Positions 1 to 64,000 of a stretch of 64,000 bases of DNA are shown here, one piece after another. A program made the position numbers and the translations under genes. Origin of the DNA: a bacterium (GTDB taxonomy: Bacteria > Patescibacteriota > Dojkabacteria > SC72); the NCBI GenBank assembly GCA_021108295.1, contig JAIORF010000102.1, forward strand, positions 7,260 to 71,259, written 5' to 3'. A model generated the notes under the pieces. The model was not told the DNA's origin, made no database searches, and saw only the letters and a list, made by a program, of their open reading frames with translations. Position 1 is the stretch's first letter; each line of letters begins with the position of its first letter.

Positions 1-2002
1 AGGTGATGATATCTTTGATAGTAGTGGGAACGAACATAATGGGGAGATTAACGGTACCAATCTTGCTACTGGTATTGTTGATGGGGTTGTAGGTTATGCT
101 AGAGACTTTAATGGTACAGATGATTATATTATGAGTTCCATAGGTTCTGAATATAATCTTGGTACAGACGATCTCTCTATCTTTATGTGGGTGAAAACTG
201 ATACTGTAGCTACGACACAGACATTTCTCAGCTCGGAGGATAATAGAGCATATTTTGGAATATATGACAGTAAATGGGATATGGGGATTGCTACCAGCGA
301 TTGGAATACTGGTGGTGCAAATATTACAGCAACAACAGACTGGACACATGTGGGTATTGTATTTGATAGTGGTTCTAGTATGGCGAGACTCTATATTGAT
401 GGTGTATATAGTTTTAGTAAGTCATATAGTGAGTACTCTCTACCTGCTGGTTGGACAGTTGGCTCTCTTGGGGATCATTCATCATACTTCTTTGATGGAA
501 AGATTGATGATTTACGAATTTATGCTAATGGAATATCAGAATCCGATATATATGCTATGTACTCTATGGGTAAATACGATAGGTCGACAAATTCTATTGG
601 TAGTGTAGATATTAGTAATGAGAGTATGCTTCCCTTTTGGGTAGCCAGTGATGAACTGGGGACTAATATGGAGCTGATATATGGAGAGAGTAGGTATGCT
701 AATTATGAAATAGACAGTGATACAGAAGGGTTTTGGCATATGGACGAAGAGCATAATAATACATGTAGTGGTGGGACTAATGATGTTTGTGATAGTAGTG
801 ATAATGGTTGTGATGGTGCTATCCCAAGTGATGCTAGCACAGTAGATGGTGTATACGGAAAGGCTAGGAGTTTTGGTGAGAGTGATGATGTAGTTAATCT
901 GGGGGACCAAAATTTGGTAGATAATAATGCTAACTTTACGATAAGTTCTTGGATTTATACAAATTCTACAGACTTGGCCTACCATAGTGTTTTCCAAGAG
1001 GAGCTAGTGGCTTCTGTTGGACAGTATGGTACGCAGGTGGCAGTTCGCTTAAGTGGTAATGGATCGACTTGGACCCATACTTCAAACGTTTTGGGTAATC
1101 TTGAGGTGGGAATGTGGCACTACGTAGTGTGTGTAAAAGAGGGTGCTTCTCTACGAGTATATATTGATGGGGTTTTGGCAGGTGCTATGTCTGCTCCCGA
1201 AACTTTGTGGTCAACTACAGGTGATAATTTGATTGGTGGTGCTGCTAATGATCAGATATGGGATGGTATGCTTGATGAGGTTCGTATAGATGCTGTTGTT
1301 CGTAGTGCTGATGATATTCGTCAAGCGTATGAAATAGGGAGTAGGACATATCCAATCACTGTGAATTTTAAAGCAGATCTTCAAAGTGGTAATCTCATTA
1401 CAGGGAGTGGTGATACATCTTTTAGTATAGATGAGAGATCACATAATAGTACGTCATATATTGAACATATAGATGTAGGGGAGACAATTGTTGTAAAAGA
1501 AAACTACGGTGGTACTACATACATAGCTCAGGGGGAGATAGCTAGTGTAAACACGAGTACAGGAGCTTCTACAGTAGGTTCTTGGGATAGTAGTAGTACA
1601 TTTCCTGTTGGTGGGTTTACAGTAGAAGCTACCGTATTTAAGTGGCAAAGAGAATATGTTGATATAAGGTATTTGTTGGATGAGGATAGTAATGCTGTGA
1701 CGGATTTTACATTAAGAAGAACAACGAGTGTAGGAGCTAGTCTTTGGTTAGATGACATTAGGAGAGCTTCTTACTTTGGAGATTCTAGTGGAGCTACATT
1801 TACACAAGTTGAAGATATTCAGTATGTACAATATGAGTCTATATTCACAAAGTGGGATAGTAATCCTAATCTAAATCTATATCTTACCCAAGTAGACATT
1901 GACTACACTAGAGATGGGCCTACCACAGAGCAGATAATGAGACATGGTAAGTGGTTTAATGATGGAGAAATACAAGATCTCTGGTGGGCAGGTGATGAAT
2001 GA
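1..2002 (+). CDS. Large secreted LamG-like (concanavalin-A-like lectin) repeat protein, 5' end outside the window
   Basis: The reading frame is open from nt 2 (GDDIFDSSGNEHNGEINGT...) into the listed ORF. Laminin_G_3-type signatures recur (FDGKIDDLRIYANGISESDIYAMY; WDGMLDEVRIDAVVRSADDIRQAY). No upstream start lies within the window. Confidence 0.6.
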   Translation, partial: GDDIFDSSGNEHNGEINGTNLATGIVDGVVGYARDFNGTDDYIMSSIGSEYNLGTDDLSIFMWVKTDTVATTQTFLSSEDNRAYFGIYDSKWDMGIATSDWNTGGANITATTDWTHVGIVFDSGSSMARLYIDGVYSFSKSYSEYSLPAGWTVGSLGDHSSYFFDGKIDDLRIYANGISESDIYAMYSMGKYDRSTNSIGSVDISNESMLPFWVASDELGTNMELIYGESRYANYEIDSDTEGFWHMDEEHNNTCSGGTNDVCDSSDNGCDGAIPSDASTVDGVYGKARSFGESDDVVNLGDQNLVDNNANFTISSWIYTNSTDLAYHSVFQEELVASVGQYGTQVAVRLSGNGSTWTHTSNVLGNLEVGMWHYVVCVKEGASLRVYIDGVLAGAMSAPETLWSTTGDNLIGGAANDQIWDGMLDEVRIDAVVRSADDIRQAYEIGSRTYPITVNFKADLQSGNLITGSGDTSFSIDERSHNSTSYIEHIDVGETIVVKENYGGTTYIAQGEIASVNTSTGASTVGSWDSSSTFPVGGFTVEATVFKWQREYVDIRYLLDEDSNAVTDFTLRRTTSVGASLWLDDIRRASYFGDSSGATFTQVEDIQYVQYESIFTKWDSNPNLNLYLTQVDIDYTRDGPTTEQIMRHGKWFNDGEIQDLWWAGDE

Positions 2003-2026
2003 TTGTAAATTAATATTGTTAAGTAT

Positions 2027-2641
2027 ATGGAATTTGCAAAAGATATTGTAAAGAGTAATAAAAAGATACTGCTTCTGACATTGGGTTTACTAGTTATGTC
2101 TGTAGTAGGGATATTCTTTATGAATAGTGATGTCGTAAGTCCAACTCCTATAGTGATCGGACTGTATAGCCAACCAGAAGCTATGATAGAGAAAGGGGTT
2201 GATTATCAAGCAATAATAAAAACCATATATGGTGATATTGAGGTAGAGCTGTATGAAGAAGAATCCCCAAATGCTGTAAATAGTTTTATCTTTCTAGCAA
2301 AAAAGAACTTCTATAACGACCTTACCTTCCATAAGGTAATTAAGGACTTTGTGATACAAGCTGGAGATCATCTAGGAGACGGTAATGGTAATCCAGGATA
2401 TGTATTGGAGAGTGATGTAAATGATATAGAGATGAAAGAATACTCTATGTCTATGGTGAATGGAAGTCAATTCTTCATAGTTCCTAGTGGTGGAGATACT
2501 TCTCAACTTGGAGGATATGTTGTAATGGGTAGGGTAATTAGTGGATTTGCGGTTGTTGATGTGATAGAGAAAGTTGTAGTAGATGGATATACACCACGCA
2601 ATGATGTGACTATAAGCTCTATACTTATTGTTGAGAAATAG
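2027..2641 (+). CDS. Cyclophilin-type peptidyl-prolyl cis-trans isomerase with N-terminal membrane anchor
   Basis: FHKVIKDFVIQAGDHLGDGNGNPGY and SMSMVNGSQFFIV match the cyclophilin core. A hydrophobic N-terminus follows the start. Confidence 0.8.
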   Translation: MEFAKDIVKSNKKILLLTLGLLVMSVVGIFFMNSDVVSPTPIVIGLYSQPEAMIEKGVDYQAIIKTIYGDIEVELYEEESPNAVNSFIFLAKKNFYNDLTFHKVIKDFVIQAGDHLGDGNGNPGYVLESDVNDIEMKEYSMSMVNGSQFFIVPSGGDTSQLGGYVVMGRVISGFAVVDVIEKVVVDGYTPRNDVTISSILIVEK

Positions 2642-2645
2642 CTGG

Positions 2646-2678
2646 GTTCATCGAAAGTTCATAACTGCTTGTTAAAAT
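2646..2678 (+). promoter_or_regulatory. Conserved motif GTTCATC-N4-GTTCAT-N6-TTGTTAAAAT ending 6 nt before the comEA ATG (copy 1 of 3)
   Basis: Direct repeats GTTCAT at 2646 and 2657 sit 11 bp apart. TGTTAAAAT (an extended -10-like sequence) is at 2670-2678 and the ATG at 2685. The same architecture occurs at 37686 and 40824. Confidence 0.5.
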
Positions 2679-2684
2679 GTAGTT

Positions 2685-3401
2685 ATGGATCAACAAAAAG
2701 ATAAAAACTTTCTAATATTCCTCTTAGTATCTTTTGTAGTTGGTTTTTTAGTGGGTGTATGTGTAGTATTACTGTTTTTTCCAGAGCCAATTTGTGAATG
2801 TGATGAGTTACAGGTTGCGGAACAAGAGGGAGAGTCCACTGTAGATGTTGTAGGAGAGAAAGAAGGGATTGTAGACGAAAAGGATACATTAGGCAAGAGT
2901 GTTTCACTCCCAGTATCACAGTGTAGTGTCATTGTCGATATCGCTGGTGCAGTAGAGTCTCCGGGTGTTTACTGCCTTGAAGAGGGTAGTACTATCATAG
3001 ACGCTGTTTATCAGGCGAAAGGGTTCACTAAAGGTATTGCTCAAAAATTTGTATCAATGAGTATGAACTTGTCATCTTCGCTCAGTGATCATCAGAAAAT
3101 ATATATACCTTTTCAAGAGGATGTATATTGTGAGATAAAGAGTTTACAATATATTGATAAAGTCGCAAACACTGGTAGCACGGCAAATAGTGGAGGTGAT
3201 ACTACTGGTAGTACTACTACATGTGTGAATATTAATACTGCTAGTATAGAAGAATTAACACAACTAGATGGTATAGGGGAATCTACAGCACAAAAGATTA
3301 TAGATGCGAGACCTTATAGTGAAACATCCGACATTTTAAATGTGAGTGGAATAGGGGAGGCAACCTATGAAAAGTTTAAGGATGACATATGTGTCTATTA
3401 G
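2685..3401 (+). CDS. comEA: Competence protein ComEA (membrane-anchored, SLBB plus tandem helix-hairpin-helix DNA-binding)
   Basis: An N-terminal TM helix is followed by an SLBB-like segment (VIVDIAGAVESPGVYCLEEGSTIIDAV). The C-terminus is NINTASIEELTQLDGIGESTAQKIIDARPY...ILNVSGIGEATYEKF. Confidence 0.8.
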   Translation: MDQQKDKNFLIFLLVSFVVGFLVGVCVVLLFFPEPICECDELQVAEQEGESTVDVVGEKEGIVDEKDTLGKSVSLPVSQCSVIVDIAGAVESPGVYCLEEGSTIIDAVYQAKGFTKGIAQKFVSMSMNLSSSLSDHQKIYIPFQEDVYCEIKSLQYIDKVANTGSTANSGGDTTGSTTTCVNINTASIEELTQLDGIGESTAQKIIDARPYSETSDILNVSGIGEATYEKFKDDICVY

Positions 3402-5018
3402 ATGAAGAATGTAATACAAAAATTTATTTATTTGTATAAATGTTCCATACTCATATTTGAATATGTTAGAGATATTCCGATTCTGTCTATTTCCCTTTTT
3501 GCGATTTTCATTGATTGGGTATCTCTGAAAATCTACTACCATTATTTTACAGAGGAGTATGATTTAAGAAAACTGCTTATCTTTATCTCTATTTCTGTAC
3601 TAGTGAACATTGTATGTGTAATTGTCTACTGTGTGGAATTTTCACGGAGGCAAGAAAGGGAGGGTTTGGGTAGTAGAAGTACTGTTCAAATTTTGTTTGT
3701 GTTGGTATTACTACTCTTACGCTTGGTGTTGTGTGTAAGTAAAGACTTCCAGAATGGAGGGGATATTGAAGGTTTCACAGAGGTAAATGAGCCATTCTTT
3801 ATAGAAATTGGGGAGGTGTCTAAGAGCAAGGGGGATAAGCAAGAGATTGTTTTCAAATATGAGGGGGTGAAGGGTATTGGGTATGTAAATTGGTTCGAGA
3901 ATATAAAAATTGGGGATGTGTGTGAGGTGTATGGTGAGCTATCGGTGCCTGAAAACTTTCAAGACTTTGATTATCGAGGGTATCTCAGAAATAAAGATAT
4001 TTTTCTATATGGTAATAGGTTGTGTTTTGGAAAGTGTGAGTACGAGATGAACTATTTCGATATATCTAGTTATGTTCTTTCTCTCAAGAGAGCTCTTAGG
4101 GAGTTTAGAGATATTCTAAGTCGGAATATTGATATGAATCTGCCAGAACCACAATCTTCGTTGTTAGTGGGTATATTGTTTGGATCAGAGAGGGCGTTTA
4201 GTGAGGATTTCGAGAATTATTTGCGTATTAGTGGTACTACCCACATTATTGCTGCTTCTGGGTACAATGTGACGATATTAATATTGTTGTGTAGTAGGTT
4301 ATCGGGGTTCTTAAAAAAGAAATCGAGTTTAATATTTTCTCTCGTTGCAATATGGCTGTTTTGTATCTTTAGTGGGTTAGGTGCCTCTATACTTCGTGCT
4401 ACTGTTATGGGCTCTATTACAATATTGGCGTTGATTTCAGGGAATGTTAGGAATATACATATATTGATACCAATGGGTATTCTCATATTAATATTGATTA
4501 ATCCTAAGATTTTGTTTGATATTGGTTTTCAGTTATCAATATTGGCTACATTGGGGTTAGTATATCTTATGCCTAGTATGGCGGAGTGTGTGAAGAGGGT
4601 TTTTGGTATTAAGAAGGTGTTTAGTTGGGTTCAGGACTTCTTTCTTAGTACTCTTAGTTGTACTTTGGCTACACTTCCTGTTTCTATATCAATCTTTGGT
4701 AAGGTTTCCTTAGTGTCTGTATTTGCTAATGTGATAATATTGCCTCTTACTGGCTCTACGATGTTGTATGGTGTTGTAGCATTAGTCTTTTCATTCATAT
4801 CCCGCACTATCGGTCATTATCTATTTTCTATCCCATATTTCCAACTAAAGGTTTTTGAAAAGACAGTTTCTTTCTTTGGTGCTTTGCAGTGGGGTTACAT
4901 TGATGTTGAGAATTCGCTTGTAGGGGTAGTAATTGGTTTGTTTCTTATTTTCTTTTGTATGTATTTTTATCCTACTGACGAGGAGAATTACTATGTTAAA
5001 AAATATTACAGTTTCTAA
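3402..5018 (+). CDS. comEC: ComEC/Rec2 DNA-uptake channel, N-terminal (DUF4131 plus competence-domain) part
   Basis: Polytopic membrane protein carrying LLVGILFGSERAFSEDFENYLRISGTTHIIAASGYNVTIL, the ComEC competence-domain signature. The usual C-terminal metallo-beta-lactamase domain lies in the next, overlapping ORF. Confidence 0.75.
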   Translation: MKNVIQKFIYLYKCSILIFEYVRDIPILSISLFAIFIDWVSLKIYYHYFTEEYDLRKLLIFISISVLVNIVCVIVYCVEFSRRQEREGLGSRSTVQILFVLVLLLLRLVLCVSKDFQNGGDIEGFTEVNEPFFIEIGEVSKSKGDKQEIVFKYEGVKGIGYVNWFENIKIGDVCEVYGELSVPENFQDFDYRGYLRNKDIFLYGNRLCFGKCEYEMNYFDISSYVLSLKRALREFRDILSRNIDMNLPEPQSSLLVGILFGSERAFSEDFENYLRISGTTHIIAASGYNVTILILLCSRLSGFLKKKSSLIFSLVAIWLFCIFSGLGASILRATVMGSITILALISGNVRNIHILIPMGILILILINPKILFDIGFQLSILATLGLVYLMPSMAECVKRVFGIKKVFSWVQDFFLSTLSCTLATLPVSISIFGKVSLVSVFANVIILPLTGSTMLYGVVALVFSFISRTIGHYLFSIPYFQLKVFEKTVSFFGALQWGYIDVENSLVGVVIGLFLIFFCMYFYPTDEENYYVKKYYSF

Positions 5019-5790
5019 GGTATTGAGGATACTAGAGTGTGTAGTGTGGGTCTTTTGTGGTGTATATGTTTTGAGTGTGAGGCAGAGCCATGAGCGTATT
5101 GTAATATTTGATGTAGGGCAGGGGGATAGTATATTGATACAGAAGGGTGATTTTGAAATATTGGTAGATGGTGGGGAGGATGATACGGTGGTGTATAGGA
5201 TGGGGGAGTATATGGAGTGGGATGATAGGGTGATTGATGTTGTAGTTATCACTCATATGCATAGTGATCACTACATGGGTATTAAGTATTTACTTGAGAG
5301 TTACGAGGTAGGGTTATTTGTATTGTCTGTTAATTGTACAGATCTTTGTAGCGAGTTTAGAGAGTTTAATCATATTGATGTGAGTATGGGGGATACTTTG
5401 GAGTATGGTGGTATCCATATTGATATTTTGTGGCCTAGAGTGGGGGAATTGGATAGGAATTTGAATAATGATTCAATTGTAATGTTGGTAGAATGGTTGG
5501 ATAAGAGGGTTTTGTTAATGGGTGATGCTGAAGTAGAGGTTGAGAAACTATTGTTAGAACACTCTAGGTCATATGTTGCTGATATCGATATTCTTAAAGC
5601 AGGGCACCACTGTTCAAAGACTGCGTCTAGCTATGGGTTCCTAATTACGACATCTCCTAAGTTTGCTATTTGTAGTTGTGGAGAGGAGAATAGGTTTGGG
5701 CATCCTCATATTGAGGCATTGGATAATTTTGTAGAGGTGGGTGTCCCATATATTCTTACTTGGGAATATGGTGATTATATTGTAGAATAG
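4993..5790 (+). CDS. comEC: ComEC C-terminal metallo-beta-lactamase domain, encoded as a separate ORF in another frame
   Basis: ERIVIFDVGQGDSILIQ...VVITHMHSDHYMGI is the MBL HxHxDH motif. The start is moved to the ATG at 4993, preceded by AGGAG at 4981-4985. It overlaps the upstream comEC part by 26 nt in a different frame. Confidence 0.65.
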   Translation: MLKNITVSKVLRILECVVWVFCGVYVLSVRQSHERIVIFDVGQGDSILIQKGDFEILVDGGEDDTVVYRMGEYMEWDDRVIDVVVITHMHSDHYMGIKYLLESYEVGLFVLSVNCTDLCSEFREFNHIDVSMGDTLEYGGIHIDILWPRVGELDRNLNNDSIVMLVEWLDKRVLLMGDAEVEVEKLLLEHSRSYVADIDILKAGHHCSKTASSYGFLITTSPKFAICSCGEENRFGHPHIEALDNFVEVGVPYILTWEYGDYIVE

Positions 5791-5799
5791 CAATATTAA

Positions 5800-5873
5800 G
5801 TACCTGTAGCTCAACTGGATAGAGCATTGGTTTGCGGAACCAAAGGTTGTCGGTTCGATTCCGGCCAGGTACG
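5800..5873 (+). tRNA. tRNA-Arg (anticodon GCG)
   Basis: Cloverleaf GTACCTG/CAGGTAC acceptor, anticodon stem TTGGT/ACCAA, loop TTGCGGA with G37, TTCGATT T-loop. No CCA is encoded. Confidence 0.7.
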
Positions 5874-5901
5874 TATTGTGATAGAATGTTCAATATCCTA
5901 A

Positions 5902-5975
5902 GCACCCGTAGCTTAACTGGATAGAGCATCGGTCTTCGGAACCGAGGGTTGAGGGTTCGACTCCTTCCGGGTGCG
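5902..5975 (+). tRNA. tRNA-Arg (anticodon TCG)
   Basis: Acceptor GCACCCG/CGGGTGC, anticodon stem TCGGT/ACCGA, loop CTTCGGA, T-loop TTCGACT. It sits immediately upstream of argS. Confidence 0.75.
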
Positions 5976-5998
5976 TATATATATGCTAAAATGTTCAT

Positions 5999-7792
5999 AT
6001 GATTAAAACTACAATACAAGACCTCATAATCCAGTCTCTTTCGAATCTTGATATTGAGATTGATATTAAAGACCTTGTAGTAGAACAAACAAACGATTTC
6101 TCAAATGGGGATTACACTACTAATGTAGCGATGAGATTGGCTTCTAAGGGAGATAAAAGTCCTAGAGAGATAGCACAAAGTATAGTAGATAGCCTAGAGA
6201 AAACTCTTGATATTGAGAAAGTTGAGGTAGCAGGCCCCGGCTTTATTAACTTCTTCCTTTCTACTGCATATCTACAAGGAGAGATTAAGAAAATATTGGA
6301 TATGGGAGGAGTAGAATACCTTAAATCTGGCACTAAAGAGGGTAAAGATATCTTAATTGAGTACACAGACCCCAATCCATTCAAAATGATGCATGTGGGT
6401 CATCTATACACCAATATTGTAGGAGAATCCTTCTCAAGACTACAAGAAGCTACAGGGGCTAATGTGAAGAGGGCTAATTACCAAGGAGATGTAGGGCTTC
6501 ATGTTGCTAAAACTATGTGGGGAATTGAGAAGAAACTTAAGGAAGAGAGCCTATTGTTTAAAGATATTGGAAAGTTATCTCTTTTTGATAGGGTTGAATG
6601 GCTAGGCAAAGCATATCAGTTAGGATCTGAGTACTATGACGAGTTAGAGGATGAGGAAGCTATAGAGAAAATTCAGGATATTAACTACTATCTATATCAA
6701 ATCTGCTATCCTTCAATTCCCCAGAAAGATTTTAAAGGGCTAGAGAATCTGGGGGTGAGTGAATGGTATGTAGAGGGTCGTAAGTGGTGCTTAGAGTACT
6801 TTGAGGAGATATATGAGACTCTTGGTACTAAGTTTGATTACTACTTTTTTGAAGGAGAAGTAGGTGAGCAGGGATACAAAATGGTTTTAGAGAATATTGG
6901 TAATGGGATATTTAAGAAAGATGATGGTGCAATTATCTATGAAGGAGATCCAGATAAAGGACTTCATACACGAGTCTTTGTTAATCAGTTTGGTCTACCG
7001 ACCTATGAGGCAAAAGAGCTGGGGCTGGCAAAGAGTAAAAGTTCTAAGGGTAAGTGGGACGAGTCGATTATGATTACAGGAATGGAACAAATGCCTTATT
7101 TCAAAGTGGTATTGGACGCCCTTGGCAAACTCCTCCCCGAGATTGCTAAAGTGTCTAGGCATACTCCCCATGGCTTGATAGTGCTTCCTGGAATGAAGAA
7201 AATGTCTAGTAGGAAAGGTGAGATTATTAATGCAGAAGATCTCCTATCTATAGCAAAAGAGTCTGTAGCTAGTTTGATGAAAGAGAATGGGAAAGTAAAG
7301 GGTGAGGATATTGATGATTTAGCTCAGAAGATTGCTATGTCTGCTATTAAATACGCCTTTCTACGGGTTTCTGTAGGCAAGAACATTGTGTTTGATCTAA
7401 GTAAAGATATTGCGTTTGATGGAGATACTGGTCCGTATCTGATGTATGTCTACACCAGAGCTGTGTCTATTATTAATTCCTGCAAGGTAGAGTATGATAG
7501 TTCTTCGTGTTCCGAGAAGAAGGTGAAGAGTGTCGAGGTAGTAGAGCTTATGAGGTATATTGGCAAGGCCCAAGAAGTAGTGCTTAACGCCTCTACTAAC
7601 TATTCTCCTAGTACGATATGTACATATTTGTTTGAATTGGGTCAAAGTTTCAATAGATTTTATCAAAATGTAAATGTTCTGAACGCTGAGGAAGAGGATC
7701 AAAAGTTTTTACTTGCTTTAGTGGATGCTACTGCACAAATCATGAGTGCTGGACTCAATCTACTAGGTATTACTACTGTTAGTAGGATGTAA
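5999..7792 (+). CDS. argS: Arginyl-tRNA synthetase
   Basis: Shows the Arg_tRNA_synt_N-like N-terminus, the class I motif DPNPFKMMHVGH, the KMSSRKG (KMSK-type) motif, and the DALR anticodon-binding C-terminus ending ...TVSRM. Confidence 0.85.
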   Translation: MIKTTIQDLIIQSLSNLDIEIDIKDLVVEQTNDFSNGDYTTNVAMRLASKGDKSPREIAQSIVDSLEKTLDIEKVEVAGPGFINFFLSTAYLQGEIKKILDMGGVEYLKSGTKEGKDILIEYTDPNPFKMMHVGHLYTNIVGESFSRLQEATGANVKRANYQGDVGLHVAKTMWGIEKKLKEESLLFKDIGKLSLFDRVEWLGKAYQLGSEYYDELEDEEAIEKIQDINYYLYQICYPSIPQKDFKGLENLGVSEWYVEGRKWCLEYFEEIYETLGTKFDYYFFEGEVGEQGYKMVLENIGNGIFKKDDGAIIYEGDPDKGLHTRVFVNQFGLPTYEAKELGLAKSKSSKGKWDESIMITGMEQMPYFKVVLDALGKLLPEIAKVSRHTPHGLIVLPGMKKMSSRKGEIINAEDLLSIAKESVASLMKENGKVKGEDIDDLAQKIAMSAIKYAFLRVSVGKNIVFDLSKDIAFDGDTGPYLMYVYTRAVSIINSCKVEYDSSSCSEKKVKSVEVVELMRYIGKAQEVVLNASTNYSPSTICTYLFELGQSFNRFYQNVNVLNAEEEDQKFLLALVDATAQIMSAGLNLLGITTVSRM

Positions 7793-8797
7793 TTGACCAC
7801 AAGCTCCACCAATATCACTACCCATTGAGCGTCTAGTTGTTGTGTTAATACCCCTGTTCTCAAGGACTTTCCTAAATCGGTCTACTGTATTGTTTGAAGA
7901 AGCCTCGTAATCAATATCTTTGTATGTATTAAATTTGATGAGATTTACAAAGGCTAATCTCTTGTAGAGTAGTTGTGAGAGTTCAATTGCATGCTCAGGT
8001 TGATCATTTATGCCTTTGATCAAGGTATATTCGTATGTGATACGCTTGTTGTAAGTATCTTCGTACCAGGTAGCAAACTCCATAAGTTGTTCTAGAGGGT
8101 ATAGTTTGGAGATTGTTGACATAATTGAAGCACGCAGTTTTTGGTTGGGTGCATGTAGACTGATAGCGAGTCGTGGAATGTATCCTTTACTAAAGAATTC
8201 TTTGAGCTGTGGAACATAGCCTACTGTGGAGATTGTTACATGTCTAATTCCTATACTCAGTTTGTCCATATTATTGACAATATCTATTGATTTCTCAATG
8301 TTTGTAAGGTTAAGCATAGGTTCGCCCATACCCATATATACGAGATTTGTGACTCTTCTGCCTTTAGGTACAAGCATTCTCTGGAAATGGAGTATCTGAT
8401 CTACAATCTCCCTATAGGTTAGATTGCGGTGGAAGCCCATTTTCCCAGTAGCGCAGAAGGAACAGCCTACAGGGCAACCACTCATACAGCTTACACATAC
8501 TGAGTTTCTACCGTCGCTGTATTGCATTAATACAGCCTCAATATCGAAACCATCCTTAGTTTTGAATTCCGTCTTGATAGTCTTCCCATCTGAGGAATGG
8601 TTATCCTTGATATGGGTCAAAGTAGAGAACTCGACTTCTTGTTTGAGTAATTCTCTTAACTCTTTGGACCAAGTAGAGAGTTTGTCGAATGAAGGGATAG
8701 CTTGTTTGTAGTATTGGTTGTTAAACTGGTCTATTTTGTATTTAGGGAGATTGTGTGTATTTGCAAAGTGTTCAATCATGGTTGTATTATATATCAA
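7763..8797 (-). CDS. rlmN: Radical-SAM 23S rRNA / tRNA m2A methyltransferase RlmN
   Basis: CPVGCSFCATGKMGFHRNLTYREIV is the CxxxCxxC cluster with the RlmN-specific context. The C-terminus carries GGACGQL. The true start may be the internal Met at 8779. Confidence 0.8.
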   Translation of the reverse strand: MIYNTTMIEHFANTHNLPKYKIDQFNNQYYKQAIPSFDKLSTWSKELRELLKQEVEFSTLTHIKDNHSSDGKTIKTEFKTKDGFDIEAVLMQYSDGRNSVCVSCMSGCPVGCSFCATGKMGFHRNLTYREIVDQILHFQRMLVPKGRRVTNLVYMGMGEPMLNLTNIEKSIDIVNNMDKLSIGIRHVTISTVGYVPQLKEFFSKGYIPRLAISLHAPNQKLRASIMSTISKLYPLEQLMEFATWYEDTYNKRITYEYTLIKGINDQPEHAIELSQLLYKRLAFVNLIKFNTYKDIDYEASSNNTVDRFRKVLENRGINTTTRRSMGSDIGGACGQLHPTNSSNT

Positions 8798-8820
8798 TAT
8801 TATTTCTAAACATACTGTCT

Positions 8821-10218
8821 ATGATGTTTGATAAGAAACAGGACACAAGTGATCCATATCATTCTGGATATATTGCTCCTAAGGGTTGGCAACCGAAAAA
8901 TCCCGATGAGGATTATGTAATATCCCTTTTGGATATTGAACTATCTGATGGTATTGGTATGGATAAATTTGAGACTGCTGTGGCTGCTTGTGCAGCAGAG
9001 AGTTCTACTGGTACATGGACTAAGGTCTATGATGGGAAGGATAGTGGGGTGAAGATGGCAGAGAAAATGAGGGCTGTAGCGTTTGATTTGGATCCTCAGA
9101 CAAAGACCTTTAAGATTGCTTACAAGAAGGAGCTGTTTGAGACAGGAAATCTCTCTGGTTTACTTGCAGGTGTTGTTGGTAATATCGATGGTATGAAGAT
9201 GCTAAAGGCTTTTAGGTGTCTTGATGTGAGATTCCCAAGAGAATGGGTAGAGTCTATGCCAGGTCCTGCATTTGGTATAGATGATATGAGGGATTTGTTA
9301 GGGATTCCTACTGGCCCTATCCTTTGTACTGTACCTAAGCCAAAGGTTGGTAGGACTGCTAAGGAACAGGCTAATCTTGCTAAGATATTGTTCACAGCAG
9401 CGGATGGTGAGTATCAGGGTATTAAGGATGATGAGAACTTAACTAGTTTACATTTTAGTAAGTTTGAGGATAGGGTGGAGGAGATACACAAGGTGAGAAA
9501 GGATATTGAGGGAAAGACTGGTAAAAAGAAGTTCTATCTTTGTAATGTGACGCATAGCAATATTGATGTGATGTTAGAAAGAGCTGAGATGATTAAGTCT
9601 GCTGGTGGTAGGTGGATGATGATGGATGTTGTTGTTACTGGATTTAGTGCAGTTCATACCATGAGGTTAAAGAATCCTGGTTTAGCTATACATGCACATA
9701 GGGCAATGCATAGTTTGTTTGATAGAGAGAGTGGTCCGGGTGTGTATGATATGGGTGAAATTAAGGATTTTTCAATGTCTATGATTGTGATTGCTAAATT
9801 GATGCGTTTACTTGGTGTTGACGCACTTCATGGTGGTGCTCCTAAGACTAAGATGGAGAACTATGGAGAGCCAAAGCTTATCAAAGATGCTTTGCAGGCG
9901 GATAATACGCCATCTTCTAGTATGACTCTGGGACAGAATTGGTTTGGTATGAAGCCAGTATGGCATGTTGCTTCTGGGGGTTTACACCCTGGCTCTTTGG
10001 AAGAAGTGATTAAACAGTTAGGTGAAGATATCATGATACAGTGTGGTGGTGGAGTGTTGGGTCATCCATGGGGCATAGAGGCTGGTGTGGAGGCTGTAGT
10101 GCAGGCTAGAGACCTTTCAATGAGTAGGGTGGATATGAAGGGTTGGATAGTGGAAAATCCTGATAGTGCTTTGGCTAAGGCTGCTCAACATTGGGGGTTT
10201 GATCCAAGGATTGTATAG
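8821..10218 (+). CDS. rbcL: RuBisCO large subunit, form II/III type
   Basis: CTVPKPKVG (K175/K177), GIKDDENL (carbamylated-Lys loop), AIHAHRAMHS, and GGLHPG...QCGGGVLGHPWG are present. The start is set at the MMFDKK ATG to clear the rlmN overlap. Confidence 0.85.
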   Translation: MMFDKKQDTSDPYHSGYIAPKGWQPKNPDEDYVISLLDIELSDGIGMDKFETAVAACAAESSTGTWTKVYDGKDSGVKMAEKMRAVAFDLDPQTKTFKIAYKKELFETGNLSGLLAGVVGNIDGMKMLKAFRCLDVRFPREWVESMPGPAFGIDDMRDLLGIPTGPILCTVPKPKVGRTAKEQANLAKILFTAADGEYQGIKDDENLTSLHFSKFEDRVEEIHKVRKDIEGKTGKKKFYLCNVTHSNIDVMLERAEMIKSAGGRWMMMDVVVTGFSAVHTMRLKNPGLAIHAHRAMHSLFDRESGPGVYDMGEIKDFSMSMIVIAKLMRLLGVDALHGGAPKTKMENYGEPKLIKDALQADNTPSSSMTLGQNWFGMKPVWHVASGGLHPGSLEEVIKQLGEDIMIQCGGGVLGHPWGIEAGVEAVVQARDLSMSRVDMKGWIVENPDSALAKAAQHWGFDPRIV

Positions 10219-10561
10219 AATTGCTTTCTAAATCAAAGAGATATCTTCCAATGAGGGTTCTTTCGCTAGAAATGATTGTAGTAAGTTCCCTAATTTCTTG
10301 ATTATCTGCCATACGGATAATTACAATTTCAAATATGGGGTCATCTATATCTCTTATACCTTGCTCTATTAGAATATATCCATCTTCTTTGTCTGTATAA
10401 TGGCCGATAATCCAGCCATCGCTATCAGTCTCGTCCTTATATCCAGGAGTGAACTGTTGGGATAATGCTATGGATACTACAGGCGAGAAATCTTCAAGAT
10501 CATTATTAATCTCTTGTGGCAGTGGTAATCTTAATATTTCAGATTTACCATTTTCTATCAT
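10175..10561 (-). CDS. Hypothetical acidic protein
   Basis: ORF only. It overlaps the RuBisCO 3' end by 44 nt in convergent orientation and has no recognisable motif. Confidence 0.3.
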   Translation of the reverse strand: MIENGKSEILRLPLPQEINNDLEDFSPVVSIALSQQFTPGYKDETDSDGWIIGHYTDKEDGYILIEQGIRDIDDPIFEIVIIRMADNQEIRELTTIISSERTLIGRYLFDLESNSIQSLDQTPNVEQP

Positions 10562-10600
10562 TGCTTAATTATCATATATTCTGTTAGAATAATCAATACT

Positions 10601-12319
10601 ATGAAATACTCACAAATATTTACAAAAACGGACAAGAATGCGAAGAAATATAACTCTGCTAATGCTACGCTACTAACTAAAGGTGGCTTTATTGATCAAA
10701 CAATGGCAGGAGTTTACACATTTCTACCTTTAGGTACTAGAGTATTACGAAAAATAGAGAAGATTGTAAGAGAAGAAATGGATAAGATAGGGGTAGAGAT
10801 AGTGATGCCAGCCCTATCGCCCAAGGAAGCTTGGATTAATACTGGGAGATTGGAGGAGGTAGACATTCTTTTTAAGGTATGTGGTGCTAATGAGCTTTCT
10901 AGAAGGGTTAATAGTGCAGAATATATCTTAAATCCTACACATGAGGAGATAGTTACACCATTGGCTATGAAGTTTAGAAGGAGTTATAAAGATTTTCCAT
11001 TTGCACTCTATCAGATACAGACTAAGTATAGAAATGAGGCTAGACCAAAGTCTGGGATACTAAGGGGTAGGGAGTTTCTAATGAAAGATCTTTACAGTTT
11101 TCACACATCCATAGAGGATTTTAGAGAGTATTATGAAAAAGCTAAACAATCATACTGGAATATATTCGAGAGGTTAGAGATTAAAGAGGATACTGTGCTT
11201 GCAGCTGCATCAGGTGGTACATTTACAACAGAATTTTCTCATGAGTTTCAGACAAAGTGTGAGACAGGGGAAGATTTGATTTTTCAAGTACCAAGTACAG
11301 GGGAGGCGTTTAATAGGGAGGTTGCACCATCGAAAGCTCCAGAAAGTGCTCAAGAGAGTGAAATGAAAGAGATGGAGCATAGGAATGAGCCTGGGATAAT
11401 TGGAGTAGAAGCTCTGTGTAGGGTGTTTAATATAGAAGATTTCCAAACAGTCAAGACTCTTGTATTTGAGACCGATAGTAAGGAGCAGCCTGTAGTGGTT
11501 GTAGCTTTGAGAGGAGACTATGATATCAATGAAATGAAGCTTATGGAGATTGTAGGATGTAGTAAGATGAGATTGGCTAAAGAGGAGGTGGTAGAGAAAA
11601 TAACAGGTGCAGAGATAGGGTATGCAGGTATAATAAATCTGCAAGAAGGAGTGCCGGTGTATATTGATGACTCTATAGAATCTCTTGTCAATTTCGAATG
11701 TGGAGGGAATCGTACTGACTATCATATACTAAATGTGAACTGGGGTAGGGATATAGAAAAGCCTGAAAAGTTCCACGACATCAAAGTCGCTAAGCAAGGA
11801 GACTTATTTCGTGAAACAAATGAAGTGTATGACACCTTCAGAGCTAGTGAAGTGGGTAACATATTCCCTCTATTTGATAAATTCTCTAAGGCGCTGGGGT
11901 ATAACTATGTAAATAAAGAGGGTATAGAAAAGCCCGTCATTATGGGTTGTTATGGATTTGGTATAACACGTGTACTCGGGGTACTAGTTGAGAAGTATCA
12001 TGATGAGAATGGTATTGTTTGGCCATACAGTGTAGCGCCGTTTCACATCCAATTATTGCATATAGGAGAGGATGGGTATAAACGAGCAAAGGAGTTGGAA
12101 AGAGAATTAGAAGCGAATGGGTTTGAAGTTTTGTGGGATGATAGAGAGAGTGTGAGCGTTGGGGAGAAATTTGCAGATGCAGATTTGATAGGTTGTCCAT
12201 TTAGGATAGTGGTGAGTGATAAAACTCTCACTCAGGAATCTGTAGAGATTAAGAAAAGGAATGAATCTGAACCTAATATTGTCCCTATGGATGAAATTGT
12301 CTCTTTCCTAAGGGTTTAA
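10601..12319 (+). CDS. proS: Prolyl-tRNA synthetase (bacterial type with insertion/editing domain)
   Basis: Class II motifs are present (FLMKDLYSFH; GCYGFGITRVLGVLVEKYHDENGIVWPYSVAPFHIQLL). Confidence 0.85.
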   Translation: MKYSQIFTKTDKNAKKYNSANATLLTKGGFIDQTMAGVYTFLPLGTRVLRKIEKIVREEMDKIGVEIVMPALSPKEAWINTGRLEEVDILFKVCGANELSRRVNSAEYILNPTHEEIVTPLAMKFRRSYKDFPFALYQIQTKYRNEARPKSGILRGREFLMKDLYSFHTSIEDFREYYEKAKQSYWNIFERLEIKEDTVLAAASGGTFTTEFSHEFQTKCETGEDLIFQVPSTGEAFNREVAPSKAPESAQESEMKEMEHRNEPGIIGVEALCRVFNIEDFQTVKTLVFETDSKEQPVVVVALRGDYDINEMKLMEIVGCSKMRLAKEEVVEKITGAEIGYAGIINLQEGVPVYIDDSIESLVNFECGGNRTDYHILNVNWGRDIEKPEKFHDIKVAKQGDLFRETNEVYDTFRASEVGNIFPLFDKFSKALGYNYVNKEGIEKPVIMGCYGFGITRVLGVLVEKYHDENGIVWPYSVAPFHIQLLHIGEDGYKRAKELERELEANGFEVLWDDRESVSVGEKFADADLIGCPFRIVVSDKTLTQESVEIKKRNESEPNIVPMDEIVSFLRV

Positions 12320-15175
12320 TCACTGTTTCTTTTTAAGCCATTGTCCAGTATAGCTTTCCTTGCAATTCATAATATCTTCAACGCTTCCTTGAGCAACAAT
12401 GTTTCCGCCATTCTCTCCTCCATCTGGACCGAGATCAATTATCCAATCAGCTTGTTTTACTACATCAAGATTGTGTTCGATGATAATTACAGTGTGACCT
12501 TTCTCAACTAGACCACGAAGAAGAATGAGGAGTTTATCTACATCGTAGAAATGAAGACCTGTAGTTGGCTCATCTAAAATATATACTGTATGTCCCCGTG
12601 CCATCTTGGCAAGTTCTTTTGAAAGTTTTATTCTTTGGGATTCCCCACCAGAGAGAGTGAGTGCTGATTGTCCTAGTTTGATGTATCCAAGACCCACCTC
12701 CTGCAAAACATTTAATTTCCTATAGATGGTTGGAATATTTTCAAAAAACTTTAGAGCTTCGTCTACAGACATATGAAGAACTTCTGAAATATTCTTTCCT
12801 TTGTAATCAATGTCGAGGGCTTCTTTATTGTATCTTTTCCCATCACATTGGTCGCAGGTGATGTACATATCGGGTAAAAACTGCATCTCTACCTTGATTT
12901 GGCCGTCTCCCTTACACTTTTCACACCTTCCACCCTTCACATTGAAGCTAAATCTTCCTGCTTTATACCCTCTAGCTCTCGCTTCTTGGGTTTGGGCAAA
13001 AAGATCTCTAATTGGTGTAAAAACGCCGGTATATGTGGCTGGATTGGACCTTGGTGTGCGTCCAATAGGGGATTGGTCAATGCTTATGACCTTATCTATG
13101 GCATCAAGGCCGTCTATATCTTCGTACTGTCCTTCGATTTGTTTTCCATGCATTTTGCTATTCATCAGGGCAGGGTAGAGGGTGTCATTTATTAAAGAAG
13201 ATTTCCCACTTCCAGATACTCCTGTGATGCAGGTGAGCGTATTTGTTGGAATTTGAAGGTCAATTTGTTTGAGGTTGTGAGTTGTAACTCCAGTCATGTA
13301 GATACGGTCTTTTTGAGTGACACTCTTTTTCTTTTGGATCTCGCTGTTAATCTTAGACCCTACAGTACACTCCTTGTTTAGATACTTAGCAGTATACGAA
13401 TTGGATTGCTTTATATCTTTTATACTACCTTGTGCTACAATTTCCCCTCCTTTATTACCTGCATTGGGACCAATATCTACTATGTAGTCAGCATGATGCA
13501 TTGTTTCTTCGTCGTGTTCCACTATGATCACAGTATTTCCAGAGTCTCTTAAGTTCTCAAGAGAGCCTAGGAGTCTACTTACATCTCTCGAATGTAGCCC
13601 AATAGAGGGCTCATCGAGAACGTATAGCACACCTGAAAGGCCTGTGCCAATTTGAGAGGCAAGTCTAATTCTTTGTGATTCTCCACCAGAAAGGGTATTG
13701 GCTTTCCTAGAGAGGGTAAGGTAGTTTAGTCCTACATTTGTAAGAAATTCAAGTCGTGAGTTTATCTCTTTGAGGATAGGTTTAGAGATTGTTCTGCTAT
13801 TTCCTTTTAGCTTAAGATCGTTTAAGAACTCTTTTAACTCTGAAATAGGTAGTTGGGTTAGGTCTATGATGTTCTTTTCTCCTAGGCGTACAGAGAGAGA
13901 GTATGGTTTAAGTCTTTGGCCATTGCATAGGTGACAAATGATATCTTCCATATATTTCTCTATTTCAGTTCTTCTATACTCAGAGCTTGTTTCTTTATAT
14001 CCTCGTATCTGTTCATTTACTACCCCTTCGTATTGGATGTCGTAAGTTCGTTTTCTACCAAATCTGTTGGTATATTCTATTTTGTAGTAGGGGTTAGTAC
14101 CTTTTCCAAAGAAAATTAGATCAAATATTTCCGTTGGATAGTTTTTGATACGTGTTTTAAGATCAAAGCCGTGTTCCACAGAAAGTGATTCTAGGATTCT
14201 CTTGCTCCAAGAGTCTTTTGCCATTCTATTGGCCCAAGGGAAAATTCCTCCTTCGAGTATTGTTAGGTTGGGGTTATAAATTTTTTGTACATTTACCTCT
14301 TGCACATGTCCCAATCCCGCACAATTCGGACATGCCCCTTCTGGAGAGTTGAAAGAGAAGGTTGCGGGCGTTATCTTGGGGTAGGAGAGGTTGCAGTTAA
14401 AGCAGGTGAACTTTTCTGAGAAGAAGTGATCTTTATTTTTACTTCTAACGATTATTTCTCCATCTGACATATTGGATGCTACCTCCAAAGAATCGATTAA
14501 ACGTTTATGGAATTTCTCATCTTCAAATTGTAGAGTGTTTAGTCTGTCGACTATAAGTTCTATATTATGCTTTTTGTTTTTGTCCACAGGAATGTCGTCT
14601 ATATCATCAAGGTGGTAGGTATTCCCATCTACAATTACTCTTAGGAATCCCTTGTTGAGAAGTTTCTCAAAGAGTCCAGAGTATTCTCCTTTCCTATTTT
14701 TTACTAAAGGGGAAAGGATTTGAAATTTCTCTTCGTTTTTGAATTCGGATTCTACGAGGTCAGCAATTTGTTGTATTGTTTGTGATTTAATTATCTCTCC
14801 ACACTTAGGACAGTGTGGTACTCCTAGGTGTCCGTAAAGGAGTCTAAGGTATCCATAGATTTCGGTGATTGTTCCTACGGTAGATCTAGGATTCTTGCTT
14901 GTGGTTTTTTGGTCAATTGAGATGGCAGGAGAGAGTCCTGTTATGGATTCTACATCTGGTTTTTTCATTACTCCTAAGAATTGTCTTGCGTAAGAGGAGA
15001 GTGATTCTACATATCGTCTTTGACCTTCTGCATAGAGGGTGTCAAAAGCCAAAGAGGATTTACCACTTCCGGATACTCCAGTGAATACTATTAATTTGTT
15101 TTTTGGTAATTCTAGCGAGACATTTCTAAGATTGTTTTGTCTAGCGCCTTTAATTACGATTGTTTCGTTTTGCAT
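12320..15175 (-). CDS. uvrA: Excinuclease ABC subunit A
   Basis: Two ABC ATPase modules (GVSGSGKSSLAFDTLYAEGQRRYVESLS; GVSGSGKSSLINDTLYP) and zinc-finger CxxC pairs in a 951-aa protein. Confidence 0.95.
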   Translation of the reverse strand: MQNETIVIKGARQNNLRNVSLELPKNKLIVFTGVSGSGKSSLAFDTLYAEGQRRYVESLSSYARQFLGVMKKPDVESITGLSPAISIDQKTTSKNPRSTVGTITEIYGYLRLLYGHLGVPHCPKCGEIIKSQTIQQIADLVESEFKNEEKFQILSPLVKNRKGEYSGLFEKLLNKGFLRVIVDGNTYHLDDIDDIPVDKNKKHNIELIVDRLNTLQFEDEKFHKRLIDSLEVASNMSDGEIIVRSKNKDHFFSEKFTCFNCNLSYPKITPATFSFNSPEGACPNCAGLGHVQEVNVQKIYNPNLTILEGGIFPWANRMAKDSWSKRILESLSVEHGFDLKTRIKNYPTEIFDLIFFGKGTNPYYKIEYTNRFGRKRTYDIQYEGVVNEQIRGYKETSSEYRRTEIEKYMEDIICHLCNGQRLKPYSLSVRLGEKNIIDLTQLPISELKEFLNDLKLKGNSRTISKPILKEINSRLEFLTNVGLNYLTLSRKANTLSGGESQRIRLASQIGTGLSGVLYVLDEPSIGLHSRDVSRLLGSLENLRDSGNTVIIVEHDEETMHHADYIVDIGPNAGNKGGEIVAQGSIKDIKQSNSYTAKYLNKECTVGSKINSEIQKKKSVTQKDRIYMTGVTTHNLKQIDLQIPTNTLTCITGVSGSGKSSLINDTLYPALMNSKMHGKQIEGQYEDIDGLDAIDKVISIDQSPIGRTPRSNPATYTGVFTPIRDLFAQTQEARARGYKAGRFSFNVKGGRCEKCKGDGQIKVEMQFLPDMYITCDQCDGKRYNKEALDIDYKGKNISEVLHMSVDEALKFFENIPTIYRKLNVLQEVGLGYIKLGQSALTLSGGESQRIKLSKELAKMARGHTVYILDEPTTGLHFYDVDKLLILLRGLVEKGHTVIIIEHNLDVVKQADWIIDLGPDGGENGGNIVAQGSVEDIMNCKESYTGQWLKKKQ

Positions 15176-15226
15176 CTCGATTTATATTATATCATGAAGA
15201 TGTAGTATAATGAGGGGATTTGGTAG

Positions 15227-15300
15227 GCACCTGTAGCTCAATTGGATAGAGCAACGCACTCCTAACGCGTAGGTTATCGGTTCGATTCCGGTCAGGTGCG
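15227..15300 (+). tRNA. tRNA-Arg (anticodon CCT)
   Basis: Acceptor GCACCTG/CAGGTGC, anticodon loop CTCCTAA with U33 and A37, T-loop TTCGATT. Confidence 0.7.
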
Positions 15301-15304
15301 AAGA

Positions 15305-16849
15305 TTAATGTATTGTGTACACAGTTATCTGTACTCCGTCTTCTGTGATATTTGTGAGAGTGATGAGTTCATCTCTAGAGCGTGTGATTGTCCAGTATAT
15401 GATGTTTTCACTACTAATTAGTGGTGTTTTGTTGTCACCATCCTTGTCAGCGATGTATATGAAGTTGTCTTCTTTAAAGGAGATGTAGCTTGAGTTAGAG
15501 ATCCAACTTATATCTTCTATTTGATCAAAGAGTAAGTTTCCAATATCTTTAGTTCCTATAGTGACGGTATGGTCTCCATTTTCTTTATCGAATGTAAAGA
15601 TTTCATATTTCTTAGAATTCTCTAGAAGTAATTTATCATTATCAGGGGAGAACGCTATTAGTTGTACAGGGTAAGGAGATACAGTGATGTATTTGTCTGC
15701 TACAATATCATACCAGTATGTAGATTGAGTAGTTTGGATATATACACCTTCGCTACTTTGGTTGACGTAGAAGTCTGTAATTTCTCCTATAGTTTGTGTG
15801 CATTCTGGAGAGTTTGTAAAGAAGCTAAAATCAAAGCCTGTAGATCTGTAGTTCTCAATGTATTCTGTATTGTTCTGGAAATATACTGTAGGTATTACCT
15901 CTGTCTGGGAGGATCCATCAAGTTTGTATTGGAACAAAGCATATTTTAGAATGTCGTTAGGCGATGTTTCTAAGTGTTTGACGATGTAAAAGAAGCCTTC
16001 TTTGTCTGTAATCCATTTATCTAGTGGGTTTGTTTTCTTTAGGAGTAAAGACTTTGTACCTTTGTTGAAGTCGTATGAGAGAACTTCGGTCTTGGACTCT
16101 AGTATTAAGTATTTATTATCCAATGACCAAGTAGTGTCGTAATCAGAGAATTTAGAGAGATTTATTTGGTTTATAGCGAGATCTTTGTACTCAGAGGATT
16201 TATTTGTTGGGATTATATAGTTACTAGAGGCTGTACTATTGACGATATTTAGAAGGGCGAATTCTCCTGAGTGCGAGAGTAGTAGATCAATATCTTCAAT
16301 TATTCCCTCCTCTGTATCCTCTAGGCTCAAAATTACGGTAGATTTTATACCTAGTTCCCAGAATTGTGTATTAAGATCGTAATGTAGTAATTCGTAACGA
16401 GTTTCATCTTTAAGTAAGAGCAGTAAATGATTATCAGTATCATCTATCCAATATTTCTGTAGGATTTTGTCTGAACTAAACCCAATCTCTGACTTAATCT
16501 CTGATAGTATTAGCCAAGGGAATACGGGGGTAGATTTTTCTTCTAGAATTGTTACATCCTTTATCCAATCGTAGTAACCCTCTTTACTTACTTTGATAGA
16601 GTATGTGCCGACATTTAGTGCAGTGCTTTTACTTGTGCGTCCTATAGTTTCGTCATTTATCTCTATTGTTGCTAGGGTGGGAGAGCTTTCTACTGTAAGT
16701 ACACCTGTTTTTCTGACAGAATGGTTCGAAAAATCGATTCTCCAACCACTTGCGTATAGAAAAATTACTAGAGTTCCTGTATATATAGAGAGGGTGAGTA
16801 GAATAGATGTGAGCACTGGGAGGAGACTTTTGGACTTATTTGATTTCAT
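15305..16849 (-). CDS. Membrane-anchored PEGA-domain / beta-propeller-like hypothetical protein
   Basis: An N-terminal TM helix is followed by a PEGA-like segment (TLATIEINDETIGRTSKSTALNVGTYSIKVSKEGYYDW) and a repetitive beta-rich remainder. Confidence 0.5.
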   Translation of the reverse strand: MKSNKSKSLLPVLTSILLTLSIYTGTLVIFLYASGWRIDFSNHSVRKTGVLTVESSPTLATIEINDETIGRTSKSTALNVGTYSIKVSKEGYYDWIKDVTILEEKSTPVFPWLILSEIKSEIGFSSDKILQKYWIDDTDNHLLLLLKDETRYELLHYDLNTQFWELGIKSTVILSLEDTEEGIIEDIDLLLSHSGEFALLNIVNSTASSNYIIPTNKSSEYKDLAINQINLSKFSDYDTTWSLDNKYLILESKTEVLSYDFNKGTKSLLLKKTNPLDKWITDKEGFFYIVKHLETSPNDILKYALFQYKLDGSSQTEVIPTVYFQNNTEYIENYRSTGFDFSFFTNSPECTQTIGEITDFYVNQSSEGVYIQTTQSTYWYDIVADKYITVSPYPVQLIAFSPDNDKLLLENSKKYEIFTFDKENGDHTVTIGTKDIGNLLFDQIEDISWISNSSYISFKEDNFIYIADKDGDNKTPLISSENIIYWTITRSRDELITLTNITEDGVQITVYTIH

Positions 16850-16886
16850 AGTGTGTTAGTATAGCATAAGTTGGTATAATAGAGGT

Positions 16887-17903
16887 ATGATAGGAAAGAA
16901 ATTAGGAATTGATTTAGGTACGGCCAACTCTGTGGTATTCGTGCAGGGGGAGGGTATCGTATTTGTAGAGCCAACTGTTGTGGCTATTGATGTTAATAGT
17001 TACAAAGTTATTGCTGTAGGAAAAGAAGCAAAGGAGATGATTGGTAAGACTCCTGAGAATATTGTAGCCAAGAGGCCTCTTAGGAATGGTGTTATCGCAG
17101 ATTCTCGGGTGACAGAAGCCTTGCTTAAATACTTCTTTGATAAGGCTTTGGGTAAGACTAGGTTTTTCAAACCGGATGTTGTGATAAGTGTGCCTGCAGG
17201 TATTACTACTGTAGAGCAGAGGGCTGTACTTAAGGCTGCTAATGCTGCTGGTGCAAAGAATATTACACTTCTTCCTGAACCACTGCTTGCTGCACTTGGT
17301 GCAGAACTTCCAATTAATACTTCCTCGGGTAATATGATAGTTAATATGGGAGGTGGTACTTCAGAAATTGCAGTAATCTCTTTGGATGGAATTGTAAGGT
17401 ATGATTCCTTGAGGGTGGCTGGAGATGCTATCAATGAGGCGATAATAGCATATATGAGAAAGAGAAAGGGTGTATTGATAGGAGAACAGACTGCAGAGAA
17501 AGTTAAGTTTGAAATAGGATCTGCACTTGAGATTGAAAAGCCCCTAGAGATGGAGGTAAGGGGTAGGGATGTTGGTGCAGGAGTACCTAAGGCAGTATTG
17601 GTTAATTCTAATGATATTGCTCAAGCTGTTAAGATGCCACTGAGAAAAATTATACAGTCCATTAAGGGTGTTCTTGAGCAAACTCCTCCTGAGCTTTCTG
17701 CAGACATTATAGATAGGGGTATGGTAATGAGTGGTGGTACTGCAGAGTTGAGAAATCTAGACAGATTGATATCCAAAGCTACAGGTGTTCCAGCCCATGT
17801 TGCTAATGAACCAATATTTTGTGTAGCTAAGGGTACTGGTATGGCTTTAGAGCTAATCGCTTCTGGACAAAGGGTCTTTGTCTTTGAAAAAAAACTTAGT
17901 TAG
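16887..17903 (+). CDS. mreB: Rod-shape-determining actin homologue MreB (copy 1)
   Basis: IGIDLGTANSVVFV phosphate-1 motif, DIGGGT-type motif (NMGGGTSEIAV), and MreB length. Confidence 0.9.
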   Translation: MIGKKLGIDLGTANSVVFVQGEGIVFVEPTVVAIDVNSYKVIAVGKEAKEMIGKTPENIVAKRPLRNGVIADSRVTEALLKYFFDKALGKTRFFKPDVVISVPAGITTVEQRAVLKAANAAGAKNITLLPEPLLAALGAELPINTSSGNMIVNMGGGTSEIAVISLDGIVRYDSLRVAGDAINEAIIAYMRKRKGVLIGEQTAEKVKFEIGSALEIEKPLEMEVRGRDVGAGVPKAVLVNSNDIAQAVKMPLRKIIQSIKGVLEQTPPELSADIIDRGMVMSGGTAELRNLDRLISKATGVPAHVANEPIFCVAKGTGMALELIASGQRVFVFEKKLS

Positions 17904-17917
17904 TGTATATTAACAGT

Positions 17918-19084
17918 ATGATTAGTATGTTTAGTAAAAAAGGAAGAAGTGAGAGAAAGTTAGAAGAAGTAACAAAGCTTCTTCAACGGCTTCGTATTCC
18001 AATTGGGTTGGTATTTACACCAACAAATCTCAAAGAAGAGAAAAAGAGGTTCTTTAATTCAGAAATGTATGAGCCTAATTTTGAGTATAGGGGGATAAAG
18101 AATAAGAATAATGAGATATTTAGAGAGTTGTCTGGTCTAAAGACTATTACAGATATTGACCCAAGGATTTCTGATTTCTATATTGAGTTAATAGAGTCAA
18201 AGAAAGACTCTAGTGCTTTAATGCATGGTGTGGGGAATAATGAATTGGTGACAGAACTGTCATTGAAAAAGTATGGAAAGGTTTCTCCGAAGCTTTTTAG
18301 AAATGCTAGTAGAGTGCTTAGGGGTAAGTTGGATAGTTATAATGTTGTTCAGGCAACTACTGTTGATAAAGGTAAGGTCTTGAATTACAATCAAATAGAT
18401 GAGGTTTTCAAGGTCGCTTTTGAAAGTCTTGGACTATCGGATTGGTCTATATTCCCTTCCAAAAACATTTCAAAGAATGCGGTTAAGGTTGGAATTAAAC
18501 GTAAACAGATATTTGTTGATCCAAATATCACACGATCAGAGTATAAGTTAAAGAAACTTCTTGTGCATGAGATTGGTACTCATGTTTTGCGATCACACAA
18601 TGGTTTTAAAACTGGGTTCCCAGCTTTAGGTAATGCTAATTTGCCCTCATATCTTGATGTAGAAGAGGGTCTTGCGACTTGGAATGAGGAAGCTATGGGT
18701 TTTCTTACTGATAAATGGCTTAAGAAGAAAGCTGGCTTGGTATGGGCAATATATATTGGAGAGGAGATGACGTTTAGGCAGTTGTATAATGCATTGTCAG
18801 GTAGTTTCTTAAAATATTCTGCATGGGATATTGCTTATAGGGTCAAGAGAGGACTAGGGGATACCAGTTATTCGGGAATATATGTGAAGGATGTAGTTTA
18901 TTTCAGGGGTTTTAGGAAGGTAAAGCGTGTATTGGAGAAGGATAGTGCAATGTATGAGAAGCTGTATGCTGGTAAGATAAATATTAAACAGACTAAGTGG
19001 GTTGATGAGGGGTTGTTACCAAAGCCACCAATTGTGCCGTCTAAGGAGTTGTGGAATGATATTTTTGAGAAAGCTAATCTCTAA
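17918..19084 (+). CDS. DUF1704 / QEGLA-motif (MATCAP-family) putative zinc metallopeptidase
   Basis: HEIGTH (HExxH) is followed by VEEGLATWNEE (QEGLA-like). The start is moved from the GTG at 17903 to the first ATG. The stop overlaps the convergent ATP-grasp gene by 11 nt. Confidence 0.5.
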   Translation: MISMFSKKGRSERKLEEVTKLLQRLRIPIGLVFTPTNLKEEKKRFFNSEMYEPNFEYRGIKNKNNEIFRELSGLKTITDIDPRISDFYIELIESKKDSSALMHGVGNNELVTELSLKKYGKVSPKLFRNASRVLRGKLDSYNVVQATTVDKGKVLNYNQIDEVFKVAFESLGLSDWSIFPSKNISKNAVKVGIKRKQIFVDPNITRSEYKLKKLLVHEIGTHVLRSHNGFKTGFPALGNANLPSYLDVEEGLATWNEEAMGFLTDKWLKKKAGLVWAIYIGEEMTFRQLYNALSGSFLKYSAWDIAYRVKRGLGDTSYSGIYVKDVVYFRGFRKVKRVLEKDSAMYEKLYAGKINIKQTKWVDEGLLPKPPIVPSKELWNDIFEKANL

Positions 19085-20030
19085 AGGCTGTAATCATAGC
19101 TTCTGCAATGTTTATAGGCTCTCCATCTGTAATTTTAGTCTCATAGGCTTTGAAACCAGGATGTAAGCTAATCTCTTGTATATATGGTTTATCGTTTTTA
19201 AACATAAAGTCTACTGCGATGAAGTCTGCATCGAAGATATTAGCGACCTTCTGTGCAATTTGTGTGATTTCTTCGTTTGGTTCGTTGTACATATGATAAC
19301 TTCCACCACTTACTGTCATAAAACCTTTTGTTGCCTTACGTTTCCAACCACCAATTACTTTACCAAACTTTACAAATATGCGTACGTCTTCTGGATTGGT
19401 AGAGAATTCTTGTAAAAAGAAGGCCTTATGGTCTTGTTTACATAAATGTTTTTGGTTTAGATCTTTTACATTGTCTAGTTTGTATACATTCTTTTTTACT
19501 TTCTTCTTACCAAATTTCCTATCAATTCTGTTTACTCCTGCGTATTCTTTGATAATTAGGGGGTAGTTGTTTAATACATCTCTAGCTTTAGTGTAATCGC
19601 CACTAGTAGAGTAGTATGTGTCAAAATATGGGATTTTGTGTGTAGCAAAGATTTGTGCAGTGTAGATTTTGTTGTAGTAGGGGAGTTTCTTGATAGCGTT
19701 ACTGTTATATACCAAGATCTTGTTATCAGGGTGAGATAAATTGTATTGATCAGTCCAGTCGACTATCAGTCTTTTCATCTGGTATTCTCTTGGACTATGT
19801 AAATTGTGACCTCTGAGTATGATATGAGAGTATTCTGTGATATGGTTACCTGCGAATTTTAGATGTGTTTCACCATCGAGTAGGAAGAATTCTATTTGGT
19901 TGTTGTATACAAAATCGTATGGAATATCTTTTTTGTCCAATTCCTCCATCATCCGTTTTACAGCTGAAGGGTATTTACCAACTCCTTTGACTTTTACTCG
20001 TGGTTCTTTGTCTATGATGAGGTATTTCAT
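19074..20030 (-). CDS. RimK-like ATP-grasp amidoligase (operon gene 5)
   Basis: ATP-grasp pattern: IKEYAGVNRIDRKFGKK, FFLQEF...EDVRIFVKFGKVIGGWKRK, and ADFIAVDFMFKNDKPYIQEISLHPGF. The ATG overlaps the upstream stop (TAATG). Confidence 0.6.
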   Translation of the reverse strand: MKYLIIDKEPRVKVKGVGKYPSAVKRMMEELDKKDIPYDFVYNNQIEFFLLDGETHLKFAGNHITEYSHIILRGHNLHSPREYQMKRLIVDWTDQYNLSHPDNKILVYNSNAIKKLPYYNKIYTAQIFATHKIPYFDTYYSTSGDYTKARDVLNNYPLIIKEYAGVNRIDRKFGKKKVKKNVYKLDNVKDLNQKHLCKQDHKAFFLQEFSTNPEDVRIFVKFGKVIGGWKRKATKGFMTVSGGSYHMYNEPNEEITQIAQKVANIFDADFIAVDFMFKNDKPYIQEISLHPGFKAYETKITDGEPINIAEAMITAFRD

Positions 20031-21739
20031 TATATTGTGTTGATTATTTTAATATGTTTCTTTCGTTTATATTTCTTTATAATCTTCATTTCGGTTTTGT
20101 GGGATTTAATGTCTTTTGTGACAAAGAGAATATCTATTTTATCAAATCCTAGTCCATGTTCTTTGACTTCATCTAGGTCTCTGTATTGTAGGATGATGGT
20201 GTCTAGGGCTGCGTTGACTTTGAGGGCTTCAATGGCCTTCCAGGTATCAATATTGTCATTAAATTCACAGTTATTAATTAATATCTTATGGTCTTTGTAT
20301 ACACCGACATTTTCTTCATTATTAATGTATCCTTTTTTCCTTAGTAGTGTAGGGATATCGTCTGTACTTTGGCCAATTACTACATATTTCTTTGTGTGAT
20401 TGTCTTTGAGTAGGGCTTGAACGTAGTAGGTGAGTGCTTCCGTTTGTACTTCTCCAATTACTGGGAAGAAGTTAAGGTATGATTCTGGCATAGTATTGAC
20501 CTCTAGTATTGCACCGTTGTCTTTTGTGAGTGGCTTTGAGATGTCTTTACACATTATATCTACACCTAAGGTAAATACATGCATTGTAGAGGCTATTGAT
20601 TCTACGATTATTTTTATCTCAGGAGATACTTTGTCTGAGAAGTCTTCTGTTATTCCTCCTCTACTCATACTTGCTATACCTCGTACATAGATTTTTTGAT
20701 TTTTTGTAGGTATAGATTCTAATGTTAAGCTCTGTTTTTCTAAGAAGGTTGTTAGTGGATCATCAAATATTATTGGCTTTAAGGTATGTGAAGGGTTACT
20801 TGTATTTCTTCTTGGGTCTTTGTTTGTTTCGTCTATGAGTTTCTTGATAGAAGATTTTCCATTTCCGATGATAAAGGCTGGTATTCGTTTGGTACAGACT
20901 TTTAGTTCCCCGTTGATAACCAAAAGCCTGTAGTCTGAGCCGTCTTTAGGGCCGTCTACCTGTTCCTGTATCATTATCTTTTTTTGCCAAGCACTTCTTT
21001 TTTTTGCTTCTACCTGTTTTGTGGCGTATTCTAAAGCATTGTAGGCTTTTTCCTTAGAGTCAATACCTACGACAACACCACTTCCTCCTGTTAGACCAGT
21101 TGGTTTGATAACTAGAGGCTTCTCATATTGAGCCCAGACTTTATCAATGTCTTTTTTGGAATCAATAATTTCCCATTTAGGTAGGGGCAGACCCATTCGT
21201 TCTATGATTTTGTTTGTTGACCATTTGTCTCGTTGAACTTTCATACCAAAGGTTGAGTCTTTTGTTGAAGCTATGGAGCAGGTTGCTTCAGATCCTTTAC
21301 CACAGCCTAGTGTGTAGTATCTATTCCAAGTGTAACCGAATCCTGCGGAGGTTCCGGGAACTATATCTTCGTTAGCAATTGTGAGTGTAGTTTCGTATCC
21401 TAGTTCCTGAGCTTTATGTAGTATTGGGATGGTAGACATAGAGTTAACTCTTTGTTTGATTACGGTGCCTAGTGTGTAATCTTGAGCTTCTTGTAGAGTT
21501 ATTTCTGAGTTGGAGAGTTTTCTAAAGGTTTTTGCACAATTTCTCCAGATACCTGGTAATTTGGAGCTTATAGTTAGGAGGTTGTTTTCTAATTTGTAGT
21601 TTTCAATAAATATTGGGTGAAATCCTTGGATTAGGTTTAGTAGTTTGAAGAGTTCTTCGCTTTCTTTAATGTCTGAGATCTTAATTTGAGTAGTAGGGGA
21701 TTCAAGGTTTAGGCCTTGTATTGTTTTGAGGTTTTTCAT
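20030..21739 (-). CDS. ATP-grasp ligase resembling the cyanophycin-synthetase N-terminal (G) domain, with N- and C-terminal extensions (operon gene 4)
   Basis: LVIKPTGLTGGSGVVVG, YRLLVINGELKV, and IIGNGKSSIKKLIDETNKDPRR resemble CphA-like GDGKxTIxELI..N.DPRR. MSRGGITEDFSDKV is also present. No Mur-ligase domain is seen. Confidence 0.6.
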   Translation of the reverse strand: MKNLKTIQGLNLESPTTQIKISDIKESEELFKLLNLIQGFHPIFIENYKLENNLLTISSKLPGIWRNCAKTFRKLSNSEITLQEAQDYTLGTVIKQRVNSMSTIPILHKAQELGYETTLTIANEDIVPGTSAGFGYTWNRYYTLGCGKGSEATCSIASTKDSTFGMKVQRDKWSTNKIIERMGLPLPKWEIIDSKKDIDKVWAQYEKPLVIKPTGLTGGSGVVVGIDSKEKAYNALEYATKQVEAKKRSAWQKKIMIQEQVDGPKDGSDYRLLVINGELKVCTKRIPAFIIGNGKSSIKKLIDETNKDPRRNTSNPSHTLKPIIFDDPLTTFLEKQSLTLESIPTKNQKIYVRGIASMSRGGITEDFSDKVSPEIKIIVESIASTMHVFTLGVDIMCKDISKPLTKDNGAILEVNTMPESYLNFFPVIGEVQTEALTYYVQALLKDNHTKKYVVIGQSTDDIPTLLRKKGYINNEENVGVYKDHKILINNCEFNDNIDTWKAIEALKVNAALDTIILQYRDLDEVKEHGLGFDKIDILFVTKDIKSHKTEMKIIKKYKRKKHIKIINTI

Positions 21740-21748
21740 TGGTTGGGA

Positions 21749-22735
21749 TTATGAATTTAGATATTTTTGTTGTATATATTTCATTATTGGTATTGCTACT
21801 CTTGCAATTTCTCCCTCATCTACTTTGTAGTGTATTCTAAGTCCTGGGTTGTAGTTGATTTCGTTAATACCACATTTCACTTTCTTGGTAATGTCTGGTG
21901 TTATTATATCTACACCTCCAAATTCTGTTCCTATGGCGTGTACTGCGTCTATTGCTAGCTGTTTGTAGTAAGGGTGTACTTCCTTATTGCATTCTTGTGT
22001 AGTTCCTCCTGTAGAGAGATTACAGCTATATCTTAGGATTATATCTTCTTTGTCTTGTGGTATGGAGTCTAGTGTCATATTGAGTTCACGGAGTCGTAAG
22101 TTTACTTCATTATCAATCTTGATTGGTTTTAAGAGGTCGGTTTTTCTTTTGTTATTAAAAAGATTTATTAGTTCTTGTATGCTGTTTTTACCATCGCCTA
22201 TTACATGTGCGGCTTTTCTTCTTACTGTACCTACGATTTCATTTCCTACTACTAGGAGTCTGTAGTTTTCTCCTTCTAGAAATTCTTCACCTAAGACGCC
22301 TATATTACCTTTTGATTTGTTTTTTGTTTTAGCTATGGTATAAGCCTCTAGGACTTCTTTTTCATTGCTTGGGAGTAGTGTAATTCCTATTCCTCCTAGT
22401 TGTTGTGTTGGTTTGATCACAATTCTTTTATATTTGGCAAAGAATTTTATTGCATCAATTGGGCTTTTGAGTTTCTCTTGTTTTGGAACTGGTATTGCAG
22501 ATTCTTCAAGTACTAGGTTTGTGAGGTGTTTTCTTTTTGCAATTGTTGCGGATGTGGTATTGGTAAGTGGTGTAGCGGTGTTTATTATGTGCCATACCTT
22601 ATCTTTGCATCTGAATTCTGCAAGAAGGCTTGGTACGAGTACTTTGTAGTGTATTTTTAATTCATCGGCAGCTTCTAGGTAGTATGCTAGGTGTACATTG
22701 CCAGCTTCTTTTAGGTAGTCTGTGTATGTTTTCAT
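21749..22735 (-). CDS. Stand-alone ATP-grasp ligase, cyanophycin-synthetase G-domain-like (operon gene 3)
   Basis: IVIKPTQQLGGIGITLL, YRLLVVGNEIVGTVRRKAAHVIGDGKNSIQELINLFN, and NLSTGGTTQECNKEVHP...GGVDIITPD. Confidence 0.6.
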   Translation of the reverse strand: MKTYTDYLKEAGNVHLAYYLEAADELKIHYKVLVPSLLAEFRCKDKVWHIINTATPLTNTTSATIAKRKHLTNLVLEESAIPVPKQEKLKSPIDAIKFFAKYKRIVIKPTQQLGGIGITLLPSNEKEVLEAYTIAKTKNKSKGNIGVLGEEFLEGENYRLLVVGNEIVGTVRRKAAHVIGDGKNSIQELINLFNNKRKTDLLKPIKIDNEVNLRLRELNMTLDSIPQDKEDIILRYSCNLSTGGTTQECNKEVHPYYKQLAIDAVHAIGTEFGGVDIITPDITKKVKCGINEINYNPGLRIHYKVDEGEIARVAIPIMKYIQQKYLNS

Positions 22736-22744
22736 ATATGTATA

Positions 22745-24211
22745 TTACTTAAATATAGAGGAGGTATCAATGAGGTATCCTGTGAGTTCAGATCTCCCTA
22801 TTACTAGAGGGTAGGGGATATCGTTTGTAATGACGGCGTTTAAGGCCTTTTTATCTCCAGATATTTTAATACGGATATTAATTACAGGTCTGATTACAAT
22901 TTGTCCATCTTCTACAATTTTTGCAAGTCTTACTATGTCTGGATGGTTGGTGATTTTCTTCCCTTTGGCATCAATATATTCTTGTGCGTCTTTAAAGGTG
23001 GGGAAGCTCTTTGGTGTTTCTAACTGTTTGAAGTATTTATTTATATCGGTGTATCCTGTTCTGCTAGAGAGTCTTGTGGAGATACGGGTGGTAAGTACAC
23101 CGGTGTCTATGAATGATTTAGTTAGTTCTTTTTCTATCTTTATTTTTGTTTTCTTTTTCTTGTTTAGGATTTTAGGTTTGTGGTATACGTATACTTTTTC
23201 AGTGATGTTGACGACCTTACGACCACTTATAGATTCGATGCTTTCTTCAATTTCTCCCCCAAAGAGGTTTTTTCCTATTCTAATACCGTGTTTGATGCTT
23301 TTTACTTCTAGTCCTTTGACTTTTTCGAGTCTCCATCTTAGACCTGCTTGATTTGCTACCTGTATTCCTAGTCCTGGTCTTGCGTTGACCTCAAACACAA
23401 CGGGTCCTTTGTCACGGTCAATTGCGATGTCTACTCCGATATATCCGAGTTTTGAGGCTTTTTGGCATTTGAGGGCAATTGTAAGGAGGTTGTTCCAATT
23501 TGGTATTTGGATACCACTTAGAGATTTGTTTTCTTCAAGGTCTACTGTTTTGTCAATCATTTCGTATGTATCACTAATTAGGCTTGTTGGTTGCATATGC
23601 ATTGAGTAGGTGGTTATCCCTGTGCTTATATCGATGCCTGTACATATTGCTCCAGTGTGTAGGTTGGCTGTACCGTTAGATCTTTTGGTAGGTAGTCGTG
23701 TCATTGCCATGATGGGGACTCCATTAAAGCAGATTATTCTAATATCAGGTACTCCTTTGTAGGAGTATTGTTTAAGGAATGGGTCTGTTTTTACTCTTTC
23801 TTCGATGATTGCAGTATCTTTTCGGGAACCCATGGAGTATCTGCCTTCTAGGATGTTTTCTATATGTAGTATTATGTCCCTTTTAGACATTATCTTGCCG
23901 TTTGGTCTAATCCAGGCGTTTTGTCCTTTCTTTTTGCCGTAGAATACTATGATTCCGTTTCCTCCTGTTCCTTTGTTTGGTTTTATCACAAAGCTTTTTG
24001 GTAGTGATTCCCAGTCAAGGTATTTCAGTTGTTTTTTGCTTCTAATGAGTTTGTATACGTCGGGTGTTTTTATCCCTTCTTTTTTTAATATTCTTTTGGT
24101 GACTATCTTGTTGTCTGCAATGGCTTTTGCAGAGAGAGAGTTGTATGGTCTTATATATTCTTGGTTTCTTCTGTTTAATCCAAGAATGTCTTTGAGGGTG
24201 TTCCTATGCAT
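22745..24211 (-). CDS. ATPgrasp_ST / alpha-L-glutamate-ligase-related RimK-like ATP-grasp (operon gene 2)
   Basis: The N-terminal ILGLNRRNQEYIRPYN motif typifies the 7TM-associated RimK-related family. It is followed by FVIKPNKGTGGNGIIV and GVDIAIDRDKGPVVFEVNARPGL. Confidence 0.6.
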   Translation of the reverse strand: MHRNTLKDILGLNRRNQEYIRPYNSLSAKAIADNKIVTKRILKKEGIKTPDVYKLIRSKKQLKYLDWESLPKSFVIKPNKGTGGNGIIVFYGKKKGQNAWIRPNGKIMSKRDIILHIENILEGRYSMGSRKDTAIIEERVKTDPFLKQYSYKGVPDIRIICFNGVPIMAMTRLPTKRSNGTANLHTGAICTGIDISTGITTYSMHMQPTSLISDTYEMIDKTVDLEENKSLSGIQIPNWNNLLTIALKCQKASKLGYIGVDIAIDRDKGPVVFEVNARPGLGIQVANQAGLRWRLEKVKGLEVKSIKHGIRIGKNLFGGEIEESIESISGRKVVNITEKVYVYHKPKILNKKKKTKIKIEKELTKSFIDTGVLTTRISTRLSSRTGYTDINKYFKQLETPKSFPTFKDAQEYIDAKGKKITNHPDIVRLAKIVEDGQIVIRPVINIRIKISGDKKALNAVITNDIPYPLVIGRSELTGYLIDTSSIFK

Positions 24212-24866
24212 TATCTTTTTCTTCTAGTATAGATTGAAATCTAAGAAGGTCTTTGAATCTTAGGCCTTTGAATTGTCCAATTAGTATGTTTATGAGTATG
24301 AATACGGGTATTATCCAGAGGTTGTTTACTAGGTTGGTGGAGATTACGTCTCTTGTGATGATAAACCAGCCTAGTGCTGAGATTGCGATTGTAGAGAAGA
24401 GTGTAAGGAATGATGTTTTGAGGGATTTCTTTACATATTGTTTTGTAAAGAAGTCTCCTAGTGCTGCGATTGAGATCATAGCTAGGGATGGGATGTATGC
24501 CATGTTTTCTAGTGTTAGTCCATATTTGTCTATTACCATTAGGAAAAGTGTTAGGGAGAGTATGAGTATGCAGTAGTTGATAGCGATTCTTGTTATGTAG
24601 TGCATTCTAATCCTTCGTAGCACAGAGTAGGAGAGTAGGGTGCTAAAGATTACTACGGTAGTAATTGCTAATCCATACTTGAGTCCTGTGTAGGAGTATG
24701 CGATTGCGAGTATTATGGGTGCGTATATTCCGTATGTTTTGTTACCGAAGATGTATCTTCCGATACTTACTAGGGTAGCTAGTAGAGCAATTGTGATGAA
24801 GAGCTCTAAAGTTTGACTGGGTACACCATTTCCCAGTATCCAGGTTGTAAATGGAGAGTATTCCAT
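24204..24866 (-). CDS. Seven-helix integral membrane protein, probable 7TM partner of the ATP-grasp ligases (operon gene 1)
   Basis: Seven hydrophobic helices in 220 aa. It overlaps the downstream ATP-grasp gene by 8 nt, and it is the first gene after the rplL terminator. Confidence 0.5.
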   Translation of the reverse strand: MEYSPFTTWILGNGVPSQTLELFITIALLATLVSIGRYIFGNKTYGIYAPIILAIAYSYTGLKYGLAITTVVIFSTLLSYSVLRRIRMHYITRIAINYCILILSLTLFLMVIDKYGLTLENMAYIPSLAMISIAALGDFFTKQYVKKSLKTSFLTLFSTIAISALGWFIITRDVISTNLVNNLWIIPVFILINILIGQFKGLRFKDLLRFQSILEEKDNA

Positions 24867-24934
24867 AGGTAGTGTTTATGACAATTTAGTATTAATTTGT
24901 GAGCAGATTAATTAATTATACTTATTAAGAGGGG

Positions 24935-24957
24935 AAAAAGCCACTCTTACGAGTGGC
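24935..24957 (-). terminator. Intrinsic terminator of rplL
   Basis: Minus-strand RNA reads AAAGCCACUCGUAAGAGUGGCUUUUUCCCC. Stem GCCACUC/GAGUGGC is followed by a U-tract. Confidence 0.7.
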
Positions 24958-24983
24958 TTTCTTTGTTCACAAAAGTTAGAGTA

Positions 24984-25385
24984 TTACTCTAATTCTACTT
25001 TAGCTCCTGCTTCTTCAAGCGTTGCTTTCATAGCTTCAGCGTCTTCCTTTTGTACTTCCTCTTTGATAGCTTGAGGAGCACCTTCTACAAGATCTTTAGC
25101 CTCTTTAAGGCCTAATTCTGTAATCTCTCTTACTGCTTTGATTACACCGATCTTGTTGGCACCAGCTTCTTTAAGAACAATGTTGAATGTAGACTTTTCT
25201 TCTACTTCTTCTGCTGCTACTGGGGCTGCTGCTGCTGCCATAGGGGCTGCTGCACTTACTCCAAACTTTTCTTCCATGTTCTTAACTAGGTCTGCTAGTT
25301 CTAGTACGGTCATTTTTTCAACCATTTCTAGTACTTTTGTTGCTTCCTTTGTTAATTTTGGGAGTTTTTTTGTTTCTTCTGCCAT
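24984..25385 (-). CDS. rplL: Ribosomal protein L7/L12
   Basis: [43 protein letters not shown]..., an Ala-rich hinge, and a C-terminal domain ending KVELE. Confidence 0.95.
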
Positions 25386-25418
25386 TTTATTAAGTATATA
25401 AATTAAATTATTATCCGT

Positions 25419-25940
25419 TTAGGAATCTTTTTTAGTTATGCCTGTTAGGGCAACGGTTAGGCTCTTAGCATTACCGGTTACTGCGTTCATAAAACCACTT
25501 AGAGGTGCGCTCATTGTACCAACTAGCATACCGAGTAGTTCTTCTTTAGAAGGTATTTCTGCAAGTTGCATTACTTTTTCTTCACTTAGGAATTCTCCTT
25601 CATATACACCGCCTCTTGTGTCTAGTAGTTCTGTTTCTTCTTGAACGTCTTTTACTAGTTTAGCGGGGGTTGTAGGGTCTTCTCCGAAGTATATTACGGC
25701 TGTATTGCCATCAAAGTCTTGTATTTCTACTGGTTGTTTTGTGTCTTGTAGTGCTATTTTAAAGATCGTATTCTTTATCACAGTGAAGTTTGCACCTTGT
25801 TCTTTTAGGTCTTTTTTGAGTGCTGTGACTGTTGTTGTGTCAATACTGCCTGAGTTTACTAAGAAGTATCCTTCGTGGTTAGAGAGGATGTCTTTGTACT
25901 GTTTTAGTAATTCAGTTTTTTTGTCTTGGCTGATTGCCAT
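25419..25940 (-). CDS. rplJ: Ribosomal protein L10
   Basis: L10 N-terminal pattern (KKTELLKQYKDILSNHEGYFLVNSGSIDTTTVTALKKDLKEQGANFTVIKNT). Confidence 0.9.
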   Translation of the reverse strand: MAISQDKKTELLKQYKDILSNHEGYFLVNSGSIDTTTVTALKKDLKEQGANFTVIKNTIFKIALQDTKQPVEIQDFDGNTAVIYFGEDPTTPAKLVKDVQEETELLDTRGGVYEGEFLSEEKVMQLAEIPSKEELLGMLVGTMSAPLSGFMNAVTGNAKSLTVALTGITKKDS

Positions 25941-26031
25941 GTCTTTAGATTATTAATTAATTTGAGTAGTCATATTTTGCCTCGTATGGGTTTATGTTCA
26001 TACCATATGTCTTAGGCGATTAACTAGGGTG

Positions 26032-26060
26032 ATTATATATGTTTAGGTGTAGGTGGTCAA
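26032..26060 (-). promoter_or_regulatory. rplJ promoter (TTGACC-17-TATAAT) ahead of a ~90-nt L10 leader
   Basis: On the minus strand: TTGACCacctacacctaaacataTATAAT. It lies 12 nt downstream of the cassette-A terminator U-tract. Confidence 0.6.
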
Positions 26061-26071
26061 GTAGGGTAGTG

Positions 26072-26755
26072 GTAGGAAAGAAAAAGAACACCCTTAATAT
26101 TTGTTGACCGAAGTCAGAAATATTCCTCTGCTAGGAGGGGGTGTTCTCGTTCATATGGGGGTGGGGTTATTCCTAGTCGTCGTAATCCTCTATTAGTACG
26201 GGATATACTGCTGTGATCCCTGCTAAGGCGATGAGTACGTATACCAATACAACGGGATTCCAGCTCGGTATCATTATTACGCTGAGATATGCTATCGCTC
26301 CTCCTACAAGATAGGGGAAGCTTTTCTTGCAGATGAATATTGCAAGATCCTCGAGGATCTCTCCTAGGAATTTTTGTGTTTCAGGCTTCATCTCTGTCAC
26401 TTGACTTGTATCTTTCCTCATCTGTCTTATTCTTTTCTGCATTTTATTTCTCCTTTTAACAATATTGTTTGTTTTTATTATAACCATACTATTAAACTTC
26501 AACTGCTTAAAATCTAATATATGGTTATAACTATCCTAAGGAGACTAACCTTTTTTCCATATGAAAACTTGTATAAATATGGATATAAATATCACATAAT
26601 ACAAGAATATTTTAAAGAACTAGTTTCTTATAAAAGAAACATAAAAAAGATAAGGAAATCTCTCTCTATGAAGCTTTTATGTATGTTTTGGGGATATATT
26701 AAGGTGCAGTATTAACTATCTACTACATTATACTATAGGACGACATTAGTGTCAA
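26072..26755 (-). repeat. Cassette unit A: sigma70 promoter, ~250-nt conserved leader, small 2-TM ORF, conserved structured terminator
   Basis: Promoter TTGACA-17-TATAAT at 26727-26755 (minus). The leader 26473-26726 is near-identical to copies at 27157, 27843 and 30855. The terminator stem AGAACACCC/GGGTGTTCT at 26085-26147 (inner TGAC-CGAA-GTCA hairpin) is followed by a U-tract. Confidence 0.8.
26173..26442 (-). CDS. Small two-TM membrane protein (cassette A cargo, 89 aa)
   Basis: The start is moved to the internal Met (MQKRIRQMRKD...), preceded by AAGGAGA. The N-terminal MKFNSMVIIK of the listed ORF is read from the conserved leader. Two hydrophobic helices. Confidence 0.55.
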   Translation of the reverse strand: MQKRIRQMRKDTSQVTEMKPETQKFLGEILEDLAIFICKKSFPYLVGGAIAYLSVIMIPSWNPVVLVYVLIALAGITAVYPVLIEDYDD

Positions 26756-26767
26756 TTACACGTATGG

Positions 26768-27437
26768 GCAAGAAAGAAAAAAGCACCCTTAATATGTATT
26801 GTTGACTAATGAAAGTCAAAAATATCATAAACCTCTGTTAGGAGGGGGTGCTTTATTCATATGGTTAGGGATGCCAGATAGTAGACAGAAATTTCGAGAT
26901 AATCTGAAATGATCCATGAATACTTATCGCTTCTACAATATATACGAATAATAGTAATGCTACACATATATATGTGAAGAGGATAAGTACCCTCGTTTCT
27001 TCCTTGATTGGATTCCAGACCTTGGGTATTTTAGTGGGTATTGGGCACTCTAAAGACCACTTGAGAAGAGAGAATCCCCCATAAAAAAGCCCAGCTATGA
27101 CTCCCGTTATGGTAATCGCATCATAGATGTTCATGTTTAAGCTCCTTTTTAATTGTTTTATTATAACCATACTATTAAACTTCAACTGCTTAAAATCTAA
27201 TATATGGTTATAACTATCCTAAGGAGACTAACCTTTTTTCCATATGAAAACTTGTATAAATATGGATATAAATATCACATAATACAAGAATATTTTAAAG
27301 AACTAGTTTCTTATAAAAGAAACATAAAAAAGATAAGGAAATCTCTCTCTATGAAGCTTTTATGTATGTTTTGGGCTGTTTAAAGGTGCAGTATTACTAC
27401 CTACTATATTATACTATAGGGCAGGGGGTGTAGTCAA
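26768..27437 (-). repeat. Cassette unit B (same architecture as A)
   Basis: Promoter TTGACT-18-TATAAT at 27408-27437. Leader 27157-27407. Terminator stem AAAGCACCC/GGGTGCTTT at 26780-26854, a compensatory variant of the stem in A and D. Confidence 0.8.
26865..27134 (-). CDS. Small two-TM membrane protein (cassette B cargo, 89 aa)
   Basis: The start is at the internal Met (MNIYDAITITG...), preceded by AAAAGGAG. It is unrelated in sequence to the cargo of A, C and D. Confidence 0.55.
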   Translation of the reverse strand: MNIYDAITITGVIAGLFYGGFSLLKWSLECPIPTKIPKVWNPIKEETRVLILFTYICVALLLFVYIVEAISIHGSFQIISKFLSTIWHP

Positions 27438-27449
27438 TATGGTGTATGG

Positions 27450-28124
27450 GTGAGAAAGAAAAAGCACCCTTAAATTATGTATTGTTGACTAATGAAAGTC
27501 AGAATAAATAAAGTGGGTGCTTTTTTCATATGGGGGGGGTTAGAACAAGTTCCAAACAAATACGACAGCCATTATGAACAGAAGGGCAATATTCTTAGCC
27601 GCTTTACGGGCAAGCTTTCTTGCTTCTTCTTCTCTTGCTTCGTCTTCTTTTGCTTCAGATTCTACAACTAAGGTATTCACCTTATAGGTAGTTTGTATTA
27701 TCACTATTAGTGATAATATTCCAACCTGGATTTGCTGCGTTTTTAACAACGAGAGCAAAGCTTCCAAGAAAAGCATCGCATCCTTAAAGAAAAAAACTAC
27801 ATCCTTAATCATTTTATGTCTCCTTTATATTATAGAATATTGTTTTATTATAACCATACTATTAAACTTCAACTGCTTAAAATCTAATATATGGTTATAA
27901 CTATCCTAAGGAGACTAACCTTTTTTCCATATGAAAACTTGTATAAATATGGATATAAATATCACATAATACAAGAATATTTTAAAGAACTAGTTTCTTA
28001 TAAAAGAAACATAAAAAAGATAAGGAAATCTCTCTCTATGAAGCTTTTATGTATGTTTTGGGCTGTTTAAAGGTGCAGTATTAACTATCTACTACATTAT
28101 ACTATAGGGCAGTGGTGTGGTCAA
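27450..28124 (-). repeat. Cassette unit C (same architecture)
   Basis: Promoter TTGACC-17-TATAAT at 28096-28124. Leader 27843-28095. Terminator stem AAAGCACCC/GGGTGCTTT at 27461-27523. Confidence 0.8.
27540..27812 (-). CDS. Small two-TM membrane protein (cassette C cargo, 90 aa)
   Basis: MIKDVVFFFKDAMLFLEALLSLL... The charged middle is EAKEDEAREEEARKLARKAAK. AAGGAGA RBS. Confidence 0.55.
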   Translation of the reverse strand: MIKDVVFFFKDAMLFLEALLSLLKTQQIQVGILSLIVIIQTTYKVNTLVVESEAKEDEAREEEARKLARKAAKNIALLFIMAVVFVWNLF

Positions 28125-28127
28125 TGT

Positions 28128-28153
28128 GTAGAAAAGGACCCTTTCGAGTCCTT
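28128..28153 (-). terminator. Intrinsic terminator of rplA
   Basis: Minus-strand RNA reads GGAAGGACUCGAAAGGGUCCUUUUCU. It ends 4 nt before the -35 of the cassette-C promoter. Confidence 0.55.
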
Positions 28154-28175
28154 CCATATTCATAATCAAAGAATA

Positions 28176-28862
28176 TTACTCCTTACTGTAGCTAATCTTT
28201 ACACCTGCGCCCATTGTAGGAGCAAGATGAAGACTATTTAGTAGTTGAGAAGAACTCTTGTTTAATACCTCTTCTAGGGTAGTAATACAAGTATGTACAT
28301 TCTCCATTAGGTCTTCTGTAGACATATCTAACTTACCTGCGTTCATATGTATAACTCCACCCTCATCACAAACAAAAGTCTGTTTACCCTGCTTATACTC
28401 CTTAATCGCACTAGCAATATCTTCAGTTACTGTACCACTCTTAGGATTAGGCATAAGGCCCTTAGGACCTAATTCTCTACCAAGTGCTGCTATTGAAGCC
28501 ATGACTGTAGGAGTTGCTATTGCAACATCAAAGTCTGTCTTTCCGGCCTTAATATCTTTTGTTAGCTTATCTAGGCCTACAATATCTGCTCCAGCCTTCT
28601 TAGCAATATCTTCCATATCTGGAGAACAAAAGACTGCAATCTTTACATTACTAGTACCACTAGAGTGGGGTAGTGTGTATGCACCTTTAATGGATTTAGG
28701 ATCCCTATCCTTTGGTACTTTGATATCAGCATGTACTTCTAGTGTACCTACAAAGTTAGAGTAAGAGAGCTTCTTTACCTGTTCAATAGCCTCTTTAAGG
28801 TCGAGTATGACATTATTGTCATATCCTTTTATACTCTTATTATATCGTTTCCCTCTTTTCAT
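28176..28862 (-). CDS. rplA: Ribosomal protein L1
   Basis: L1 signature across the full 228 aa (GTLEVHADIKVPKDRDPKSIKGAYTLPHSSG...). Confidence 0.9.
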   Translation of the reverse strand: MKRGKRYNKSIKGYDNNVILDLKEAIEQVKKLSYSNFVGTLEVHADIKVPKDRDPKSIKGAYTLPHSSGTSNVKIAVFCSPDMEDIAKKAGADIVGLDKLTKDIKAGKTDFDVAIATPTVMASIAALGRELGPKGLMPNPKSGTVTEDIASAIKEYKQGKQTFVCDEGGVIHMNAGKLDMSTEDLMENVHTCITTLEEVLNKSSSQLLNSLHLAPTMGAGVKISYSKE

Positions 28863-28880
28863 AGTTAGTATATATACAAA

Positions 28881-29306
28881 TTAAAGTTCAACTGTTACAC
28901 CCATCTGTTTTGCAGTACCTGCTACAATTTTAGCAGCTACCTCTGGGTCTGTAGTATTTAAATCAGGCATCTTAATCTTAACAATATCAAGGACTTGCTT
29001 CTTTGTAAGAGTACCAACTTTAGTTAGATTAGGAGTTGCCGAGCCCTTCTTAATATCTAGTGCTCTTCTAATCAATTCTGATGTAGGAGGAGTTTTAAGT
29101 ATGAAATCGAATGATCTATCATCGTAGATTGTGAGGATTACAGGGGTTAATATCCTGTCGTCTTCTCTAGTCTTCTCATTAAATTGAGTACAGAAGTCTT
29201 GTCCATTTATACCGTAAGGAGCAAGTGTAGGACCTATTGGAGGAGCCATTGTTGCACCACCTGCAGGAATTGTAATCTTAAGTTGTGCTTTTATTGGTTT
29301 TGCCAT
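28881..29306 (-). CDS. rplK: Ribosomal protein L11
   Basis: MAKPIKAQLKITIPAGGATMAPPIGPTLAPYGINGQDFCTQFN... Confidence 0.95.
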   Translation of the reverse strand: MAKPIKAQLKITIPAGGATMAPPIGPTLAPYGINGQDFCTQFNEKTREDDRILTPVILTIYDDRSFDFILKTPPTSELIRRALDIKKGSATPNLTKVGTLTKKQVLDIVKIKMPDLNTTDPEVAAKIVAGTAKQMGVTVEL

Positions 29307-29324
29307 TTTTTGAGTTTAATAATA

Positions 29325-29885
29325 TTAAAGTTTAGTGACCTGTGAAAAATCAAGTTCAACAGGAGCTTCTCTACCTAGGAAAGAAATGAGGACTTTTATC
29401 TTACCCTTAGTAGAATCAATCTCTTGTACACTACCGATGAAGTCTGCAAATGCACCTTCAGTAATCTTTACGGCTTCCCCTATACTAAATGAGGTCTTGA
29501 ATGAAGGTTGTTCGACTTCCATATATTGCATAATGGCTTTAACTTCACTCTCAGGTAGTGGTCTTGGCTTTTTGTCTGTTCTTACAAAGCCTCTTACACC
29601 TTCAATGCTGTTGAGTATCTCCCATGTGAGTTCACTTAGTTCTGCTTTAACTAAGATGTATCCTGGGAATATCTTGTCTTCAACTACATTCTGTTTCCCT
29701 TTTTTAACAACGATTTTCTTTTGTACAGGGATTAAGATCTCTACAATCTGTTTTTCTAAACCAGAGGCTTCTATTTTCTGTTGTAATTCCTTTTTGATAG
29801 CATTTTCATACCCAGTTCGTATGTTGAGTACATACCATTTGGCTTTAGGGTTTGTTATTTTCTTTTTCTTTGTTGTTTTTGGCAT
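29325..29885 (-). CDS. nusG: Transcription antitermination factor NusG
   Basis: NGN domain (KWYVLNIRTGYENAIKKEL) and C-terminal KOW (GKIKVLISFLGREAPVELDFSQV). Confidence 0.9.
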   Translation of the reverse strand: MPKTTKKKKITNPKAKWYVLNIRTGYENAIKKELQQKIEASGLEKQIVEILIPVQKKIVVKKGKQNVVEDKIFPGYILVKAELSELTWEILNSIEGVRGFVRTDKKPRPLPESEVKAIMQYMEVEQPSFKTSFSIGEAVKITEGAFADFIGSVQEIDSTKGKIKVLISFLGREAPVELDFSQVTKL

Positions 29886-29887
29886 TT

Positions 29888-30064
29888 TTAGAATATATTT
29901 ATAGTAAGATACCAGTCTCGAATCTTAAAAAAGATTAGGTCTAAGCCTGTTGCAAAGAGGGCTATTATAGCACAAAGAATTGTAGTATATATTGTCAGTT
30001 TAATCAATTCAAGGCCTGTTGGCCACTTTGTCATTTTTAATTCACTAATTATTCCTTTTATCAT
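29888..30064 (-). CDS. secE: Preprotein translocase subunit SecE
   Basis: KMTKWPTG (K-V/T-x-WP) plus a single TM helix. The start is moved to the internal Met so it clears tRNA-Trp. Confidence 0.75.
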   Translation of the reverse strand: MIKGIISELKMTKWPTGLELIKLTIYTTILCAIIALFATGLDLIFFKIRDWYLTINIF

Positions 30065-30076
30065 ATTTTTGTTTTC

Positions 30077-30152
30077 TGGCAGGCCCACTCTGATTTGAAC
30101 AGAGAACTATGGTTTTGGAGACCACTGTTTTACCAGTTGAAACTATGGGCCC
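30077..30152 (-). tRNA. tRNA-Trp (anticodon CCA)
   Basis: Minus strand GGGCCCA...TGGGCCTGCCA. Anticodon loop CTCCAAA, T-loop TTCAAAT. CCA is encoded. It sits in the conserved rpmG-trpT-secE position. Confidence 0.75.
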
Positions 30153-30184
30153 TTAGCGGTTTCAACGTAATTTAAAAAGAGCGT

Positions 30185-30349
30185 TTACTTTATCTTTGTC
30201 TCCTTATGTAAAGTATGTTTTTGACATTTCTTACAGTATTTGTTTTGTTCAATTTTTTCTTTAATATTCCTAGTTTTGTATGTAGTGTAATTCCTGTTTT
30301 TACATTCACTGCATTGTAGAACTATAATATTTCTTTTTGCCTTTGCCAT
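30185..30349 (-). CDS. rpmG: Ribosomal protein L33 (C4 zinc-ribbon type)
   Basis: Hand-translated 54 aa: [54 protein letters not shown]. It is not in the ORF track (<60 aa). Confidence 0.8.
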
Positions 30350-30437
30350 TTGTTTCTGGGTTTCAATTTATGATGGTGGGAAATATACTGAGGGTATTAT
30401 ATATTGAAAAGTAGGGGAGGTCAAATATTGAGTGTAG

Positions 30438-31138
30438 GTAGGAAAGAAAAAGAACACCCTAAATATTTGTTGACCGAAGTCAAAAATACCTCTGTATAAG
30501 AGGGGGTGTTCTGTTCTTTTCATAGGGGGGGTTAGTAGTTGAAGTTCTCTAGGACGAGAATCCACACTGCGGTAAGGCCTAGTACGATAAGGAGCAATGC
30601 AGTAGCGGTGAAGCGAAAAGAATCTTTTTTATTCTTACTCATCTTCTACTCTCTCCTCTTCTGCCTTCTTGAACAGTATTGCTAATGCTATCAGTTCCGT
30701 TATAAAGGCCAAAGCCCAGACGGGAAACGTGGCTTCTAAGAAGAACATTATGACTATTTGTATCAAGACAATTAGCCACAGTAAGTAATAAATGTTCAAT
30801 TCCTTTATAGAGTCTTTCACTTTTTCCTTTAACATTTTGTTCTCCTATTTATATTTTTATTATAACCATACTATTAAACTTCAATATACTTAAAATCTAA
30901 TATATGGTTATAACTATTCTAATAAGGAGTAACCTTTTCCCATATGAAAACTTGTATAAATATGGATATAAATATCACATAATACAAGAATATTTTAAAG
31001 AACTAGTTTCTTATAAAAGAAACATAAAAAAGATAAAGAAATCTCTCTATATGAAGCTTTTATAGGTGTTTTGGGATATATTAAGGTGCAGTATTAACTA
31101 TCTACTATATTATACTATAGGGTGAAGGTTGGTGTCAA
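30438..31138 (-). repeat. Cassette unit D (solo copy, slightly diverged)
   Basis: Promoter TTGACA-18-TATAAT at 31109-31138, 11 nt from the tRNA-Thr 3' end. Leader 30855-31108 has about 10 substitutions relative to A-C. Terminator stem AGAACACCC/GGGTGTTCT at 30451-30512. Confidence 0.8.
30635..30835 (-). CDS. Small two-TM membrane protein (cassette D cargo, 66 aa)
   Basis: MLKEKVKDSIKELNIYYLLWLIVLIQIVIMFFLEATFPVWALAFITELIALAILFKKAEEERVEDE. Confidence 0.55.
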   Translation of the reverse strand: MLKEKVKDSIKELNIYYLLWLIVLIQIVIMFFLEATFPVWALAFITELIALAILFKKAEEERVEDE

Positions 31139-31149
31139 TCTGCATATAT

Positions 31150-31226
31150 TGGAGCTGGATCTGAGAATCGAACTCAGGACCTCATTCTTACCATGAATGC
31201 GCTCTAGCCATCTGAGCTAATCCAGC
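31150..31226 (-). tRNA. tRNA-Thr (anticodon GGT)
   Basis: GCTGGAT...ATCCAGCTCCA. Anticodon loop ATGGTAA. T-loop TTCGATT. Confidence 0.75.
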
Positions 31227-31270
31227 TAATATGGTGATTATACAATAAAAGAATTCCTTTTTGGAAATAT

Positions 31271-31855
31271 CTAATCTTTTAGGTTGTTTGTCTTCTTAAA
31301 AAATATATACCAAAGAGGCAAAGAAAGTACAAGTAACCCTAACGAATATGCAGGTGCATACTGTGTAGAATATTCTCCAACTCTTGTAAGGAAGTAGTTT
31401 ATTAAATTATATGATGCTGTAGGGATAGCAATAACACCAACTATGCTATATATCATTAAGGAAATAAAGGTATAACCTTTATCTATCCATTCTATGGCAT
31501 CTTTCTTCTTTATCCTTTTAATACCAACCCTATGAAGTATGAAAAGAAGTGACATAGATATGAATATTGATAAGCTATTAACTAATCCATTCTGTCTTGT
31601 AGTTTCATTCCAGCAATATTCGTTACCCTCTATCTCTATAACCTCTCCATTGTCATAACATTTTTCCTCATTAAAGTCTTCCATATATTGAATATCATTT
31701 ACTTGGTGAAGAGAGTAAGAAAAGTGTAGTGGGGCAATGTATGAGGCCCCTGTTTGTATTAGGTATGCTCCTGAAAAGAGGATGGAAACTAAAGTTATTA
31801 AACACATCAGGTGTAAGTATGTCTGGAGTAAGGCTTTGACTGTAATCTTTTTCAT
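31271..31855 (-). CDS. Hypothetical polytopic membrane protein
   Basis: ORF with 3-4 hydrophobic helices, sitting between tRNA-Tyr and tRNA-Thr. No recognisable motif. Confidence 0.4.
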   Translation of the reverse strand: MKKITVKALLQTYLHLMCLITLVSILFSGAYLIQTGASYIAPLHFSYSLHQVNDIQYMEDFNEEKCYDNGEVIEIEGNEYCWNETTRQNGLVNSLSIFISMSLLFILHRVGIKRIKKKDAIEWIDKGYTFISLMIYSIVGVIAIPTASYNLINYFLTRVGEYSTQYAPAYSLGLLVLSLPLWYIFFKKTNNLKD

Positions 31856-31887
31856 AAATATTTTTTAATAATTTAAGATCAAAGAAA

Positions 31888-31973
31888 TGGTGCAGAGGAC
31901 TGGATTTGAACCAGTGTATCCCGAAGGAGTCGGTTTTACAGACCGATGCGATTGACCACTCCGCCACCTCTGC
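31888..31973 (-). tRNA. tRNA-Tyr (anticodon GTA), class II with long variable arm
   Basis: GCAGAGG...CCTCTGCACCA. Anticodon loop CTGTAAA. Long variable arm CTCCTTCGGGATACA. Confidence 0.7.
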
Positions 31974-31976
31974 ACA

Positions 31977-32053
31977 TGGAGCCGAAGAAGAGATTCGAAC
32001 TCTTGACCTATTGTTTACAAAACAATTGCTCTGACCAACTGAGCTACTTCGGC
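31977..32053 (-). tRNA. tRNA-Thr (anticodon TGT)
   Basis: GCCGAAG...CTTCGGCTCCA. Anticodon loop TTTGTAA. T-loop TTCGAAT. Confidence 0.75.
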
Positions 32054-32111
32054 GTAGTCGTAAGTCTATTATATCAATGAATTGAAAGTCAAGAAAGGGG
32101 TGTTAGAAAAT

Positions 32112-32246
32112 GTCCTGCTAGGAGAGGAGTCATAGAGCTCATACAGAATAAGTGGGTTTCCTCAACTTAACTCCAAAGAGCTAAGCGATATTTGGAATCC
32201 CGAGCTCTGGTTACAGAGCTATGAAACCTCTGATTCCCATCAGGAC
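32112..32246. ncRNA. Candidate ~135-nt structured RNA of unknown class in a non-coding gap
   Basis: Nested inverted repeats: GTCCTG/CAGGAC closing, AGAGG/CCTCT, CATAGAGCTC/GAGCTATG, GGGTTTCC/GGAATCCC, TCCAAA/TTTGGA, and CCAAAGAGCT/AGCTCTGG. No ORF. Strand undetermined. Confidence 0.3.
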
Positions 32247-32294
32247 ACTATATTTTATCGTAAATAGAGATGGGGGGCAACATATAACAATATG

Positions 32295-32966
32295 TTATAA
32301 GAAACCAAGAAGAGTTAAGAAAAAGTCCAAGGTCGACCCAATAAATGAAGAAATGAATGTAGATAAAGGGGAAAACGGCAATATAAACAGAAGAATAAGA
32401 ACCCAAGAATAACTCTCCAGCTTCTCCCAATAGTATGAGAGCCCTTTTGGAAGCAATCCATTTACAATTTTGTGTCCATCAAGTGGAGGAACAGGAATCA
32501 TATTAAAAATTGCTAAGGAAAGGTTTATAGTCGCAAATATAAATAGAAAATAACTTATAAGATACCAGTCGGGTAGAATCTGATATAGTATCGCAGTTAA
32601 TATAGCCACTACAAGGTTTGAAACTGGTCCAGCAAGAGCTGTGAGAGCCGTATCCTGTCTTCTACGCTCGAAATTATACTCATTGATAGGTATAGGTTTA
32701 CTCCATCCAAACCTAAAGATAACCATCATAAGGGCACCAATAGGATCTATATGTGCTAAAGGATTGAGAGTTAACCTGCCACTTGCCTTAGCAGTAGGAT
32801 CTCCCAATTTGAATGCACACCATGCATGGAAATACTCATGAATAGTAGAGGCAACCACTATAGATGGTACTGCCAGAGCTATCCATAATATAAAATCTTC
32901 TGTGAACATAAAACATATCTTGCTAAAACTGATACTTTTTGATAATATCATCTTGCGCCTAATCAT
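32295..32966 (-). CDS. Peptidase M50B family membrane metalloprotease (SpoIVFB-like)
   Basis: HEYFHAW (HExxH) within a TM helix. LNPLAHIDPIGAL matches the M50B LDG-like motif. Confidence 0.7.
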   Translation of the reverse strand: MIRRKMILSKSISFSKICFMFTEDFILWIALAVPSIVVASTIHEYFHAWCAFKLGDPTAKASGRLTLNPLAHIDPIGALMMVIFRFGWSKPIPINEYNFERRRQDTALTALAGPVSNLVVAILTAILYQILPDWYLISYFLFIFATINLSLAIFNMIPVPPLDGHKIVNGLLPKGLSYYWEKLESYSWVLILLFILPFSPLSTFISSFIGSTLDFFLTLLGFL

Positions 32967-32987
32967 TCAATTAAAAGAATAAAAAGT

Positions 32988-33206
32988 ATGTCAAAAGTAT
33001 GTTACATTTGTAAAAAATCTACAATTGCAGGAAAAAGAGTTCAGCATAAGCATGCTGGAGGTTGGAGATTTAAAGCACCAAAAACTAATAGGGTATTTAA
33101 GCCAAATCTTAAGAAAGTCTCTCTAGAAGTAGATGGAAAGCAGAGAAGAGTTTCTATATGTATGAAGTGTTACAAGAGACTCAGAAAAGAAACCTCCGAG
33201 AAATAG
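32988..33206 (+). CDS. rpmB: Ribosomal protein L28
   Basis: MSKVCYICKKSTIAGKRVQHKHAGGWRFKAPKTNRVFKPNLKKV...CMKCYKRL (zinc-ribbon L28). Confidence 0.75.
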   Translation: MSKVCYICKKSTIAGKRVQHKHAGGWRFKAPKTNRVFKPNLKKVSLEVDGKQRRVSICMKCYKRLRKETSEK

Positions 33207-33309
33207 TATAGTATCTGTGATCAATTATTTTGTTGTGGGGTATATTTTAACCTCGAAATATTCTGTGCTACATGCTATTATACAAAACAATAACTTCTGT
33301 GAATGAAAA

Positions 33310-34365
33310 ATGAAACCATTTAATTCAGTATGGAATCTATTTACCTATGATTTAGGTATAGATTTAGGTACTGTTAATACAATAGTATACTTGAGGGGAC
33401 ACGGTATTGTGATATCCGAGCCTTCTGTAGTTGCTATCAACAAACGAACCAAGAAGATTCTAGCTGTGGGTAATGAAGCACGTAAGATGATAGGTAGGAC
33501 ACCTGCCAATATTGTTGCTATCCGACCATTAAAGCATGGTGTAATTTCTGACTTTGATACTACTCAAGCTATGATTCACCACTTCATACACAAGACGCAT
33601 CGAGGTTTTAAGAATAATTGGAAGGTACCAAGACCACGAGTCATTGTCGGTGTACCATCTTCTGTAACTGAAGTTGAAAGACAGGCTGTGATAGATGCTT
33701 CTAAGACTGCAGGAGCTAGAGAGGTTTTTCTTGTAGAAGAAGCTATGGCAGCAGCAATTGGGGCAAGTTTGCCGATAGAAGATGCCTCTGGAAGCATGAT
33801 TATCGATATTGGTGGTGGAACTACAGATATTGCTGTGTTGTCTCTTGGAGATGTAGTGGTGGATAATACGATAAGGGTAGCAGGGGATGAGATGAACCAA
33901 GACATCATTGATTATGTAAAAGAGAAGTACAACATACTGATTGGTGAAAGAACTGCAGAGGATGTGAAGATCGCTATTGGTTCTGCAATACCTCTTAGTG
34001 ACGAGAAAGAAGTCATATTACAAGGTAGAGATTTAGTAACTGGTCTTCCTAAGTCTGTACAGGTAAGTAGTGTAGAGATAAGGGAGGCAATAATGGCATC
34101 CATAATGGTTATCACAGAGGCTGTAAAGGAAGCTATAGAAGATACCCCCCCAGAGCTAATTAGAGACTTACTTTCTGCTGGTTTACACCTTGCAGGAGGT
34201 GGAGCATTGATAAAAGGGTTGGATAGGTACTGGTCTCATGAATTAAATGTCCCTGTACATATTGTAGACGACCCTATCTCTGCTGTAGCTAGAGGCACTG
34301 CACAGATGCTAGACCATATAGATCTTCTTGATAGGGTTCAATCTTCGTGGAAAGAATTAGTTTAG
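33310..34365 (+). CDS. mreB: MreB (copy 2), first gene of the mreBCD-mrdA cluster
   Basis: LGIDLGTVNTIVYL, DIGGGTTDIAV, full length. Confidence 0.9.
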   Translation: MKPFNSVWNLFTYDLGIDLGTVNTIVYLRGHGIVISEPSVVAINKRTKKILAVGNEARKMIGRTPANIVAIRPLKHGVISDFDTTQAMIHHFIHKTHRGFKNNWKVPRPRVIVGVPSSVTEVERQAVIDASKTAGAREVFLVEEAMAAAIGASLPIEDASGSMIIDIGGGTTDIAVLSLGDVVVDNTIRVAGDEMNQDIIDYVKEKYNILIGERTAEDVKIAIGSAIPLSDEKEVILQGRDLVTGLPKSVQVSSVEIREAIMASIMVITEAVKEAIEDTPPELIRDLLSAGLHLAGGGALIKGLDRYWSHELNVPVHIVDDPISAVARGTAQMLDHIDLLDRVQSSWKELV

Positions 34366-34377
34366 TGGTTTAAAAAG

Positions 34378-35202
34378 GTGGTTTTAGAGAGTAATAATAA
34401 AAAAGATGGGAATTGGTTACCAATTCTTACAACATTCACCATATCTGTCATTCTCATCATACTCTGTAATATAGGATGGCTTAATTGGGTAAAACCAGCA
34501 CTCTCATACGTATTTGATCCGATATATACCGTATCCTCCAATGGAGCTACTCAAGTTAGTGGGTATGTAAGTACTCTTACCAATATCTCAGAGTTCAGGA
34601 ATGAATACAATCAGATGAAAATACAAATAGCTCAGTATAAGGTTGATATTGCAGATTACCGTAGTATTAAGAAGGAAAATGATGATTTAAAAATTCAATT
34701 GGAGTTACAAAACAAAGAATACAGGTATGTACACAGCAAAGTACTTGACCATATAGAGATAGATTACATGGTAATTAATACTGGACTACAAGATGGTATC
34801 ACTAATGGAGATATTGTAGTTTTTGGAGACACTTTTCTAGGGATTGTAATTGAGTGTAATCAGTATACTTCTATAGTAAGACTCCCAATATCCAAATCGA
34901 GTTTCTTAGAGGTATATATAATCTCCTCTGATGATAGTGATGGTCGTAACATCTTGAGTAGGGCAGTAGTAAATGGATCCTCAGATGGTATTAAAATTGA
35001 AAATATTGGGATGAATAGTGGAGTAGAGAACGGTGACGTTGTAATAGTGAATGATAGTAAGGTAAAGGACAACCTTGTACTTGGTCACATAGTAGGTCTC
35101 TCAAAAGACCCAGCTACAACTACACGTACAGGATATGTTTCTCCCACTATTGATTTCTATGATTTACTTAATGTTTTTGTAAGACTAAAAGATGTTGATT
35201 AG
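34378..35202 (+). CDS. mreC: Rod-shape protein MreC
   Basis: TM anchor, coiled coil (QMKIQIAQYKVDIADYRSIKKENDDLKIQLELQNK), beta-rich C-terminus. Follows mreB. Confidence 0.65.
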   Translation: MVLESNNKKDGNWLPILTTFTISVILIILCNIGWLNWVKPALSYVFDPIYTVSSNGATQVSGYVSTLTNISEFRNEYNQMKIQIAQYKVDIADYRSIKKENDDLKIQLELQNKEYRYVHSKVLDHIEIDYMVINTGLQDGITNGDIVVFGDTFLGIVIECNQYTSIVRLPISKSSFLEVYIISSDDSDGRNILSRAVVNGSSDGIKIENIGMNSGVENGDVVIVNDSKVKDNLVLGHIVGLSKDPATTTRTGYVSPTIDFYDLLNVFVRLKDVD

Positions 35203-35680
35203 TATATTGGTGATAACAATGGGAATAATCCTATGCATAGCACTAGAGAGTTTTCTTTCTACACTCTTTTCTTTCTCTGTGATAATCATTGTTGCACTAA
35301 TATTGGTGGAGAAATGGGATACTTCGAAGTGGATAGTAGTGATATCACTAAGCTCGATTTTTGTGGATGTAATCCTGCATAGATGTTTAGGTATTACCCT
35401 TTTAAGTATATCCTTGAGTATATTGGTTCTTAATATTCTCTTCCTTGTAATGCCCAAAAAACAACTCATACTTTCATATATCCCATACTTCTTTGCATTA
35501 CTTCTCTTTTACATCATAATTCAAATATTCTCCCCACTACTTCTTGATGGGATATTGGGATATTTCAGTCTTGAAATATTTATACAGTCTGTGATTAAGT
35601 CTTTAGTTTCTACACTTTTAATCTTTTTAATCAATATTCTGACAGATAGGATCAGGACTGAGAAGATAATATCAATATGA
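35192..35680 (+). CDS. mreD: Rod-shape protein MreD
   Basis: A 162-aa polytopic membrane protein between mreC and mrdA. Confidence 0.55.
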   Translation: MLISILVITMGIILCIALESFLSTLFSFSVIIIVALILVEKWDTSKWIVVISLSSIFVDVILHRCLGITLLSISLSILVLNILFLVMPKKQLILSYIPYFFALLLFYIIIQIFSPLLLDGILGYFSLEIFIQSVIKSLVSTLLIFLINILTDRIRTEKIISI

Positions 35681-37686
35681 GTAAAAACCTAGAGTTTGAT
35701 AAAAAGTTATCTAAAAAGAGCTCCAAGAAGCCAAGAGTATCTAGGATTGATATACCCAAAATGAGTGGGAAGGAGCAATTAGCTAAGATCTGGCATAGTG
35801 CGGGTGAACAAGATATCTCTGCTTGGAATTTCCTCTACGTTTTTGTGTTCTTTGCATTCCTTTTTTCTGTTCTGTTCGTATCTCTTGTAAATTTACAGAT
35901 TGTACAAGGAGAAGAGATGGCAAAAAGGTCGGAATACAACAGTATTAGGATAACGACAGTACCTTCTTACAGAGGTGTGATATTTGATAAGAATGGGGAG
36001 AAGCTTGTTGAGAATGTCCCTGCCATAAGTGCATACATTAATATAGATGTTTTCCTTAATCAGAGATTGGAGATTGATGAGGAAAAATTGCACAATGTAT
36101 CCGATATTTTAGAAGAGATTCTGGGGGATAAATGGTTGATGGTATTGGAGGAAGACGAACACTACGCCTCAATCTATGAGAAAATCTATACAATATATTC
36201 TTCAGACCCATACTTATCCAATATCTTGTTAGCAAGGGATATTGGTAACGATATGTCTATCAATATTAAGTCCAGAGGAGAGGAGTTGCCGGGTGTAATA
36301 TTGGAAGATGAGAGTAAAAGGAATTACATACATTCTCAGTACTTCTCTCATATCTTAGGGTATGTGGGAGAGGCTTCTACTAGTGATATTGGAAATAACG
36401 AATATATTTCCCAAAATGATACAGTAGGGAAGTTAGGTATAGAACAGTACTACAATGAACTTCTTGCTGGTACGAATGGGAAGCGAGCTACAGAGGTAAA
36501 TGCTCTAGGTCATTCGATAACGGGTTCATCATACACAATAGAGCAGGAACTCTCTGGGGAGAGTCTGTACTTAACCTTAGATATTGATGTACAGGAGCAG
36601 CTCTACAAGATACTAACTACCTCTGTAGCGAAAAGTGGAGCTAAGGGTGCATCCATTGTTGTTGAAGATGTAAATAATGGAGAGATATTGAGTATGGTCT
36701 CTTACCCTGGTTACGATACAAACAAATTTATCGGAGGAATATCTCAAAAGGATTACCAAGCTTTGTTGGAGGATAAAAGGGTCCCTTTGCTTAATCGCTC
36801 TGTAGCAGCACAAGTACCACCAGGATCGACCTTTAAGACTCTTGTAGCAGCAGGTGCGCTTGATGCCAAAGCTATCACTACATCTACAATATATGTTAGT
36901 AGACAGGGATATACCTTTAGTAGTGGAGCACCATTCCAAGAGTATGCAAATCATTCATACGGATCGCTCAACATTGTTCAAGCCATTGCAAAATCTTCCA
37001 ATATTTTCTTCTGCGAAACCATTCGTAATTGGGATATGGACGAACTTGTTCCTTACCTTAGCGCTTTCGGTATTGGTGAATATACGGGAATCGATATACC
37101 TGGAGAGATGCCAGGGAGATTACCATCTCCTGAGAACAAAATATATCTTGCAGAACATGGTAGTCCATGGTTGGACGCTATTTGGTATCCAGAAGGGGAC
37201 TCCTGTAACTCTGTCATAGGGCAGGGCATTACCCTAGTCACACCAATCCAGATGGTAAATTGGATGGCTGCAATTGCCAATGGGGGGACTTTGTATAGGC
37301 CACATATTGCCCAAAAGAGTATAGATGAAGATGGGAATATAACGGAGATAGTGTACGAACCTCTAGGGACGGATATTGTATCGAAAGAGGCACTAGATGT
37401 GGTCAAGGAGGGTATGTGGTCAACAGTACATAGCAATATGGGTAGTTCTGGCACACTGAGGAGTCTTGGGCAAGAAGTAGCTATTAAAACGGGTACTGCA
37501 GAGTTTGGAGCACTCAATGCGAAGGGGGAATATGAACATACCCATGCTTGGATAGCAGGTTTCTACCCATATGACGACCCTAAGTATTCCTTTGTCATAT
37601 TCCTTGAAGATGGAGGTTTGAGTTTTGATTCTCTACCATACATTAAGGAAGTGCTACATTGGTTAATTGAAAGCGAGTACTACTAG
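35677..37686 (+). CDS. mrdA: Penicillin-binding protein 2 (elongasome transpeptidase)
   Basis: PBP dimerisation region followed by the transpeptidase motifs STFK (PPGSTFKTL), SSN (AKSSNIFF) and KTG (IKTGTAEF). Confidence 0.85.
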   Translation: MSKNLEFDKKLSKKSSKKPRVSRIDIPKMSGKEQLAKIWHSAGEQDISAWNFLYVFVFFAFLFSVLFVSLVNLQIVQGEEMAKRSEYNSIRITTVPSYRGVIFDKNGEKLVENVPAISAYINIDVFLNQRLEIDEEKLHNVSDILEEILGDKWLMVLEEDEHYASIYEKIYTIYSSDPYLSNILLARDIGNDMSINIKSRGEELPGVILEDESKRNYIHSQYFSHILGYVGEASTSDIGNNEYISQNDTVGKLGIEQYYNELLAGTNGKRATEVNALGHSITGSSYTIEQELSGESLYLTLDIDVQEQLYKILTTSVAKSGAKGASIVVEDVNNGEILSMVSYPGYDTNKFIGGISQKDYQALLEDKRVPLLNRSVAAQVPPGSTFKTLVAAGALDAKAITTSTIYVSRQGYTFSSGAPFQEYANHSYGSLNIVQAIAKSSNIFFCETIRNWDMDELVPYLSAFGIGEYTGIDIPGEMPGRLPSPENKIYLAEHGSPWLDAIWYPEGDSCNSVIGQGITLVTPIQMVNWMAAIANGGTLYRPHIAQKSIDEDGNITEIVYEPLGTDIVSKEALDVVKEGMWSTVHSNMGSSGTLRSLGQEVAIKTGTAEFGALNAKGEYEHTHAWIAGFYPYDDPKYSFVIFLEDGGLSFDSLPYIKEVLHWLIESEYY

Positions 37687-37717
37687 TTCATCTTTTGTTC
37701 ATTTCTGTTTGTTAAAC
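37686..37717 (+). promoter_or_regulatory. GTTCATC-N4-GTTCAT-N6-TTGTTAAAC motif ending 6 nt before the dprA ATG (copy 2 of 3)
   Basis: Repeats at 37686 and 37697 (11 bp apart). TTGTTAAAC at 37709-37717. ATG at 37724. Confidence 0.5.
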
Positions 37718-37723
37718 TTAACT

Positions 37724-38557
37724 ATGGAGTTTAATAAGTTTGAAGTGGCATACATGTTACAAAACGAGAGGGTGGGGAGGAAATATATACTAAACTATAT
37801 CCTCTCGCATAAGATGTTTAATATAGATTGTAATGTACTAAAAGACTACAAGAAATCAATAGAAGATTTAGGAATATCCATAATTTCTTGTACTGAACCT
37901 GAATACCCTCATCTACTAAAGGAAATATACGACTACCCATTGATACTTTTCTGTAAGGGAGATAGAAGCCTACTTAATAGGCATATAATCACTATGGTTG
38001 GTACTAGAGAAATGAGTGAATATGGCAAATGGTGTGTGAAATACATACTAGAGAGTATGAGAGAGGAAAACGTTGTAGTAGTGAGTGGTCTAGCCAATGG
38101 AATTGATGCTCAAGTTCATAAAACATGTCTAGATTTAAATATCCCTACAATTGCAGTAGTAGCGGGAGGACTAGATCGGGGATATCCCAAGAGTAACGAG
38201 CAACTATATCAAGAAATTTGTAAAAAAGGACTAGTAATTTCTGAATTTCCACACGGTAGAACAATCGTGAAGGGTATGTTCCCAATGAGAAATAGAATAC
38301 TAGCAGGAATGGCTCTAGCTAGCGTAATAGTAGAGTCTGGAGAGCAGGGAGGCTCATTAATAACTGCAAGACTATCTATAGAGTACGGAAGAGAGACCTT
38401 CTGTATACCTTGTAATATAAACAAATTTGCGTTACAGGGTTGTAACATGCTTTTAGAGAGGGGAGCTGTACCTCTTTTTAGCCCCAAACAGGTGGTTGAA
38501 TTTCTTAGAGAAAGAATAAAAGATTGGTACTGTCCGTATGTCCGAATACGCCAATAG
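37724..38557 (+). CDS. dprA: DNA-processing protein DprA (Smf)
   Basis: GLANGIDAQVHKTCLDL...AVVAGGLDRGYPKSNEQLY...GMFPMRNRILAGMALASVIVESGEQGGSLITAR. The start is moved to Met-20 (MEFNKFEV), matching the motif-to-ATG spacing seen at comEA and radC. Confidence 0.8.
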   Translation: MEFNKFEVAYMLQNERVGRKYILNYILSHKMFNIDCNVLKDYKKSIEDLGISIISCTEPEYPHLLKEIYDYPLILFCKGDRSLLNRHIITMVGTREMSEYGKWCVKYILESMREENVVVVSGLANGIDAQVHKTCLDLNIPTIAVVAGGLDRGYPKSNEQLYQEICKKGLVISEFPHGRTIVKGMFPMRNRILAGMALASVIVESGEQGGSLITARLSIEYGRETFCIPCNINKFALQGCNMLLERGAVPLFSPKQVVEFLRERIKDWYCPYVRIRQ

Positions 38558-38667
38558 GAGGACGCTCCTGCATCTTGTGGGGAATATTTGAACAGATTAG
38601 AGGGGGTGTATAACTGTTGTATAGATTTGACAGGAATAGCAGAGTGTATTCTTGACAATTATATTTT

Positions 38668-40824
38668 TTGAAGGTATTTTTATTGAAGACTATGGCAAAA
38701 ACTAAAAAAACAAAAACAACTTACAAGAACTTACTACTTGTTGAGTCTCCTGCGAAAGCGAAGACTATTAACAAATACTTAGGATCAGATTTTAAAGTAT
38801 TGGCTACTGTAGGACACATCATAGATTTACCAAAGAGTAGTCTAGCAGTTGATGTGGAGAACAACTACGAACCACAATATGAGACAATATATGGAAAAGG
38901 GAAGATAATACAGGAGCTTAAAAGAGCTGTACCTAAAGGTGGTAATGTATATCTTGCAATGGATTTGGATAGGGAAGGAGAAGCAATTGCTTGGCATGTT
39001 AAGAATGCTCTTAAACTCAAAAATCCTAAGAGGGTTACATTCAACGAAATTACAAAAGATGCTGTAAACAAAGCAGTAGCTGATGCAGGGAAGATAGATG
39101 ATAATCTTGTAGAGGCTCAGAAGGCTAGGAGAATACTAGATAGATTGGTAGGATATAAACTCTCGGAGATCATATGGAAAAAGGTCTGGTATGGACTTTC
39201 TGCAGGTAGGGTACAGTCTGTAGCGCTAAGATTGATTGTAGAGAAAGAAGAAGAAAGGGAAGCTTTCAAATCGGAAGAATTCTGGGACTTTGGTGTCGTA
39301 GTAAAGGATAGCGATGGGAATGATCTAACTGCGAAGTTAAAGACCAAAGATGGTAAGAAATATGTACCTGTAGATTCAAAAGAGGTCAAAGATCTGGAGA
39401 AACTACTAGGAAAATCCAATTACACAGTAGTAGATGTAGTAGAGAGAGAGAGAAAGAAAAGGCCATATCCACCTCTTACGACCTCTAAACTTCAACAGTC
39501 TGGACATATTGCATTTGGTTTTACATCTAAGAGAACGATGGGTATAGCGCAGGCATTGTATCAGGCAGGACATATTACATATATGAGAACTGATTCTACC
39601 AACCTTAGTATGAAGGCAATTAAAGAGATTAGGAAGTTGGTTGGTGAGAAATATGGTAAGGAATATCTTCCAGAGAAGCCAATGTTCTACAAGACCAAGA
39701 GTAAAGGAGCACAGGAGGCTCACGAGGCGATTAGACCAACGAATTTTTCAATGACAAAGGAAGATGTAGCTAAGAAATTTGGTAATGCAGAAGCCAAACT
39801 CTATGATCTAATATGGAGAAGGGCAGTGAGTAGTCAGGTAGCTCCTAAGAGGGCTAAGGTTTTGACAGTAAAGATACAGGCTAAGGATGTAGCAGATCCT
39901 AAGTATATCTTCTCACTTGGTGGTGAGATGACACTGTTTGATGGTTTTAGAAGAATATTGGGCGGTGGTAAGGCACAGGAGGATTTGAGTGAGATTACTA
40001 AGATTGTTAAGGGTGATGAGCTTAAGAAGGTTAAGTTTGAAACAGAGCAGAAATTTACACAGCCTCCTGCAAGGTTTAATGAGGCGAGTTTAGTAAAGAT
40101 GTTGGAGAAATTGGGTATTGGTAGGCCTTCTACATATGCATCTATCATTTCCACCATACAGGCGAGGGGGTATGTAGAGAGGGAGGGTAAGACACTGTTT
40201 CCTACTGATGTTGGTAGGGTTGTTACGAACTTTCTAAGAGGTAGTTTTAAGAGATTGGTTGATTATGAGTATACAGCTAAGGTAGAGGATGAATTGGATG
40301 ATATTGCAGAGGGTAAGATAGATTATGTCCCTTTCATAGATTCACAGTACAAGCCTTTGATGAAGGAGATAAAGGTGGCGGATAAAGAGGTGGATAAGAA
40401 GGATGTAGTCATTTTGGGTAAGGCTAAGGGTGAGAAGTGTCCAGAGTGTAAGGGGAGTATGGTAGTAAGGGTGGGTAGGTATGGTAAGTTTTTGAGTTGT
40501 GCTAAGTTCCCAGAGTGTAAGGGTATGAAGGATCTTTCTGGTGGAGAAGAGGCTTTGGATTTCAAGAAGTATTTTAAGCCTAAGGAGTGTCCTAAGTGTA
40601 AGGCTAAGATGGTACTTAAGAATGGTAAGTATGGTAAGTTTTGGGCTTGTGAGAAGTATCCAGAGTGTAAGACCACTATGCCGATGCTTTTGGTAGAGAA
40701 GTGTCCAGAGTGTAAGGAGCATTTGGTAGAGAGAAGGAGTAAGTGGGGTAAGATATTTATAGGTTGTAGTGGATATCCTAAGTGTAAGTATATTAAGAAG
40801 GCTAAGAAGAAAGAGAAAAAGTAG
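38668..40824 (+). CDS. topA: DNA topoisomerase I with four C-terminal zinc ribbons
   Basis: Toprim start LLLVESPAKAKTINKYLG, an active-site Tyr region, and repeated CPECK/CPKCK zinc-ribbon modules at the C-terminus. Confidence 0.9.
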   Translation: MKVFLLKTMAKTKKTKTTYKNLLLVESPAKAKTINKYLGSDFKVLATVGHIIDLPKSSLAVDVENNYEPQYETIYGKGKIIQELKRAVPKGGNVYLAMDLDREGEAIAWHVKNALKLKNPKRVTFNEITKDAVNKAVADAGKIDDNLVEAQKARRILDRLVGYKLSEIIWKKVWYGLSAGRVQSVALRLIVEKEEEREAFKSEEFWDFGVVVKDSDGNDLTAKLKTKDGKKYVPVDSKEVKDLEKLLGKSNYTVVDVVERERKKRPYPPLTTSKLQQSGHIAFGFTSKRTMGIAQALYQAGHITYMRTDSTNLSMKAIKEIRKLVGEKYGKEYLPEKPMFYKTKSKGAQEAHEAIRPTNFSMTKEDVAKKFGNAEAKLYDLIWRRAVSSQVAPKRAKVLTVKIQAKDVADPKYIFSLGGEMTLFDGFRRILGGGKAQEDLSEITKIVKGDELKKVKFETEQKFTQPPARFNEASLVKMLEKLGIGRPSTYASIISTIQARGYVEREGKTLFPTDVGRVVTNFLRGSFKRLVDYEYTAKVEDELDDIAEGKIDYVPFIDSQYKPLMKEIKVADKEVDKKDVVILGKAKGEKCPECKGSMVVRVGRYGKFLSCAKFPECKGMKDLSGGEEALDFKKYFKPKECPKCKAKMVLKNGKYGKFWACEKYPECKTTMPMLLVEKCPECKEHLVERRSKWGKIFIGCSGYPKCKYIKKAKKKEKK

Positions 40825-40856
40825 TTCATCTTTTGTTCATTTCCCTTTGTTAAAAT
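40824..40856 (+). promoter_or_regulatory. GTTCATC-N4-GTTCAT-N6-TTGTTAAAAT motif ending 5 nt before the radC ATG (copy 3 of 3)
   Basis: Repeats at 40824 and 40835. TTGTTAAAAT at 40847-40856. ATG at 40862. Confidence 0.5.
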
Positions 40857-40861
40857 AGAGT

Positions 40862-41497
40862 ATGTTACCAAGAGAAAAATTCCTTAAAGGTGGTGTAGAC
40901 TATCTATCTGATACCGATTTAATATCTATCCTTGTAGGAAGTGGTATTAAAGGTAAAAACTTTAGAACCATATCCCTAGGAATACTCAAAAAGATTAAGA
41001 AGAACATCAAAGAAGGTCTAGATACAACAATATCTGACCTTACCACTATCGATGGAGTAGGGAGTGTAACCGCTATGCGCATACTCTCTGGTATTGAGTT
41101 AGGAAGAAGAATATATGGCTTGTATATGGGACAAACCACTGTAGTTAAAAACTCTAACCAAGCATATGAACTACTCAAAAGTATGTCTAAATTTAAACAA
41201 GAACACATTGTAGCACTCTACCTTAACTCTAGATTTGAACTACTCGAACAGAGGACGGTAAGGATAGGGGGAGTAGATAGTGCAGGACTACTACCAAGAG
41301 ATGTAATAGGGTATGCATTGGAAAAGAATGCATCTTTTGTAGTACTAGCACACAATCATCCATCTGGAGACTGTACACCAAGTAAAGAAGATATATTGCT
41401 TACACAAAGGTTGAAAGAAGCGATGGACATTGTAGGTATTAATCTCCTAGAACACATTGTAATTGCTAAAGATGGGTGGAGGAGTGTGGAGATTTGA
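40862..41497 (+). CDS. radC: RadC-like JAB/MPN domain protein (UPF0758)
   Basis: The N-terminal HhH-like region is followed by the JAMM motif HNHPSGDCTPSKEDILLTQRL. Confidence 0.8.
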   Translation: MLPREKFLKGGVDYLSDTDLISILVGSGIKGKNFRTISLGILKKIKKNIKEGLDTTISDLTTIDGVGSVTAMRILSGIELGRRIYGLYMGQTTVVKNSNQAYELLKSMSKFKQEHIVALYLNSRFELLEQRTVRIGGVDSAGLLPRDVIGYALEKNASFVVLAHNHPSGDCTPSKEDILLTQRLKEAMDIVGINLLEHIVIAKDGWRSVEI

Positions 41498-41811
41498 ATG
41501 TGGTATAATTCAACATATGATAATATTCCACTCAAAACATAACGACAAAGTATACGATATCAAACTTGAGATTAACGCATACATAGACATTAATAAAAAA
41601 GACAAGCAAAAAATAAACAAAGTTGTTCACATACTAAATACACTAGGATGTGAAGAAGAAGAAGAGGTACAATACTACAGCCTTGTATCCGAGCAAGAAG
41701 ATGAAGAACTTCTTTTAGATGTACAATACCGCAAACCAGAAAAAGTTGAAGAAAAGGAGATACAAAGATAAAAGATAGATTCGAAAGATTAGGACTAGAT
41801 CACAAAACCCC

Positions 41812-41841
41812 TTGATATCTACTATACCATTCGTGTATAAT
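41812..41841 (+). promoter_or_regulatory. Probable rpsB promoter
   Basis: TTGATA-18-TATAAT about 100 nt upstream of the rpsB ATG. Confidence 0.4.
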
Positions 41842-41940
41842 TAGCCTGTTAATTAATATATCTCACATATCTCTTGATATATTTCCTTGTAGTAATTTAC
41901 TACCTAAAGAGATAGGTGTCTAAAGGAAAGGATAAACAAT

Positions 41941-43077
41941 ATGAAAGACAAAAAGTCTACAGTCTCAACCAATACCAAGACTAAAAACAAAGGTGTTAAA
42001 ATACCTGAACTAATGAAATTTCTTAAGGCAGGTGCTCATTTCGGTCACAAGACAAGTGCTTGGAACCCTAAAATGAAAAAATATATCTACCAACAAAGAA
42101 ACGGAGTACACATCATTGACCTAATTAAGTCTAAACCAATGCTAGAGAAAGCACTCAATGCAATTGAAGATGCTTCTAACAAAGGATATGTCCTCTTTGT
42201 AGGAACTAAAGGACAAGCAGCTACAATTGTACAAAATAAAGCAGATGAAGTGGGAGCATTCTACATTGTCAAACGATGGCCAGGAGGACTCTTCACAAAC
42301 TTTGGAATTCTTAAAAAAGGTGTCTTCAATTTGCTAAAGATGGAAGAATCTAGAGCAAGTGGAGGAAAAGGTCTCGTTAAAAAAGAGGTCCTCATGATGG
42401 AAAGAAAAGTACAGAGAATGAACAAAATCTACGAAGGTATTAAATTTATGGACAAATTACCAGCACTAGTAATTGTGGTTGACAGTAAAGTTGAGAAGAA
42501 TGCGATAAGGGAAGCTGGAATTGCAGGAATACCAACAGTTGCTCTAGTAGATACCAACTGTGATCCTGACATTGTAGACTACCCAATCCCAGCAAACGAT
42601 GATTCTCTTAAGAGTATTACTCTGTATGTAGAACTCTTCGGTCAAGCAATTAAGAATGGAAGTAAATCTCAAGCCCTAATTGCATTAAGAAAGAACCACA
42701 AAGCTAACCTTAAGAACCTTAATGATAGATATATTGCAGAAAAGGAAAGAGTAGCTAGAATGGAAGAAGAGGAGAGGGTAAGAATGAAGATTCTACGAGA
42801 TGGGAAAACCTTTAGTAAACAAAGTACTGGTGTAGTCAGAGTTGTTAAGAAAAAGAAGAATATAGAAGAAGATATAAAGGCGGCAGAAGCAGTAAAAGCA
42901 AAAACAGACTCAAAGAATATTGAAGAACTAGGCCTTGGAGGAAGAATAGAGAAAGCTCTCATTGCCGAAGGTATTACTACCTTAGAGGGTATTGTTGGAA
43001 AGAGTAAGAAGGATCTTATAGAGATAAAAGGTATTGGTGAAAAAGCAGCAGAAAGTATTCTTAAAGCTATTAAATAA
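41941..43077 (+). CDS. rpsB: Ribosomal protein S2 with ~130-aa C-terminal extension containing a helix-hairpin-helix
   Basis: S2 core (LLKAGAHFGHKTSAWNPKMKKYIYQQRNGVHIIDL) is followed by a Lys/Glu-rich linker and ELGLGGRIEKALIAEGITTLEGIV...IKGIGEKAAESILKAI. Confidence 0.85.
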   Translation: MKDKKSTVSTNTKTKNKGVKIPELMKFLKAGAHFGHKTSAWNPKMKKYIYQQRNGVHIIDLIKSKPMLEKALNAIEDASNKGYVLFVGTKGQAATIVQNKADEVGAFYIVKRWPGGLFTNFGILKKGVFNLLKMEESRASGGKGLVKKEVLMMERKVQRMNKIYEGIKFMDKLPALVIVVDSKVEKNAIREAGIAGIPTVALVDTNCDPDIVDYPIPANDDSLKSITLYVELFGQAIKNGSKSQALIALRKNHKANLKNLNDRYIAEKERVARMEEEERVRMKILRDGKTFSKQSTGVVRVVKKKKNIEEDIKAAEAVKAKTDSKNIEELGLGGRIEKALIAEGITTLEGIVGKSKKDLIEIKGIGEKAAESILKAIK

Positions 43078-43098
43078 CTTTAATATTTTATTAAAACC

Positions 43099-43809
43099 AT
43101 GTCAGTATCAATTGACGATATTAAAAAATTAAGGGCAAAAACATCTGCAGGTATGGGACTCTGTAAAGAAGCACTAAGTAAGTCAGATGGGGATATGAAG
43201 AAAGCCATTGAGTATATAAATAAGAGAAGTGATGTCATCGGCAGACTACACAATCTCACCGGAGCTAAGATTGGTCTTTGTAAATTAGCACTAGAAGAAA
43301 CAGGTAAAGATTTCGAAAAGAGTGTAGAACTAATTAAAGAAAGAGGTTGGGATGAACCAATTGAACCAGACTGTGAAATAGGTAATGGTGTAATAGAGAC
43401 ATACTTACATGGTGTTGATCAAAGACTGGTATCTCTAGTAGAGGTAGGATGTAAGACAGACTTTGTAGCAAAGAATGATGAATTTAAATCTTTTGTACAC
43501 GAATTAGCCTTACAGGTAGCAGCAATGAAGCCTAAATTTGTGTCCAAAGACTCTATTCCAAAAGAAAAGATTGCAGAACTAACAGATATGTTTACAAAGG
43601 AAGCTCAAGCTGAAGGAAAACCTAAGAATATGTCACCTAAGATTGTAGAAGGTAAAATGAATAAATATCTTAGTGAGAATTGTTTACTTGAACAAAAGTG
43701 GTTCAAGGATGAATCTAAGACTATGAGGAATCTTCTAGATGAGTCCATTACTAAAATGGGAGAGCCTTTAGAAGTAAGAAGAATCCTTGTTTGGGAGTTT
43801 GGGAAATAA
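43099..43809 (+). CDS. tsf: Elongation factor Ts (short form, duplicated UBA-like N-terminus)
   Basis: IKKLRAKTSAGMGLCKEAL is the UBA-like motif, repeated as LTGAKIGLCKLALEE. The dimerisation core follows. Confidence 0.8.
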   Translation: MSVSIDDIKKLRAKTSAGMGLCKEALSKSDGDMKKAIEYINKRSDVIGRLHNLTGAKIGLCKLALEETGKDFEKSVELIKERGWDEPIEPDCEIGNGVIETYLHGVDQRLVSLVEVGCKTDFVAKNDEFKSFVHELALQVAAMKPKFVSKDSIPKEKIAELTDMFTKEAQAEGKPKNMSPKIVEGKMNKYLSENCLLEQKWFKDESKTMRNLLDESITKMGEPLEVRRILVWEFGK

Positions 43810-43832
43810 ATGGTTTTAGGTTTAAAGTGAAG

Positions 43833-43859
43833 GGGAGATTTTATCTCCCTTTTGTTTTC
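43833..43859 (+). terminator. Intrinsic terminator after tsf
   Basis: GGGAGATtttATCTCCC followed by TTTTGTTTTCT. Confidence 0.6.
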
Positions 43860-43905
43860 TACTGTTTTTTTGTAAAATCTAATATAACTTTAGTTACATA
43901 TAGAT

Positions 43906-44451
43906 ATGGACACAGACAAATTTCAGATAGACTTAGATAAATGTATAGAAGCTTTTAAAGAAGACCTTGCACAAATTAGAACAGGAAGAGCTACACCTGA
44001 GTTGGTGGAAGATATACTAGTAGATGTATACGAGACACTCTTGCCAATAAAGAACTATGCCTCTATAAATGCCTCTGATACTAGATCTCTCCTCATCTCA
44101 CCATGGGATAAAAGTATTCTAGACAATATCTCCAAAGCCATATCAAGTGCTAATATGGGATTCTCTCCAGTCACCGAAGGAGATTGTATTAGAGTAACAA
44201 TCCCTGAACTAACAGAAGAACGAAGAAAAGACTATGTGAAGATTATGAAAGATAGATCAGAAGATGCTAGGATATCAGTAAGAGGTGTAAGACAGAAATA
44301 TATGAAAGAGCTAGATACTATGCAAACAGGAGGCTTCTCGGAGGAAGAAGCAGATAGGATAAGGGTTGGTTTTGAGAAATTGGTAAAGGAATACAATGAG
44401 AAGATAGAAGAAATAAAGAATGCCAAAGAAAAAGATCTAATGACAATCTAA
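43906..44451 (+). CDS. frr: Ribosome recycling factor
   Basis: RRF length with the pattern (LAQIRTGRATPELVEDILVDVY...RISVRGVRQKYMKELD). Confidence 0.85.
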   Translation: MDTDKFQIDLDKCIEAFKEDLAQIRTGRATPELVEDILVDVYETLLPIKNYASINASDTRSLLISPWDKSILDNISKAISSANMGFSPVTEGDCIRVTIPELTEERRKDYVKIMKDRSEDARISVRGVRQKYMKELDTMQTGGFSEEEADRIRVGFEKLVKEYNEKIEEIKNAKEKDLMTI

Positions 44452-44476
44452 AAGCTTAAATTAATCACTACTCGAC

Positions 44477-45622
44477 ATGGATATAATAATAACAATTCTC
44501 TTACTTATTCTTGTTCTTGGTGTTCTTGTCTTCATACACGAACTTGGTCACTTCCTAGCTGCTAGGATTGTAGGAGCAACAGTATATGAGTTTGCACTAG
44601 GATATGGCCCCAAACTCATATCAAAGAAATATAAAGGAACGCTTTACAGTATTAGATTGTTACCACTAGGTGGTTTTGTAAAAATATTGGGAGATGGAGA
44701 CCCTGGGAAGAAAGGGGAGGAGGAGCTTAGAGAAAAAGACATAGAGGGGGATTTAAAGAATAAGAGTAAACCAGCCCAGATATTTGTAATGTTAGCTGGG
44801 GTATCTATGAATATCCTCTTGGCTATTGTCGCATACTTTGTAGTTTTAGGTTTTAGTAATTGGAAGATAGACCTTTCCTATGAGTTTGAAGACTTCAAAC
44901 CACTAGGAGCGACTATTGTAAGGGAGAGAGATATGGATGTCCCATATCAAGTATTGGAGGACAGTTTGGCAGAATCTTCTGGTATGCCAAAGGAGGGATA
45001 TATCAAAAGTATTAACAATGAATATGTGGAATATGTAGAAGATATCTCTAGACTAATAGAAGGCAATGAGACTGTATTAGTTGAAACATGTGATATGGAA
45101 GAGATATGCAATGAGTATATTGTGAGTGTGGGAGATGATGGGAAAATTGGTATAGCTATTGGTTCTAACTATTACATCTCTGTAGACTACTCTGAGCACA
45201 AAGCTCTAAGTGGGGTTTCTCATTTAATAAATAATGTAAGACTAATCGGCAGAGTATTTGGAGGTTTATTTGAGGAAGCAAGAGAGACTGGGGATTACAG
45301 TTCTCTCTCAGGTTCTGTAGCTGGTCCAGTAGGCATGTTTTTCTTAATTGATTACTTTAAGGACTTGGGTTGGGTACCCTTTATTGCTTTAGTTGCAGAC
45401 CTCTCTCTTTCCTTAGCCTTTATGAATCTACTCCCTATTCCTGCACTAGATGGGGGGAGGGTATTTATACTTGTGGTAGAAGGAGTGTTGAGAAAGGACT
45501 TAGACCCTAAAGTAGAGGCTATTATCATCAATCTTAGCTTCATACTGCTCATGGTATTTATTGTAATTGTAATGATTAAGGATATAGCCAATATTAATGA
45601 GTTGAAAAGTCTGTTTGAATAG
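44477..45622 (+). CDS. rseP: RseP-type site-2 protease (M50A) with PDZ domain
   Basis: HELGHFLAA (HExxH) in TM1, a central PDZ-like region, and C-terminal LPIPALDGGRVF (LDG motif). Confidence 0.85.
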   Translation: MDIIITILLLILVLGVLVFIHELGHFLAARIVGATVYEFALGYGPKLISKKYKGTLYSIRLLPLGGFVKILGDGDPGKKGEEELREKDIEGDLKNKSKPAQIFVMLAGVSMNILLAIVAYFVVLGFSNWKIDLSYEFEDFKPLGATIVRERDMDVPYQVLEDSLAESSGMPKEGYIKSINNEYVEYVEDISRLIEGNETVLVETCDMEEICNEYIVSVGDDGKIGIAIGSNYYISVDYSEHKALSGVSHLINNVRLIGRVFGGLFEEARETGDYSSLSGSVAGPVGMFFLIDYFKDLGWVPFIALVADLSLSLAFMNLLPIPALDGGRVFILVVEGVLRKDLDPKVEAIIINLSFILLMVFIVIVMIKDIANINELKSLFE

Positions 45623-45656
45623 TATAGATTATTAATAGTAATATTAGCTCTGCCAA

Positions 45657-47357
45657 TTGATGAAAATAAGGATCACTAAAACAGGGAAGATAATTCTCTA
45701 TGTAATACTAGGAATTCTAATCTTGGGCTCTAGTGGTTACCTACTATGGAGAGTAATGCAACCACAAACCATGGCCCCTATAGATAGTGATGCAGGAGGA
45801 GGGGGAGATGGTGGAGGTTGTTGTTTAGCCTCATACGTTAACGGTAGTTGGATGTGTCCAGTTGACACTTGGAAAGCTCGTTGTGACGCGAATCCTAATG
45901 ATAAGGTTGCCTGTTTCTGTAAAAATAAGAGTAAAGTTAATCGCTGTGGAAGTAATCGCTACTGTCTATCATCTAAAAGGAGTGAGGAATCAACATGTAA
46001 TGTGTGTGAGGGAGAACCTTTGCCACAAGATCAAGATTGCTATGGAGGCTCAGACTGTGATGCATGTGCATATCCCAATGTAGGATTTTGTATTAGTGGA
46101 AAGTGTACATGTAAACACTGGAGTACTACTGGACTACCTCAACCATGCGAATCTCCTGGAGAGACCTTCTCATGTAAAGCTTCGTGCCCTTCTGGGCAGG
46201 AAGAGTGTGGAAGTGACCATACAGACTGTACTGAGGTAAGAGAAGATTGTACATGTTCTGTTTGTAAGAATAAGTCATACGCCACCATTTGGTGTAAAGA
46301 TGCTCCTGTCAATGTCTGCTCTGGAGAATCTTGGATAGAGCAACCATCAGGAACGAAAACGTACTGCTCTAAATTTAGTGCAATAGCGGAAGCAAGCGAT
46401 CCAGACGGTATAGATCTAAGTAGTATAAAAGTAACACTAGGAGTAGATACAATCGAGTTGTGTACAGCAAGTCCTACAACCACCTGCTACACTACTGCAG
46501 ACAGTGGGGATAATACAAGAATAAGTGTGAAAATAAATGAATACAAGTGTTTAACTGCAGGTGAGTACATACTGAACATTAACTGGAGTGATAGCCTGGG
46601 TGCAAGTGGGGACGACTGTGCACTAAGTACGACCTTTGAGATGGCAGAACAAGCCAAGGGAAGCTGTGGAGACGGAATACTAGATAGTGCTGGAGGTGAA
46701 CAATGTGAACTAGGTGATCCAGATGGATATCAGTGTAGCTGGGAGACATGTAACCAAACTACATGTATATGTCCAAGCACTAACCCAGAGTGGAGCATCT
46801 CTAAAGTAGGTGTAGAAAGCTGTATAGAAGACGGAGAGAGTGTTGAGGGAAGATCTACATACACAATTACAGTAACTAATATTGGAGACGCACAAGGGAA
46901 TATAGATAGGCTAGTAGATAATCTTGACAACAAAGTAATAGCAAGTTACTTGGAAAACATCTCTGGTGTAGGAGCATACACTAACGGACAAATAACATGG
47001 GACTTAGAAGGAGATGATGAAATCTTTGGAGTAGGAGAAACTCAAACATTCACATACTACATACAGGTACCATCTAGTGCATTTGGTACATACGAGAACA
47101 CAGTAACCGCATATCCAAGTGAAGGAGAAAGCTTCTCTGCGCAAGAAACAGTAGTAATAGATTGTGAGATAGAAGGTGAAATACCACAAACAGGCCTTTT
47201 TGATAGCAGTATGGCTAAAATCATTGCAGGAATGGTATTAATTCTTGTAGGTGCTACTTGGAACAAGGTGAACTTCACTCTAGACTTTACTGTAAAAGAC
47301 TACGTATCGGATCGAAGAATAAAAAGATTTGAAAACAAGGTAGCAAAGAAGAAGTAG
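45657..47357 (+). CDS. Cysteine-rich, sortase-anchored cell-surface protein with a DUF11-like repeat domain
   Basis: N-terminal TM/signal, about 40 Cys in the first 330 aa, a DUF11-like beta domain (YTITVTNIGDAQGNIDRLVDNL), and C-terminal IPQTG plus hydrophobic helix plus RRIKRF basic tail (LPXTG-like sorting signal). Confidence 0.5.
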   Translation: MMKIRITKTGKIILYVILGILILGSSGYLLWRVMQPQTMAPIDSDAGGGGDGGGCCLASYVNGSWMCPVDTWKARCDANPNDKVACFCKNKSKVNRCGSNRYCLSSKRSEESTCNVCEGEPLPQDQDCYGGSDCDACAYPNVGFCISGKCTCKHWSTTGLPQPCESPGETFSCKASCPSGQEECGSDHTDCTEVREDCTCSVCKNKSYATIWCKDAPVNVCSGESWIEQPSGTKTYCSKFSAIAEASDPDGIDLSSIKVTLGVDTIELCTASPTTTCYTTADSGDNTRISVKINEYKCLTAGEYILNINWSDSLGASGDDCALSTTFEMAEQAKGSCGDGILDSAGGEQCELGDPDGYQCSWETCNQTTCICPSTNPEWSISKVGVESCIEDGESVEGRSTYTITVTNIGDAQGNIDRLVDNLDNKVIASYLENISGVGAYTNGQITWDLEGDDEIFGVGETQTFTYYIQVPSSAFGTYENTVTAYPSEGESFSAQETVVIDCEIEGEIPQTGLFDSSMAKIIAGMVLILVGATWNKVNFTLDFTVKDYVSDRRIKRFENKVAKKK

Positions 47358-47402
47358 AATGTGATATAATCCAACCGGTTACATTAATTAATAGAGATAA
47401 AC

Positions 47403-47603
47403 ATGGCAGTAATTGTACATGCTAATGAAAATATAGACAGTGCCCTAAAAAGACTACACAGAGAAGTTCTTAGAGAAAGAATCTTAGAAACATTTAGAAA
47501 TAGAACATACAGGATTAAAAAAGCTGACCTTAAGATTGCAAAAAGAAGAGAATGGGCCAAGATGAAAAGAAGAAGAAGAACCGCTGCAAGAAGAGCAAAA
47601 TAA
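47403..47603 (+). CDS. rpsU: Ribosomal protein S21
   Basis: MAVIVHANENIDSALKRLHREVLRERILETFRNRTYRIKKADLKIAKRREWAKMKRRRR. Confidence 0.85.
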   Translation: MAVIVHANENIDSALKRLHREVLRERILETFRNRTYRIKKADLKIAKRREWAKMKRRRRTAARRAK

Positions 47604-47620
47604 TTTGTTAACTTCTCACT

Positions 47621-48070
47621 ATGTCTCTCCTACAAACCCTCCGAAAAGATATGATAACTGCTACTAAAGCAGGAGATAAGGATGTAATCAATATCCTTAA
47701 GATGGTACTAGCTACTATCAAAAATATTCAAATAGACCAATCAGAAGAACTAACAGATGAAAATGTTGAAAAAATACTTAGAAAAGAAACTAAAAAGATA
47801 GAAGACTCTATTGCACAATATACTCAAATGGAGAGAGATGACCTTGTAAAAAATGAGAAAAAAGATTTAGACATATTACAAAAATATCTCCCTGAACTCA
47901 TGAGTGAAGAGAAGGTAAGAGAAGTAGTTTCTGCGAAAATCAAAGAACTAGGAGCAACAGATATGAGAGAAATGGGCAAAATAATGGGCTCAGTTATGCA
48001 AGAACTCCAAGGCAGTGCAGACGGAAATGTTGTAAAAAAGATTGTACAAGAGATACTAAGCAATGGTTAA
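47621..48070 (+). CDS. yqeY: GatB/YqeY-domain protein
   Basis: YqeY pattern (LKMVLATIKNIQIDQSEELTDENVEKILRKETKK). Follows rpsU as in many bacteria. Confidence 0.7.
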   Translation: MSLLQTLRKDMITATKAGDKDVINILKMVLATIKNIQIDQSEELTDENVEKILRKETKKIEDSIAQYTQMERDDLVKNEKKDLDILQKYLPELMSEEKVREVVSAKIKELGATDMREMGKIMGSVMQELQGSADGNVVKKIVQEILSNG

Positions 48071-48506
48071 GATATTCGATACGCAAGTCCTCCTAGACAT
48101 ATATCCTAAATTACCCTTTACACATAGAGGAGTAGAGGAGTACCTTGAACAATTTACTACTCTAGGTGAAAAGAACGTAGATATCGTATTTGTAGAAAAG
48201 AAATACATCAAAAAACTTAATAAAGAGTATAGAAGTAAAGATGAAGTTACAGACGTGTTATCATTTAAGCTTGATACAAAAGATCTTCTAGGCGAAGTCT
48301 ACATATGTCCTCAATATATATATAAAAAGTTCTCAAAGAAGAAATTTATAGAAGAAATAATAAGACTTTGTGTACACGGAGTCCTACATTTACAAGGAGA
48401 AGACCATACAAAAAAGTTTGATAAAGTTGATTACAAGGATGAACCAATGTATATTAATCAAGAAGAAATAGTCGATAAAATGTTAAACAAGTTAATAAAA
48501 ACATGA
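48063..48506 (+). CDS. ybeY: rRNA maturation endoribonuclease YbeY
   Basis: CVHGVLHLQGEDH, the HxxxHxxxxxH zinc motif. Confidence 0.8.
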   Translation: MVKIFDTQVLLDIYPKLPFTHRGVEEYLEQFTTLGEKNVDIVFVEKKYIKKLNKEYRSKDEVTDVLSFKLDTKDLLGEVYICPQYIYKKFSKKKFIEEIIRLCVHGVLHLQGEDHTKKFDKVDYKDEPMYINQEEIVDKMLNKLIKT

Positions 48507-49066
48507 TACTAATTGCCGGAATAGGAAATGGGGATGTGAAGTACTACAATACTAGACACAATGCTGGATACTTTGGTATAGAAGTACTAAAGATTGCTCT
48601 AAGATACGAAGGCTTCCGTGCTGACTATACATTCAAATACTCCAAATATGAGAAATCAGACTTAATAAGATTTAAGTGGGGTGGAGGAGAGGAAATTATC
48701 CTACAAAAGTTTAAAGGCTTTATGAACGAATCAGGAAAATATGTTAAAAAACTTTACGATGATAATGATGTAAAGCACCTAATCCTTTTCCATGACGACC
48801 TAGATATCAAGTTAGGAGAATATAAAATTCAATATGGGAAATCTCCACACGGACATAATGGAGTAAACAGTGTAGAAGAAAGTATGGGTACTAAAGACTT
48901 TCTAAGGGTAAGAATAGGCATTGAGAATAGGGGAGATAGACAAATCCCTGGAGAGAAATATGTACTAGAACGATTTACTCAAGAAGAAATGGTAATACTC
49001 AAAGAAGGGCTCGTAGGAGCATGTGAGGAACTTCTTCTTACTGACATATTTGAAAAGTGGATATAG
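48503..49066 (+). CDS. pth: Peptidyl-tRNA hydrolase
   Basis: MILIAGIGNGDVKYYNTRHNAGYFGIEVL, the Pth N-terminal signature. Confidence 0.8.
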   Translation: MILIAGIGNGDVKYYNTRHNAGYFGIEVLKIALRYEGFRADYTFKYSKYEKSDLIRFKWGGGEEIILQKFKGFMNESGKYVKKLYDDNDVKHLILFHDDLDIKLGEYKIQYGKSPHGHNGVNSVEESMGTKDFLRVRIGIENRGDRQIPGEKYVLERFTQEEMVILKEGLVGACEELLLTDIFEKWI

Positions 49067-50264
49067 TCTCTCCATAGAAAAGAAGTATACCCTCATAAGT
49101 GTGATACTGTACAACCCTCTCACCAGGCAAGACAATAGCCACCCTATTCCTATCCATAGTCATTCCCATATTCATAATCTCACCATCATCATCTAGTATG
49201 AAGAAAACCCTACCACTAGCAAGTATAGGACTGCCATTGAGATTAAGATCAATCAGTAAGTCCTTAGAAAGATAGTACTCTCTTAAAACATCTTGATAAT
49301 CAATATCTACAGAGTAGCTCTTTTTATCCATCGATTGAGTATAGAAATCCTTAAGTACAGGTTCAATAGGTGAGTTACTCTCAAAGAAAGCTTGGGAAAC
49401 CAATCTGTAAGAATCTAAACCACCGAACCTATAAACAACCTGATTTCTCAGACCAACCTTACTACTAACGGTAATCTTGTTTGAATCTACAACACCTCTT
49501 AGTGAAGAAATCAGATCTTCTCTCTCGGCATCCAATATGTTATCAATCCCATCATTATCAATATCCATATCCTGTATATTCATAAGCGTATCATAATCCA
49601 AATCATCCATACTGGAAATCCCTAGAAAACTGTTGTTGTAAGTCTGGGTATTGAGAAACATGGTAAAAAGGAGATATACACTGGTAAGGGAAAGCAATCC
49701 ATACATCGCCATACTTTGCCATTTAACTTTTTTAAGAAACCTTTTACTTAATGATATTAAAGCAATCACTACAATAACTAACTCAATAGCAAAATATACA
49801 CTTAAGAAATATCCTACGAAATAACTAGGTTCAAACAAATATTTTAATATAGTGAAATATCTAGTAGTAAAAGGATAAAGGAACATAATATCACCAACTA
49901 ACAAATCGGCTAAGAAATGAGAAATACCTGCAATTAGAAAAGAATTAAGTAGTATTTTAAGAAAATCCTTTGAGAAAAACTGCTTCATTCTCTTATTCAT
50001 TCCTCTATAAACTAACTTCATTACCAGCAACAACCCCAACCAAACTATTAACCAATAAAAAGGAGTATGGGTGAAAATATCATGATGAGAATATGCAGGC
50101 CTGCCAATCATCATCATAAGGAAAAGATCTAAATCAGGCATAACTCCAAAAGCTAGGGAACAAGCAATTAGAAATGTGTGTTGTGAAGGCTTAAGACCTA
50201 CAATCTTCTTCTTTTGTAGCATCTCATTAGCAAGATAAGAAATCGGTCCATGCGCTATATACAT
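49038..50264 (-). CDS. YdjM/DUF457-like membrane-bound metal-dependent hydrolase with large extracytoplasmic C-terminal domain
   Basis: The N-terminal four-TM region carries H...DLDLF...SHHDIFTHTP (His/Asp motifs of the LexA-regulated YdjM family). The remaining ~250 aa are hydrophilic. Confidence 0.45.
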   Translation of the reverse strand: MYIAHGPISYLANEMLQKKKIVGLKPSQHTFLIACSLAFGVMPDLDLFLMMMIGRPAYSHHDIFTHTPFYWLIVWLGLLLVMKLVYRGMNKRMKQFFSKDFLKILLNSFLIAGISHFLADLLVGDIMFLYPFTTRYFTILKYLFEPSYFVGYFLSVYFAIELVIVVIALISLSKRFLKKVKWQSMAMYGLLSLTSVYLLFTMFLNTQTYNNSFLGISSMDDLDYDTLMNIQDMDIDNDGIDNILDAEREDLISSLRGVVDSNKITVSSKVGLRNQVVYRFGGLDSYRLVSQAFFESNSPIEPVLKDFYTQSMDKKSYSVDIDYQDVLREYYLSKDLLIDLNLNGSPILASGRVFFILDDDGEIMNMGMTMDRNRVAIVLPGERVVQYHTYEGILLFYGETISTFQICQ

Positions 50265-50311
50265 TCCTCTCCCCCTTACAAATTAACACTTAATCCAATA
50301 TAATCTCGAAT

Positions 50312-52705
50312 ATGCAAAATTACAATCATTCAACAACTAAAGATAACCTTTTTAATCAATTAAGTAAACACTTTAATATTAACAAAGAACAAAAATATTT
50401 CTCTCAAGTAGATAGTGAATTTGAAGAGATATTTGCAGAAATACTTGGTCGCAAACTTCAGTGCTCTGTATATATATCAAAAAACATAGAAGAAAAGAAC
50501 ATTAAAGTTCTTAGATTACAAAAAGGAGAAAGGTTTGAATCGGGATCTCTTAGTAAATTGGGATACAAGAAAGTAGAAAGAGTGTGGGAAGAGGGGGAGT
50601 TCTCTATACTAGGAGATGTAGTAATTCTCTGGCCCCACAGTATGAAAAATATCCTAAGGCTAAGCATTTGGGGAGAAGAGATAGAAAGTATTGAAATAGT
50701 AGAACCAAGTAGTAGAAGAAAGATAGAAGAACTGCAGTTCAAGGAAATCCTAGATGCTAATTCTTCCAATATTGTAGGTAATGAGTGTCTTTCTAACTCC
50801 CAGCTAATATACCTTACCCAAGATCTAGAGTTAGAAACTTACGAAGTAGGTCTTAAACGTATTCCAGCAATATATAGCTATATAGATTTACATACTACAG
50901 AAAATATACTACGGAATTACAAGAAATTGGGTTATAAAATATGGTATCTCTCAAAAAGTTTAGAGAGATTCGAGAAAAGTCAGAGTAATCTTACTAAATA
51001 TATAGATAAATACTTCGAAACCGAGAGTAACATAGAAAAGAATCTAAGTAGAGGCTTTGTATATGAAAAAGCTAAGCTAATTCTCCTTACAGACTTGGAA
51101 GTACTAGGGGAGGTAGATATTTCAGATCACAAAACAGGTTTGAGGAATATAGATGCCTCCTCATTGGAAATATTAAAGAAAATAGTTCCAGGGGACTACC
51201 TTGTACATGAAGATCATGGTATTGGAATATTTAAAGGTGTTAAGGAGATAGAAGAAAAGAAATATTTAGATATTCACTATGCTAAAAGTGACAAATTACT
51301 CATACCTTTTAATGCTTTAGAGAAGGTGATGAAATATATTGGTGTAGGACGTAAGAAACCTGTACTTACAGGGCTCAATAGTGGGATATGGAGTAGAATA
51401 TCCAAGAGTGCAAAGAAACAGGCAGAGAGTATAGCTAAGGAGCTCCTAGTACTATACGCACTTCGTACTACAACTACTACAGAGATTGTGGTAAAGGAAG
51501 GACAATTAGAAGACTTTTGGGAGTTTGTAAGCGGTTTTGAATTCAGAGATACAGAAGATCAGCTAGTAGCAACAAAAAATATTGTAGAAGATTTTCAGAA
51601 TACAATACCAATGGACAGACTACTTGTAGGAGATGTAGGCTTTGGTAAGACAGAAATCGCTATGCGAGCAGCCTATGGGGTAGTAAACGCAGGTTTCCAA
51701 GTAGCAATACTTGCCCCTACAACAGTACTTGTAGAACAACATCTTAAAGTATTAAGAAAAAGATTTGATAAATACCCATATGTAATTGAATCTTTAAGTA
51801 GATTTAATACCCAGACACAAGGAGAGAAAATTAGAAAGGGGATAGAGAGTGGTGGTATAGATATTGTTGTAGGTACACATAGTTTACTCTCCAAGAAAGT
51901 CAAATTTAAGAATCTCGGACTAGTAATTCTAGACGAAGAGCAGAAATTTGGAGTTAAACAAAAAGAACATCTTAAAGGTATGCGATTAAATACTAATATA
52001 CTCTCAATGACGGCTACGCCCATCCCTAGAACTCTAAATATGTCACTAATGGGTATAAGGGATATCTCTGTACTTGCTACACCTCCAAGTGGGAGGAAGG
52101 ATATTAAGAATGAATTCAAGAAATTCTCGTGGAAAGATATAGAGAGAGTAGTGACAAGAGAGCTGGATAGAGATGGTCAGGTATTCTTCCTACACAATCG
52201 TATAGGGACTATACAGTTCGTACAAAAAAGGTTACAGAAAATATTCCCAGAAAATGTAGTAGAAATATTGCACGGGCAGATGAGTAGCAAAAGGATTGAA
52301 CAAACTATGAACTCATTCGTAGGCGGTAGTATAGATATATTGCTTTGTACTACGATAATAGAGAACGGAATAGATATCCACAATGTGAATACTTTAATTG
52401 TGGGTGATATAAATATGTTTGGTCTCTCTCAACTCTACCAACTTCGGGGGAGGATAGGACGGGGTAGTAGACAGGCCTATGCCTGTTTCTTGTTTGAGAA
52501 TCTGACAAGTAATAGTGCTCTAAGGATTGGTGCACTAAAGGATTCCGAGTCTTTGGGTTCTGGCTTTATCCTCTCTAATCGTGATTTGGAGATTAGAGGA
52601 GCAGGGGATATCCTAGGGAGCAATCAGTCTGGAACTATCAATTCAATTGGTTACGGTTTGTATACACAGATGCTTAGTGATGCAGTCAAAAAATTAAAAG
52701 CCTAA
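50312..52705 (+). CDS. mfd: Transcription-repair coupling factor Mfd, short form lacking the UvrB-homology N-terminus
   Basis: CarD/TRCF RNAP-interaction domain (IVPGDYLVHEDHGIGIFKG), SF2 helicase motifs (GDVGFGKTEIAMRAA; ILDEEQKFGV), and a TRG-like C-terminus, in 797 aa. Confidence 0.75.
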   Translation: MQNYNHSTTKDNLFNQLSKHFNINKEQKYFSQVDSEFEEIFAEILGRKLQCSVYISKNIEEKNIKVLRLQKGERFESGSLSKLGYKKVERVWEEGEFSILGDVVILWPHSMKNILRLSIWGEEIESIEIVEPSSRRKIEELQFKEILDANSSNIVGNECLSNSQLIYLTQDLELETYEVGLKRIPAIYSYIDLHTTENILRNYKKLGYKIWYLSKSLERFEKSQSNLTKYIDKYFETESNIEKNLSRGFVYEKAKLILLTDLEVLGEVDISDHKTGLRNIDASSLEILKKIVPGDYLVHEDHGIGIFKGVKEIEEKKYLDIHYAKSDKLLIPFNALEKVMKYIGVGRKKPVLTGLNSGIWSRISKSAKKQAESIAKELLVLYALRTTTTTEIVVKEGQLEDFWEFVSGFEFRDTEDQLVATKNIVEDFQNTIPMDRLLVGDVGFGKTEIAMRAAYGVVNAGFQVAILAPTTVLVEQHLKVLRKRFDKYPYVIESLSRFNTQTQGEKIRKGIESGGIDIVVGTHSLLSKKVKFKNLGLVILDEEQKFGVKQKEHLKGMRLNTNILSMTATPIPRTLNMSLMGIRDISVLATPPSGRKDIKNEFKKFSWKDIERVVTRELDRDGQVFFLHNRIGTIQFVQKRLQKIFPENVVEILHGQMSSKRIEQTMNSFVGGSIDILLCTTIIENGIDIHNVNTLIVGDINMFGLSQLYQLRGRIGRGSRQAYACFLFENLTSNSALRIGALKDSESLGSGFILSNRDLEIRGAGDILGSNQSGTINSIGYGLYTQMLSDAVKKLKA

Positions 52706-52778
52706 GGTTAAAGTCTTTTATCCGAGTAAAATATTTTTACTTTACAGCGTTGTAGAAGCTGGTCTAAGATATAACATC

Positions 52779-54341
52779 ATGTCAACAGTACTATACCGAA
52801 AATATCGAGCCCAGAACTTTGATGAATTAGTAGGGCAAGAACATATTACTAAAATATTGAAGAATGCTGTAAAAAGGGACCAGCTCTCACATGCATATCT
52901 TTTTGTTGGATCTAGAGGAACTGGTAAGACCAGTGCTGCAAGAATTTTTGCTAAGGCTGTTAACTGTACAAATATAGGTAAAGACGGCAATCCTTGCGGC
53001 AAATGTACGATATGTAAGGGTGTTCTCAGTGGTAATTTCCTAGATCTCATCGAAATAGATGCAGCATCTAATAGGGGGATTGATCAGATTAGAGAATTAA
53101 AAGAAAAGATTGAGTTTTCTCCAAACGAGGGTAAGTACAAGGTCTATATTATCGACGAAGTCCACATGCTTACTACAGAGGCTTTTAATGCACTTCTTAA
53201 GACTTTAGAAGAGCCTCCATCACACATCATCTTCATACTTGCTACTACAGAGGTTCATAAGCTACCTGCTACAATTCTTTCTAGGTGTCAGAGGTATGAT
53301 TTTAAGTTGGGGAATGATAAGGAGATAGAGGCAGTAATAGATCGTAGCAGTAAGGGGGAGGGTATGAAGGTGGAGGATAGCGCAAAGTATTTGATTGTAA
53401 AGAATGCAAGGGGTAGTTACAGGGATGCTCTTTCTCTACTTGATGTCGTATTTTGTGGTCAGAGTGGCAAGGACAAGAAGATTACTGAAGAAGAGGTAAG
53501 GGATTTGTTGGGTTTGCCCGATATTGTAATGGTAGATGCTTTACTAACTAGTTTAATGAATGGTGACGCAAAGAAGGCACTAGACCTTATAGAAAGTATA
53601 GAAAAGAAGGGTGTTAATCTAGAACAATTCGTATCATACACCTTGGAAATACTAAGAGAGGTATTGGTCGCAAAGATTAAGGATGAGGAATTAGAGTATG
53701 ATTTTTACAATAAGGTTGCTCAGAAGGATATCTTAAAATTTGTAAAGATATTTCTAGAAATAGAGAGGAGTTTTAGGGGTAGTAGTAATCAGTCGCTAAT
53801 TTTAGAGATGATAATTCCTGAGTTTTGTGTAGATCAAAATATCGAAGAGGAGGAAGAAGAGGAAGAGGAAGAGGCTGTGGATAATGATGTGGATATGAAG
53901 GAGGAGGAGGATAAGAAGCCTGTTGTAGTAAGTTCTGATGAGGATATTGACTTTGAGGCCATTAAAAAGAACTGGGGTAAGGTAGCACAAGCTATAAAGC
54001 CTGTACATAGGCATTTGTTTGCATTCTTGGGTACATCTAAACCTATAAGGTGTGAGGGAAGTAGTCTTTACATAGAGGTTCCTTTCCAGTTCCATAAAGA
54101 TCAGATTGATTGTCCACAGAGTAGGGATGTAATTAACAGGGTTCTAAAGGATATGTTTAATGTTTCTTGTCATCTAGTGTGTAGTGTTAATGAAAAAGCT
54201 AAGCCTCGTATGAAGAGTAATGCAGATATTGTACTTAAAGATATCCCAACAAAGGAGAGTGTGAATGTAGCTAGTAGTAAGAAGAAATACTTCAGACCGA
54301 AAATGTCAGCAGAGGTAGAAGCTATATTCGAGGGGATGTAA
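52779..54341 (+). CDS. dnaX: DNA polymerase III subunit gamma/tau
   Basis: VGQEHITKILKNAVKRDQLSHAYLFVGSRGTGKTSAARIFAKAVNC, zinc module CGKCTICK, SRC motif LSRCQRY. Acidic EEEEEEEEE linker. Confidence 0.9.
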   Translation: MSTVLYRKYRAQNFDELVGQEHITKILKNAVKRDQLSHAYLFVGSRGTGKTSAARIFAKAVNCTNIGKDGNPCGKCTICKGVLSGNFLDLIEIDAASNRGIDQIRELKEKIEFSPNEGKYKVYIIDEVHMLTTEAFNALLKTLEEPPSHIIFILATTEVHKLPATILSRCQRYDFKLGNDKEIEAVIDRSSKGEGMKVEDSAKYLIVKNARGSYRDALSLLDVVFCGQSGKDKKITEEEVRDLLGLPDIVMVDALLTSLMNGDAKKALDLIESIEKKGVNLEQFVSYTLEILREVLVAKIKDEELEYDFYNKVAQKDILKFVKIFLEIERSFRGSSNQSLILEMIIPEFCVDQNIEEEEEEEEEEAVDNDVDMKEEEDKKPVVVSSDEDIDFEAIKKNWGKVAQAIKPVHRHLFAFLGTSKPIRCEGSSLYIEVPFQFHKDQIDCPQSRDVINRVLKDMFNVSCHLVCSVNEKAKPRMKSNADIVLKDIPTKESVNVASSKKKYFRPKMSAEVEAIFEGM

Positions 54342-54399
54342 TTGAAAGTTGTTAAGCTTGATGTATAATATGATAGAGATAAATTCGTAGACATCAGAT

Positions 54400-56139
54400 A
54401 TGTCCAACCCTGAGATAAGAGAGAGTGATAATTCACAAGGAGGTTTAGATCCTCGCCATTTTGTTGCAGGAGCTATTATACTCAGTGCGGCCGCTGCAGC
54501 AACATCAGCATGTCAAACTCCAGAAGCCCTAGCTAATACTCCTGAGGGCAAGGTCCCTATGGAAGAATATGATCCTACATTGGTTCAGCAAGAACCTTTG
54601 TCTACCCCCACCCCAGAGAGTTCTGAAGTATCTCCTACCCCTACCATGATGCCTACTGAAGTGGTAGAAGAAGAGGTTGAAACCTTTCTAAGTATCACAG
54701 AAGGCTTTACAGTAGTACCAGGTACAAGAGAAGAAGTAGATAAGCCCTTTGTAGTTTCAAAAGATGCTCAGGCATTTAGAATTCCAATTACAGAAAATGA
54801 TGGACGAGATGTTCTAGATATCTCTAAAGCAATCTCTGTAGGAGATATAAAAGAAGATGTTGTTGTTCCTGTTTATGAAATCCTTGTGATGGTAGATAAA
54901 GAAGGTAATGAGGTAAAGATTGCCCTTGTTGAAGATGTTGTGGGAGAATCCGCAGTCCATGCTGTAGTAATACAGGATAAAGAGGAAAATATTTTTGCAA
55001 CCGAGAGAGAAGATGGAGCCATTGCAACTGGAGTAATTACCAATCTAGGAGAGTATCCTGCTGAAGATGTAGAGACTTTATCCAAAGTCTTTGAGCAATT
55101 TGTAAACTTTCAGAGAACTGGTGGAGAGTTTAAGAATGGTGCAGAATATACCTCTGATTATATATTCGGAATAGATAAATATACCGAGGAAGAAACAGAT
55201 CTCCTTTTGGAAATGCTAAAGAGGTTGAATAGTAGTGATTCCGAGGAAGAAAGTTTCATTTCAAAGGTAAAAGGGTTTGTAAATGTAGATATCTCTGTGA
55301 GCGAAAATGGTGATATATGGTTTACTCTCTCTGAGAGTAATGAGCTTCGTGAGGTTGATATGTCTTTTCTACAGGGAGATTTTCCTCAAGTAGTTGAATC
55401 GAGTGTTGGAATGAGTGAAGAGGAGCAGGTAATGGCAGAGAATATATTGGATTTACAAGGTTTTGGTGTTTTCTTAGAGGATTTAGAGCAGGGAGAGCAG
55501 GTGTCGGAGTTTTTGAAATTGCAGGAGGATTTGAATGGTTGTAATGGGAATGTAGTGTGTTTAGGAGAAATTAGCAAGCCTCTTGCAGAGTATGTAGAGA
55601 ATGGTGGAGATCTTAATTCCATAGCTCTAGCATTTGTAGTGAGAGAATATTTCCCGGATTTTGGGTTTCCTAAGTTAGGTGATGAGATTAGGAGGACTCC
55701 TAGAGAAGTTCTCCAAGATATTAGTTTTTCTTATTATAATTATGTGGAGTTGTTTGATTTAAAATTTAACAACAAACAAATAATGAGATCGCCCACTACT
55801 TACGGAGGGACCTTCTATACTGGACCTGAAAATCAAGTATATTCTTTCCTTGTTCCTGGAGATATCCTCTTTTTTGAAGGGGAGAATTATTGGGGAAATC
55901 CAGAAACAGCAGGTTTCCAGATTATTCTTGCCAAGATTGTAGCAGAAGATGGCAGTATATCATTATTGGTTGCTGGAACAAATGGAGATAGCGAAATAGT
56001 GGTATACACAAGTAAAGATAACGTGGATAATCTAATAACTAAAAATGGTCAGGGATCTGTAATAAGAGGTGGGTGGATAGCACCAGAGCTACCACCAGGG
56101 GCAGATCCAATGCCTACTCCCCCAAAGGCAGATAGCTAA
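54400..56139 (+). CDS. Acidic secreted/lipoprotein-like hypothetical protein
   Basis: Hydrophobic N-terminus ending ...AAAATSAC (possible lipobox Cys), then an acidic Pro/Thr-rich linker. No known domain. Confidence 0.4.
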   Translation: MSNPEIRESDNSQGGLDPRHFVAGAIILSAAAAATSACQTPEALANTPEGKVPMEEYDPTLVQQEPLSTPTPESSEVSPTPTMMPTEVVEEEVETFLSITEGFTVVPGTREEVDKPFVVSKDAQAFRIPITENDGRDVLDISKAISVGDIKEDVVVPVYEILVMVDKEGNEVKIALVEDVVGESAVHAVVIQDKEENIFATEREDGAIATGVITNLGEYPAEDVETLSKVFEQFVNFQRTGGEFKNGAEYTSDYIFGIDKYTEEETDLLLEMLKRLNSSDSEEESFISKVKGFVNVDISVSENGDIWFTLSESNELREVDMSFLQGDFPQVVESSVGMSEEEQVMAENILDLQGFGVFLEDLEQGEQVSEFLKLQEDLNGCNGNVVCLGEISKPLAEYVENGGDLNSIALAFVVREYFPDFGFPKLGDEIRRTPREVLQDISFSYYNYVELFDLKFNNKQIMRSPTTYGGTFYTGPENQVYSFLVPGDILFFEGENYWGNPETAGFQIILAKIVAEDGSISLLVAGTNGDSEIVVYTSKDNVDNLITKNGQGSVIRGGWIAPELPPGADPMPTPPKADS

Positions 56140-56225
56140 CGATTTATCCATTACTACGAGCTCTTGATACTAAAAAGGACATAGGATATCATTAAATATG
56201 AGATTTATTTTATAATTCAAAGTAA

Positions 56226-58847
56226 ATGAAGAATAAAACTGTCCTAATTGTTGTAGCTATCATTTTATCAGGTATCTTTTTCTCTAGTTATATCATTAAG
56301 AGTGATGTATTGGCATATGACTGTAGAGCTTTAGGTATGGTTTGTGTAAAGCCGGGTGGTATTGTGAGGAATGTTTGGTTTAGAACCTCGGGTATATGTT
56401 GGTTTCATAGTGGAACCTATAAATATTCCTGTACAGGTAATAATAGAAATTGTAATGGTGGTGTATATTACTATCGAACGTGGGCACTATGTAATGCGGG
56501 AGGTCACCATAGATTTGCCGGTTGTTGTGGAGAGCCTAGCTGTACCCCCGGCTGTACCCCTCCTGCTTGTCCTGCAGGAACTTCTGCTTCAGGCACAGGA
56601 GGTTTATATAATCCTCGTCCTAGTTGTAGAGACGATTGTAACGATTGGCACTACCGTGATTGCTACTACGATTGTACAGACCCTACCTGCCAAGAACTTA
56701 ACTCAGAACTGTATGATGTATGTCCTGGAGGACAAACCTGTGGAGGTCCTGTCACTATCACCTACACCGACTCAGTAGCCTGTGGAGGAGCTACGCATAG
56801 CAAACAATGTGTATTCGTAAGAAATAGTCGTCCAGTTAGTACAGACCTCACTATTTACTACGGAGACTTTGGTACAGTCCAAGGAACCCATACTAGCCAA
56901 TCACCATGGTTTAATAAGATTGTGAAAAGCCTCTCTGCACAAGAACTAGAAGGTGGAGTAGACCGAATACTAGGATTCACATCTACAGAATACTCCGGAA
57001 GTAGCCTTAACAACCCAATCAAAATACGAGCAGAATACCAAGATGCCGACGGTTCTAACGATATTGTAGCCATCTATGTATGGTGGTCTGAAAGTGAGAC
57101 AGTAGATTTCATTACCCCAGATAGAATAGCGGCTGCCTCTGAAGGCCTCTCTTCTCAATCGGAAAGTGAAGACTCTTGGGGCTTTATGCTAAGACGTGTG
57201 GGAGGAAGTTGGACTACAGTATACTCACCATATATCAGTAGTACTGATGCAGCTTGGGTTGAAATAGGGTATGTAGGAGGAGGTTCGTCTCCTTCCTCTA
57301 TTCTCTCTCCTTCTGGCGAAGAAATGGCTGTTCTCCATAATGTTGAGGTTACTGATATCTCTGGAGGTAGAGTAGAAATAGAACTCTTACTAGAATTCGT
57401 AAACTCGGGGACTAGTCCAGCAATAGCTGAAGGAGAATACAAGATATGGAACTTTGCTAATGATGTAGACGGGTTCTTACCGTTTGAAAGTGATCCAGAT
57501 ATAGAAGATGTGATAGTGGATAACGACCTTTGGGAAGATAGTACAATGGATTGGAATCTTGATTTAGAAGAACCAAGTATTTGGGCAGAAACTATATCCG
57601 AAGTAAGTGACGGAGTTCTAGCTCTTGATTTTAATGTGTCTGATATAGATAACTTCGGACTCTCCTATGTACGCATAGATGCGTGTAGGACGGGAGGAAG
57701 TACTACTGATGTCCTTACACCTACACTTAACGGTGTTCCTGGTAGTTCTTACACCATGCCAACCTGTGATGCATGTTCCTCTTTCTCTGGTATAGATATA
57801 ACGAGTGATCTAGATCTCTTAGGAGGCGATGGAACAATCCTTAGTTCTACTACTCATACATACTCCCCAATGACCTTAAGAGTAGCGCTAAATTCTAACG
57901 AAAACGGAGCTATAACCTTCTGGATAACAGCAATGGATATGGCAGGTAACTACCAACAATCCACAATAATTTACGAACTAGGAAAATGGATGATAGCTAC
58001 GGATGGTTTTGTGTACGGAACCGACGGAGTAAGTGCAAATACGAGGAATATAGCAGATGGTGTATGGAATGCTCCTTCTGAATTGTTTAATTATAACTTT
58101 GATGAACCAACCGCAGATTTAACAGATTTGGTCCTTTTGGGAGGTCATAATAATACGGCAAGCTTCTTGGGTATGTTAGTGAAATACAATGAGAACAATT
58201 CTTTTAAAGTTGCTCACTTCCCTGGAGTCTATATTAATTCTCCTTATACAGAACTTTTAGCAGCTTACAATGCTAAAACAGAGAATCTCTTGCTAGATTA
58301 CGATGAAATTAGTGATACAAGTATTAGTGGTAATCTTACCAGTCTTTTTGGTGCAGTTCATGACTACTATATAGTGAATAATAGTGGGGATACAACCATA
58401 AGCTCTAGCTTTGTATGTGATGGACAAGGATTGATAATGGTAGATGGTGATATAACTATCACACCCGATGTTGTAAATAGTACGGCTTTGGATGCATGTA
58501 TAGTGCTTGCTTCGGGAGATATAATAATCGAGGATGGTAGTAATAAGACTGATTCTGGTGCGTTTGGGTATGATTTACTCCACGCGTTCCTCATTGCTAA
58601 CGGAGAGATAATTATAGACGCTGACGCTCACAATGATGGTTTACTGGTAGAAGGGGGTTTGGTAGCTTTTACGCCAAATACTGCTAGTGGGGCTATAGTA
58701 AACAACAGAGAAATGGATGTAGCTACCTCTAATATTTATCCAATATTAGCAGTGAACAACAATGCTAAGTATGGATTACTAAGTAAAGTTCTCTTTGGTT
58801 CTCAAATAGATGTGTTTAAGCTTGAGATTGGGTTTAAGCCTTACTAA
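56226..58847 (+). CDS. Large cysteine-rich secreted hypothetical protein
   Basis: Signal/TM helix, an ~200-aa N-terminal region with more than 30 Cys, and a long beta-rich remainder. Confidence 0.4.
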   Translation: MKNKTVLIVVAIILSGIFFSSYIIKSDVLAYDCRALGMVCVKPGGIVRNVWFRTSGICWFHSGTYKYSCTGNNRNCNGGVYYYRTWALCNAGGHHRFAGCCGEPSCTPGCTPPACPAGTSASGTGGLYNPRPSCRDDCNDWHYRDCYYDCTDPTCQELNSELYDVCPGGQTCGGPVTITYTDSVACGGATHSKQCVFVRNSRPVSTDLTIYYGDFGTVQGTHTSQSPWFNKIVKSLSAQELEGGVDRILGFTSTEYSGSSLNNPIKIRAEYQDADGSNDIVAIYVWWSESETVDFITPDRIAAASEGLSSQSESEDSWGFMLRRVGGSWTTVYSPYISSTDAAWVEIGYVGGGSSPSSILSPSGEEMAVLHNVEVTDISGGRVEIELLLEFVNSGTSPAIAEGEYKIWNFANDVDGFLPFESDPDIEDVIVDNDLWEDSTMDWNLDLEEPSIWAETISEVSDGVLALDFNVSDIDNFGLSYVRIDACRTGGSTTDVLTPTLNGVPGSSYTMPTCDACSSFSGIDITSDLDLLGGDGTILSSTTHTYSPMTLRVALNSNENGAITFWITAMDMAGNYQQSTIIYELGKWMIATDGFVYGTDGVSANTRNIADGVWNAPSELFNYNFDEPTADLTDLVLLGGHNNTASFLGMLVKYNENNSFKVAHFPGVYINSPYTELLAAYNAKTENLLLDYDEISDTSISGNLTSLFGAVHDYYIVNNSGDTTISSSFVCDGQGLIMVDGDITITPDVVNSTALDACIVLASGDIIIEDGSNKTDSGAFGYDLLHAFLIANGEIIIDADAHNDGLLVEGGLVAFTPNTASGAIVNNREMDVATSNIYPILAVNNNAKYGLLSKVLFGSQIDVFKLEIGFKPY

Positions 58848-58920
58848 ACTATTTAGTAATTAAAACTTTCCAACTTTCATGTATAATGAATTAATATTTT
58901 AATTTGTCTTAAAAACACAT

Positions 58921-59211
58921 ATGTTAAATCCAAAAGAAATCCTCAAGATGCAAAGCGAAGCCAAGAAAATGCAGAAGAAACTAAGAGAAAAGAAAATCAC
59001 TGGAGAATCCAAAGACGGTAGGCTTAAAATATATATGAATGGAGCTCAAGAGTTTGAAGACATATATATAGATGAAGAAGTTCTTGATGCAGAAGACCTT
59101 AAGGGTATAAAAAAGAGGATGAAGGAAGCCTTTAAGAGTTACCAAAAGAAGTTGCAAAAAGAAATGATGTCAGATATGGACATGGATTCACTTAAGAAAA
59201 TGTTTAGCTAA
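58921..59211 (+). CDS. ybaB: Nucleoid-associated protein YbaB/EbfC
   Basis: A 96-aa protein with the KMQ..AKKMQ..L pattern. It sits directly upstream of recR, the conserved dnaX-ybaB-recR arrangement. Confidence 0.75.
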   Translation: MLNPKEILKMQSEAKKMQKKLREKKITGESKDGRLKIYMNGAQEFEDIYIDEEVLDAEDLKGIKKRMKEAFKSYQKKLQKEMMSDMDMDSLKKMFS

Positions 59212-59217
59212 AGAAAT

Positions 59218-59847
59218 ATGTCTGTTTTACCTAAGTCTGTTGAAAATGTCATTGCGCAATTTAGTAAACTACCTGGAGTAGGTCCTAAATCTGCTGCAAG
59301 AATGACATACCACTACCTTAGATCTCCAAATGGAGATGCTACTAATCTTGCGAATGCTCTAATTGATATGGATGAAAACATCTGTTTTTGTACTAAATGT
59401 TACAACGTATCGGATAAAGAGGTGTGTAGTTTATGCGACAGTTTGCTCAGGAAGAATTCTAAAATCTGTGTTGTAGAGGAACCATTGGATGTAGTGGCAT
59501 TTGAGAATTCTGCAGTATACGAGGGCTTCTACTTTGTACTTGGTGGTGTAATATCTCCAGCAGAGGGAATAGGGGCAGAGGATTTAAGGTTTAAACAGCT
59601 TAAAGAGAGGTGTAATGAGTTGCTCAAAGAACTAGAGAGTAAGAGATTAGAGGTAATTGTAGCTACTAATCCCAATCTTGAAGGAGAAGCTACAGCTAGC
59701 TACATTCACGATATGTTTGAAAAATATATTAAAGAGGGTACAATGGTAGTAAGTAGATTAGCAATGGGGTTACCAACAGGAGCAGATTTGGAGTATGCAG
59801 ATAGGTTGACACTAAAAAGAGCACTGGAGGGTAGAAGGAGTATATAA
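59218..59847 (+). CDS. recR: Recombination protein RecR
   Basis: HhH (LPGVGPKSAARMTYHYL), C4 zinc finger (CFCTKCYNVSDKEVCSLC), and Toprim domain. Confidence 0.9.
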   Translation: MSVLPKSVENVIAQFSKLPGVGPKSAARMTYHYLRSPNGDATNLANALIDMDENICFCTKCYNVSDKEVCSLCDSLLRKNSKICVVEEPLDVVAFENSAVYEGFYFVLGGVISPAEGIGAEDLRFKQLKERCNELLKELESKRLEVIVATNPNLEGEATASYIHDMFEKYIKEGTMVVSRLAMGLPTGADLEYADRLTLKRALEGRRSI

Positions 59848-59864
59848 TTTGTATTTACTGCTTA

Positions 59865-60671
59865 ATGTCTTCTAAACCAAAGAAAAAAGATTACGGAGAG
59901 TTTATAAATCAAAATGGTTACCTTTTTGTATTTACAATAATATGTGGCCTTGGTTTACTAAGTTACTTTGTATGTAGTAGATACTTTGAGGAGATATTTA
60001 TCAAAAGAGAGCTTTATGTACTCGAGAGTTCTGCAGTAAAAGGAGTGTGGATTGATAATGCGAGTATAAGATGTCCGAATATTGAAGGGTTGGATGTAGA
60101 TAGGTGTGTAGAGTACTCATACTTAGATAATTTTGAAATACTGTCTACTGAAAATATTTTGTTTGATAGTAATGGAAGAGTTCTTTTTTCTAATGATGAG
60201 CTCTTTGTAAGCGGAATATTTGATAGAAGGGAGCTTCTTAACCAAGAGATATGGCCTGATGTATATATAGGGGATTTAAATATTAAGATTAACCATAAGC
60301 AGTGGGTGTATGAAGATGTTGTTTTGGATATGGAATCAAAAGACCCTATCCTTTCTCTCTTCAAGACGGATGACGGCTATATATTACTTCTTTCCCCTTC
60401 TGTAAGCATGGTTAATCGTACTAAGCAATTTTGGGTGTATAAGTATGTTAGTAAAACAGAGGAGATTTCTGGGATGAGCTTTTACAAAGATGGTACTCCA
60501 AGGGTGTTCTTTGAATCGGGCAGTGTGTCTTTTGATGCGAAGGGGAGTGATATCTTCCTTTTGTTTGAACGAGATGACCCTGCATTGATGGGGAATATTG
60601 AAGTTGAAATATATAGGGTAGGTCAGAATTTGAGTTTTGAGCAAAGAATACTTCTTCTAAATGGATATTAG
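59865..60671 (+). CDS. Membrane-anchored hypothetical protein
   Basis: Single N-terminal TM helix. No motif. Confidence 0.35.
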   Translation: MSSKPKKKDYGEFINQNGYLFVFTIICGLGLLSYFVCSRYFEEIFIKRELYVLESSAVKGVWIDNASIRCPNIEGLDVDRCVEYSYLDNFEILSTENILFDSNGRVLFSNDELFVSGIFDRRELLNQEIWPDVYIGDLNIKINHKQWVYEDVVLDMESKDPILSLFKTDDGYILLLSPSVSMVNRTKQFWVYKYVSKTEEISGMSFYKDGTPRVFFESGSVSFDAKGSDIFLLFERDDPALMGNIEVEIYRVGQNLSFEQRILLLNGY

Positions 60672-60699
60672 GCTTAATACATTGTAAAATAGCAATATT

Positions 60700-62145
60700 A
60701 TGAAACTTTACAGTACATTAGATAGGGGAGTGGTACAAGTTAAACCCTTGGTTAAGGGTAGAATCTCTATGTATAGCTGTGGCCCTACTGTTTACTTCAG
60801 GATGCATATAGGGAATATTCGTGCATATGTTAATTGGGATATACTTCATAAGGCTTTTTTGTATCTGGGATATGATGTTAAGAGAGTAATGAATCTCACT
60901 GATGTGGGCCATATGACGGATGATACTGATTTTGGAGAGGATAAAATAGAGAAGAGTGCTAGTAGTGAGGGGGTTACACCGAGAGAGATTGCTAATCAAT
61001 ATATCCGTACTGTACTTGAGGATTTCTCAAGAATGAACATCCTTTCTCCTAGTGGGGAGAGTATTGATCTTAAATTAGAGATTGGTAAGGTTAAAGAGTA
61101 TGGTTTCCTGAGAGCTACTGAATATATCCCTGAAATGATTGAAATGATACAGAAAATTGAGGGGAATGGTTGTACCTATGAGACAGAACAAGCTGTATAT
61201 TTCGATGTTTCTAAGATTTCTGATTACACAATATTTACAGGGCAGTCACTTGATGAGAAGACAGAAGGGGCTAGAGATGAAGTGAATGTGGATCCTGGTA
61301 AGCGTCATCCTGCTGATTTTGTACTGTGGATGAAGAGAGTCGGTAAGTATGAGAATCATACTATGCACTGGAAGTCTCCTTGGGGAGATGGTTTCCCTGG
61401 TTGGCATATAGAGTGTTCTGCCATGAGTATTGATGCACTTGGTAAGGAGTTTGATATACATACTGGAGGAATCGATCATATCCCTATTCATCATCCAAAC
61501 GAAAGGGCTCAAAACATTGGAGCTATGGGTAGATCTGTTGTGAGTTACTGGATTCATAATGAATGGGTAGTGATGGGGGATGATATGAAGATGTCTAAGA
61601 GTGGTGGTAGTTCTGTAGTATTGGACGATATTGTTGATATGGGTTTCGATTTTCTAGATTTAAGGTATCTTTTTGTTTCTGTAAATTATCATATTAAGAT
61701 TAACTTTTCTAAAAAGGCATTACACGGTGCTAGAAATTCTAGGTTAGCGCTAGTAAGTCGATTAAGAGAGTTAAAGAATGAAGCAGATGGTGAAGGGGAG
61801 TTGATTCATGAATATGTAGAAAGATTTAAAGAGTGTTTAGATGATAGTTTGAATATCTCTAAGGTATTAGCGTTGATAAATGAGATGATTAAGTCTGATA
61901 AGAAAGCAGAGGATGTACTTGTTACTATCTATGATTTCGATAAGGTGTTGAGCTTGGATTTAGAGGCATCAGTTGAAGATGTGGGGTTAGATATCCCCGA
62001 AGAGATACTGAAGCTTGTAGAGAGGAGAGAGGAGGCTAGGAGAGGTAAAGATTTCGAACTAGCGGACTCAATTAGAGGTCAAATTGGTGATATGGGATAT
62101 ATGGTTGTAGATAGCGCAGATGGTTTTAATATAGAAAAGATATAG
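60700..62145 (+). CDS. cysS: Cysteinyl-tRNA synthetase
   Basis: MYSCGPTVYFRMHIGNIRAY (HIGH), zinc ligands, KMSKSGG. Confidence 0.9.
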   Translation: MKLYSTLDRGVVQVKPLVKGRISMYSCGPTVYFRMHIGNIRAYVNWDILHKAFLYLGYDVKRVMNLTDVGHMTDDTDFGEDKIEKSASSEGVTPREIANQYIRTVLEDFSRMNILSPSGESIDLKLEIGKVKEYGFLRATEYIPEMIEMIQKIEGNGCTYETEQAVYFDVSKISDYTIFTGQSLDEKTEGARDEVNVDPGKRHPADFVLWMKRVGKYENHTMHWKSPWGDGFPGWHIECSAMSIDALGKEFDIHTGGIDHIPIHHPNERAQNIGAMGRSVVSYWIHNEWVVMGDDMKMSKSGGSSVVLDDIVDMGFDFLDLRYLFVSVNYHIKINFSKKALHGARNSRLALVSRLRELKNEADGEGELIHEYVERFKECLDDSLNISKVLALINEMIKSDKKAEDVLVTIYDFDKVLSLDLEASVEDVGLDIPEEILKLVERREEARRGKDFELADSIRGQIGDMGYMVVDSADGFNIEKI

Positions 62146-63039
62146 ATGGCACAAAATACGGTTAGTATAAAATTGGATAGTGTTCAAATAGAAGATTTCT
62201 CAAATATGATGAAGATACTGAACTGGAAGGAGAAACCTGTAGGGAACATGTATATAAAGGAGGCTTTTTTATCTCCTAAAGGTGGGGTAGCTACATTGTA
62301 TACAAGTGGAAAACTTGTACTACAGGGTAGTGAGGACTTTGCCCAGACTATTGCATATATCAAGGGTAGTAGCGAAGAATATGAAGATATTATTCCACAT
62401 ATTGGTGTAGATGAGGTAGGTAAGGGTGATTATTTCGGTCCTTTAGTAGTAGTTGCTTGTTTTGTAGATAAAGATTTTGTTGAGAAAATATCAGGCTTGG
62501 GTTTTGATGATTCCAAGAAGTTCTCCGATAAGAAAATATCACATTTGTATAATGAGGTAAGGGACTATTCATACTACTATCCTATTGTTCTAGATCCTAG
62601 CGTTTACAATGATTTAATTAATGAGTATGGTAATTTGTCTATACTTTTGGCTAAACAGCATACTCAGTGTATTGAAACAGGATTGGAAGATTTAAAGAAG
62701 AAAGGAATTGAGTGTAAGAAGGTAGTTATTGATCAGTTCTCTTCTTCGAAGAATAGGATTTTGGATGAACTTGGTCCACTTGGTAAGAATGCAAGTGTAG
62801 AGCAATTTCATAAAGGAGAGTCTGATATTGCAGTAGCGGTTGCATCTGTTATTGCTAGGGGTATACTTCTAGAAGAATTTGATAAGTTGCAATCTAAGTA
62901 TGAGTTTGATTTTCCTAAGGGGGCATCTCACGTCATTGAACCTGGTGCTGATTTTGTACGTAGGTATGGTAAGGAGGAGCTGAGAGAGGTTGCTAAGGTA
63001 AGTTTTAAGACTACTCAGAAGGTTTTAAGTTTGGTTTAG
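62146..63039 (+). CDS. rnhC: Ribonuclease HIII (RNase HII-fold with N-terminal TBP-like domain)
   Basis: The N-terminal ~80 aa carry ATLYTSGKLVLQG. The catalytic domain shows GVDEVGKGDYFGPLVVVACFVD (DEDD first motif). Confidence 0.7.
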   Translation: MAQNTVSIKLDSVQIEDFSNMMKILNWKEKPVGNMYIKEAFLSPKGGVATLYTSGKLVLQGSEDFAQTIAYIKGSSEEYEDIIPHIGVDEVGKGDYFGPLVVVACFVDKDFVEKISGLGFDDSKKFSDKKISHLYNEVRDYSYYYPIVLDPSVYNDLINEYGNLSILLAKQHTQCIETGLEDLKKKGIECKKVVIDQFSSSKNRILDELGPLGKNASVEQFHKGESDIAVAVASVIARGILLEEFDKLQSKYEFDFPKGASHVIEPGADFVRRYGKEELREVAKVSFKTTQKVLSLV

Positions 63040-63946
63040 TTTTTCTTTTTACTGATTTTGTTAGTGTAAGTACTACAATGAGAACAATTGTTATGTAGAG
63101 AGATTCGTTTCTAAATCCAGGAATTTCTATTTCTTGGGTAATTACTCCATTATCTATACCATTTTGTATCTTTATATACGCAGTTTTCCCAAGCAGGATG
63201 TCTTCTATATACCAATTGTTTACCTTAAAATCCATCTCAAGAGAGTTTTCTGGATAAACTTTGTCTCTATCTAGATTAATCTTAATATATTCGGGTTCTT
63301 TATCAGCACTATTCTTTACTACCTGTATTTCTCCCTTTGGTATGAGAGTGTATTTTGAATTATTAAAGAAAGATATCCTTAATTGTGCTGGTTTAAGGAA
63401 TGGTATTCCTCTATTGATTACTTTTGTATAGATCTTGTAATCTTCTGTAATGGTTTCGAGGTTTATATCTTTTGTAAGATTGAGTATTACGATATGGGAG
63501 TTTTGAGCTGTTACTCCAGTTCCAGAGTCCGTGTATGTTTGAGCGTCTAGTTGTGGAGCGAATGTAATGAGGATGTAGTATGTACCTGGTTCTAATGCTT
63601 CTATCCCCAATATTTGGAATGGTACTGTTTTTGTACTATGGGCGGGAATTAGTAAAGGGGTTGTATCAATCTTTATGAAATTTTCGAAGGGTTCTAAGTC
63701 AAGAATCTGTTCTGAGTCTGGATGGTATTTGTATAGGTGTGGGGTTAGGTAGATATCGTAGTCTTTTGTGTTCCCTATATTTACTGACTGATTGCTTGTT
63801 TCTCCTATGTTCTGAGTTACCTCAGTGAAGATAGGGGAGATGGTCTCCGCATAAGTGTTAGAAGGTATGAGTAAGCTAGCGAGGGTAACGATTATTATGC
63901 TTAATACTTTTCTTTGGTTTTTTCCTTTTAGTTTTAAGTGTGACAT
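63011..63946 (-). CDS. Secreted hypothetical protein with C-terminal membrane anchor
   Basis: Signal peptide (LSIIIVTLASLLIPSNTYA), beta-rich body, C-terminal TM plus basic tail. Confidence 0.35.
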   Translation of the reverse strand: MSHLKLKGKNQRKVLSIIIVTLASLLIPSNTYAETISPIFTEVTQNIGETSNQSVNIGNTKDYDIYLTPHLYKYHPDSEQILDLEPFENFIKIDTTPLLIPAHSTKTVPFQILGIEALEPGTYYILITFAPQLDAQTYTDSGTGVTAQNSHIVILNLTKDINLETITEDYKIYTKVINRGIPFLKPAQLRISFFNNSKYTLIPKGEIQVVKNSADKEPEYIKINLDRDKVYPENSLEMDFKVNNWYIEDILLGKTAYIKIQNGIDNGVITQEIEIPGFRNESLYITIVLIVVLTLTKSVKRKTKPNLKPSE

Positions 63947-64000
63947 ATAGGACCATTATGGCAATTAATACCATTATTATCAACCTCCAAGGGATAATCC

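Follow-up and report, generated by a model that had tools for sequence, protein, structure and literature searches.

Conserved promoter-leader-terminator frames around mutually unrelated small hydrophobic ORFs in a Dojkabacteria-like CPR bacterium

How can neighboring genes share nearly the same promoter, leader, and terminator while the proteins they encode have no detectable similarity? The question is raised by four units, A to D, in a 64-kb window (the whole stretch of DNA that was analyzed, 64,000 nucleotides). All four lie on the minus strand, as three head-to-tail copies and a solo fourth, where the first-pass annotation had placed them. Units C (27450-28124, first in the array), B (26768-27437, middle), and A (26072-26755, last) are located between rplA and rplJ, and unit D (30438-31138) between tRNA-Thr and rpmG. 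They have a common frame of promoter, ∼275-nt leader, AGGAG Shine-Dalgarno (SD) sequence, post-stop 9-nt motif, and branched intrinsic terminator; with promoter, leader, SD, and terminator found in every unit, the initial description of self-contained promoter-leader-ORF-terminator cassettes holds. That annotation had not recognized the arrangement from any described element, and we likewise found no description of it in the literature searched.

Insertion of the units is exact, with an upstream terminator or tRNA followed by the unit and then by the -35 box of a ribosomal-protein promoter. Unit C adjoins the rplA terminator hairpin (GGACTCGAAAGGGTCC followed by TTTTC, 28131-28175, minus strand), which delimits the insertion site upstream because the rplJ -35 box directly follows this hairpin in cassette-free relatives. 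At the downstream edge, unit A adjoins the rplJ promoter (TTGACC-17-TATAAT, 26032-26060, minus strand). Unit D is flanked directly upstream by tRNA-Thr(ggt) (31150-31226, minus strand) and directly downstream by the rpmG promoter (TTGACC-17-TATAAT, 30396-30424, minus strand). The spacing from one U-tract to the next -35 box, previously given as only 12 nt, comes to 12-16 nt, according to the end point chosen for the tract. A both-strand consensus promoter scan recovered the σ70 promoter, TTGAC-N17/18-TATAAT, that had been proposed for each unit, with 11-12 of 12 consensus positions matched in every case: TTGACA-17-TATAAT in A (26755-26727), TTGACT-18-TATAAT in B (27437-27408), TTGACC-17-TATAAT in C (28124-28096), and TTGACA-18-TATAAT in D (31138-31109), all on the minus strand. 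The minus-strand leaders span approximately 27813-28089 (C), 27135-27401 (B), 26443-26720 (A), and 30836-31102 (D).

An assembly artifact was excluded by independent assemblies, three sequencing runs, and the modules of a sister species. The array lies in a source contig of 472 kb, and contigs from three separate sequencing runs are 100% identical to unit A, all beginning where the unit A sequence ceases to match the other leaders. A second assembly of the same organism contains two units instead of three, and the sister species, assembled independently, carries the same modules.

The cassette ORFs, again on the minus strand, are C (27540-27812, 90 aa), B (26865-27134, 89 aa), A (26173-26442, 89 aa), and D (30635-30835, 66 aa). 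AGGAG lies 5-7 nt upstream of the ATG in all four, and each product has two hydrophobic segments, which agrees with the first reading of an SD sequence followed by a small ORF of 66-90 aa. That reading did not include a further ORF, D2 (30532-30642, minus strand, 36 aa), which shares 8 nt with the end of ORF D, has its own GAGGAG, and encodes one hydrophobic helix. The ORFs fill the variable segment to, or to a few nucleotides short of, the post-stop motif, ORF B ending inside it, and a random 89-codon frame would be open with a probability of only ∼0.001 at the local base composition. An SD sequence precedes five of the five cassette ORFs, compared with 3 of 49 host ORFs. Judged by the AGGAG sequences, the hydrophobic helices, the open frames, and the conserved D/D2 layout, the ORFs are truly coding. 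Pairwise comparison detected no similarity among them as DNA or protein; they cannot be aligned, whereas the non-coding parts are far more alike, upholding the claim of mutually unrelated proteins between conserved flanks. No homologue of any of the ORFs was found outside the lineage among ∼15 billion proteins. ORF A, the only ORF conserved in the sister species (as A'), matched A' alone among 5.8 billion cluster representatives, and for B, C, D, and D2 HMMER, run exhaustively over 1.84 billion representatives, returned only self-matches. Searches with all of the small ORFs and a 194-aa neighbor against Pfam, PHROGs, PADLOC, and NCBIfam gave nothing below E = 0.01, and the AlphaFold2 model of A is all-helical with low confidence (pLDDT 61.6).

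The conservation of the flanks is of a different order. A 245-nt block of the leader forms a four-copy direct-repeat family in which B and C are 100% identical and, with gaps counted, A is 97.8% and D 91.5-93.7% identical to B/C; the exact and near-exact matches described earlier were thus confirmed for B, C, and A, and the value of 96% given for D was slightly high. A leader 29-mer occurs four times compared with 0.00 expected from shuffles, and the upstream regions of the units are 83-100% identical over ∼300 nt. A leader core of 97 nt is invariant in six copies from two species, whereas 15-25% divergence separates the copy types in the leader segments beside it and in the 3' module. The leaders combine two variant types in mosaic fashion, a pattern resembling gene conversion. 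Folding of the 3' ends gives a branched hairpin with G+C stems and a U-tract behind it (z = -4.0 to -6.9), with one compensatory change, A-U to G-C, in the outer stem of the terminator; on the minus strand these terminators lie at 27454-27521 (C), 26772-26852 (B), 26076-26145 (A), and 30442-30510 (D). Of the poly-C tract, stem-loop, and U-tract originally assigned to every unit, the hairpin and U-tract were found as described, but the poly-C tract, present in C (27532-27539) and A (26157-26166, both minus strand), is degenerate in B (CCCTAACC), and the unit C terminator is without one inner hairpin. Profile searches with nhmmer found no degenerate copies of the leader or 3' module elsewhere in the 64-kb window or at the relatives' loci. 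No Rfam 15 family reached its gathering score on the window, a 5.4-kb region, or one unit, and at E-values up to 10 there were only chance-level matches far below the gathering scores. A plus-strand gene within the leader was rejected, having no ribosome-binding site, an unstable C terminus, and a compensated frameshift between the leader types; used as a protein tag, this spurious antisense ORF gave matches confined to the same two species.

We compared these sequences across two full genomic contexts plus fragments, with copy counts referring to the 64-kb window. Among the other species-representative genomes, a leader 26-mer turns up in that of the sister species alone, which has just the two units A' and D', each with the 26-mer. 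In distant relatives the rplA-rplJ spacer measures 166-168 nt and is cassette-free. Of two close relatives, L012 (L1 88% identical) lacks a cassette at rplA|rplJ and L013 (L1 89% identical) has a cassette promoter directly after rplA; other lineage-specific genes occupy the same two sites in relatives. Between D and D', the promoter and leader are 98.0% and the 3' module 94.6% identical, whereas the ORF region is 43% identical as DNA and unalignable; for the same species pair, identity is 88-89% in the rplJ and rpmG leaders and 77% in an ordinary intergenic spacer. This combination of same-site presence and absence with an unalignable ORF between 98%-identical leaders adds cassette-like behavior to the first description. 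The D/D' and D2/D2' proteins nevertheless align end to end with 21-26% identity, and the two-ORF layout of D is kept in the sister species, where D2' is preceded by AAGGAGG. The characterization of the locus as the reverse of ordinary duplication is therefore correct in that the flanks are more conserved than the ORFs and has to be softened by the residual similarity of these two pairs. Given that D/D' and D2/D2' can be aligned and that the leaders are mosaic, concerted evolution of the flanks with very fast divergence of the ORFs is a sufficient alternative to cassette capture. A and A' differ by nine nonsynonymous changes and one synonymous change, giving a dN/dS of ∼2.5 from these 10 changes only. 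Their dS is 0.018 compared with 0.34-1.6 for 17 neighboring conserved genes, so that recent introgression, and not selection, may account for part of the cross-species identity; for the lineage-specific 194-aa gene dS is 0.14.

In thermodynamic predictions on this 25% G+C RNA, the leader folds better than its shuffles (z = -4.96), and the SD sequence (C, 27820-27824; B, 27142-27146; A, 26450-26454; D, 30842-30846; all features of this paragraph are on the minus strand) is predicted to be buried, with an unpaired probability of 0.003-0.03 in six copies compared with a median of 0.27-0.39 for mononucleotide shuffles of the leader. It pairs with CUCCU in four of the six minimum-energy folds, the anti-SD sequence CTCCTTA lying at 27907-27913 (C), 27220-27226 (B), 26537-26543 (A), and 30923-30929 (D); in B and C its minimum-energy partner is another U/C-rich stretch, not CUCCUUA. 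A long hairpin occupies 27849-27899 (C), 27162-27212 (B), 26479-26529 (A), and 30861-30912 (D). The leader also contains the motif TTCATATGG (C, 27927-27935; A, 26557-26565; B, 27240-27248; D, 30940-30948), to which the post-stop sequence CCATATGAA (C, 27525-27533; B, 26856-26864, where it stands at the poly-C position; A, 26150-26158) is complementary. This 5'-3' complementarity, a candidate mRNA pairing, is conserved in all copies and formed in three of six full-transcript folds, although the unit D variant (CCCTATGAA, 30519-30527) has a 1-nt deletion and its leader no compensating change. Compensatory changes were seen in 0 of 74 predicted leader pairs, the paired columns being invariant because the copies are nearly identical. 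Two one-sided changes in leader stems keep their pairs, and variable leader columns are enriched in unpaired positions (p = 0.0005-0.08). The gene family is an unusual one, and these predicted folds suggest that it is probably translationally gated.

No integrase, transposase, recombinase, or reverse transcriptase was found with Pfam in the 64-kb window (ORFs of at least 110 aa scanned outside 18.9-38.9 kb, precomputed Pfam inside), and no recombinase in the 20 kb seen of the sister-species locus. Inspection by eye found no attC core pair (RYYYAAC/GTTRRRY) in the 3' modules, in which GTCAAC is present. The integron analogy drawn at first reading thus fell, with no recombinase in 64 kb and a promoter in each unit, and an integron array was rejected in the absence of intI or attI from the window and of an attC core pair from promoter-bearing units. 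A diversity-generating retroelement was rejected likewise, the window having no reverse transcriptase and the variable regions no alignable common template. Reading of the unit ends revealed no terminal inverted repeats and, with no transposase either, a MITE or insertion sequence was discarded; the TTGAC of the -35 box recurs at both unit edges, as expected for any promoter-bearing insert. Four leader and terminator patterns had no match in IMG/VR, and whole units queried by BLAST gave none among phages and plasmids, so that nothing points to a viral or plasmid source. The one metagenome pattern match, in an unrelated CPR contig (L004), lies inside a pilus gene and was dismissed as chance. 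The both-strand promoter scan showed no opposite-strand promoter common to the units; its single strong opposite-strand site (30299-30328) falls within rpmG and is confined to D. The competence genes comEA, comEC, and dprA are present.

Our leading explanation, offered tentatively and at slightly less than even odds, is that the units form a lineage-restricted multigene family of a Dojkabacteria-like CPR bacterium, in which a recombining frame with a translational-gate leader carries fast-evolving small membrane proteins. The frame would be kept alike by purifying selection and by recombination among copies and between co-occurring species, and the flank homology would permit exchange, duplication, or deletion of ORFs without a dedicated recombinase. 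The leader may act as the gate, with the conserved CUCCUUA bridging the base of a 24-bp hairpin to pair with the SD sequence and with UUCAUAUGG of the leader pairing with CCAUAUGAA behind the stop codon. Given both pairings, we propose that an abundant primary transcript would be translationally inert until a common trigger, be it processing, unfolding, or a bound factor, opened all of the cassettes together, which is the working mode of the hok and aapA1 toxin mRNAs. By this analogy the cassettes may work like type I toxin mRNAs. The products would be small membrane proteins, bitopic or hairpin-shaped, on which selection is diversifying or relaxed; their most plausible roles would resemble those of toxins, holins, or exclusion factors, or lie in cell-surface interaction. 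A bolder version, which we think rather unlikely, would make the locus a recombinase-free plug-in platform, in which a new ∼250-nt riboregulator and a matching 3' element would yield a closed, silent mRNA and, as portable homology, let CPR bacteria exchange, duplicate, and hyper-diversify small membrane effectors or toxins, within and between species, at safe-harbor sites directly upstream of ribosomal-protein promoters. If true, it would represent a new class of RNA-gated exchangeable peptide cassettes and a case of initiation that depends on an SD in a genome with otherwise very little SD use.

Several other explanations share part of this evidence. True type I toxin-antitoxin loci, with an antisense or trans RNA on the shared leader neutralizing all of the peptides, would account for small hydrophobic products, strong promoters, and tandem intergenic repeats like those of E. 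coli LDR and QUAD/sib, and a long structured 5' UTR that buries the SD together with conserved 5'-3' complementarity is as seen in aapA1 (PMC5416894). Such loci are improbable given that the units have no common opposite-strand promoter, that proteins of 66-90 aa with two helices (D2 with its 36 aa excepted) are not the typical <60 aa with one, that the toxins of known tandem families are paralogous and the cassette proteins unrelated, and that Rfam gave no match at either threshold. The type I toxin likeness first noted therefore extends to predicted SD sequestration and 5'-3' pairing, but no antisense promoter is common to the units and the proteins are longer than is typical of such toxins. 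Were the conserved ∼250 nt itself the functional part, as a small non-coding RNA or a DNA-level protein-binding element with incidental ORFs, then the extremely conserved core, the strong predicted fold, and the lack of matches to known families would follow. We consider this quite improbable, for there is no terminator between leader and ORF, each leader copy runs on into an SD and ATG, the ORFs stop just short of the conserved post-stop motif or, in B, within it, a conserved terminator is placed after the ORF, and the antisense ORF in the leader has no ribosome-binding site and a C terminus that varies between copies.

It is also conceivable, if on balance doubtful, that the family is a largely neutral by-product of a promoter/5' UTR module spread by tandem duplication and gene conversion, with young or decaying ORFs. 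The units fit the operational definition of mobile promoters, the A/A' dN/dS from its 10 changes fits relaxed constraint, the ORFs are orphans, and relatives hold other lineage-specific genes at the same two sites. Neutrality does not sit well with five of five ORFs remaining open with SD and hydrophobic helices kept, with a coupled D/D2 layout that has outlasted complete sequence turnover, or with an invariant 97-nt core beside segments and a 3' module that vary; moreover, the D/D' leader is more conserved than the ribosomal-protein leaders, and promoter propagation alone leaves the terminator conservation unexplained. Integron-like site-specific recombination, with the hairpins as recombination sites and a recombinase encoded elsewhere, would be in keeping with conserved repeats that alternate with unrelated small ORFs, with presence/absence and ORF replacement between relatives, and with the large near-perfect hairpins flanking each ORF. 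It is nonetheless very improbable: no integrase, transposase, or reverse transcriptase was found in the 64 kb or the sister's 20 kb, each unit comes with a promoter and terminator of its own, the start of the variable segment beyond the hairpin shifts slightly from unit to unit, and the weak end-to-end similarity of D and D' suggests divergence rather than capture. With comEA, comEC, and dprA present, homologous exchange would be sufficient.

The genomes of CPR/Patescibacteria are small and rich in unexplained small membrane proteins thought to mediate an episymbiotic lifestyle. The locus is a compact example of a conserved regulatory frame around a protein that is free to change, which makes it possible to follow directly how orphan genes evolve when their expression context is fixed. 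Its leader may be a new cis-regulatory RNA whose elements (anti-SD, 24-bp hairpin, and 5'-3' clamp) lend themselves to testing, and SD-led translation in a genome with mostly leaderless or SD-less genes bears on start-site selection. If the products are toxins or exclusion factors, the cassettes would constitute a new defense or competition module of uncultured bacteria.

Known systems resemble the units in part. Near-identical 5' regions before dissimilar coding regions are familiar from the Borrelia erp "upstream homology box" loci and from vlp/vsp/vpma of Mycoplasma, where the conserved part extends into the lipoprotein signal peptide and switching occurs by promoter homopolymer tracts or a recombinase. 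The units have the recombination among copies, mosaic flanks, and near-identical promoter/5' regions of such families, but their conservation ends before the ATG, their poly-C tract follows the stop codon, and their 3' end is conserved too. Integron and super-integron arrays alternate a conserved structured repeat with unrelated, mostly small ORFs of unknown function in mostly promoterless cassettes. The units show the same alternation; unlike these arrays, they have no intI, attI, or identified attC core sites in the window, have their own promoter, leader, and terminator, and number only 1-3 per site.

The hok/sok, LDR, and QUAD/sib loci are type I toxin repeats, intergenic and sometimes tandem, whose products are typically <60 aa with one helix and, to our knowledge, paralogous within each repeat family. 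Like type I toxin mRNAs, the units combine a strong promoter, predicted SD sequestration and 5'-3' pairing, and a small hydrophobic product; the putatively toxic proteins differ in having 66-90 aa and two helices, in being unrelated between copies, and in the absence of an antitoxin RNA promoter from the scan. A model for the proposed gate is aapA1/IsoA1 of Helicobacter, in which the primary transcript is inert and the long folded mRNA sequesters its SD and pairs its 5' and 3' ends (PMC5416894).

Putative mobile promoters have been defined by upstream regions of >50 nt with at least 80% identity before upstream/downstream coding sequences that cannot be aligned (Matus-Garcia, Nijveen and van Passel 2012, PMC3488235), which describes the units, with 83-100% identity over ∼300 nt and unalignable ORFs. 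As in mobile promoters, similar upstream non-coding DNA precedes non-homologous genes within and across related genomes (PMC3488235). Mobile promoters, however, comprise 50-100 nt of promoter, whereas the shared block of the units is ∼300 nt and mostly transcribed leader; the units, in addition, have a matching 3' terminator module in common, occur in tandem, and carry cargo of one kind, small orphan membrane proteins.

The arrangement of a shared frame around dissimilar genes is genuine and unusual. Four self-contained minus-strand units of promoter, leader, Shine-Dalgarno (SD) sequence, ORF and terminator are present as the first-pass annotation had described them, three of them (C, 27450-28124; B, 26768-27437; A, 26072-26755) forming a head-to-tail array between rplA (28176-28862) and rplJ (25419-25940) and a solo unit D (30438-31138) lying between tRNA-Thr(ggt) (31150-31226) and rpmG (30185-30349). 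A consensus promoter scan gave every unit an 11-12/12 fit to TTGACA-N17/18-TATAAT. The leader that follows is ~275 nt long and contains a 245-nt block that constitutes a four-copy repeat family; one leader 29-mer occurs 4 times against 0.00 expected. With gaps allowed, the leaders of B and C are identical and that of A is ~98% identical to them, in keeping with the virtual identity claimed earlier for these three, but D, previously put at ~96%, stands at 92-94% to B/C. The ATG of each main ORF is found 5-7 nt downstream of AGGAG, the ORFs encode 89, 89, 90 and 66 aa (A, B, C and D, respectively), and a C-rich stretch follows the stop codon, together with the motif CCATATGAA. The terminator consists of an 8-9-bp G+C stem, with one or two hairpins inside it, and a downstream U-tract (z = -4.0 to -6.9), with a compensatory A-U to G-C change in the outer stem between the A/D and B/C types. 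The C-tract lies outside the ORF and varies in length, with 8 residues at 27532-27539, 7 at 30525-30531, an interrupted 4 + 5 at 26157-26166 and 10 in D', the sister-species counterpart of D (L005, ~7305-7314); its last 2-3 C's join a predicted 5'-3' pairing, and a homopolymer this long is prone to slippage. The cassette transcripts open with TAGTTAAT a few nt past the -10 box, and so does the rplJ leader (26700-26715 and 26015-26030, minus strand); this common start may be a trace of the cassette promoter deriving from the rplJ promoter.

An assembly artefact was rejected, as contigs of three different sequencing runs match unit A at 100% across 700 nt and the contig that bears the window proteins (NCBI locus tags K8R14_02935-02980) is 472,469 nt long. 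All three contigs start at exactly the point where A and the other leaders cease to match, a hallmark of a true repeat in the assembly graph. A second assembly of the same organism (L001, from ENA) has two cassettes instead of three and is missing ORF C; comparison of L001 10738-11024 with window positions 27152-28125 places the join inside the identical B/C leaders, so that the C leader runs into the B ORF. Either unequal crossing-over has really produced this two-unit array, or the assembly took a shortcut and skipped a loop.

The encoded proteins have two hydrophobic segments in each of A, B, C and D and, as had been noted from the sequence, are mutually unrelated, with no similarity among the cassette ORFs at the DNA or protein level. 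The probability that a random frame of local base composition stays open for 89 codons is ~0.001. Unit D holds a second ORF missed in the first reading, D2 (30532-30642, minus strand; 36 aa, one helix), which overlaps D by 8 nt and has GAGGAG upstream. The sole match to the A protein among 5.8 billion clusters was A', its sister-species counterpart, and an exhaustive search of 1.84 billion representatives, standing for ~15 billion proteins, returned only self-matches for the concatenated B, C, D and D2. No family match was found in Pfam, PHROGs, PADLOC or NCBIfam, and an AlphaFold2 model of A is all helices at low confidence. Toxin-, holin- or exclusion-like functions, or surface interaction, are the most plausible candidate roles.

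Only a few closely related species of the candidate phyla radiation (CPR) carry the cassette frame (promoter, leader and terminator). The L1 protein, encoded by rplA, reaches no more than 72% identity to proteins labeled Candidatus Dojkabacteria (WS6), making the organism a Dojkabacteria-like CPR bacterium. The leader was sought in other genomes, as proposed earlier: of 185,579 species-representative genomes, only JAIOSB010000004.1 contains an invariant 26-mer of it, and does so twice. This is a sister species of ~85% DNA identity, which has a single unit in the rplA-rplJ interval (A') and another ahead of rpmG (D'). An antisense ORF of 53-64 aa over every leader (26521-26715, 27204-27383, 27891-28070 and 30904-31065, plus strand) has been annotated as a gene in certain public assemblies; we rejected it as a real gene on its lack of a ribosome-binding site, its variable C-terminus and a compensated frameshift between leader types. 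It is probably spurious, yet useful as a search tag, and as such retrieved only the species of the window and the sister species from 5.8 billion clusters. Close relatives differ in whether they carry cassettes and in how many. In L008 and L011 (L1 76-79%) the rplA-rplJ spacer is 166-168 nt, with the rplJ -35 box directly after the rplA terminator; at this junction L009 (73%) carries a 139-aa membrane ORF (6768-7187) that is unrelated and has a promoter of its own; L012 (88%) is without a cassette, and L013 (89%) has the cassette promoter directly after rplA, at a contig end. Profile searches of the window and the relatives' loci found no degenerate copies elsewhere. The units are thus recent, lineage-restricted insertions at the terminator/-35 junction.

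Other relatives, too, show both cassette junctions to be hot spots for insertion: besides its rplA-rplJ insert, L009 has a 149-aa ORF (3978-4427) before rpmG, where L011 has a HAD hydrolase (91-723). Between tRNA-Tyr and tRNA-Thr(ggt) the window holds a 194-aa multi-TM ORF (31271-31855, minus strand) without family match, which is another lineage-specific insertion because the two tRNA genes are 3 nt apart in L008 and L009; set against the sister species it has a dS of only 0.14, compared with 0.34-1.6 for its neighbors. Directly downstream of rplL, a cluster of a 7TM_transglut protein, an ATP-grasp protein and several RimK-like ligases (19074-24866, minus strand) holds the same position in all relatives examined.

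In unit D, comparison of the two species shows flanks far better conserved than the ORFs they enclose. The promoter and leader of D and D' are 98.0% identical and their 3' modules 94.6%, whereas the ORF region, at 43% DNA identity, is effectively unalignable; the proteins keep the same two-ORF layout with end-to-end identities of 21% (D/D') and 26% (D2/D2'). The rplJ and rpmG promoter/leaders are 88-89% identical between the species, and the plain intergenic spacer between rplL and the 7TM gene 77%. Seventeen conserved neighboring genes give dS of 0.34-1.6 and dN/dS of 0.02-0.13, against a dS of 0.018 and dN of 0.044 for ORF A versus A' (9 nonsynonymous changes, 1 synonymous). A leader core of 97 nt is invariant in the six copies (A, B, C, D, A' and D'), and a seventh, A' in its NCBI version, differs by a 2-nt insertion and a single substitution in a predicted apical loop. 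Purifying selection would keep this core constant; given the near-zero dS of A/A', cross-species identity may in part reflect introgression rather than selection. The leaders are mosaic, with two patches D-type in A' and B/C-type in A, and B and C have their own variants in common in the 5' and 3' modules alike. On our reading, the copies recombine with one another, and also between the two species, which co-occur; this homogenizes and moves the flanks, with the ORFs either swapped via flank homology or diverging extremely fast. Competence genes, which bear on DNA uptake and on exchange through flank homology, are present in the window, as is a RuBisCO large-subunit homologue (RuBisCO, 8755-10218; ComEA/ComEC, 2685-5018; both plus strand; DprA at ~37.7-38.6 kb); such genes are typical of CPR bacteria.

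The predicted fold of the leader is stronger than that of shuffles (z = -4.96) and buries the SD, whose predicted unpaired probability is 0.003-0.03 in all six copies, versus a median of 0.27-0.39 with a shuffled leader. In four of the six minimum-energy folds its partner is the CUCCU of CUCCUUA, a 7-mer that stays intact inside a patch otherwise differing by indels between leader types, and the predicted pairing spans the base of a 24-bp hairpin. The leader segment UUCAUAUGG is exactly complementary over 9-12 nt to CCAUAUGAA behind each stop codon (D with a 1-nt deletion), and this 5'-3' pairing formed in 3/6 full-transcript folds. Variable leader positions favor unpaired regions; as the paired columns are invariant, covariation is no test of the fold. 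SD usage also sets the cassettes apart, with AGGAG or GAGGAG in 5/5 cassette ORFs and an SD-like motif in 3 of 49 host ORFs (window ORFs of at least 110 aa), for a hypergeometric probability of ~2e-5. Many host genes look leaderless, their ATG lying 6-12 nt downstream of a TATAAT-like box; SD-poor or leaderless-looking starts include 16887(+), 15175(-), 40862(+) and 50312(+). The leader would act as a translational gate holding the SD closed in the full-length mRNA. One frame, evolving by recombination, recurs around small membrane proteins that are orphans and unrelated to one another, and it is probably such a gate; we give this mechanism as a whole slightly less than an even chance.

The integron-like character suggested at first is not supported, as the proposed search for a recombinase found none in the 64-kb window; nor did this interval yield a transposase or reverse transcriptase, and the units differ accordingly from integrons, DGRs and IS/MITEs. 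No Rfam family matched the leader or units, and no phage or plasmid similarity of the units was found. A strong promoter-like site, TTTACA-18-TATAAT (11/12; 30299-30328, plus strand), inside the rpmG coding region points antisense toward unit D. The sister-species version, with TATGAT, is weaker, and units A, B and C lack an equivalent. The suggested likeness to type I toxins survives in the predicted SD burial and 5'-3' pairing, but the promoter scan found no opposite-strand promoter common to the units, which places them outside type I TA systems in the strict sense. Full-length hok mRNA is translationally inert until processed. The full-length form of aapA1 mRNA is likewise inert until processed (PMC5416894). 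The predicted gate, with its buried SD and 5'-3' pairing, follows the same logic. The units also fall within the operational definition of putative mobile promoters (PMC3488235), which covers only part of the phenomenon. By analogy, the cassettes appear akin both to mobile promoter/5' UTR families and to type I-toxin-like mRNAs.
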